In this document: in pieces, positions 1 to 31,422 of the stretch
How the letters are laid out: each line of letters opens with the position of its first letter
Numbering within the stretch: position 1 is the stretch's first letter
From: a virus
Reading direction: 5' to 3' (one strand)
Virus record (IMG/VR): IMGVR_UViG_3300017978_000047
Location: 1-31,422 of that record
DNA: 31,422 nt
Made by a program: the position numbers and the translations under genes
Notes under the pieces: model-generated
What the model was told of the DNA's origin: nothing
Seen by the model: the letters and a program-made list of their open reading frames with translations, nothing else
Databases searched by the model: none

Positions 1-55
1 CAAGATGTAGAAACAATGGTAGATTATAATTTAAAAGATATAAAATAAAATGATA
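1..55. repeat. terminal direct repeat, copy 1 (identical to 31368..31422); circular-assembly overlap
   Basis: The first 55 nt (caagatgtagaaacaatggtagattataatttaaaagatataaaataaaatgata) recur exactly as the last 55 nt. The repeat covers the end of ORF 30873..31415 and the ATG of ORF 50..1108, so the ends join without disrupting genes. Confidence 0.95.
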
Positions 56-1108
56 ATATATTCAAGAAGTCCTTACTTCATAACAGTAAACGAATCTGCA
101 CAAGTAGGTTCACGCATAGAATTAAGATTATGGAATGGTACAGGTTCAGCCCCTACACCTGCAACTTATACATTCAGTAAATCTATTGCGAGTTCAACTC
201 AAATAGAAAACACATACAATATAAGTCCTTTTGTAAAAGAATATATTGACAATGTAGCACCTAATTATGCTTCAGGTGAAACTGATTCAACTACTATGTG
301 GGTTAACGTTGAAGTTAAACGATATAAAGAAACTTCAGTAGGTACATATTCTTTATTAGACACTACAACTTATTTAGGTACTAATGGCTATACTCAATTT
401 TTAGATGGGTATAACTACACCAATGCTTCAAATACTTTTATGTTATTATCTGATAATACAAAAGAAATTAGATATGACATTACAAAATCTATTCCTTATG
501 TTAACGTTTTAATAAGTCCTGCTGAAGGTGATGTTATAACTGCAACCTATAAAGATTTAAGAGGTAGAAATGAAGTGGTAGTTGGTTACACAGAAACAAA
601 AGGAATGTTAAAAATTCCATTATCAACTACAAACGTAAAATATAATAAAGGCAATACTTTAACTATTTCTTATAACGATACTGATTACGTTTATAATGTG
701 ATGCCAATTTGCGAACCTAAATATACACCTGTAATTTGTTCATTTATTAATCGCTTTGGTGGATGGCAGTTCTTAACGTTCTTTAAGGCGCAAACTAATA
801 ATATTAATATTAATGGTAGTAACTTTAATTTACTGCAAGATTCAATTGATTATAACACGTCTAAAGGACAAAGCAAATCATTTAATATCAATGGTAAGCA
901 ATCAGTAAAATTAAGTTCTGGATTTGTACCTGAAAATTATTCTGATTTAATTCAAGATTTGTTGTTAAGTGAAACTGTTTTATTGGATGGTAAACCCGCT
1001 GAAGTTAAGACACAAGCAACCACATTAAAAACTTCTTTACAAGATAGAAATATCAATTACGAAATAGAATTTGATTACGCATTTAACTTAATTAACAACG
1101 TTATTTAA
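50..1108 (+). CDS. virion structural protein of the tail module (function unassigned)
   Basis: 352-aa ORF with an A-rich leader (aaaataaaATG). Its stop overlaps the next start (TAATG at 1106..1110). N/T/S-rich, beta-type composition. It sits in a co-directional block with the tape measure and chaperone genes. I recognise no diagnostic motif. Confidence 0.65.
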   Translation: MIIYSRSPYFITVNESAQVGSRIELRLWNGTGSAPTPATYTFSKSIASSTQIENTYNISPFVKEYIDNVAPNYASGETDSTTMWVNVEVKRYKETSVGTYSLLDTTTYLGTNGYTQFLDGYNYTNASNTFMLLSDNTKEIRYDITKSIPYVNVLISPAEGDVITATYKDLRGRNEVVVGYTETKGMLKIPLSTTNVKYNKGNTLTISYNDTDYVYNVMPICEPKYTPVICSFINRFGGWQFLTFFKAQTNNININGSNFNLLQDSIDYNTSKGQSKSFNINGKQSVKLSSGFVPENYSDLIQDLLLSETVLLDGKPAEVKTQATTLKTSLQDRNINYEIEFDYAFNLINNVI

Positions 1109-3105
1109 TGGTAACAGTAGGAATATATATTTACATAGATGATGTAGCAAGAAGAATTGAATTGTTTGATGATGAAAAAATATCTATAAATAGTTCAGTT
1201 CAAAATGCTTCAGATATTTCAAAGGTTTATACAGACTTCAGTCAGTCTTTTACAATACCTGCTAATGACCATAATAACGCTATCTTTTCACATTGGTATG
1301 AAAATTCTATTGATAACGGTTATGATGCAAGACAAAGAAAAAAAGCTTATATTGAATTAGACACTATACCTTTTAGAAACGGGAATATACAATTAGAAAA
1401 AGCTACTATTAAAAATGGTGTTCCTGAAAATTACACTATTACTTTCTTTGGTAGTTTAGTTTCTTTGAAAGATACGTTTGCAGGTAAGAAACTATCTGAA
1501 TTAGATTACACACCATATTCAATACCATATAGTTCTTCAGAAGTAATTGATAGAGTTAGTGGTGAAATTGCTAATGATGTTAAATTCCCTTTAATTACAT
1601 CTAATAGACTTTGGGTTGACGTAGGAACTACAGACAATATTACTACTTCAGGTGGTGCTATATTAACTTCTGAACTATTCCCTGCTTTAAGAGTTAATAA
1701 AGTTTTAGATTCTATTGCAACAAATTACGGAATTACATTTGAAGGTGATTTTTTAACTGATGAAAGATTTACAAACGCTTTTTTATGGTTAAAGAATTCG
1801 GAAACATTTGTAGCTAAAAGTAATGAAGAACAAGTTGATTTTATAAGTTATAATTTTGGCGGACAATATCCCGTTAACGATGTAATAACTGTTGATTTAA
1901 CTGCAAACACATTTGAATATTTTGGTTTAAGTGGAACTAATTTTTGTAACGTTTATTTTTTACCAACTTGTAATGTTGCGGGTGTTCAATCTTATTTTAA
2001 TGTTTATAGAAATGATATTTTATTATATACAATTCCTTTTACATCATCTACTTCTGAAATAAATGCAGGTGCAATACTGCACGATGCTATAGGAGAAAGT
2101 CCATTTGGTACAGGTATAATTAAAGTTACAGTAAATAGCGATACACCAATAACTTTTACTTCAAGAATTTGGGTAGTAGTAGAATATACAGATGAAGAAA
2201 GAGGTATTGTTTTAGATGATGATAATTATATAGTTTGCAATACACCACAAGTAACAACTTCAAATTTAGATTTAAAACTTTATATGCCTGACATTAAAGT
2301 AGAAGATTTCTTTAGTGGTATTTTAAAGATGTTTAATTTGACTTGTGTTAGTTATGAAGAAAATATATATAATATTGAACAAATAGAAGATTGGTATACT
2401 GTAGGAAATTTAAAAGATATAACTCAATATATAATTTCAGACGATGTAGATATTAGTAAATTAGAAACATTTAAAAAAATAAACTTTAACTATACAAAAA
2501 GTGAAAGTTTTATGAATGTTAAATATTTGTCTAATAACGGATTTGAATATGGTGATTTAAAAGCAGATTTGAATTCTGAAGGAAGCGAATATAATGTTCA
2601 ATTACCTTTTGAAAACTTGCTATTCAATAAATTTACAGGGCAGAATCTTCAGGTTGGTTACGCTTTAAAAACAGATTATAAAGCATATATAACTAAACCA
2701 ATAATTTTATATGATTATAATTCATTAAAAACTTGTGACTTTTATTTAAAAGGTTCGGGTTCTGCTACAAATATAACTACATATAATGCTTTTGGTCAAG
2801 ATAGTCTGATAGATGGAATTAATCATAGTTTAAACTTTGGTTTAGAAATTAGTAGTTTGTTACTAATACCAATTACTAATAGTTTATATGTTGATTATTA
2901 CAAAGAATATTTAGAAAACATATATAATCTAAAGTCAAGAAAGTACAATATAAAAGCAGTTTTACCTATTAGCTTATTAACTTCTATTAAATTAAATAAC
3001 AGATTGATAATACGAGATAAGAGATATATTATTAATAATATGAAAATAGACTTAACAAGTGGTGAAGTAGATTTTGAATTAATAAATGATTTTAGAATAC
3101 TATGA
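1108..3105 (+). CDS. large tail-module structural protein (candidate tail-tip/baseplate protein)
   Basis: 665-aa ORF translationally coupled to the previous gene and lying upstream of the tape measure gene. Size and N/T/Y-rich composition fit a distal tail or tail-tip protein. No motif-level assignment is possible. Confidence 0.6.
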   Translation: MVTVGIYIYIDDVARRIELFDDEKISINSSVQNASDISKVYTDFSQSFTIPANDHNNAIFSHWYENSIDNGYDARQRKKAYIELDTIPFRNGNIQLEKATIKNGVPENYTITFFGSLVSLKDTFAGKKLSELDYTPYSIPYSSSEVIDRVSGEIANDVKFPLITSNRLWVDVGTTDNITTSGGAILTSELFPALRVNKVLDSIATNYGITFEGDFLTDERFTNAFLWLKNSETFVAKSNEEQVDFISYNFGGQYPVNDVITVDLTANTFEYFGLSGTNFCNVYFLPTCNVAGVQSYFNVYRNDILLYTIPFTSSTSEINAGAILHDAIGESPFGTGIIKVTVNSDTPITFTSRIWVVVEYTDEERGIVLDDDNYIVCNTPQVTTSNLDLKLYMPDIKVEDFFSGILKMFNLTCVSYEENIYNIEQIEDWYTVGNLKDITQYIISDDVDISKLETFKKINFNYTKSESFMNVKYLSNNGFEYGDLKADLNSEGSEYNVQLPFENLLFNKFTGQNLQVGYALKTDYKAYITKPIILYDYNSLKTCDFYLKGSGSATNITTYNAFGQDSLIDGINHSLNFGLEISSLLLIPITNSLYVDYYKEYLENIYNLKSRKYNIKAVLPISLLTSIKLNNRLIIRDKRYIINNMKIDLTSGEVDFELINDFRIL

Positions 3106-3251
3106 TAAAAGAAATATTGAATCTGTTAATGTTAGACAATCATTACGGACAAACCGAAACAATAGAAATAGCAAAAGGCAAGTACGAACTACCTAATAGT
3201 TGGTCAAAAGGATTTAACCAAATAAAAAGAATAATTAAATGGCAGAAGTAA
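3102..3251 (+). CDS. small hypothetical protein (49 aa)
   Basis: MIKEILNLLMLDNHYGQTETIEIAKGKYELPNSWSKGFNQIKRIIKWQK. Its ATG overlaps the upstream stop (ATGA at 3102..3105) and its stop overlaps the tape-measure start by 13 nt. It fills an otherwise 133-nt gap. It is below the ORF-track length cutoff. Confidence 0.4.
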   Translation: MIKEILNLLMLDNHYGQTETIEIAKGKYELPNSWSKGFNQIKRIIKWQK

Positions 3252-5122
3252 AAACGATAGAACTTCATATTAAATCAAACGTAGATACTGCATCTAAAGA
3301 ATTTGATAATTTTGCGAAGTCGATAAAAGCAGTAGATAAATCTGCTACAAATTTAGATGCCACTTTTGAAGAAGTTTATGGTGACTTACAACCATTAACA
3401 ACAAGAATGGGTGAAGCTGAAGATAGGCTTTATGAATTAGCTTTAGCAGGACAACAAAGTTCACAAGAATTTAAAGATTTGTTGACATCTGTAGGTAACT
3501 ATAGAAGAGTACAAATTCAAACTGATATGGTTGTAGATAATGCTGCAACTACATTAAGTCAAAAACTTACTGGTTCATTAAATGCTGCTGCAGGTGCTTT
3601 TAGTTTGGTTCAAGGTTCTATGGCTTTGTTCGGTGCTGAATCTGAAGATGTAGAACAAGCTATATTAAAAGTACAATCTGCAATGGCTATTAGTCAAGGT
3701 GTAGAAACTATTAGAGAGGGTGCGAAAAGTGTACAAGCATTAGGTGCTGCAATACGTTCTACAACTGTATTTCAAAAAGCTGCTGCTGCTGCTCAATACG
3801 TTTGGAATGCTGCTATGGCTGCCAATCCTATTGGTTTAGTAGTTGCTTCTATTGCTGCATTATTAGTTGGTGGATATAAGCTTATTAAATTCTTTAAAGA
3901 TTCATCTGATGCAAATGAAAAAGCAGCTTCTGCTACTATAAAAAATACAAATGCTTTAAAACAGCAAAGTATTTCTGCTGCACAAAGTTCTAATAAGTTA
4001 AAAACTTATAATGACCAACAGTATGCAATGGCTCAAGCTTCAGGAGCGTCAAGTGAAGAGTTAAGAAAGTTGGCTTTAAAACACAAAGAAGAAGAAGTTG
4101 CTTTAAATAAAAAGAATGCTATTTTAGCACAAAGCACATTTTTAAGACAACGTGATACATTAGCTTCTTTAAAAAACTCTGAAGCAAGTGATGAGGTAAT
4201 TGCTAATCAAGAAAAGTTAGTTCAAGAAACTTACAAATCATTTAAAAAGCAAAATGAAATACTTTCTACTTCTTATAAAGAACGTGCTGCATTAAGAAAC
4301 GCAAACGCAGTAGGTGAAGTTGCTGATGCTAAAGCAGCATCTGATAAAGCTGCTGAAGACGCTAAAGCAGCAAGAGAAAAAAGATTAGCTGAACAAAAAG
4401 AAGCTGATGAAAAAGCAAAAGAAAAAGTTAAAAAAGACCAAGAAGAATTTAATCAGTTTCAAATAAAAATAAACGAAGCCAAGTCAGCACAAAATATTGC
4501 TGATATGGAAGCTAAAGAAACAAAGATTAATGACCTTTTTGAAATAGCTAATGTAGTTGATGAATTAGAAACTAAAAATACTGAAAAGTTAAAAGCAGAA
4601 ACTGATGCAAGAATAGAACTTGCTAAAAAAGAAAAAGAAGCTAAAATACAAGCTGCTGAAGCTGCTGCTACTACATTATCAGGATTAGCTGATTTATTAG
4701 GTAAAGAAACTGCTGCAGGAAAAGCTGCGGCTGTAGCAAGTGCAACTATATCTACATTTTTATCTGCACAAAAAGCTTATGAATCTACTGTAGGTATTCC
4801 AATTGTAGGACCTGTATTAGCACCTATCAATGCTGCTTTAGCTATTGCAGGTGGTATTAAATCTGTTAAGTCTATTTTGTCTGTTAAAACACCAAATGGC
4901 GGTGGTGGTGGTTCAGCACCTACTATTAATGCACCTGCAGGTGGTTCTGCTCCTGTAGCCGCTGCTCCTACATTTAACGTAGTTGGTACTTCAGGACAAA
5001 ACCAGATCGCTCAAAGTTTAGGCAATCAAGCACCTGTTAAAGCTTATGTAGTAAGTAACGATGTAACTACTGCACAAAGTTTAGATAGAAATATTGTGAA
5101 CACAGCTACTATAGGAAATTAA
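3239..5122 (+). CDS. tape measure protein (candidate)
   Basis: 627 aa. The centre is a long Ala/Lys/Glu-rich coiled-coil-like stretch (AEDAKAAREKRLAEQKEADEKAKEKVKK). It has hydrophobic segments (NPIGLVVASIAALLVGGY; GIPIVGPVLAPINAALAIAGGI) and a C-terminal Gly run (NGGGGGS). This is the usual tape-measure architecture. Confidence 0.65.
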   Translation: MAEVKTIELHIKSNVDTASKEFDNFAKSIKAVDKSATNLDATFEEVYGDLQPLTTRMGEAEDRLYELALAGQQSSQEFKDLLTSVGNYRRVQIQTDMVVDNAATTLSQKLTGSLNAAAGAFSLVQGSMALFGAESEDVEQAILKVQSAMAISQGVETIREGAKSVQALGAAIRSTTVFQKAAAAAQYVWNAAMAANPIGLVVASIAALLVGGYKLIKFFKDSSDANEKAASATIKNTNALKQQSISAAQSSNKLKTYNDQQYAMAQASGASSEELRKLALKHKEEEVALNKKNAILAQSTFLRQRDTLASLKNSEASDEVIANQEKLVQETYKSFKKQNEILSTSYKERAALRNANAVGEVADAKAASDKAAEDAKAAREKRLAEQKEADEKAKEKVKKDQEEFNQFQIKINEAKSAQNIADMEAKETKINDLFEIANVVDELETKNTEKLKAETDARIELAKKEKEAKIQAAEAAATTLSGLADLLGKETAAGKAAAVASATISTFLSAQKAYESTVGIPIVGPVLAPINAALAIAGGIKSVKSILSVKTPNGGGGGSAPTINAPAGGSAPVAAAPTFNVVGTSGQNQIAQSLGNQAPVKAYVVSNDVTTAQSLDRNIVNTATIGN

Positions 5123-5159
5123 CAAAAACCAAATAATTTAATTTATAAATAAAAATAAA

Positions 5160-5744
5160 ATGCGAATAGTAGAATTAATCATAGACGAAAAAGAAGATTT
5201 GAGTGGTGTAGAAGCTATTTCAGTTGTAGAATTTCCTGCAATAGAAGAAAACTTCATAGCACTTAATCAACAATTACAACTTGCTAAAGTAGATGAAGAA
5301 AAGCGTATCTTAATGGGTGCGGCTTTAATTCCAAATAAAAACATCTACAGAAGAAATGGCGATGATGAGTATTACATTTTCTTTTCAGATGCAACTGTAA
5401 AAAAAGCAAGTGAATTATTCTTGATGAATAGCAACCAAAACAACGCTACATTAGAACACCAAAAAAAGATAAATGATTTGTCAGTAGTTGAATCTTGGAT
5501 TGTAGAAGATACTGAAATGGATAAGTCTAAAAAGTATGGTTTAAATGCACCAGTAGGTTCTTGGATGGTTTCAATGAAAGTAAATAATGATACTATTTGG
5601 AATGACTTTGTTAAAACAGGTAAGGTTAAAGGCTTTTCTATTGAAGGTTATTTTGCAGACAAATTAGAAATGAGTTTGCAAAAAGAACAAGAGCAAGAAT
5701 TGATTGAAAAGATTAAACAAATTATTGTAAAACATAATCTATAA
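5160..5744 (+). CDS. XkdF-like putative prohead protease domain protein
   Basis: 194 aa. The pattern LMGAALIPN...YYIFFS...ATLEHQ...VVESWIVED...GSWMVSMKV...WNDFVKTGKVKGFSIEGYF matches my memory of the PBSX XkdF / Peptidase_S78_2 family. It lies upstream of the scaffold and capsid genes. Confidence 0.5.
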   Translation: MRIVELIIDEKEDLSGVEAISVVEFPAIEENFIALNQQLQLAKVDEEKRILMGAALIPNKNIYRRNGDDEYYIFFSDATVKKASELFLMNSNQNNATLEHQKKINDLSVVESWIVEDTEMDKSKKYGLNAPVGSWMVSMKVNNDTIWNDFVKTGKVKGFSIEGYFADKLEMSLQKEQEQELIEKIKQIIVKHNL

Positions 5745-6046
5745 TGAAAATTAGTTTTGACTATGACGGAACTTTAAGTACTGCTAAAGGTACTGAAATG
5801 GCAAAAGAATTTATTGCTAAAGGTAAAGATGTTTATATCATTTCTGCAAGACATTTAAAAGTAGGAATGATTAATAAAGCACAATCTTTAGGAATACCTG
5901 TTAGTAGAGTTTATGCTACAGGTTCAAACAAAGCTAAAATTGAAAAAATTCAAAGTTTAGGAATAGAAGAGCATTACGATAATAACAAAGATGTAATAGA
6001 TATACTAAATCAATTAGGTATAAATGGTAAATTATTTAACAACTAA
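5744..6046 (+). CDS. minimal HAD-superfamily phosphatase
   Basis: 100 aa. HAD motif I is FDYDGTLS (DxDxT), motif II is IISAR, with a lysine in SNKAK and an acidic motif HYDNNKD. The ATG overlaps the upstream stop (TAATG). Confidence 0.6.
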   Translation: MKISFDYDGTLSTAKGTEMAKEFIAKGKDVYIISARHLKVGMINKAQSLGIPVSRVYATGSNKAKIEKIQSLGIEEHYDNNKDVIDILNQLGINGKLFNN

Positions 6047-6059
6047 AATAAATAAACTA

Positions 6060-6242
6060 ATGGGTAAATCAACAAGTCCGAAAGGCGGTAAAAGAGGTTG
6101 TCTTTGTAAAGATAACACGTATGATTCTAAATGCTGTAATGGTGAATTGCAAGAACAAGGAATTGGTTCAACTATATCACAAGGTGGTGCTACTATCACT
6201 GTAGTTGATGGTGTAAAAACTATTGTTAGAAGTAACGGATAA
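6060..6242 (+). CDS. small Cys-rich hypothetical protein (60 aa)
   Basis: MGKSTSPKGGKRGCLCKDNTYDSKCCNGELQEQG... carries four Cys arranged as CxC...CC. I prefer the ATG at 6060 over the track start at 6024, which overlaps the HAD gene by 23 nt. Confidence 0.5.
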   Translation: MGKSTSPKGGKRGCLCKDNTYDSKCCNGELQEQGIGSTISQGGATITVVDGVKTIVRSNG

Positions 6243-6302
6243 CATCCTAATTTATAACAAATAAAAATAATATTATTTATAAACAAATTAAATATTTTAA
6301 AA

Positions 6303-6887
6303 ATGAGTGTAATCAATGAAATCAAAACTCTTTTGGGAATGGAAGTGAAACTTGCCCAAATGAAACTTGAGAACGGCACGGTAATCGAAGCAGAAGCTTT
6401 TGAACCTGAAATGGCTGTTTTTATAGTTAACGAAGAAGATAGAATTGCAATGCCTGTAGGTGAATACGCTTTAGAAGATGGAAACATCCTAAAAGTAGAC
6501 GTTGAAGGTGTTATTGCTGCTATTGAAATGCCTGAAGAGGAAATGCCAGCAAACGAAGAAGAAGTACCTTCACCTGCTGAAGAAGAAGTTGTTGTTGAAG
6601 CATCTGCTCCTGTAGCTACTCCTAAAAGAATCGTTGAATCTGTTTCTAAAGAAATGTTCTTTTCTGAAATTGAAAAATTAAGAAATGAAATTGCTGAATT
6701 GAAAGGTGTAAAACTTTCTTCTGATGAAGAAGACAAAACTGATGAGGATTTAAAGTCTAAAGAAGTTGAATTAAGTGTTGAACCATTAACACATTCACCT
6801 GAAGTTAAAGCACCACAAGTTCAAAAATTTGCATCTAATCGCCAAATGACTACTCAAGATAGAGTAATGGCAAAACTTTTTAATTAA
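6303..6887 (+). CDS. scaffolding protein (candidate)
   Basis: 194 aa and strongly acidic (PEEEMPANEEEVPSPAEEEVVVE), with helical-looking segments. It lies immediately upstream of the major capsid gene. Confidence 0.6.
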   Translation: MSVINEIKTLLGMEVKLAQMKLENGTVIEAEAFEPEMAVFIVNEEDRIAMPVGEYALEDGNILKVDVEGVIAAIEMPEEEMPANEEEVPSPAEEEVVVEASAPVATPKRIVESVSKEMFFSEIEKLRNEIAELKGVKLSSDEEDKTDEDLKSKEVELSVEPLTHSPEVKAPQVQKFASNRQMTTQDRVMAKLFN

Positions 6888-6911
6888 TAATAATAAACTA
6901 AATAAATAAAA

Positions 6912-7865
6912 ATGGCTACTACTACAAGTATTACTACCACTTATGCAGGAGAATTTGCTTCTAAATATATCTCTGCTGCTTTATTATCTGCTTCTACTAT
7001 TGAAAATGGTGGAATTGAGGTAATGCCTAATGTTAAGTACAAATCTGTAATTCAAAAAATTGCTACTGATGGTATCGTTAAAGATGCTACTTGTGATTTT
7101 TCTGCTACATCTACTGTAACATTAAGCGAAAGAATCATCACTCCTGAAGAATTCCAAGTGAATCTTCAATTGTGTAAAAAAGATTTCCACGCAACTTGGG
7201 AAGCTGTATCTATGGGATATTCTGCTTTTGATTCATTGCCACCAAGCTTTGCTGATTATTTGATTTCTCACGTTGCTGCTAAAGTTGCTGAAAAAACTGA
7301 ACAAAACATTTGGAGAGGTGCTACTGCTAATGCAGGTGAATTTAATGGATTTGCTGCTTTATTAGCTGCTGATGCTGCTTTGCCAACTGCTAATGAAGTT
7401 GCTGGTACTACAGTTACTGCTTCTAACGTTGTTGCTGAATTAGGGAAAATCGTTGATGCTATTCCTGCTGCATTGTACGGAAAAGAAGATTTGTACTTAT
7501 ACGTTTCTCAAAACATTGCAAGAGCTTACGTTCGTGCTTTAGGTGGATTTGGTGCTTCAGGATTAGGTGCTAACGGTACAAACGCTCAAGGAACACAATG
7601 GTTTAACAATGGTTCATTATCTTTTGATGGTGTTAAAATCTTTGTTGCAAACGGATTGGCTAACAATACTGCTATTGCTGCTCAAAAATCTAACTTATTC
7701 TTTGGAACTGGTTTGTTGTCGGATCAGAATGAAGTACAAGTTATTGATTTACAGCCAATTGACGGTTCTATGAACGTGAGAGTGGTAATGAGATTTACTG
7801 CTGCAGTTCAATACGGAATTGTTGAAGATATCGTAACTTACGGAATCACAAACTCTGCTAACTAA
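6912..7865 (+). CDS. major capsid protein
   Basis: 317 aa and Ala/Gly-rich. It follows the scaffold gene and is followed by a strong intrinsic terminator. Codon usage looks like that of a highly expressed gene. The assignment rests on position and composition. Confidence 0.7.
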   Translation: MATTTSITTTYAGEFASKYISAALLSASTIENGGIEVMPNVKYKSVIQKIATDGIVKDATCDFSATSTVTLSERIITPEEFQVNLQLCKKDFHATWEAVSMGYSAFDSLPPSFADYLISHVAAKVAEKTEQNIWRGATANAGEFNGFAALLAADAALPTANEVAGTTVTASNVVAELGKIVDAIPAALYGKEDLYLYVSQNIARAYVRALGGFGASGLGANGTNAQGTQWFNNGSLSFDGVKIFVANGLANNTAIAAQKSNLFFGTGLLSDQNEVQVIDLQPIDGSMNVRVVMRFTAAVQYGIVEDIVTYGITNSAN

Positions 7866-7888
7866 AAATTAGCTTTTTAAATTAAAAA

Positions 7889-7918
7889 GGGGAGGTAAAA
7901 TGCCTTCCCTTTTTTTTT
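7889..7918 (+). terminator. rho-independent terminator after the capsid gene
   Basis: Stem GGGGAGG (7889..7895) pairs with CCTTCCC (7903..7909) with one G-U pair. The loop is 7 nt and is followed by T9 (7910..7918). Confidence 0.8.
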
Positions 7919-7942
7919 ATTAACTTTTAAAAATATATATAG

Positions 7943-8470
7943 ATGGCTTGTGAAATTTCATTAGGTAGAATTGAACCTTGCAAAGATAGCAATGGTGGAT
8001 TAAAAGCGGTTTACTTTGTAAACTGGGGTGATATGACAGGTGTAACTTATGACGTAACTAATACAGATGCTATTAGTGCGGTTGCAGGTACTCCAAGTGC
8101 ATACAAATATGACTTGAAAGGTAATAGTTCATTTGAACAAGCAATTACTTCTTCAAGAGAAAATGGAACTACATTCTTTGAACAAACTTTGAACTTAACT
8201 TTAAAGAAATTGTCTATTGTAGACCACAAACAAATTAAATTATTAGCTTACGGAAGACCACAAGTAGTTGTTGAAGATAACAACGGAAACTTGTTCTTGT
8301 GTGGATTAGAACACGGAATGGATGTATCGGGTGGTACTATTGTAACCGGAGCAGCTATGGGTGATTTGTCAGGATATACTTTGACATTATCAGGACAAGA
8401 AGCAGTTCCTGCAAACTTCTTGAGTACTACTTTAACCGCTGCAGGTTTCACAGTAGTTTCAGGTTCATAA
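7943..8470 (+). CDS. abundant virion protein, candidate major tail tube protein
   Basis: 175 aa, bracketed by two strong terminators. The pattern GGLKAVYF...FEQ...FFEQTLNLTL...VVVEDNNGNLFLCGLEHG...GDLSGYTLTLSG resembles siphovirus tail tube proteins as I recall them. A capsid decoration role is not excluded. Confidence 0.4.
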   Translation: MACEISLGRIEPCKDSNGGLKAVYFVNWGDMTGVTYDVTNTDAISAVAGTPSAYKYDLKGNSSFEQAITSSRENGTTFFEQTLNLTLKKLSIVDHKQIKLLAYGRPQVVVEDNNGNLFLCGLEHGMDVSGGTIVTGAAMGDLSGYTLTLSGQEAVPANFLSTTLTAAGFTVVSGS

Positions 8471-8496
8471 TTGTTTGTTTTTTGATTGGTGAAAAG

Positions 8497-8521
8497 GGGT
8501 GGCTTCGGCTACCCTTTTTTT
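8497..8521 (+). terminator. rho-independent terminator
   Basis: Stem GGGTGGC (8497..8503) pairs with GCTACCC (8508..8514), with a TTCG tetraloop, followed by T7 (8515..8521). Confidence 0.8.
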
Positions 8522-8537
8522 GTTTTAAATAACAATA

Positions 8538-8550
8538 AACGAATAGATTT
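8538..8550 (+). promoter_or_regulatory. candidate late-gene box AACGAATAGATTT
   Basis: One of three intergenic matches to AACG[TA]A[TA]AGA[TA][GT]T (the others are 11225..11237 and 29528..29540). It lies just after a terminator and 21 nt before the ATG at 8571. Confidence 0.25.
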
Positions 8551-8570
8551 ATTATTAAATAAAAAATATA

Positions 8571-8900
8571 ATGATAATCTTAAAAGAACAAGAAGCTGCA
8601 CAAGTTTTAAAATTCATACCACGTAGTTATGGAGCAGATACTATTGTATTAAGAAACGAAACTACCAATGAAGTACAGACTATTTCTGCATCATTTGCTT
8701 TAGATAAATATTATTTGACAACTACTACTGCTTTTGATTTATTGCAGAATACATTTTATAATTTAACTATCAAAAATGGTGCTGAAGTAGTTTACAAAGA
8801 TAAAGTGTTTTGTACTAATCAAAATATAGTTAACTATACAGTCAACAAAGATGAATACGTAGCAAACGCTACAAATAACGATTTTATAATTTATGAGTAA
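8571..8900 (+). CDS. hypothetical protein (head module)
   Basis: 109-aa ORF with an A-rich leader. It overlaps the portal gene start by 8 nt. Confidence 0.7.
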   Translation: MIILKEQEAAQVLKFIPRSYGADTIVLRNETTNEVQTISASFALDKYYLTTTTAFDLLQNTFYNLTIKNGAEVVYKDKVFCTNQNIVNYTVNKDEYVANATNNDFIIYE

Positions 8901-10680
8901 TATATCAATTGTAAATTTAAGTGCTTATACAAGCCCTGTAATTCAAGAAAACAAGAAGTCAGACTACATTGAGTATGGAGTAGATAATAACTACTTTCAA
9001 TACTTAATAGATAGGTATTTATATTCAGCTACAAACAATGCTATTATCACTGGTGTAACCAATATGATTTATGGTAAAGGATTGGATGCATTAGATTCTA
9101 ATCGTAAACCTAATGAATATGCACAGATGCGTAGTATTATTAAAGGTGATATGTTAAAGAAGGTAGCTATGGAGCGTAAAATGCTTGGAATGGGTGCAAT
9201 GCAAGTTGTAATGGAAAAAGGCAAAGTTAAATCTATTGACCATTTCCCAATGAATACATTAAGAGCAGAAAAGTGTAATGATAAAGGAGAAATTGAAGCT
9301 TGGTACTATTACCCTGATTGGACTAAAAAGAAGCCTTCTGAAAAAGCTAAAAGAATTCCTGCATTTGGATTCGGAAATGGTAATGAAGTTGAAATGTATG
9401 TGGTACATCCTTATGTTAGTGGATTTCATTATTACACACCTATTGATTATTCAGGTGCTTTACCTTATGCTAAATTAGAAGAAGAAATTAGTGATTACTT
9501 GATTAATGATGTTCAAAACGGATTTTCAGGAACTAAAGTAATCAACTTTAACAATGGTATTCCTTCTGAAGAAATGCGTGACCAGATCAAGCGTGATGTA
9601 TTAGGTAAATTAACAGGTTCAAGAGGTGAAAAAGTAATTGTTGCTTTTAACGCTAATGCAGAATCTAAAACTACTGTAGAAGATATACCTTTAAATGATG
9701 CTCCTGCACATTATGAATATTTAAGTACTGAATGTTTTGAAAAGTTAATTGTAGGGCATAGAGTTACTTCGCCAATGCTTTTGGGTATTCGTGATACAGG
9801 TGGTGGATTAGGTAACAATGCAGATGAAATTAAAACTGCTACTTTGTTATTTGACAATATTGTAATTAAACCTTACCAATTGGAATTGATTAATGCTATT
9901 GATGAAATTTTAGCAGTAAATGATATTAGCTTAAAATTATACTTCAAAACTATTCAACCTTTAGAATTTGTAGATACTTCAGGAATGAATGCTGAAACTG
10001 CTGAAGAAGAAACTGGTGTAAAGATGAGTTCTGAAAAAATTTGTTGTTCAAGCGACAAAGATTTTACAGATGAAGAAGGTAATAGAATGTTAGATTATTT
10101 AGAAGGTGAAAATATAGATGAAGAATGGGAATTGGTAGATAAAAGACAATATTCAGATTCAAATGAAAGTATTGAAGAATGGGCTAATTCTAAAATAAAC
10201 AAAAAAGAAAATTTATTTCAAAAATTAGCTGGTGTTGTTAAATCTAATTCTTCTGCTAAAAGCTATTTAGATAAAGATACTTACAAAGTAAGATATGAAT
10301 ATTCTGAAATTAACGGAACTGATAGAGATAAATCACGTGATTTTTGTAAACAAATGATGGGTAGAACTGAAAGAGGTGTTGTTTATAGAAAAGAAGATAT
10401 AGACCAAGCAAGTTTTGCAGGTGTTAATAATGAATTTGGACACAATAAACAAAATTATTCTTTATGGTTATACGCTGGTGGGGTTTATTGTCACCATTTT
10501 TGGAATGAAAATCTTTACAGATTAAAAACTAAAACAGATGGACAACCTTATGTAGATAAATCTTTAGCATCAAGCGAAGAAGTTAGTTCTATTTCAGGTT
10601 ACAATCCTAATCCAAGTGGTTTAGCTACAGCACAAACTGCACCAATTAATAGAGCAGGTAGAGGTGAATACCCAAGTTAA
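8893..10680 (+). CDS. portal protein with a C-terminal MuF/SPP1 gp7-like Cys/His-containing domain (candidate fusion)
   Basis: 595 aa, the only large non-tail protein in the head module. An acidic linker lies around aa 365..420 (ETAEEETGVKMSSEKICCSSDKDFTDEEG). The C-terminal part (RDFCKQMMGRTERGVVYRKEDI...GGVYCHHFWN) resembles the conserved core of phage head-morphogenesis MuF-type proteins. Confidence 0.55.
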   Translation: MSNISIVNLSAYTSPVIQENKKSDYIEYGVDNNYFQYLIDRYLYSATNNAIITGVTNMIYGKGLDALDSNRKPNEYAQMRSIIKGDMLKKVAMERKMLGMGAMQVVMEKGKVKSIDHFPMNTLRAEKCNDKGEIEAWYYYPDWTKKKPSEKAKRIPAFGFGNGNEVEMYVVHPYVSGFHYYTPIDYSGALPYAKLEEEISDYLINDVQNGFSGTKVINFNNGIPSEEMRDQIKRDVLGKLTGSRGEKVIVAFNANAESKTTVEDIPLNDAPAHYEYLSTECFEKLIVGHRVTSPMLLGIRDTGGGLGNNADEIKTATLLFDNIVIKPYQLELINAIDEILAVNDISLKLYFKTIQPLEFVDTSGMNAETAEEETGVKMSSEKICCSSDKDFTDEEGNRMLDYLEGENIDEEWELVDKRQYSDSNESIEEWANSKINKKENLFQKLAGVVKSNSSAKSYLDKDTYKVRYEYSEINGTDRDKSRDFCKQMMGRTERGVVYRKEDIDQASFAGVNNEFGHNKQNYSLWLYAGGVYCHHFWNENLYRLKTKTDGQPYVDKSLASSEEVSSISGYNPNPSGLATAQTAPINRAGRGEYPS

Positions 10681-10697
10681 TAAATTATAAAAAAGAT

Positions 10698-11198
10698 ATG
10701 GCACAAGCATTATTTGTCACAAGAGAAGATATAGTAAAATTTACAGCAATGAATGGAAACGTTGACACGGATAAATTCATTCAATTTGTAAAGATTGCAC
10801 AAGATATACATATTCAAAACTATTTAGGTTCAAAGCTGTTTAATAAAATAAACGATGCAATTGTAGCGGGTACTTTAGCAAGTCCATATACAACGCTTTT
10901 AAGCCAATATATTAAGCCAATGGTAATACACTTCGCTATGGTAGAGTATTTGCCTTTTGCGGCTTATACAATAGCTAATAAAGGTGTATTTAAACATAAT
11001 AGTGAGAATAGCACAAACGTAGAAAAGAATGAAGTAGATTTCTTGATTGAAAAAGAAAGAGATATTGCACAACACTACACAAATAGGTTTATAGATTATA
11101 TGAGTTATAATCAAGCATTATATCCTGAATATAATACTAATTCAAATGGTGATATGTTCCCTGATTCAGAAGCAAATTTTATAGGATGGGTAATATAA
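10698..11198 (+). CDS. putative head-tail connector/adaptor protein
   Basis: 166 aa. The N-terminal pattern VTREDIVKFTAMNGNVDTDKFIQFVKIAQDIHIQNYLG resembles gp6-like head-tail connector proteins. It follows the portal gene. Confidence 0.35.
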   Translation: MAQALFVTREDIVKFTAMNGNVDTDKFIQFVKIAQDIHIQNYLGSKLFNKINDAIVAGTLASPYTTLLSQYIKPMVIHFAMVEYLPFAAYTIANKGVFKHNSENSTNVEKNEVDFLIEKERDIAQHYTNRFIDYMSYNQALYPEYNTNSNGDMFPDSEANFIGWVI

Positions 11199-11224
11199 AA
11201 GAAACTTACAAACCAAAACAAACT

Positions 11225-11237
11225 AACGTAAAGAAGT
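11225..11237 (+). promoter_or_regulatory. candidate late-gene box AACGTAAAGAAGT
   Basis: Second match to the AACG[TA]A[TA]AGA[TA][GT]T pattern. It is intergenic, 35 nt upstream of the ATG at 11272. Confidence 0.2.
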
Positions 11238-11271
11238 TAGAGTTATTTTTAAATAAAATAAAAGATAAAAA

Positions 11272-11610
11272 ATGAGTTTACAATTTACACATATAAAAGG
11301 GGACACTTTTGATGAGGTTGCTTTTCAATTAAAGATTAACGATACAGTTGTTAATTTAACAGGTGCAACTATTAAAATGCAGTTACGCAAATGTTATTCA
11401 GATACTGCTGCTGCTTTATCTCTTACTTCAGTTTCTTCTGCAGGTATTACTATTACAAATGCCACAAATGGAGAATTTAAAATTAACACACAAATTATAG
11501 ACATTCCTGTTTACAATTATGTTTATGACATACAAATTACTTTAGCGAGTGGAGTAGTTAAAACGTATGTACAAGGTGGGTTCAATATTACTAACGAAGT
11601 AACAAGATAA
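11272..11610 (+). CDS. hypothetical beta-rich structural protein
   Basis: 112-aa ORF directly upstream of the tail fibre gene. Its alternating beta-type pattern (VNLTGATIKMQL...GITITNATNGEFKI) suggests an Ig-like fold. Confidence 0.65.
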   Translation: MSLQFTHIKGDTFDEVAFQLKINDTVVNLTGATIKMQLRKCYSDTAAALSLTSVSSAGITITNATNGEFKINTQIIDIPVYNYVYDIQITLASGVVKTYVQGGFNITNEVTR

Positions 11611-11614
11611 AAAA

Positions 11615-14164
11615 ATGGGTGATGATATTACTATTGGTGTAACTGAAATTGTAAACAATATTGAAGTTACTGCACAACCAAACGACCAAATCGTAGATAT
11701 TAGTGTAATTGACAATACAGATGAAGTTACTTTAAACATAACACCTACTGTAATTGAAATCAATGTAAATAAAGGTTCTTCTTTTGCTAAATGGGGTGAC
11801 ATATTAGGCACACTATCAGACCAAGAAGATTTACAAGATGCTTTAGATTTAAAAGCTGATTTAGTTGATGGTAAAGTACCTTCTTCACAATTACCTTCTT
11901 ACGTTGATGATGTTATTGAAGTAGCTAATTACGCTGCTTTACCTGTTACAGGTGAGTCAGGAAAGATATATATCACTATTGATAACAATCATATCTTTAG
12001 ATGGACAGGTTCTATTTATGTAGAAATTACGGATAATACTGCAGTTTGGGGTGCAATTACGGGAACATTAAGTTCACAGACTGATTTAGTTACTGCTTTA
12101 AATTTAAGAGTACCTTATACGGGTGCTACAGGTGATGTTAATTTAGGAACATACGATATTAAAGCACAAAAGTATTGGATGTTAGATGAAGTAAATTCTA
12201 ACTATGGTTCAATGCACTTTACTGATGGTAATTATCATATTGAAGATGCTGATGGTCACAAGTTATTTGTTATTGAGGATGGATTTATGCAATTACATAA
12301 AACCGATACAATACAATCAAACCTATATACAAGTAATTTAACTGCAGTTCGAGACCATTATTTGCCTGATGCAAGTGGTACTTTGGCTTTAGATGAAAAT
12401 GTAGTACATAAAACGGGTGATGAAACTATTAGTGGTAGAAAGACTTTTAATAGTACTACCGACATTGGTATTCGTTCTAATATTAGCGGAAATGGATATG
12501 GTATTTATTCAGAAAATAGTTCTAATGGTATTTCTTTTTATGTAGCTAATAATGGTTCAGGAAAAGCATTTAGTGTATCTAACACACTTGGCTCTTTTGG
12601 TAATATGTATGAAGGTTCTTATAATGGAACTTCTAATTTTGCGGTTAATTATTTAGGTGAAATTACTGCAAGTAAATTTATTAAATCAGGTGGTACTGCT
12701 TTTGAATTCTTAAAAGCTAATGGTGATGTAGATAGCAACATATATTTCAAAGGTTCTGTTACTGCGGGGTATCTTCCAAAAAGTTTATATCCATCAAGTG
12801 GGGATTTCACTACGAGTTTAATTTATGACGATGGTACAAATATAGGAATTGGCACAACAAGTCCGAGTGGATTGCTTCATTTGCAAGGAAATTCAACAAG
12901 CCCTATCACACAAATAATTGACAATTTAAATGCGGGAACTTCAGCAGGAACAAGAATTTCATTTAGATATCAAGGAACTGAAACAGCGTATATTTATAAT
13001 AGATTTAATGGTGGGGATTTTAATACAGATATAGGTTCTGCTGATTATTTAAGAATATTAACAGCGGGTTCTGAAAAGATGCGTATTTTAACAAATGGCA
13101 ACGTAGGTATCGGTACAACAAATCCAAGTGAAAAATTAACGTTAACAAATGGTAAGTTATTTTTAACAGAAGCAGACCCTACTATTGGTGGTAAAATATA
13201 TGGTTATAATGATACTTCTACTGATTTGTATGGAGGTGGATTAAAATTCCAATCAAGATATTATGATGGTGCTAATTATGTTTATGCTGATAGATTAACT
13301 ATAAAAGGAAGCGGTAACGTAGGTATCGGAACAACAAGTCCGAGTGCTAAATTAGATGTTAATGGAATATTTAGGAGCATTGTAACAAGTATTAGTTCAA
13401 CAGGTGAAATTTCAGCAAAAATATTAGGTTATCCAACAAGTCCTTTCGGTTTAATTTTTAGAAGTTATTCTTCAGGAGCAACTTCTATTCAATCACAAAG
13501 AGAAGCTAATGATTCAGAATTTTTTTCATTATCATTGCAACCTAATGGTGGCAACGTTGGAATTGGCACAACAAGTCCTTCGACAATATGTCATTTATAT
13601 AAAGCATCTTTTCCAATATTAACTATTCAAAGTAGTTCTTATCAATCATCTTTGGGTATTGACACTACATCGGGTAATTTAGTTTTAAACAATGAAAGTA
13701 ACGCTCCTTTAAGTTTTAATACAAATGCTACAGAACGTATGCGTATCACTTCAGGTGGTAATGTTGGTATTGGAACTACAAGTCCTTCATTTCAATTACA
13801 ATTATCAAATGATTCAGCAGCTAAACCGGGTTCTCCATTATGGACAGTATCTTCTGATATTAGAATAAAAGAAAATGTAAGACCTTATACAGATGGTTTA
13901 GAAAAGTTAATGCAAGTTAATCCTGTTTACTATGATTATAATGGTAAAGCAGGGTTTTCAATAACTAAAGATAACGTAGGTATAATTGCTCAAGAAATGC
14001 AAGAAGTATTACCTAATACTATAAAGACATTTAAAGCTAAACTTAACGATGATGATGAGGAAGAAACAGAACTATTAAGTTTTAATGCAAATGAAATTAT
14101 ATACGTTCTTATAAATTCAGTAAAAGAACTAAAAGCAGAAATAGAAATTTTAAAAAATAAATAA
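11615..14164 (+). CDS. tail fibre protein with C-terminal intramolecular chaperone (peptidase S74) domain
   Basis: 849 aa with five in-frame copies of GN(V/I)GIGTT(S/N)PS. The C-terminus (SSDIRIKENVRPYTDGLEKLMQVNPVYYDYN...VGIIAQEMQEVLPNTI...ELKAEIEILK) is the signature of the endosialidase-type auto-cleaving chaperone domain. Confidence 0.85.
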   Translation: MGDDITIGVTEIVNNIEVTAQPNDQIVDISVIDNTDEVTLNITPTVIEINVNKGSSFAKWGDILGTLSDQEDLQDALDLKADLVDGKVPSSQLPSYVDDVIEVANYAALPVTGESGKIYITIDNNHIFRWTGSIYVEITDNTAVWGAITGTLSSQTDLVTALNLRVPYTGATGDVNLGTYDIKAQKYWMLDEVNSNYGSMHFTDGNYHIEDADGHKLFVIEDGFMQLHKTDTIQSNLYTSNLTAVRDHYLPDASGTLALDENVVHKTGDETISGRKTFNSTTDIGIRSNISGNGYGIYSENSSNGISFYVANNGSGKAFSVSNTLGSFGNMYEGSYNGTSNFAVNYLGEITASKFIKSGGTAFEFLKANGDVDSNIYFKGSVTAGYLPKSLYPSSGDFTTSLIYDDGTNIGIGTTSPSGLLHLQGNSTSPITQIIDNLNAGTSAGTRISFRYQGTETAYIYNRFNGGDFNTDIGSADYLRILTAGSEKMRILTNGNVGIGTTNPSEKLTLTNGKLFLTEADPTIGGKIYGYNDTSTDLYGGGLKFQSRYYDGANYVYADRLTIKGSGNVGIGTTSPSAKLDVNGIFRSIVTSISSTGEISAKILGYPTSPFGLIFRSYSSGATSIQSQREANDSEFFSLSLQPNGGNVGIGTTSPSTICHLYKASFPILTIQSSSYQSSLGIDTTSGNLVLNNESNAPLSFNTNATERMRITSGGNVGIGTTSPSFQLQLSNDSAAKPGSPLWTVSSDIRIKENVRPYTDGLEKLMQVNPVYYDYNGKAGFSITKDNVGIIAQEMQEVLPNTIKTFKAKLNDDDEEETELLSFNANEIIYVLINSVKELKAEIEILKNK
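12833..13789 (+). repeat. five tandemly spaced coding repeats inside the tail fibre gene
   Basis: Motif starts are at 12833, 13097, 13313, 13550 and 13757, all in frame and spaced 207..264 nt. Each encodes G(T/N)N(I/V)GIGTT(S/N)PS followed by xKLxL/V-type residues. Confidence 0.85.
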
Positions 14165-14165
14165 T

Positions 14166-14483
14166 ATGACAGAATTTAAGTGGATAATTTCAGCAATGCA
14201 ATGTATCAAAAATGATGGTGATTTACAAGACGTAGTAATAACAATTCATTGGCGTTATGCTGCGGAAAAAGATGGTGTTTATACAGATATGTATGGAGCA
14301 ACTTCTATGCCTTTGCCTACAGGTGAAGATTTTACACCTTATGAGGAATTAACTAAAGACCAAGTATGTGGATGGTTAGAAGCTACATTAGATGTACCTG
14401 CAATGGAAGAAAATTTAGACAAGCAATTGGACTTGATAATTAACCCCGTTAATGTAACATTACAACCCCCATTTGAAAACTAA
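14166..14483 (+). CDS. hypothetical protein downstream of the tail fibre gene
   Basis: 105-aa ORF starting 2 nt after the fibre stop. Confidence 0.7.
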   Translation: MTEFKWIISAMQCIKNDGDLQDVVITIHWRYAAEKDGVYTDMYGATSMPLPTGEDFTPYEELTKDQVCGWLEATLDVPAMEENLDKQLDLIINPVNVTLQPPFEN

Positions 14484-14537
14484 AAACAAAAGTAACATTA
14501 TGTTATTTTTAAGTAAATCAAATAAAAACAAACAATT

Positions 14538-14681
14538 ATGGAAACTAAACAAGCAATTGAAATTTTAGTACAAGTAGCACATTTAGCACAAAAAGGTGGT
14601 TTATTACAATTACAAGATGCAGTAGCAGTAGCACAAGCTATTAATGCTTTAGCACCTAAAGAAGAAGTAATAGAAGAATAA
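14538..14681 (+). CDS. small hypothetical protein (47 aa)
   Basis: METKQAIEILVQVAHLAQKGGLLQLQDAVAVAQAINALAPKEEVIEE. It has an ATG with an A-rich leader and fills the gap between 14483 and the holin gene. It looks helical and is below the ORF-track cutoff. Confidence 0.5.
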   Translation: METKQAIEILVQVAHLAQKGGLLQLQDAVAVAQAINALAPKEEVIEE

Positions 14682-14691
14682 CAAATTTAGA

Positions 14692-15126
14692 ATGAAATAC
14701 ATTAATTATTTTTTTGCTTCATTAATTTTATTATTTGTACCTATCTACGGTTTATTAATAGCCGTAGGTAGTGCAATAATTTTAGATACTTTCACAGGTA
14801 TATTTAAAAGCATAAAACTTGAAGGGTTACAATCAATAAGAAGTAGAAAATTAAGCAATGTAATTTCTAAAATGGCATTATACGAAATATGTATAATCTT
14901 TTTATTCTTAATTGACAAATTCGTTTTAAATGAATTCGTAAAACACGCTTTTGGTTTTGACTTTATGTTTACCAAGATTTGTGCTATACTATTAATCTTT
15001 GTTGAATTAGTATCTATTAAAGAAAACATTGAAGCTTCATTTAAAGTTGATATTTGGCAGTTATTAAAAACAGCATTTAACAGGGCTAAAGAAATAAAAG
15101 CAGACTTCAATGAAATTAAGCGATAA
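14692..15126 (+). CDS. holin
   Basis: 144 aa with 3-4 hydrophobic helices. It carries the ILDTFTG and FVELVSIKENI motifs typical of the phage_holin_4 / toxin-secretion holin family. It overlaps the endolysin start by 17 nt. Confidence 0.75.
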   Translation: MKYINYFFASLILLFVPIYGLLIAVGSAIILDTFTGIFKSIKLEGLQSIRSRKLSNVISKMALYEICIIFLFLIDKFVLNEFVKHAFGFDFMFTKICAILLIFVELVSIKENIEASFKVDIWQLLKTAFNRAKEIKADFNEIKR

Positions 15127-15559
15127 AGGTTACGAGTTAATAAAAAAGTTTGAAGGATATAGTGACAGACCTTACAAATGTCCTGCAGGAATATCTACAA
15201 TCGGGTATGGTAATACTTACTACCCAAACGGAACTAAAGTTAAAATAACAGACAAACAAATTACAAGAGAATACGCTAATGAAATATTAGCACATACTGC
15301 TGATGGTTTTGCTGAAGATGTATTAAAACTTGTAACTTCAAAAATAACTGTAAACCAGTTAAACGCATTAACTTCTTTTGCGTATAATGTGGGTGTATTC
15401 AATTTACAAAAATCTACTTTGTTAAAATTGGTAAACATCAACCCAAATGATGGTAATATAGCTAAAGAGTTTTTAAAGTGGAATAAAGCTGCTGGTAAAG
15501 TTTTAAATGGTTTAACAAATAGACGCATTGCTGAATCAGCATTATACTTTACCAAATGA
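15110..15559 (+). CDS. endolysin, GH24 (T4-type) lysozyme
   Basis: KFEGYSDRPYKCPAGISTIGYGNTYY contains the catalytic Glu/Asp/Thr arrangement of the Phage_lysozyme family. It also has FAYNVG and a C-terminal GLTNRR. Confidence 0.9.
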   Translation: MKLSDKGYELIKKFEGYSDRPYKCPAGISTIGYGNTYYPNGTKVKITDKQITREYANEILAHTADGFAEDVLKLVTSKITVNQLNALTSFAYNVGVFNLQKSTLLKLVNINPNDGNIAKEFLKWNKAAGKVLNGLTNRRIAESALYFTK

Positions 15560-16008
15560 AATATTTAGTTTTACTATTATTAATTACTTCTTGTGCTTCA
15601 AGAAAAGTAGATGTATCTAAAACAGATATAAAAACCAATACAGATTTTACAGCTATCACAAAAACAGATAGCACTTCAATTATAAACAAAAATGTTTATT
15701 TTACTGAAAACACTACAGAATTAGAAATTAAACCATTGAATGATAGTTTACCTATTGTAATAGATGGTACAAGCTATTTTAACGCTGTTTTAAAGTATAA
15801 AAAGCAAAACAAAGTATTAGTAGATACAAGTAAGATAATAGTGTCTAAAAAGGTATTGAAAAAAGTTTCCAGATCAAAGCAAGAAACTAAAAATATAAAA
15901 GAAAAGCACATAGATAAAAAAGTAAACAATTTTGTTTATTTATGGCTTCTACTTATTCCAGTAGGAATGTATCTGTATCGTCAATTAAAAAATAAATTAT
16001 TTCTGTAA
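15556..16008 (+). CDS. unimolecular spanin candidate (outer-membrane lipoprotein signal plus C-terminal transmembrane helix)
   Basis: The N-terminus MKYLVLLLLITSCASRK has a lipobox (ITS|C). The C-terminus FVYLWLLLIPVGMYLYRQL is a single TM helix. There is an ATGA overlap with the endolysin stop. Confidence 0.6.
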   Translation: MKYLVLLLLITSCASRKVDVSKTDIKTNTDFTAITKTDSTSIINKNVYFTENTTELEIKPLNDSLPIVIDGTSYFNAVLKYKKQNKVLVDTSKIIVSKKVLKKVSRSKQETKNIKEKHIDKKVNNFVYLWLLLIPVGMYLYRQLKNKLFL

Positions 16009-16145
16009 TGGCTAAAAAACAAACCGAAGTATCTGCTAAATTAGATGTTAAAATATCAAGACCTTGTGTACATTCAAAGTCTAAAACTTCTTCACTTAAA
16101 AGCAGTAAAAACTATAAAAAGAAATACGCAGGTCAGGGTAGATAA
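16008..16145 (+). CDS. small highly basic hypothetical peptide (45 aa)
   Basis: MAKKQTEVSAKLDVKISRPCVHSKSKTSSLKSSKNYKKKYAGQGR. Its ATG overlaps the spanin stop (TAATG). It is the last ORF before the 223-nt non-coding boundary region. Confidence 0.35.
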   Translation: MAKKQTEVSAKLDVKISRPCVHSKSKTSSLKSSKNYKKKYAGQGR

Positions 16146-16368
16146 GTTTGCATAATTCGCCTTGTTGTAATTCTTTGTTCTTGTTTACTTATTTAGTTGT
16201 ATTTCAAATCTTATTTTGATTTTGTCTATTTATTTAATTCTTTATTTAAAAATTAAAATGTTTAAGTTTTGAGAACAAGGCAAAGTTAGTTGTTTTTTTT
16301 GACATAGTAAATAGATAAAAACTCAAAGTTATTTACAAATTGTTAATATCTATTAATTACATTTGAAT

Positions 16369-16755
16369 ATGGAAAAGAAACCTAAAAAACCTACACGTAC
16401 TTCTATAGTTAAAAAGCTTGATGCGGTATTTAGTATATATATAAGACGTAGATATGCGGTGAATGATATATCTAAATGTGTTACCTGTGGTAAAGAAGAC
16501 CACTGGAAGAGTTTGCAATGCGGACACTTTATGTCACGTAAGCATATGTCTACAAGATGGAATGAAGACAATTGCCAAGTTCAATGTGCAGGATGCAACG
16601 TATTCCGATATGGTGAGCAATATATATTTAGTCAATATCTTGGTGATAAACTATCTCAAGAACTATACGTTAAATCAAAAGAAACTTGTAAATTTACCGA
16701 TGTAGAATTGCAAGAACTAATTAAACACTACACACATCAAATAAGTCTTTTCTGA
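16369..16755 (+). CDS. ninG: NinG/Rap-like recombination endonuclease
   Basis: LDAVFSIYIRRRY...CVTCG...LQCGHFMSRKHMSTRWNEDNCQVQCAGCNVFRYGEQ matches the lambda NinG family pattern. I prefer the ATG at 16369, because the track start at 16363 is a TTG. Confidence 0.65.
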   Translation: MEKKPKKPTRTSIVKKLDAVFSIYIRRRYAVNDISKCVTCGKEDHWKSLQCGHFMSRKHMSTRWNEDNCQVQCAGCNVFRYGEQYIFSQYLGDKLSQELYVKSKETCKFTDVELQELIKHYTHQISLF

Positions 16756-16786
16756 TTTCTCTTTATAATTTGGTTAATGTTAAATT

Positions 16787-16815
16787 GGGCTACTTTAAAC
16801 GGTAGCCCTTTTTTT
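16787..16815 (+). terminator. rho-independent terminator
   Basis: A perfect 7-bp stem, GGGCTAC (16787..16793) pairing with GTAGCCC (16802..16808), with an 8-nt loop, followed by T7. Confidence 0.8.
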
Positions 16816-16877
16816 GGCAAAAGTGTTAAATTTTTGTTAAAAAAAATTAAGATAGTATTTTATCTAAAATGAATTTA

Positions 16878-16885
16878 TACATTTG
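16878..16885 (+). promoter_or_regulatory. Bacteroidota-type -7 promoter box TACATTTG
   Basis: Matches TAnnTTTG and shares the extended ATTTGCT with the boxes at 24029 and 29057. It follows a terminator and lies 28 nt upstream of the ATG at 16914. Confidence 0.5.
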
Positions 16886-16913
16886 CTTCATCAAACAATA
16901 ACAAATAGAAATT

Positions 16914-17015
16914 ATGAAAGCAATCAAAACATTTTTAACAAAAGCAAATTACCAGATCTTATTCGCACAAGCTTTAGCCTTGTATTTTTTAATCCAAATA
17001 ATTTTAAGATACTAA
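16914..17015 (+). CDS. small hydrophobic hypothetical peptide (33 aa)
   Basis: MKAIKTFLTKANYQILFAQALALYFLIQIILRY. It is the first ATG after the promoter box, and its stop overlaps the next ATG (TAATG at 17013..17017). Confidence 0.35.
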   Translation: MKAIKTFLTKANYQILFAQALALYFLIQIILRY

Positions 17016-17194
17016 TGAAAGATTTAATCGACTTCAACAGATTTCAAATAGAAGCACTACAAGCAGAAATTTGTAAACTAAAACAGGAAAACAATTTACT
17101 ATCTACTTATTGCTTTGAAGCATTAGAAGAAGGAATTACACAAGAGTACAAAACATTAATCAAACAACAAATTTACGAAATTAAACAAAACTAA
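17015..17194 (+). CDS. small coiled-coil hypothetical protein (59 aa)
   Basis: MKDLIDFNRFQIEALQAEICKLKQENNLL... This is the ATG-initiated part of track ORF 16883..17194. That ORF's TTG start lies inside the promoter box. Confidence 0.55.
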   Translation: MKDLIDFNRFQIEALQAEICKLKQENNLLSTYCFEALEEGITQEYKTLIKQQIYEIKQN

Positions 17195-17196
17195 TT

Positions 17197-17808
17197 ATGA
17201 AAGTAGAATTGACATCAGGTAGCTTTACAAATAAAGAACTATCTTTAAACGAAAAATTAAGTAGAATACAAATTGAATTTAAAGCTAACAAATCAAGGTT
17301 TAACAGCTTTGGAAAATATAACTTTAGAAGTGCTGAAGATATATTAGAAGGTTTAAAACCATTCAATGAAAAGTATGGTGTATCTTTTACTATCACAGAA
17401 AGATTAATAGATGTTAATTCAAATTTACCTATTATGGAATCTACTGCTACTGTATATGACAACAACGGAATTAATGAACTATCAGCTATTGCAATTGTAG
17501 GTGTAGACTTAAACCAAAAAGGTATGCAAGTACCGCAACAATTTGGTTCTGCAAGTTCATACGCTAAAAAGTATGCATTAGGTAACCTATTACTAATTGA
17601 CGATACACAAGATGCTGATGCTAATAACAAACACGATAGCGGTATCAAAATAGCTGATCTGGTTGATGACAAAAAATGGTTAAACAAAAACACACCTGAA
17701 TTTACTAAATCAATTGAATACTTAAAAAGTGGTGGTAATATAGAAGCTATTGAAAAAAAGTATAAATTAGCCAAAGCAGTTAAAGACGAATTACTAAAAG
17801 TAAAATAA
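17197..17808 (+). CDS. erf: ERF-family single-strand annealing recombinase
   Basis: NSFGKYNFRSAEDILEGLKP and SSYAKKYALGNLLLIDD are characteristic ERF superfamily motifs. Confidence 0.75.
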   Translation: MKVELTSGSFTNKELSLNEKLSRIQIEFKANKSRFNSFGKYNFRSAEDILEGLKPFNEKYGVSFTITERLIDVNSNLPIMESTATVYDNNGINELSAIAIVGVDLNQKGMQVPQQFGSASSYAKKYALGNLLLIDDTQDADANNKHDSGIKIADLVDDKKWLNKNTPEFTKSIEYLKSGGNIEAIEKKYKLAKAVKDELLKVK

Positions 17809-18251
17809 TGGGAAGGTCGAGAAATATGCCAAGCCGAAAAAAAATATTTGAATATTGGCAAGATAAATTAGATAATGTGTATGATGACAATTCTTGTTTT
17901 AAATGTGGATTTGGTGGTAAAGAATATAATTATGCAATAGTAGACAGAGCCCACATACTTTCTGTATTTGATGGAGGTAGTGACGATGTAGAAAATATAC
18001 ATTTATTATGTAGTAATTGCCATAAAAAAAGTGAACCATATTCAGGTAGAATGTATTACGATTGGTTAAAAAGTGATACAGAAATTGAATTTGTTAAAAA
18101 AATAATGCTTGGATGGCATTTAGACGAATCTTATATTCCTGAAGAATTATCAAATAGATTTAAAATATGTAAAGAAAATTATATAAACCAATTTTCAGAA
18201 GAAAAATACATAGATTATATAAATCATTTAAAAGAATCAATAACAGGGTAG
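17808..18251 (+). CDS. HNH endonuclease (free-standing, homing-type)
   Basis: CFKCG...DRAHILSVFDGGSDDVENIHLLCSNCHKKSE gives an HNH core with flanking Cys pairs. There is a TAATG overlap with the ERF stop. Confidence 0.75.
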   Translation: MGRSRNMPSRKKIFEYWQDKLDNVYDDNSCFKCGFGGKEYNYAIVDRAHILSVFDGGSDDVENIHLLCSNCHKKSEPYSGRMYYDWLKSDTEIEFVKKIMLGWHLDESYIPEELSNRFKICKENYINQFSEEKYIDYINHLKESITG

Positions 18252-18300
18252 CCGAAAACTGAATAGAGTAGGCAAAGTAAACAATCAAAAAATAAATATT

Positions 18301-18597
18301 ATGGGAGCATTAATTAATGTAAGTTTAAGAGTAGACAAATTACCAAAAGAAAAATTTGTAGCAGGTAAAGATGGAGCAGTTTATTACAACTTCACTATCG
18401 GTATTAACGATGAAGCAAACCAATTCGGTCAAAATGTTTCTTTAACAGATTCACAAACTAAAGAAGAACGTGAAGCTAAAAAAGCTAAAAACTATATCGG
18501 TAACGGGTCAGTAGTTTGGACAGATGGAAACATTAAAGCTATTAAAAAGGATAATGTAGCACAAAAAGAAGAAGCTACTTCAGACCTCCCTTTTTAG
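18301..18597 (+). CDS. small SSB-like protein with a C-terminal acidic DLPF tip
   Basis: 98 aa with a beta-rich N-terminal part, a charged tail (KEEREAKKAKN...QKEEATS), and the ending SDLPF, which resembles the D-(I/L)-P-F protein-interaction tip of bacterial and phage SSBs. It lies between recombinase and helicase genes. Confidence 0.45.
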   Translation: MGALINVSLRVDKLPKEKFVAGKDGAVYYNFTIGINDEANQFGQNVSLTDSQTKEEREAKKAKNYIGNGSVVWTDGNIKAIKKDNVAQKEEATSDLPF

Positions 18598-18609
18598 ATT
18601 TATTAATTT

Positions 18610-18643
18610 GGGCAGGTTGGATTGGGATATCACCTGCCCTTTT
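18610..18643 (+). terminator. rho-independent terminator
   Basis: Stem GGGCAGGT (18610..18617) pairs with ACCTGCCC (18632..18639), followed by TTTTATATTTTTTT. The TTG-initiated N-terminal extension of track ORF 18608 is made of this hairpin. Confidence 0.75.
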
Positions 18644-18655
18644 ATATTTTTTTAT

Positions 18656-19177
18656 ATGAAAATTTGTTCTATTTGTAAAAAAGAAAAAGATTACTTACAA
18701 TTCTATAAAAATAAAAGTAAAAAAGATGGTTATTCATTTGACTGTAAATTATGCAGAAAAGAATACTTTTGTAAAAGTAAAAATGTAAGAAAAGATTATT
18801 TAGAAAGGAATAAAGAAAGAATAAAAGAATGGAGAAAAAACAATAGTAAAATCAATAAAGAAAAGAATCCTTTGTATAAACTACAATGTAATTTAAGAAG
18901 TTTGATTTCAAAATCAATAACAAGACAAGGTTATAGAAAAACATCAAAATCAAAACAAATACTTGGATGTGATTACATAGAGTTGAAGCAACATTTAGAA
19001 AGTAAATTTACAGAAGGAATGAATTGGGATAATTATGGAAAATGGCATATTGACCACATTTACCCATCATCATTAGCTGAAACTGAAGAAGAAATAATCA
19101 GGTTAAATCACTTTACTAATTTACAACCACTATGGGCAGAAGATAATATTAGAAAAGGAAACAAATTATGGAATTAG
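18656..19177 (+). CDS. HNH endonuclease (second copy, different family)
   Basis: It has an N-terminal Cys cluster (CSICKKEK...FDCKLCRKEY) and a C-terminal WHIDHIYPSS...NLQPLWAEDNIRKGNK HNH motif. The ATG at 18656 is preferred. Confidence 0.75.
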   Translation: MKICSICKKEKDYLQFYKNKSKKDGYSFDCKLCRKEYFCKSKNVRKDYLERNKERIKEWRKNNSKINKEKNPLYKLQCNLRSLISKSITRQGYRKTSKSKQILGCDYIELKQHLESKFTEGMNWDNYGKWHIDHIYPSSLAETEEEIIRLNHFTNLQPLWAEDNIRKGNKLWN

Positions 19178-20016
19178 ATAAAGATGCAGTACAACTTCTA
19201 ATGGAGATGTACGAAGATGAATTAAGAATAGACCCAACACAAAAAATAGAACATCCTGAACCAGCTTTATCTTTAGGTACAAAAACATACGAAACAAAAG
19301 ATGGTGTAAAAGAGTTTCCATTACCATTAGGAACATACGGAAACTTTAGCTTTGTACAAGCACCGCCTAAAAGCAAAAAGACATTCTTTATTTCACTTTT
19401 AAGTGCAGTATATATGAAAGGTAGACTTGATGCATTCGGTGGAGAATTACAAGGTTATAGCAACGGAAAACACCTGATACATTTTGATACAGAACAAGGA
19501 AACTTTCACGCTCAAATGGTTTTCAGAAGACCAATTGATATGACTGAAATAGACACAAAGAAATACCATACTTTTGCATTAAGACAATTAGGATTTAAAG
19601 AACGCATTCAATTTATAGAATGGTACTTGTACGAAAAGTTAGAAGGCAAAGATGTAGGTTTAGTAATTATAGATGGTGTAGCGGATTTATGTAGTGATGT
19701 AAATAACATTGAAGAATCAAATGCAGTAGTGCAGAAATTAATGAAATGGTCAAAGGAATTGAATTGCCACATTATAACAGTTATTCATAGTAACTTTGGT
19801 TCAGATAAACCTACAGGACATTTAGGAAGCTTTTTAGAAAAGAAAACAGAAACACAAATACAATTAGAACTTAACACAGTAAACAAAGATCTGGTAACGG
19901 TAAGCTGCAAAAGAAGTAGAAACGCATCGTTTGAAACGTTTAGCTTTAAAGTCAATAACTTTGGATTACCACAAGTAGAGGGAGCAGTTTACGACCCGTT
20001 AAAAGGTGTATTTTAA
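19168..20016 (+). CDS. DnaB-C-terminal/RepA-like RecA-fold ATPase (putative replicative helicase)
   Basis: It has a Walker A-like APPKSKKT (compare ARPSMGKT of DnaB), a Walker B LVIIDGVADL, and ITVIHSN. The N-terminal ~65 aa are unassigned. Confidence 0.5.
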   Translation: MELDKDAVQLLMEMYEDELRIDPTQKIEHPEPALSLGTKTYETKDGVKEFPLPLGTYGNFSFVQAPPKSKKTFFISLLSAVYMKGRLDAFGGELQGYSNGKHLIHFDTEQGNFHAQMVFRRPIDMTEIDTKKYHTFALRQLGFKERIQFIEWYLYEKLEGKDVGLVIIDGVADLCSDVNNIEESNAVVQKLMKWSKELNCHIITVIHSNFGSDKPTGHLGSFLEKKTETQIQLELNTVNKDLVTVSCKRSRNASFETFSFKVNNFGLPQVEGAVYDPLKGVF

Positions 20017-20026
20017 AATAAAAATT

Positions 20027-21100
20027 ATGAAACATAAGTTTAATTACAATTGGACATTGAAAGATGCAATTTTTACAAAAGACAAAGGAAAAGTATTTAG
20101 TTGTTTTGCTTGTGGTGGTGGTTCTACTATGGGATATAAATTAGCTGGTTTTGATGTTATTGGTCACAATGATATTGATATTAAAATGATTGAAGTTTAT
20201 AAAGAAAATCATAAACCAAAATTTAGTTTTCACGAATCAATTACTACTTTTGCAAAAAGAAAAGATTTACCAAAAGAATTATATAATTTAGATATTTTAG
20301 ATGGTTCACCACCTTGTAGTAGTTTTTCAATGTCTGGAAATAGAGAAAAAGATTGGGGTAAAGAAAAGAAATTTAGAGAAGGTCAAGAGTTACAAGTTTT
20401 AGACACTTTGTTTTTTGATTTTATTGATTTAGCAAAAGAATTACAGCCAAAAGTAATAGTTGCTGAAAACGTAAAAGGATTGTTAATGGGTTCTGCTAAA
20501 AATTATGTGATTGAAATATATAAATCTTTTGAAGAAGCTGGATATTATTGTCAACATTTTTTATTGAACGCTTCTAAAATGGGTGTTCCTCAAAGACGTG
20601 AAAGAGTATTTTTTATTTGTTTGCGAAAAGATTTAGCAAAACCATTTTTACATTGGCAGGATATGTTTACTGAAATCCCAAAAATTGAAATGGAGTTTGA
20701 AGAAATTGAAATACCATTTAAATATATATATGAAAAAGGTATATGTGACACAAATCATAAAAAAGAAAGTAGGTTATATAATTTTTGGTTAAAAAGAAAA
20801 GAAGGAGATACTGCTATGTCTGATATAGTTTTAAGAGAAGAGAATAGGCTGTCTATGTTTAATGTATGTTTAATTAAATCAAATGAAGTTCATCCTACTT
20901 ATGTAAGACAAGATAGGGGATTATTATTTGACGAATATAGAAGTGTAAACAAGTCAGAATCTTGTAAAATAGGAACTTTCCCAAAAGATTATAACTTTTT
21001 AAAATTAAATTATGGTTATCTAATTGGAATGAGTGTTCCGCCAGTAATGACTGCTCAAGTAGCTACAAATATATATGAACAATGGTTAAGTAAAATTTAA
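20027..21100 (+). CDS. DNA (cytosine-5)-methyltransferase
   Basis: Motif I is FSCFACGGGSTMGY, motif IV GSPPCSSFS, motif VI ENVKGL, motif VIII QRRERVFFI and motif X GMSVPPVM. The ATG at 20027 is preferred over the GTG at 20006. Confidence 0.9.
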   Translation: MKHKFNYNWTLKDAIFTKDKGKVFSCFACGGGSTMGYKLAGFDVIGHNDIDIKMIEVYKENHKPKFSFHESITTFAKRKDLPKELYNLDILDGSPPCSSFSMSGNREKDWGKEKKFREGQELQVLDTLFFDFIDLAKELQPKVIVAENVKGLLMGSAKNYVIEIYKSFEEAGYYCQHFLLNASKMGVPQRRERVFFICLRKDLAKPFLHWQDMFTEIPKIEMEFEEIEIPFKYIYEKGICDTNHKKESRLYNFWLKRKEGDTAMSDIVLREENRLSMFNVCLIKSNEVHPTYVRQDRGLLFDEYRSVNKSESCKIGTFPKDYNFLKLNYGYLIGMSVPPVMTAQVATNIYEQWLSKI

Positions 21101-21137
21101 AATTAAATTGTTAATAACTTTTAAATATATTTACAAA

Positions 21138-21437
21138 ATGAAAACAACAATAAAAAACCAAATACAAGAATTAAAAACTTCAGCATCACGATCTGGATTA
21201 ATATTTTGTGATAACAAAGTAATGTTTTCACTTATTCAAGAAATGCTTTTAAAGTTAGAACAAATTGAAGAATTAATTGAATTAGAAAATGAATTACATT
21301 TTACAGATGTAGCTGATGCAGTTAAGAATATGTATAAAAAGGATGAGAACCTTACACACGTGTATGTTAACTTTCAGGTTAGACCAGTAGAAGTAGAAAA
21401 AAAGTTTGGTGTAATTGATGCTAAATTATACCTATAA
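21138..21437 (+). CDS. hypothetical protein
   Basis: 99 aa starting MKTTIKNQ. The ATG at 21138 is preferred over the TTG at 21108. Confidence 0.65.
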   Translation: MKTTIKNQIQELKTSASRSGLIFCDNKVMFSLIQEMLLKLEQIEELIELENELHFTDVADAVKNMYKKDENLTHVYVNFQVRPVEVEKKFGVIDAKLYL

Positions 21438-21443
21438 AAATAT

Positions 21444-21490
21444 TAGTTTAAAGTAATCAGAAAAGAAGAATTGATTATTAATTTAAACTA
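21444..21490 (+). promoter_or_regulatory. AT-rich imperfect inverted repeat (15 paired bases) upstream of the membrane-protein/sigma gene pair
   Basis: TAGTTTAAA-g-TAATCA (21444..21459) pairs with TGATTA-ttaa-TTTAAACTA (21472..21490), with a 12-nt purine loop. It fills most of the 58-nt gap before the ATG at 21496. Confidence 0.45.
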
Positions 21491-21495
21491 TTTAT

Positions 21496-21708
21496 ATGAT
21501 TACAATTTTATTTGCTATTGCAGCAGTTTGTTGGATTGTCCTGATGATGATTCAAAAGTATGGTGGAGAATTAATTATAAACCCTATTATTGGTTTTATG
21601 GTTGGATGGCTTTACGATGGTGAAGAAGAAGATGGTGTAACTAATCACACTATTCAAGTCCTTTTGGGTGTAATATGTTTTACCATAGTTTGGGAAACTT
21701 ATGAGTAA
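21496..21708 (+). CDS. small membrane protein (70 aa)
   Basis: Hydrophobic segments are ITILFAIAAVCWIVLMMI, INPIIGFMVGWL and VLLGVICFTIVW, with an acidic loop DGEEEDG. Its stop overlaps the sigma gene start. Confidence 0.7.
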   Translation: MITILFAIAAVCWIVLMMIQKYGGELIINPIIGFMVGWLYDGEEEDGVTNHTIQVLLGVICFTIVWETYE

Positions 21709-22240
21709 CCAATGGTTGGCTAAAGTAGCTGTGTATCACGATGACTGGATTAAAGTGGTACAATCGTTTGGCGAATTTGATTACGCTGAAGACATAGTTC
21801 AAGAAAGTTATATTGCATTGTGGAAATATGCTGATGCAGAAAAGCTTTTAGATACGGATGGTGAAGTAAGAAAAGGATATATGTATTTTACACTACGTTC
21901 TTTATTTTACCAATACTATAACAAAAAGAAAAAAGTAAACAAAGTAGATGTAGATGGGTGTTGGGAATTATTCGATGATACAAACATAGAAGAACATAAA
22001 GCTTATAATGAAATATGTTTACTTATTGATGAAGAAATTAAAGATTGGAATTGGTACGATAGAAAACTATTTAAACTGTATAGAGATACAGATTTATCAA
22101 TGCGTGATATTTCAAAAGAAACAGGTATAAGTTTAATATCAATATTCCATTCATTAAAGAATCATAAAGCTATTTTAAAAGAAAAGTTTATGAAAGATTA
22201 TCAAGATTATATTACTAACGATTATAACTCAATTTACTAA
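21701..22240 (+). CDS. sigma-70 family (ECF-like, regions 2 and 4) RNA polymerase sigma factor
   Basis: Region 2-like AEDIVQESYIALWKY. Region 4-like RKLFKLYRDTDLSMRDISKETGISLISIFHSLKNHKAILKEKF, a helix-turn-helix. Confidence 0.6.
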   Translation: MSNQWLAKVAVYHDDWIKVVQSFGEFDYAEDIVQESYIALWKYADAEKLLDTDGEVRKGYMYFTLRSLFYQYYNKKKKVNKVDVDGCWELFDDTNIEEHKAYNEICLLIDEEIKDWNWYDRKLFKLYRDTDLSMRDISKETGISLISIFHSLKNHKAILKEKFMKDYQDYITNDYNSIY

Positions 22241-22242
22241 CT

Positions 22243-22632
22243 ATGGCAAAAGCAAGAACAAAAGCACCATCAAAAGGATTAGGTGACACAATTGAAAAGA
22301 TTACTGAAGCAACTGGAATTAAAGCAGCAGTAGAGGTATTCACAAAAGCAACTGGTATTGATTGCAAATGTGATGAAAGAAAAGCAATATTAAACAACTT
22401 GATACCTTATAGAAAAAAGGTTAATTGTTTAAACGAAGCAGACTACAATATGCTAACTGAATTCCTTAAACCAACAAAAGGAAGTTTAACACCAAATGAA
22501 CAATGGACTATTTCAGCAATTTATGAAAGAGTTTTCAATGTAAAATTAGAGCATTCAAGTTGTAGTTCTTGTTGGAGAGATACGCTTTCTGATTTAAGAA
22601 AAGTTTATAACGAATACAAGGTTAATGATTAA
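22243..22632 (+). CDS. hypothetical protein with CxC and CxxC pairs
   Basis: 129 aa. The N-terminus is GLGDTIEKITEATGIKAAVE. The Cys pairs DCKCD and CSSCW suggest a small metal-binding fold. Confidence 0.7.
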   Translation: MAKARTKAPSKGLGDTIEKITEATGIKAAVEVFTKATGIDCKCDERKAILNNLIPYRKKVNCLNEADYNMLTEFLKPTKGSLTPNEQWTISAIYERVFNVKLEHSSCSSCWRDTLSDLRKVYNEYKVND

Positions 22633-23017
22633 TTGGAATGAGGCTGACTTATTTGAGTTTTTACGCTCAAATGTATACCCTGATTTAGTTAAGTCAAAAA
22701 ATCAGATGTCAAGGTGGGATTGTTATAGTCCCACTTCAGGACATCGTATAGAACTAAAATGCAGGAAACGACATTACCCAACACTATTACTGGAAAAGAA
22801 GAAATATACAGCAATGATAGAAGAATGTGAAAAGCATTTAGATATTCCAATTTATATAAATTCAACACCTGAAGGGGTATTTAGTTTCAACTTGCATAAG
22901 ATAAACCCAACATTTGAAATAAATAATAAGAACCCTGCTACAACACAATTCTACAATAACAATAGAGTAGAAAAAGAAGTAGCATATTTAGAAATTAACG
23001 AAGCATTAAAACTATAA
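22625..23017 (+). CDS. hypothetical protein, possible PD-(D/E)xK nuclease fold
   Basis: 130 aa. WDCYSPTSGHRIELKCRK gives a D-x10-E-x-K arrangement after an N-terminal helix containing Glu. The assignment is weak and motif-only. Confidence 0.3.
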   Translation: MINWNEADLFEFLRSNVYPDLVKSKNQMSRWDCYSPTSGHRIELKCRKRHYPTLLLEKKKYTAMIEECEKHLDIPIYINSTPEGVFSFNLHKINPTFEINNKNPATTQFYNNNRVEKEVAYLEINEALKL

Positions 23018-23022
23018 AGATT

Positions 23023-23382
23023 ATGAACAACAACCCAATACAATTAGAATATTTAAAAAGCGTGTTACTATCACAGCTTCTATTAGAATGTAATGAAAAT
23101 TTACGCTATACAAAGCAATATAATGGTGCTTTAAAGCATTTACTTAACAAAGTGATATTACACCTTGAAAGTACAGTATATGATGAATACAGAAAGATTT
23201 ATAAAGCAGATGCAGAAATGACTACAAACATTTTAAATAGTATTGAAGATGTTATTATAAAATTAACCACTTCTGATCTGGATGAACTTGTAATGATTAA
23301 TGCAGTTATTGAAAAGTACAAAGAAAACAAAGAATGGTTTTTAGAATATGGTCAAGCTGAATTTTTAAGAATAGATGGCTAA
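23023..23382 (+). CDS. hypothetical protein
   Basis: 119-aa ORF that looks helical. Confidence 0.7.
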   Translation: MNNNPIQLEYLKSVLLSQLLLECNENLRYTKQYNGALKHLLNKVILHLESTVYDEYRKIYKADAEMTTNILNSIEDVIIKLTTSDLDELVMINAVIEKYKENKEWFLEYGQAEFLRIDG

Positions 23383-23629
23383 AAAGAAAATAGAAATCTA
23401 CTCGCCACATTACACACAGGTAAATGCTATGGTGTATTGTGTTAAACGTAACGTAGCTTATTCATTAGAAGCTAATACTAATAAAAGATTCTACATTGTA
23501 AAGTATATTCCAAGTGATTATAAGAATGTAATCTATTTAAAAGAGAATAACAAGAAAGTAGAGTTTAGTGAATATGAAGCAACCAAGAAAATAATGGAAT
23601 TATATGTTAACCAAAGCAAATTGATATGA
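23375..23629 (+). CDS. hypothetical protein
   Basis: 84-aa ORF overlapping both neighbours by a few nt. Confidence 0.7.
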   Translation: MAKKKIEIYSPHYTQVNAMVYCVKRNVAYSLEANTNKRFYIVKYIPSDYKNVIYLKENNKKVEFSEYEATKKIMELYVNQSKLI

Positions 23630-23847
23630 AAGTAAAAGATACAATGTCACAATGGATTGATGCACAAGTAAAAGATAGTGTAGTGCAATCAGTAATTAAT
23701 AAATTTAAACAACGTAGTGAAGTAGGAATAAAAAAATACAATACTACATTAGACCGTGAAGATTTAACAGATAAAGAATGGATTAATCACGCGCAAGAAG
23801 AAGCAATGGATCTTATTTTGTATTTAGAAAAACTTAAAAGACTATGA
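23626..23847 (+). CDS. hypothetical protein (weak resemblance to small all-alpha MazG-like NTP pyrophosphohydrolases)
   Basis: 73 aa. The pattern GIKKYNTTLDREDLTDKEWINHAQEEAMDLILYLEK recalls KYG...W..HA.EE..D...Y of MazG-like phage proteins. This is unverified. Confidence 0.3.
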   Translation: MKVKDTMSQWIDAQVKDSVVQSVINKFKQRSEVGIKKYNTTLDREDLTDKEWINHAQEEAMDLILYLEKLKRL

Positions 23848-23972
23848 AGCAATCACCCCTACAAAGAATTCAAAGAGTAATGAAATTCAATTACAATAGA
23901 GGTTTGAACTCTGAAAGAGTTAATTCAGTTTATAGAAAAATTATAAAGCAAAAATTAGAGGGTAGCAATTAG
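23844..23972 (+). CDS. small basic hypothetical protein (42 aa)
   Basis: MKQSPLQRIQRVMKFNYNRGLNSERVNSVYRKIIKQKLEGSN. There is an ATGA overlap with the upstream stop, and the ORF ends inside the following terminator stem. Confidence 0.4.
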   Translation: MKQSPLQRIQRVMKFNYNRGLNSERVNSVYRKIIKQKLEGSN

Positions 23973-23987
23973 CTATCCTTTTTTTTT
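23960..23987 (+). terminator. rho-independent terminator
   Basis: Stem GGGTAGC (23960..23966) pairs with GCTATCC (23972..23978) with one G-U pair. The loop is AATTA and is followed by T9. Confidence 0.75.
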
Positions 23988-24028
23988 AAATTTTTTAGTA
24001 ATTTATTTTTTTATGTAAATAACTTGTT

Positions 24029-24036
24029 TATATTTG
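24029..24036 (+). promoter_or_regulatory. Bacteroidota-type -7 promoter box TATATTTG
   Basis: Matches TAnnTTTG within TTTATATTTGCTATCA. It lies 41 nt after the terminator and 23 nt before the ATG at 24060. Confidence 0.55.
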
Positions 24037-24059
24037 CTATCAGAAAACAAAGATATACT

Positions 24060-24200
24060 ATGAAAACAACAAAAGAACAATTAGAAAAAGAGTTAAAAGA
24101 TTTAGAAATTTCTTTTAAAACAAAAAATTCAGGAATGAGTGTAAATGAATACTCAAGTTATTACAATCAATTATCAAAAAAGATTAAATCAATTAAATAA
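24060..24200 (+). CDS. small hypothetical protein (46 aa)
   Basis: MKTTKEQLEKELKDLEISFKTKNSGMSVNEYSSYYNQLSKKIKSIK. It is the first ORF after the promoter box and is below the track cutoff. Confidence 0.5.
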   Translation: MKTTKEQLEKELKDLEISFKTKNSGMSVNEYSSYYNQLSKKIKSIK

Positions 24201-24244
24201 TAAAACAGGGGTGCGACTGTAACGCACATTTAAAACCAAATACT

Positions 24245-24430
24245 ATGACAAAGCAAGAAATCAAAACAGAATTAGAGAATGTAATCTATGTTTTAGAAAC
24301 ATTAGAAAATGATTACGCAGCACTTAAACTAAAAGCAGTACTATCAGCTTTAGAACACGACTGGATGCAATCAGCATACTTTACAAACGAAATAGACACT
24401 ATCTTAAACTACGAACAACATAATGAATGA
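24245..24430 (+). CDS. hypothetical protein
   Basis: 61-aa acidic helical ORF. Confidence 0.65.
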   Translation: MTKQEIKTELENVIYVLETLENDYAALKLKAVLSALEHDWMQSAYFTNEIDTILNYEQHNE

Positions 24431-24620
24431 AGATGCAACAATAAAGATATTCAGTAAAATACAATCACTAGAAAGAGATCTACAATGGATTTACAGTGAA
24501 TATTTTAATGAACAGTTAAATGATGATCAGTTTATGGCAATGGTAGATTCTACAGAAAGAGATATACAGATTCATTATTACATCTACAATTTAATAATTA
24601 ATGATGCAAGACAAAACTAA
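24423..24620 (+). CDS. hypothetical protein
   Basis: 65-aa ORF overlapping the previous gene by 8 nt. Confidence 0.65.
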   Translation: MNEDATIKIFSKIQSLERDLQWIYSEYFNEQLNDDQFMAMVDSTERDIQIHYYIYNLIINDARQN

Positions 24621-24626
24621 TAGACT

Positions 24627-25340
24627 ATGGTAATATTATTTGATGCTGATAGCTTGATATTTTCAAGTTGTTATAAGAAAAAAGAAAGTGTTGATGATGA
24701 TAAATATCATAAAAACATTGAAGATGTTATAGCTAAATTTGATGAAGTGTTTATGTCTATAATAAACCACTTAGAAGAATTGTACGAGATCAATGAAGTT
24801 AAAACATTTTCTGGTAGTAAAGGAAACTTTAGAAAGTATATCACAAAGAAATACAAAGCCAATAGAGACTACAATAATTTACCACCATTATTAAATGAGA
24901 TGCATTCATTTGTTAAAGAGCAATACAATTCAATATTTGGATATGGATGTGAGACAGATGATGTAGTAGCAAAGTATTGGTATGAACTATCAAAAGAAAT
25001 AGGAAGAGACAATGTTATAATAGTTTCAATAGATAAAGACTATAAACAATTTCCTTGTTTGATGTATAACTATCACGCTAAGCATAGAGAGATATATGAC
25101 ATATCAGAAGAAGAAGCAATGTATAACTTTTATGAGCAAATGATAATAGGAGACACTGCGGATAATGTAAACTACTGTAAAGGATATGGTAAAAAGTTTG
25201 CAGAGAAGTATTTAAAAGATTGTAAGAGTCAATATCAATACACTAAAAAAATATACTTACTATTTAAAAAGATACATAAAGGAAAAGCAAGACAGAGATA
25301 CATTGAATGTTGGAACTTATTAAAACTAAAAACAGAATAA
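24627..25340 (+). CDS. 5'-3' exonuclease / flap endonuclease (FEN, PIN-like)
   Basis: ILFDADSLIF, YKANRD, GCETDDVVA, IVSIDKDYKQ and IIGDTADNV follow the order of acidic motifs in T5 D15 / T4 RNase H type 53EXO nucleases. Confidence 0.8.
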   Translation: MVILFDADSLIFSSCYKKKESVDDDKYHKNIEDVIAKFDEVFMSIINHLEELYEINEVKTFSGSKGNFRKYITKKYKANRDYNNLPPLLNEMHSFVKEQYNSIFGYGCETDDVVAKYWYELSKEIGRDNVIIVSIDKDYKQFPCLMYNYHAKHREIYDISEEEAMYNFYEQMIIGDTADNVNYCKGYGKKFAEKYLKDCKSQYQYTKKIYLLFKKIHKGKARQRYIECWNLLKLKTE

Positions 25341-25341
25341 A

Positions 25342-25839
25342 ATGGAAGAAAAGATAATAGAAATAATCAAAGAAGAATTACAGGTAGATATAACTCAAGA
25401 ATGTAGAAAGAGAGAGATAATAGAAGCTCGTGCCTTATACTTTTATTTAGTAAAGCAATTATACCCAAAAAGAAGTTTACAATCGATAGGAGATAGTTTA
25501 AACAAGAACCACGCAACTGTGATACATTCTTTAAAGAACTATAGTCTATATGAAGAATACAATCCTAAGTTATCAGAATTAAAGAATACAATTTTAAATA
25601 TAACTACTGATGCTAAAGATACAACAGATGTAAACCAATTACAGATAATAGAATTTAAAAGAAGAATATTTGAATTAGAAAACAATCTTGATAAAGAAAG
25701 AAACAGACCAAGATACGAACACAGAATAACTGAATTATTAGAAAACCTTTTAATAGACACTAAAGGAACTGAACAACACGAGTTGATCACTTTAAGATTA
25801 GAAGCATTCTATTCAATGAATAAAAATATAAGATTATGA
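25342..25839 (+). CDS. DnaA C-terminal-domain-like helix-turn-helix protein
   Basis: KREIIEARALYFYLVKQLYPKRSLQSIGDSLNKNHATVIHSLKN matches the DnaA domain IV pattern (R..v.aR..amYL...l...S...IG..f...HsTV.ha). The C-terminal half looks like a coiled coil. Confidence 0.65.
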   Translation: MEEKIIEIIKEELQVDITQECRKREIIEARALYFYLVKQLYPKRSLQSIGDSLNKNHATVIHSLKNYSLYEEYNPKLSELKNTILNITTDAKDTTDVNQLQIIEFKRRIFELENNLDKERNRPRYEHRITELLENLLIDTKGTEQHELITLRLEAFYSMNKNIRL

Positions 25840-26042
25840 CACTAAAAGAAAAGTTTTTTGATATTTATACTAGTTATTACAAGAAAAGTAATGAGTTAGA
25901 TAAGATGGTTGAGGTAGCAGATGATTACGCTATTGAGTTTGCGAATTACTATGAAGAAGTTTTGGCAAGTGGAGATTATAATTTAATTGACAAAGATAAA
26001 AAAGAACTATTAGAAATATTTAAAAAAGAAAAAGGATTATGA
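25836..26042 (+). CDS. hypothetical protein
   Basis: 68-aa ORF with ATGA overlaps at both ends. Confidence 0.65.
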   Translation: MTLKEKFFDIYTSYYKKSNELDKMVEVADDYAIEFANYYEEVLASGDYNLIDKDKKELLEIFKKEKGL

Positions 26043-26245
26043 AATCAAAAGAAATAAGATACGAAGTTTTATTTAATAAAACAAAAAAAATGGTTATTAG
26101 TATAAATAAAAGAGATTTATTGCAAGATTATAAAGACTACGTTGATATTAGAAAACATATTGGATTACATAAAAGCGTTAATTTAAGAACTTATGTTTTA
26201 GGAAGAATACAAGATATAATCAAATCAACTTTTATACAATATTAA
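26039..26245 (+). CDS. hypothetical protein
   Basis: 68-aa basic ORF. Confidence 0.65.
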   Translation: MKSKEIRYEVLFNKTKKMVISINKRDLLQDYKDYVDIRKHIGLHKSVNLRTYVLGRIQDIIKSTFIQY

Positions 26246-26247
26246 TT

Positions 26248-26625
26248 ATGAAGATTACAGAAATAATAGAAATATTAAGAAACGATAACACGTCTTACCT
26301 ATGGGATTTACCAAAACCTAAATGGGAAGCAATAGACTATTATAATCTAAATCAAATTAAACAAGGTAACGATTACAAAAACAAAAAGAAAGTGCTTGAC
26401 TTTGTAGAACTATCTGATAAGAGTTTAAAGATGCAGAAAGAACAACAACACAGAATGAAACCAATAAGAAGAAAGTCTGATGGTAAAATATTTAGCGGTA
26501 TGATACAACTATGTAGGGAAACAGGTATTAATCGTTCTTCATTATCTTTAGCTTTGAATAACAGACCTAATGGATTGCAGAAATACAAAGATGAATATGA
26601 ATTTATATCAAATCAAAATAATTAA
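26248..26625 (+). CDS. hypothetical protein with a possible NUMOD1-like DNA-binding helix-turn-helix
   Basis: 125 aa. RRKSDGKIFSGMIQLCRETGINRSSLSLALNN resembles the short HTH modules attached to homing endonucleases. No nuclease domain is present. Confidence 0.4.
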   Translation: MKITEIIEILRNDNTSYLWDLPKPKWEAIDYYNLNQIKQGNDYKNKKKVLDFVELSDKSLKMQKEQQHRMKPIRRKSDGKIFSGMIQLCRETGINRSSLSLALNNRPNGLQKYKDEYEFISNQNN

Positions 26626-26637
26626 AACAAATAAGAT

Positions 26638-26760
26638 ATGAGAAATACATCATTAAGCAACAATAAATCAATAAATTCTATTGGTTTTATAAAAGATGTT
26701 CCTGCAACAATTATTTACGATTATAGTACTAAATGTTTTGAACAACTTAAATACAAATAA
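26638..26760 (+). CDS. small hypothetical protein (40 aa) bracketed by 15-bp direct repeats
   Basis: MRNTSLSNNKSINSIGFIKDVPATIIYDYSTKCFEQLKYK. The ATG lies inside repeat copy 1 (26627..26641) and the stop lies inside copy 2 (26753..26767). Confidence 0.4.
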   Translation: MRNTSLSNNKSINSIGFIKDVPATIIYDYSTKCFEQLKYK

Positions 26761-26763
26761 GAT

Positions 26764-27000
26764 ATGACAGCAGTAGAATGGTTTGTTAATGAAATTAAAA
26801 TAGCAAGAAAACTATGTGATGACCAAAGTATGGAAATGGATATTTGGCACACATTGGATATACTAATTGCTAAAGGAGAAAAAGCTAAAGAAATAGAAAA
26901 GCAACAAATTATTGATGCTTATAGCGAAGGAGATATTAATGGAATAATGGATAATAGAAAAATGGCAGAACAATACTACAACGAAACATTTAACAAGTAA
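26764..27000 (+). CDS. hypothetical protein
   Basis: 78-aa ORF ending AEQYYNETFNK. Confidence 0.7.
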   Translation: MTAVEWFVNEIKIARKLCDDQSMEMDIWHTLDILIAKGEKAKEIEKQQIIDAYSEGDINGIMDNRKMAEQYYNETFNK

Positions 27001-27003
27001 TAA

Positions 27004-27219
27004 ATGGAACCACAAGAAAAAGCTAAACAAATATTAAATAAATTTTGGAATAAATTTGATCTATTTAATGAAGAAGCGAAAGTATGCGCTTTAGTATCAG
27101 TTGATGAGATAATAATTCAGTGGGAATATATAGATACTTATTTATCAGATTTAGGAGGAGAATTAAATCCTAACCTTAAGTATTGGTATAAAGTTAAAAA
27201 AGAATTAGAAAGTCTATGA
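27004..27219 (+). CDS. hypothetical protein
   Basis: 71-aa ORF. Confidence 0.7.
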   Translation: MEPQEKAKQILNKFWNKFDLFNEEAKVCALVSVDEIIIQWEYIDTYLSDLGGELNPNLKYWYKVKKELESL

Positions 27220-27371
27220 AACCAATACATAAATTTAATAATGGCAATGGAGCTACATTGTGTCACTGTTGTAGTAAAATAATTTCAATTGGTTTTACTG
27301 ATGATCTATATTGTAGTAAAAAATGTGAATCAAAACATAGAGCAAAAATATTAATGGCATTAAAAGGTTAA
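27216..27371 (+). CDS. small zinc-finger-like protein (51 aa, FCS/TRASH-like CxCC...YCSKKC)
   Basis: MKPIHKFNNGNGATLCHCCSKIISIGFTDDLYCSKKCESKHRAKILMALKG. There is an ATGA overlap with the upstream stop. It is below the track cutoff. Confidence 0.5.
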   Translation: MKPIHKFNNGNGATLCHCCSKIISIGFTDDLYCSKKCESKHRAKILMALKG

Positions 27372-27405
27372 ACAACTATAAGAAATAGTTATTATAATTT
27401 CAATA

Positions 27406-27687
27406 ATGATATTAAATGATTATACTATGGAAGATAAAAGAAAATTCAACGGTGGTAATAAAAACGCAGGCAGAAAGCCTAAAGCAGAAGAGGTAGCTTT
27501 AATTGAGAAGTTAACTCCATTAGAACCATTAGCATTTGCAGCATTGGAAAAAGGATTAGAGAAGGGTGATTTTAAATTCACTCAATTGTTCTATAACTAT
27601 TATGCAGGTAAACCAAGAGAAACAAAAGATGTAACTCTTACAACAGAGCAACCTATATTCAACTTAGAAGATTTAGGAGACATATAA
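27406..27687 (+). CDS. terminase small subunit (candidate)
   Basis: 93 aa, directly upstream of terL. It has a basic N-terminus (FNGGNKNAGRKPKAEE). The assignment is by position only, and an alternative start exists at 27427. Confidence 0.4.
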   Translation: MILNDYTMEDKRKFNGGNKNAGRKPKAEEVALIEKLTPLEPLAFAALEKGLEKGDFKFTQLFYNYYAGKPRETKDVTLTTEQPIFNLEDLGDI

Positions 27688-27696
27688 GCAACGATA

Positions 27697-28863
27697 ATGG
27701 AATTCATAGTAACTACAGCTTTAAAGAAGTTATTGCGTCTTAAAAAGCGTATAAAGGTTGTTAGAGGCGGTACATCTGCTTCCAAGACCTTTTCTATTTT
27801 GCCTATATTAATAGATAGAGCAATTAAGACACCAAATTTAGAGATTAGTGTAGTATCTGAATCTATACCGCATTTACGTAGAGGAGCTTTAAAAGACTTC
27901 TTAAAAATAATGATGGCATTGGGTAGGTATAACGATAATCAATTTAATAAGTCTACTCTAAAGTATGTATTTGGCAATGGTAGTTATATTGAATTCTTTT
28001 CAGTTGATCAACCTGATAAATTAAGAGGGGCGAGAAGGAATGTTCTATATGTGAATGAGTGTAACAATGTAGACTTCGATTCATATTATCAATTAGCTAT
28101 TAGAACGAGTGGAGAGATATGGTTAGATTATAACCCATCAAGTTTATTTTGGGTAGATAAAGAAATAATATCTCAGGATGACGTAGATTTTATCACGTTA
28201 ACATATTTGGATAATGAAGCATTACCTGAAACAATTGTAAAAGAAATTGAATCAGCTAAGGTTAAAGCATTGACTTCAGCTTATTGGGCAAATTGGTGGC
28301 AAGTATATGGGTTAGGATTAACAGGATCATTGGAAGGTGTGTGTATTCCTGATTGGCAAGAAATCAATTTACCAAACGAAGCACGTTTATTATGTTATGG
28401 TATGGACTGGGGTTATTCAAACGACCCAACAAGTTTAATTGCAATGTACAAATACAATGATGCTTATATATTTGATGAATTAATATATCAGAAAGGTTTA
28501 TTGAATTCAGACATTAGTGATTTATTAAAAACAAATGGTGTTCAAGATATAATCTATGCTGATAGTGCTGAACCAAAATCAATAGCTGAATTAAATAGTT
28601 ATGGTCACAATGTGTTACCTGTAAGCAAAGGCAGAGATAGTATCGTATATGGTTTGAATTTAATTAATCAAAACAAAGTTTATGTAACATCAAGAAGCAA
28701 GAATTTAATCAATGAATTGCGAAATTATATTTGGATGACAGATAAACAAGGTAATAAATTAAACAAACCTATTGATGCTTACAATCACGCTATAGATGCA
28801 ATGCGTTACGCTATAACATCACAGTTAGAAAATACAAACAAAGGTACATATTACGTTTATTAA
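27697..28863 (+). CDS. terL: terminase large subunit (PBSX/TIGR01547-like)
   Basis: Walker A is VVRGGTSASKT and the Walker B region is VLYVNECNNV. The nuclease-domain motifs are GMDWGYSNDPTSL, YADSAEPKSI and AYNHAIDAMRYA. Confidence 0.9.
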   Translation: MEFIVTTALKKLLRLKKRIKVVRGGTSASKTFSILPILIDRAIKTPNLEISVVSESIPHLRRGALKDFLKIMMALGRYNDNQFNKSTLKYVFGNGSYIEFFSVDQPDKLRGARRNVLYVNECNNVDFDSYYQLAIRTSGEIWLDYNPSSLFWVDKEIISQDDVDFITLTYLDNEALPETIVKEIESAKVKALTSAYWANWWQVYGLGLTGSLEGVCIPDWQEINLPNEARLLCYGMDWGYSNDPTSLIAMYKYNDAYIFDELIYQKGLLNSDISDLLKTNGVQDIIYADSAEPKSIAELNSYGHNVLPVSKGRDSIVYGLNLINQNKVYVTSRSKNLINELRNYIWMTDKQGNKLNKPIDAYNHAIDAMRYAITSQLENTNKGTYYVY

Positions 28864-29012
28864 TGACATACGCACAAATAATAGCTACAATACAATGCTA
28901 CATTCACCACGTTAAAGGGATTGAAGTATCAATTAACCTACCGAGAAACATTGGTGAAATAAAAAAGATGCAGAAAATGTATTTAATTGCTGAAGAATAT
29001 TTGAAAGTATAA
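28863..29012 (+). CDS. small hypothetical protein (49 aa)
   Basis: MTYAQIIATIQCYIHHVKGIEVSINLPRNIGEIKKMQKMYLIAEEYLKV. There is a TAATG overlap with the terL stop. Confidence 0.4.
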   Translation: MTYAQIIATIQCYIHHVKGIEVSINLPRNIGEIKKMQKMYLIAEEYLKV

Positions 29013-29056
29013 ATGTTAAAGTTTTGTTAAAATATTAACACGTTTAATTTTTGTGT

Positions 29057-29064
29057 TATATTTG
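29057..29064 (+). promoter_or_regulatory. Bacteroidota-type -7 promoter box TATATTTG
   Basis: Matches TAnnTTTG within GTTATATTTGCTATAA, 24 nt upstream of the ATG at 29089. Confidence 0.5.
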
Positions 29065-29088
29065 CTATAACATTAAACAAATATAATT

Positions 29089-29310
29089 ATGAAAACTACA
29101 TTAGATTTTACAATTGAAGAACAAGATTTGAGAATTTTATTTTTAAAAATGCCACAATACAAATTATCACCACAAGGTTTTGAAGCATTTAAAAAAGAGT
29201 GCAAAGAAGGTTATGTATCTTATTTTAATAGAAATACAAATAATTTAACAAAGTATGGAGAACCAAAAACATATTCACAATGGATTAACGCTCAAATAAT
29301 AGTTTTATAA
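29089..29310 (+). CDS. hypothetical protein
   Basis: 73-aa ORF starting MKTTLDF. It is the first ORF after the promoter box. Confidence 0.65.
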   Translation: MKTTLDFTIEEQDLRILFLKMPQYKLSPQGFEAFKKECKEGYVSYFNRNTNNLTKYGEPKTYSQWINAQIIVL

Positions 29311-29312
29311 TT

Positions 29313-29426
29313 ATGGAATACTACGACTATCAAAATGAATATCCTGAAAATGAATGCAGGTATTGTGGTGAAGCTTGTGAAAACGCATATTGCGATAAGC
29401 AATGTGAACGAGCAGATGAAGATTAG
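29313..29426 (+). CDS. small zinc-finger-like protein (37 aa, CxxC...YCDKQC)
   Basis: MEYYDYQNEYPENECRYCGEACENAYCDKQCERADED. It starts 2 nt after the previous stop and shares the YC-x-K-x-CE ending with ORF 27216..27371. Confidence 0.45.
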   Translation: MEYYDYQNEYPENECRYCGEACENAYCDKQCERADED

Positions 29427-29449
29427 GTTTTAAATAAGTTGGTTAAAGA

Positions 29450-29475
29450 GGTGGTCAGAAATGGCTGCCTTTTTT
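29450..29475 (+). terminator. putative rho-independent terminator (wobble-rich stem)
   Basis: GGTGGTC (29450..29456) pairs with GGCTGCC (29463..29469) through three G-U pairs, followed by T6. Confidence 0.45.
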
Positions 29476-29476
29476 G

Positions 29477-29578
29477 TTATATGCTATTACGTATAAAAAT
29501 GCAACATAACGCATAATTATATGCACAAACGTATAGATGTATAGTTTTACCAACACTAAATGCTTTATAACGCATTAA
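29477..29578 (+). repeat. composite A-B-A-B direct repeat array in the 247-nt non-coding region before the tail operon
   Basis: A1 is TTATATGCtattACGTATA (29477..29495) and A2 is TTATATGCacaaACGTATA (29517..29535). B1 is AAATGCaacATAACGCATAA (29497..29516) and B2 is AAATGCtttATAACGCATTAA (29558..29578). Each B unit contains ATGC-N8-GCAT. Confidence 0.8.
29528..29540 (+). promoter_or_regulatory. candidate late-gene box AACGTATAGATGT
   Basis: Third match to AACG[TA]A[TA]AGA[TA][GT]T. It overlaps repeat A2. Confidence 0.2.
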
Positions 29579-29673
29579 TGATTGTTATTACACACAAAAC
29601 AAGCTATATTGTGTTAAATAACGGACACTTAATACAATAATGTAAAATATTTATTAATAAAGAAAAAACAACA

Positions 29674-30351
29674 ATGAAGATAGAATTAACAATACCAACT
29701 TCACTATCAGAAATAAAGTTGGTGCAGTATCAAAAGTTTTTAGCTATTGCAAAAGACAATGAAGAAAGTGAATTCTTGCAGCAGAAAATGGTGCAATTGT
29801 TTTGTGGTATAGATTTAAAAGATGTGGCACAGATTAGATATAAAGATGTAGCTGAAATTACTGCTAACATTAACAATCTATTCAACAAAGAAAATAGGTT
29901 TATACAACGCTTTAAAATGGGTGGTGTAGAGTTTGGATTCATACCTAACCTTGATGAGATGTCTACAGGTGAATATATGGATTTGGATAATTACATTACT
30001 GATTGGGACACTATGCATAATGCAATGGCTGTATTGTATAGACCAATTACAAATAAGTTAGGAAACAAATACGAGATAGAACAATATCAAGGTTCTATTA
30101 CATATGCTGATGTAATGAAACACGCACCATTGGATGTGGTTCTTGGTGCTATGGTTTTTTTTTACAATTTAGGGAACGACTTATTAAGCAGTACGATAAA
30201 CTATTTGGAGGAGAATCCGGAGGTGCAGAATATTCTGAACAAGCACAATTTGGAAAACGTTGGGGATGGTATTCAAGTATCTATGCTCTTGCTCAAGGAA
30301 ACGTTAGAAGATTTGATGAAGTTTCCAAGTTACCCGTACACCAAAGTTTAA
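29674..30351 (+). CDS. tail assembly chaperone, frame-0 product (225 aa)
   Basis: The pattern FGFIPNLDEMSTGEYMDLDNYITDWDTMHNAMAVLYRPI resembles tail assembly chaperone families. It contains a T9 slippery tract with an open -1 frame downstream. Confidence 0.6.
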   Translation: MKIELTIPTSLSEIKLVQYQKFLAIAKDNEESEFLQQKMVQLFCGIDLKDVAQIRYKDVAEITANINNLFNKENRFIQRFKMGGVEFGFIPNLDEMSTGEYMDLDNYITDWDTMHNAMAVLYRPITNKLGNKYEIEQYQGSITYADVMKHAPLDVVLGAMVFFYNLGNDLLSSTINYLEENPEVQNILNKHNLENVGDGIQVSMLLLKETLEDLMKFPSYPYTKV

Positions 30352-30416
30352 CTTGGTTGACTTTTGAAAAAGAAAAGACTGATATAGAAATGAAATTAAT
30401 AAATAAAAATAAGTAA
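29674..30416 (+). CDS. tail assembly chaperone, -1 shifted long form (join 29674..30162 and 30162..30416; 247 aa)
   Basis: After the slip the reading is ...MVFF-LQFRERLIKQYDKLFGGESGGAEYSEQAQFGKRWGWYSSIYALAQGNVRRFDEVSKLPVHQSLTWLTFEKEKTDIEMKLINKNK. Its TAA (30414..30416) overlaps the ATG of the next gene (TAATG). Confidence 0.55.
30155..30163 (+). other. T9 slippery tract (T_TTT_TTT at 30156..30162): candidate -1 ribosomal frameshift or transcriptional slippage site
   Basis: Frame 0 reads ATG GTT TTT TTT TAC. The -1 frame is open from 30111 to 30416 with no start codon in its first 82 codons. Confidence 0.6.
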
Positions 30417-30871
30417 TGAAAGGATTTTACCAAATAAGCCAAGCAATCAAAGACCAATTAGATGCTGATGCTTTTGTAAATACTGTTACCATTGGTGATA
30501 TATTCAAAGTAGACTTGAACAAGCAGACTATATTCCCTTTGTCACATATAATGATTAATTCAGCAGCTTATAACGGAAGTACTTTTAACTATAGTATTTC
30601 TGTTTTATGTATGGATATTGTAGATGAATCTAAAGAAGAAGTAGAAGATATATTTGTAGGTAATGACAACGAGCAGGATGTGTTAAATACACAACAAATG
30701 GTTGCAACAAGATTACTTGAAATGTTAAGGCGTGGTGATTTATTTGATGATGGTTACCAACTGCAGGATGGTGCAAGTATAGAATACTTTGTAGACAGAT
30801 TTGAAAATAAGATTGCAGGAGTAACTGTTACTATGAATGTGATCGCACAAAATGATATGACTATTTGCTAA
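30416..30871 (+). CDS. putative tail completion / neck protein
   Basis: 151 aa. It sits between the chaperone and a gp10-like protein. The pattern QTIFPLSHIMINS loosely resembles DUF3168/gpU-like tail-completion proteins. Confidence 0.35.
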   Translation: MKGFYQISQAIKDQLDADAFVNTVTIGDIFKVDLNKQTIFPLSHIMINSAAYNGSTFNYSISVLCMDIVDESKEEVEDIFVGNDNEQDVLNTQQMVATRLLEMLRRGDLFDDGYQLQDGASIEYFVDRFENKIAGVTVTMNVIAQNDMTIC

Positions 30872-30872
30872 T

Positions 30873-31415
30873 ATGGCACAAGAATTAAAAGAAGTTCAAC
30901 AAGTATTAAAACGCTTTAAAGATTACGTTATACAACAGAGTAGAAGCAATCTATCTAAAGGCGGTAAGAACGTTTCTAAGGAGCTATATAATAGTTTGAA
31001 GGGTGAAATACTAACTGAAGATGATTATTCAATTGTGGGCTTCTCTATGGCTGAATATGGGGCTTACCAAGATCAAGGGGTTCGTGGTAAATCAAGTTCA
31101 TTAAAAGCGCCTAAAAGTCCATTTAGATTCGGATCAGGTACAGGTAAAAAAGGTGGTTTAACTAATAGCATATTAAAATGGGTACAAGCGAAAGGTTTTC
31201 AGTTCCGAAACAAAGAGAATGGGAAATTTATGAGTTACAAGCAGACAGGGTATCTTATATCTCGAAGTATTTTTCACAAAGGAATTAAACCAAGTTTATT
31301 TTTTACAAAACCTTTTGAAGCAGGATATAAGAAATACATAGACACTGATTTAATGAAGGCATTCGGTCAAGATGTAGAAACAATGGTAGATTATAATTTA
31401 AAAGATATAAAATAA
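30873..31415 (+). CDS. HK97 gp10-like head-tail joining protein (candidate)
   Basis: 180 aa. EYGAYQDQGVRG and GIKPSLFFTKPFE resemble the Y..y.E.G and p.pFl.PA motifs of the gp10 family. Its end lies in the terminal overlap, and the next gene starts 2 nt later across the junction. Confidence 0.45.
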   Translation: MAQELKEVQQVLKRFKDYVIQQSRSNLSKGGKNVSKELYNSLKGEILTEDDYSIVGFSMAEYGAYQDQGVRGKSSSLKAPKSPFRFGSGTGKKGGLTNSILKWVQAKGFQFRNKENGKFMSYKQTGYLISRSIFHKGIKPSLFFTKPFEAGYKKYIDTDLMKAFGQDVETMVDYNLKDIK

Positions 31416-31422
31416 AATGATA
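31368..31422. repeat. terminal direct repeat, copy 2 (identical to 1..55)
   Basis: Exact 55-nt identity with the window start. Confidence 0.95.

Follow-up and report, generated by a model that had tools for sequence, protein, structure and literature searches.

The closest described parallel to the gene studied here is the -1 frameshift in tail assembly chaperone genes of the lambda G/GT type, reportedly described by Levin in 1993 and by Xu, Hendrix and Duda in 2004. In these systems, the two products share a domain that binds the tape measure, the extension of the longer product binds the tube protein, the two are made at a skewed ratio, and both are absent from virions. The classic G ends soon after the shift. 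Frameshifts of this type have been reviewed (PMC5009743), and tail assembly chaperones make up 2,397 of the 2,476 annotated frameshifted genes in SEA-PHAGES genomes (PMC10274946). Another route to a second reading frame is transcriptional slippage on runs of nine A or T, known in bacteria from Shigella mxiE and spa13 and from Thermus dnaX (PMC5009743).

We analysed a stretch of viral DNA of 31,422 nucleotides (IMG/VR record IMGVR_UViG_3300017978_000047, positions 1 to 31,422; hereafter the window). The gene at 29674-30416 is very probably a two-product morphogenesis gene expressed by programmed -1 recoding on a tract of nine T (T9). Its parts are as follows:

29674 to 30351, plus strand: short form, the frame-0 open reading frame (ORF); 225 aa, comprising the N-domain (residues 1-163) and an acidic 62-residue tail
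29674 to 30162, plus strand: coding region of the shared N-terminal domain; 163 codons, common to both products
30155 to 30163, plus strand: T9 slip site, containing the in-phase heptamer T_TTT_TTT at 30156-30162
30162 to 30416, plus strand: -1 frame extension; 84 codons and a TAA, encoding the basic long tail with an F-G-K-R-W-G-W-Y motif
30163 to 30351, plus strand: dual-coding overlap, with the frame-0 tail and the -1 tail on the same nucleotides
30414 to 30418, plus strand: TAATG, shared by the long-form stop codon and the start codon of the following gene

The frame-0 codons across the tract read ATG GTT TTT TTT TAC (30151-30165). Past the tract, 62 codons follow in frame 0 and 84 in the -1 frame, and a slip at T9 leads to a 247-aa product whose 163 N-terminal residues are the same as those of the 225-aa short form. 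The -1 frame is open for 101 codons, from 30111 to the TAA at 30414-30416, and its first ATG, GTG or TTG in the window stands at codon 82; having no start codon for 82 codons, it is reachable by recoding only. The frame-0 stop lies 64 nt upstream of the ATG of the ORF at 30416-30871. The two tails are opposite in charge, with a pI of 4.4 for the tail of the short form, 9.3 for the -1 tail of the long form, and 4.7 for the short form as a whole. We re-derived each coordinate and count of the original prediction (T9 position, heptamer, ORF lengths, 163 shared residues and TAATG), and its statement that the -1 frame is without a start over the first 82 of its 101 codons held on recount.

The same layout recurs in a large number of relatives. 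In a first set of IMG/VR loci, 67-95% identical, 79 reach the slip site; all 79 have exactly T9 in the same codon register, and the -1 frame is open for 81-85 codons in each. A second set of 78 further loci has T9 in 37 and T10 in 41, in three different codon registers, and in all 78 frame 0 encodes the short tail and the -1 frame the long one, with the +1 frame shut within 1-5 codons. The tally among relatives stands at T9 in 123 loci and T10 in 38. Across all loci, the frame-0 tail spans 16-62 codons and the -1 tail, with its W-G-W-Y motif, 80-87 codons. Nucleotide diversity at the T9 tract is zero among 72 unique relatives. The cultured Nonlabens phages P12024L and P12024S have T9 and a homologous -1 tail at about 30% protein identity (predicted junction ILFFLSFR in P12024L), and the T9-and-two-frames arrangement is likewise found in deeper clades (L086-L089) and on a contig from a metagenome-assembled genome (MAG). 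The -1 tail of the window is 51% identical to that of L086 (z=37) and 29% identical to that of P12024L (z=12), and the long-form stop overlaps the next start as TAATG or ATGA in 73 of 84 loci. These comparisons argue firmly that a very large family of uncultured Bacteroidota phages has kept T-tract recoding. The earlier claim of a real, conserved recoding event giving two products with a common N-terminus is thus matched by the same layout, with its predicted products, in about 160 relatives, and the -1 frame, whose conservation in related phages had been put forward for checking, is kept open in every locus.

The N-domain is matched by 3,030 clusters at 50% identity, and all family members checked are Bacteroidota-type phage contigs or isolates; a search of bacterial genomes for a host returned one MAG contig only. 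The homologue in Flavobacterium phage 6H has a T6 tract with a -1 frame stop directly after it, followed by a long -1 ORF.

Homopolymers are liable to sequencing error, and the original prediction had named T10 as a true sequence that would turn the gene into a single 247-aa ORF; the frame-0 tail would then be meaningless. A few database proteins are indeed fused, on contigs with one extra T: L003 and L004, both short singletons, and L085, a 24.9-kb scaffold reported for two samples. Fused contigs, when checked at the DNA level, are however absent from the IMG/VR loci; the split into two frames, on T9 or T10, is present in all 157 of these loci, which come from many projects and platforms, and in two isolates and a MAG. 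Among the best 120 of 2,355 database homologues, nearly all are the 225-aa short form and only 5 are fused. The frame-0 tail also has the marks of a real coding sequence: it is open for 55-62 codons across clades merely 44% identical (16-25 codons in the Nonlabens clade), its match to a PHROG profile continues past the tract, and wobble positions of the -1 frame are under constraint from it. We find a sequencing artefact scarcely credible. L085 and representatives of the VFFF type had also suggested a "T11 clade" with the logic turned round: the long form would be in frame and the short form would need a +1 shift. This was ruled out, as its members are +1-T variants of phages that normally have T10, on the evidence of the 78-locus second set.

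Both tails bear the signature of selection. The N-domain region has a pN/pS of 0.23 and normal frame-0 periodicity, and the part read in the -1 frame only (30354-30413) has -1 frame periodicity, a wobble diversity of 0.41 and a pN/pS of 0.30, in keeping with the earlier view that the shifted peptide is genuine protein. In the overlap, apparent pS is 0.25-0.26 in both frames versus 0.56-0.57 in the flanks, and codon periodicity is flattened (0.15/0.20/0.23). This wobble suppression was replicated on an independent locus set (diversity 0.34 and 0.28 versus 0.53 and 0.43). True dual coding is indicated because the wobble positions of both frames are suppressed in the overlap. Chance does not readily give such an arrangement: when the -1 protein was resampled with synonymous codons, 0.7% of trials kept frame 0 open over 62 codons or more, and in the reciprocal resampling the -1 frame stayed open in 0.01%. 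Both frames are open more than by chance. The reading of the roughly 190-nt overlap as dual coding is borne out by the wobble suppression in both frames and by a chance openness of at most 0.7%, and the proposed comparison of synonymous sites in both frames among relatives gave suppressed wobble positions in each within the overlap. This pattern argues strongly for purifying selection on both tails, and the overlap would be an unusually long and well-replicated case of dual coding in a bacteriophage.

Two short motifs in the overlap are consequences of this double reading. A frame-0 motif, G-x-G-[I/T], was considered as proof of selection on the short tail and dropped, since it is forced by the codons of the -1 W-G-W-Y motif: it is the TGG GGN TGG TAY of the -1 frame, read one base later. 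The case for the short tail therefore rests on the conservation of its open frame and on wobble suppression. Just past the tract, TTTAGG.AACGA is conserved, and reading its codons directly accounts for this by the dual coding of L-G-N-D and F-R-E-R.

A further way to express the -1 tail would be as a separate protein, not fused to the N-domain, through termination-reinitiation or internal initiation. The annotated gp41 of P12024L and P12024S (55 aa) does begin at an ATG overlapping the gp40 stop (TAATG), and a Met codon is conserved nearby in L088. However, the clade of the window has no ATG, GTG or TTG in the first 82 of its 101 -1 codons, and the whole -1 tail is conserved from the tract on, the LQFRERL segment included. 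In the Nonlabens phages themselves, T9 is kept, and the 25 -1 codons between the tract and the ATG are open and homologous (FRERL…Y..L). We consider an unfused -1 protein very unlikely, and fusion by recoding remains the preferred reading.

The level at which slippage takes place is less easily settled. The original prediction had cautioned that a 9-nt homopolymer permits ribosomal or RNA polymerase slippage, and rightly so, as T9 has both the heptamer and the run length. The canonical -1 ribosomal site is an in-phase X_XXY_YYZ heptamer at which both tRNAs can re-pair; T_TTT_TTT at 30156-30162 is of this form, and an in-phase heptamer is present in every codon register found among the relatives. 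Bacterial transcriptional slippage calls for an A or T run of about nine or more on the coding strand, which T9 in the window provides. Folding of 30164-30263 found no stimulatory RNA structure 3' of the tract (z=0.29 versus shuffles), and an Rfam search found no element at the site, its sole match being a spurious snoRNA (E=0.5).

It is quite possible that RNA polymerase slips on T9 or T10 (an A9 or A10 template), giving an mRNA subpopulation with one extra U, and that a ribosomal shift is minor or absent. The tract has 9 or 10 T in about 160 loci; the 7 T sufficient for a ribosomal heptamer were never seen, the shortest tract inferred from protein junctions being T8. The two extra T's are nevertheless set by the flanking residues, as position 2 of a V, L or I codon and position 1 of a Y or W codon, so that tract length is not independent evidence, and no tract lacks the in-phase T_TTT_TTT, an ideal heptamer for two tRNA-Phe to re-pair in tandem. 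The lack of a stimulatory RNA element in the folding and Rfam searches would fit polymerase slippage, but lambda-type G/GT shifts are ribosomal and likewise need no stimulator (PMC5009743). Runs of nine A or T do slip in bacteria, where Shigella spa13 and mxiE give C-terminally extended products, and these extensions overlap the next gene in the same geometry as the TAATG here (PMC5009743); such slippage is not, on the other hand, known to have been described for a Bacteroidota RNA polymerase. On balance, we infer that ribosome-dominated and polymerase-dominated slippage each have close to an even chance, with a slim share left for anything else.

In the scheme we propose, standard decoding would give the 225-aa short form, consisting of the N-domain and the acidic 62-residue tail, and a fraction of expression events would enter the -1 frame on the U run. 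This may happen when two tRNA-Phe re-pair one base back on U_UUU_UUU or when RNA polymerase inserts one extra U. Both routes would lead to the same 247-aa long form (…MVFFLQFRERL…), in which the N-domain is joined to the basic 84-residue W-G-W-Y tail. Because the stop of the long form sits on the ATG of the 151-aa gene, ribosomes that finish it could pass directly to translating that gene. Both proteins are presumably made, at some ratio.

What the gene does is best approached from its surroundings, for which the relevant features are:

27697 to 28863, plus strand: terminase large subunit, matching Pfam Terminase_3 and Terminase_3C and PHROG terminase families; upstream of the frameshifted gene
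30416 to 30871, plus strand: downstream gene, 151 aa; PHROG 30964, function unknown; orthologue of P12024L gp42
30873 to 31415, plus strand: 180-aa gene; PHROG 29822; neck/tail-completion candidate via P12024L gp43
3239 to 5122, plus strand: tape-measure-like gene, 627 aa, with weak matches to tape-measure PHROGs

A 55-nt terminal repeat and the gene order in L004 indicate a circular map, on which the order is the terminase large subunit, small ORFs, the frameshifted gene, and the genes for the 151-aa, 180-aa, 352-aa, 665-aa and 627-aa tape-measure-like proteins. P12024L has the same gene order, and downstream synteny is kept in all relatives with enough flank. P12024L gp43, the orthologue of the 180-aa protein, matches phrog_5 "tail completion or Neck1 protein" (E=4.2e-4) and, below threshold, Pfam HK97-gp10_like (E=0.03); the 180-aa gene probably encodes a neck or tail-completion protein. 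The tape-measure PHROG matches of the 627-aa protein are weak (E about 1e-6); it also has a weak match to phrog_32985, whose founder, P12024L gp50, matches the tape-measure family phrog_9483 at 5.6e-12. No tube protein could be recognised: the 352-aa neighbour has only generic Ig/FN3-like domain matches. Against PDB sequences, the 180-, 352-, 627- and 665-aa proteins had no hits, and no other G/GT-like gene pair was found upstream of the tape measure. The P12024 phages presumably have siphovirus morphology. By its matches and gene order, the region downstream of the terminase reads as a neck/tail module that the frameshifted gene opens. As the original prediction had noted, the gene is not next to the tape measure; four genes lie between them on the circular map.

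The frame-0 product matches PHROG 32199, a family of unknown function that includes gp40 of P12024L and P12024S (E=4.5e-20, profile positions 2-163 of 175), and the match runs 13 residues beyond the tract in frame 0. An AF2 model is confident over residues 1-173 (pLDDT about 80-90) and predicts an alpha/beta fold. Profile searches of Pfam and PDB gave no match even at E up to 10, nor did NCBIfam at E up to 1; named PHROG families provided no link to any tail assembly chaperone, Foldseek of the predicted fold against PDB returned no structure below E=1.5, and an hhalign comparison with the chaperone annotated in Flavobacterium phage FPSV-S2 reached a probability of 0.7%. Sub-threshold hints were limited to phrog_166 "tail protein" (E=0.05) and, at rank 47 of a Foldseek search of BFVD, a "tail assembly chaperone" (E=0.13). 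The gene had been called a tail chaperone gene, and here the searches do not back the original prediction: no sequence or fold search ties it to a known tail assembly chaperone family. G/GT genes are expected to have the major tail protein gene on one side and the tape measure gene on the other, which this one does not, and to resemble a recognised chaperone family in sequence or structure, which was not found. A conserved -1 shift on a slippery sequence, yielding two products with the N-terminus in common, is also expected of them, and this is seen at the sequence level in about 160 loci and two isolates. The label "tail chaperone" is one of analogy, position in the neck/tail module and the lack of another candidate, not of homology.

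With these points in mind, we lean towards the two products being a pair of assembly chaperones that serve the neck/tail module. On the model of lambda G/GT, the common N-domain would bind a single partner, for which the tape measure is plausible, and the minor long form would gain a second specificity from the alternative tails. Alternatively, the recoding may be real and the protein another bifunctional late protein, such as a factor for neck or head completion, an accessory protein of packaging or, through translational coupling, a regulator of the downstream genes, which we hold to be possible though not favoured. The gene stands directly after the terminase genes, has no homology to chaperone families or match to solved chaperone structures in PDB, and its N-domain is predicted to be a 170-residue alpha/beta fold with no counterpart among solved structures; each isoform has a dedicated tail, and the long-form stop overlaps the next start. 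Yet where tailed phages have a conserved gene with two products by a -1 shift, it is in the overwhelming majority of cases a tail chaperone (PMC10274946), the neighbours appear to be neck or tail genes, and a tape-measure-like gene is present with no other chaperone candidate. A point against the chaperone reading is that the two forms differ little in length and that the short one, too, ends in a conserved tail. It is somewhat unlikely, in our view, that the family represents a class of phage assembly factor not recognised before, as opposed to a divergent form of G/GT. In such a class, polymerase-type slippage on T8-T10 would pick between two C-terminal domains of opposite charge within a 170-190 nt dual-coding stretch, and the minor isoform would be translationally coupled to the gene that follows.

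Should the protein be a functional tail chaperone, the G/GT strategy would be borne by an unrelated fold at a non-canonical genome position, and the short product could own a tail domain. Whatever its function, gene callers systematically miss the long isoform. In P12024L and P12024S it is split into two "hypothetical proteins", and gene calls on thousands of metagenomic contigs leave out the -1 tail altogether. A rule that looks for a T8-T10 tract after …FF together with a -1 ORF bearing the W-G-W-Y motif would correct annotation in a very abundant marine and freshwater phage group. With a tract long enough for polymerase slippage and a family member with a cultured host (P12024L, on Nonlabens (Persicivirga) sp. 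IMCC12024), the system is tractable for testing mechanism, and it could tell whether homopolymer "frameshifts" in phage chaperone genes arise in translation or in transcription.

Set beside what is known, the locus has its direct family in PHROG 32199, to which the N-domain belongs together with the beginning of the frame-0 tail. That family covers the short ORF only, and the -1 tail, as gp41 of P12024L, is annotated as a separate hypothetical protein. We found no frameshift annotation, the isolates P12024L and P12024S included, and no description of this frameshift in the literature. As in mxiE, spa13 and dnaX, a homopolymer of about nine A or T lies inside a coding sequence, and one extra nucleotide would give a C-terminally extended trans-frame product; as in Shigella spa13, the extended reading frame runs into the start of the following gene. 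For those cases the evidence came from RNA sequencing, whereas the present one is known from DNA; the host here belongs to the Bacteroidota, or the phage may encode transcription factors of its own, and the tract doubles as a perfect ribosomal heptamer. With lambda G/GT the gene shares a -1 shift at a slippery run in a late structural-module gene, two predicted products with a common N-terminus of which the short one is acidic, no need of a stimulatory RNA structure, a tape-measure-like gene in the same phage, and an arrangement kept although protein identity falls to about 30%. It differs in that homology to known chaperones was detected in neither sequence nor fold, and in its place after the terminase, at the head of the neck/tail module and four to seven genes upstream of the tape measure. 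Its slip site is a T8-T10 homopolymer, and its short form runs on for 55-62 codons in a dual-coding overlap (16-25 in the Nonlabens clade). Since the short form continues past the shift, the isoforms would carry alternative tails of opposite charge, not "G" and "G plus an extension".

The original prediction described a slip site and two reading frames that direct reading of the window confirmed exactly, at all coordinates:

30151-30165, + strand: frame-0 codons ATG GTT TTT TTT TAC, within ORF 29674-30351
30155-30163, + strand: tract of nine T (T9), read directly from the sequence
30156-30162, + strand: in-phase heptamer T_TTT_TTT
30111 to TAA at 30414-30416, + strand: -1 frame, open for 101 codons
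30414-30416, + strand: TAA of the -1 frame, overlapping the ATG of ORF 30416-30871 as TAATG

A -1 shift on the T tract yields a 247-aa protein that has 163 residues (the N-domain, 29674-30162) in common with the 225-aa frame-0 product, whose stop (30349-30351) lies 64 nt upstream of the ATG of ORF 30416-30871. The first ATG, GTG or TTG of the -1 frame comes only at codon 82, and in the window's clade the -1 tail is conserved right from the tract (LQFRERL…); given this lack of an early start and a tail conserved from the tract, recoding on the tract is the sole route into the frame in that clade. Nucleotide diversity in the tract is zero among 72 unique close relatives, and the TTTAGG.AACGA directly 3' of it is nearly invariant because two frames are combined there, frame 0 encoding L-G-N-D and -1 encoding F-R-E-R. 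We consider it very likely that recoding at the T tract is real and programmed. Two further T9 tracts in the window (7910-7918 and 23979-23987) both lie between called ORFs rather than within genes, and therefore do not look like additional recoding sites.

The split configuration, with a short tail in frame 0 and a long tail in -1, recurs among relatives at widely differing identities.

Slip site and tail lengths in relatives (set; identity; tract; frame-0 tail; -1 tail, in codons)
First IMG/VR set, 80 loci, 79 reaching the site; 67-95% to the window; T9 in 79/79, same register; mostly 62, 53-65 in a few; 83-85
MAG contig L173; 88% to the window; T9; 62; 83
Second IMG/VR set, 80 more divergent loci, 78 analysable; 44-81% to the database protein P0131; T9 in 37, T10 in 41, three registers; 55-58; 83-87
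Intermediate clades L086-L089; N-domain 44% (L086) and 29% (L088) to the window; T9; 16-55; 80-84
Cultured Nonlabens phages P12024L/S; ~30% to the window; T9 at homologous codons CTT TTT TTT TAT; 25; 81

The second set was retrieved with an alignment of the P0131 group, and the +1 frame is shut within 1-5 codons in every one of its loci. The -1 frame of P12024L/S encodes …FFLSFRERL…FSLKWGWYHTF…. The frame-0 tail of the Nonlabens clade is merely 16-25 codons long, which makes the long dual-coding overlap characteristic of the large clade that includes the window. Compared with L086, the window's protein is 44% identical in its N-domain; the figure is 40% for the frame-0 tail (z=10) and 51% for the -1 tail (z=37). 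The N-domain family counts 3,030 representative clusters in an exhaustive profile search (483 at E<=1e-30), most of which match the N-domain alone and have short tails of their own. Four distant relatives (P0138, P0182, P0262 and P0266) are single ORFs that start with short-tail sequence (FFY/FFW…L.N.L…) and change to long-tail sequence (…W-G-W-Y…) 5-25 codons past the tract, a pattern suggestive of natural fusions or of indels 3' of the tract. In Flavobacterium phage 6H (L091, KC959568; 10047-10927, minus strand), AGN89393.1 (191 aa, ending …CFFYSTR*) is a probable fold-level homologue of this gene's product; the tract is T6 only, a TAG follows it directly in the -1 frame, and beyond that TAG a 105-codon open -1 ORF lies in an annotated 305-nt 'gap'.

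Two open frames at the T tract are neither chance nor assembly error. Resampling the -1 protein's synonymous codons at the codon usage of this genome left at least 62 codons of frame 0 open in 0.7% of trials; the reciprocal resampling left the -1 frame open in 0.01%. An assembly error concealing a tract of ten T had been named as a way for the original prediction to fail, but the split configuration recurs across relatives' DNA. Querying a protein database with the fused product gave 2,355 homologues; nearly all of the best 120 are the 225-aa frame-0 form, and five singletons among them are fused ORFs of 246-250 aa. Both fused contigs whose DNA was inspected carry T10 (L003 1118-1127; L004 1525-1534), and two other proteins imply T7 and T6 (P0002, P0112). 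Such rare tract-length variants may reflect either faulty assembly or genuine minority genotypes arising from replication slippage. The T11 of scaffold L085 (8473-8483), which brings the long form into frame, was rejected as a tract type of its own: L085 belongs to a phage type that normally carries T10 and has one extra T, just as a T10 tract has in a T9-type phage, and its short-tail frame remains intact.

Selection on the two frames was assessed in the 72 unique close relatives by scoring nucleotide diversity at frame-0 codon positions, with which Nei-Gojobori estimates of pS and pN/pS agree.

Diversity and selection by region (diversity at positions 1/2/3; pS; pN/pS)
N-domain; 0.15/0.11/0.40; 0.57; 0.23
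Overlap (30163-30351); 0.15/0.20/0.23; frame 0: 0.26; 0.69; frame -1: 0.25; 0.72; frame +1 (control): 0.36; 0.93
-1-only tail (30354-30413); 0.14/0.41/0.21; 0.56; 0.30

The -1-only tail has a classic coding pattern in the -1 frame, since frame-0 position 2 is the -1 wobble position, and this periodicity, together with its low pN/pS, bears out the view that the -1 frame encodes genuine protein. Inside the overlap, variability at the wobble positions of each frame drops to roughly half its level outside. The suppression was replicated in an independent, more divergent locus set, where wobble positions have a diversity of 0.53 (N-domain) and 0.43 (-1-only tail) against 0.34 (frame 0) and 0.28 (-1) in the overlap. 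Judging from these substitution patterns in two locus sets, both frames of the overlap are protein-coding, as had been proposed. The evidence we count for the short tail is a conserved open frame, a conserved end point and suppressed -1 wobble sites. The alignment of PHROG 32199, the family of this gene, runs 13 residues past the tract in frame 0 and scores the short form 15 bits above the fused form. The short-tail motif G-x-G-[I/T] was discounted as evidence of selection because it is forced by the long-tail W-G-W-Y codons; the most conserved motifs of both tails are encoded by the same nucleotides, window 30250-30275, where TGG GGA TGG TAT (W-G-W-Y, -1) is also GGG GAT GGT ATT (G-D-G-I, frame 0).

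That nine T could serve either a ribosomal -1 shift or RNA-polymerase slippage holds up, as both fit equally well, and the resulting protein is identical. On the ribosome, tRNA-Phe would re-pair in tandem on U_UUU_UUU, and an in-phase heptamer is present in every register seen among relatives. No significant RNA structure was found 3' of the slip site (z=0.29), nor any element in an Rfam search; the frameshift of lambda-type G/GT, a tail assembly chaperone pair, works without a stimulator (PMC5009743). Alternatively, RNA polymerase may slip on the T run. Bacterial polymerases slip at runs of nine A or T, and in Shigella spa13 and mxiE slippage gives extended products with ends overlapping the next gene (PMC5009743). 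The tract is 9 or 10 T in ~160 loci, protein junctions imply a minimum of 8 (FFW forms), and T7 is never seen in the split configuration. These lengths lean towards polymerase slippage, but weakly, because the neighbouring residues, V/L/I and Y/W, dictate the two T's outside the heptamer.

Sequence searches of Pfam, NCBIfam and PDB produced no match for this gene's protein, and PHROG 32199 is a family of unassigned function. The fused form was modelled in AlphaFold2 from a shallow 7-sequence alignment. The model is confident for residues 1-173, an alpha/beta N-domain, with one helix across the shift site; the helical long tail is modelled without confidence. All 41 significant Foldseek matches in BFVD are to uncharacterised proteins from uncultured phages, and the sole named hit was a 'tail assembly chaperone' at rank 47 (E=0.13); against PDB, Foldseek found nothing. 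Likewise, hhalign found nothing against the 250-aa protein annotated as a chaperone in Flavobacterium phage FPSV-S2, whose terminase is the closest cultured one (55% identity). The short form is acidic (pI 4.7), and the tails are oppositely charged (pI 4.4 for the short, 9.3 for the long), a contrast also present in L086.

Positions 1-55 of the window are identical to 31368-31422, and this 55-nt terminal repeat therefore marks a closed circular, complete phage genome of ~31,367 bp (~31.37 kb); the related contig L004 confirms the gene order over the junction, and the ATG at 31418 starts the 352-aa ORF listed at 50-1108. Around the circle, TerS, TerL and small ORFs are followed by this gene, by genes of 151, 180, 352, 665 and 627 aa, and then by prohead protease, probable scaffold, probable capsid, portal and tail fibre. 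This gene is indeed not adjacent to the tape measure: the family of the 627-aa gene matches tape-measure profiles, the 151-, 180-, 352- and 665-aa genes intervene, and the genes upstream of the tape-measure-like one include no other pair resembling G/GT. P12024L gp43, orthologue of the 180-aa gene, matches 'tail completion or Neck1' at E=4e-4 and HK97-gp10_like below threshold, and the 352-aa protein has tandem Ig/FN3-like domains.

The structural gene order (27406-28863, 29674-31415 and 50-14164) is unusual, running from TerS/TerL to neck/tail genes, including the tape-measure-like one, and then to protease, scaffold and capsid, with the portal (8893-10680) only after the capsid gene and the tail fibre (11615-14164) next; this order is shared by P12024L. 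PHROG 24921 is matched in its N-terminal half by the prohead protease (Pfam Peptidase_S78_2; 5160-5744) and in its C-terminal half by a 194-aa ORF (6303-6887), and its 349 positions correspond in length to the single 349-aa gene gp01 of P12024L; the window has one gene for the protease and another for the presumed scaffold part, on either side of a 100-aa ORF. Immediately upstream of its tape-measure-like gp50, at 29868-30921, P12024L (L092) also carries two additional small genes, gp47 (its N-terminus T4 gp9/10-like) and gp48, together with a 46-aa ORF; the window genome lacks all three.

Among annotated examples of conserved -1 two-product genes in tailed phages, the great majority are tail chaperones (PMC10274946). 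Because -1 two-product phage genes are mostly of this kind and the neck/tail module opens with this gene, a G/GT-like chaperone role would be its most likely function, one that we regard as somewhat probable. This reading concerns how the gene works, not family membership. The 'tail chaperone' label of the original prediction stands for the two-product strategy and the neck/tail context, and falls for canonical position and homology to chaperones; when tested, neither of these defining features of G/GT was found. The literature searched on these phages makes no mention of a frameshift, and the annotation of isolates P12024L/S divides the region into gp40 and gp41, separate hypothetical proteins. 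The two-product strategy is already known, and what is absent is annotation of this instance. Compared with classic G/GT, this gene has a homopolymeric slip site whose length would permit polymerase slippage, a 55-62-codon dual-coding overlap leading to two alternative tails, a non-canonical genome position and a protein whose modelled fold is unrelated.
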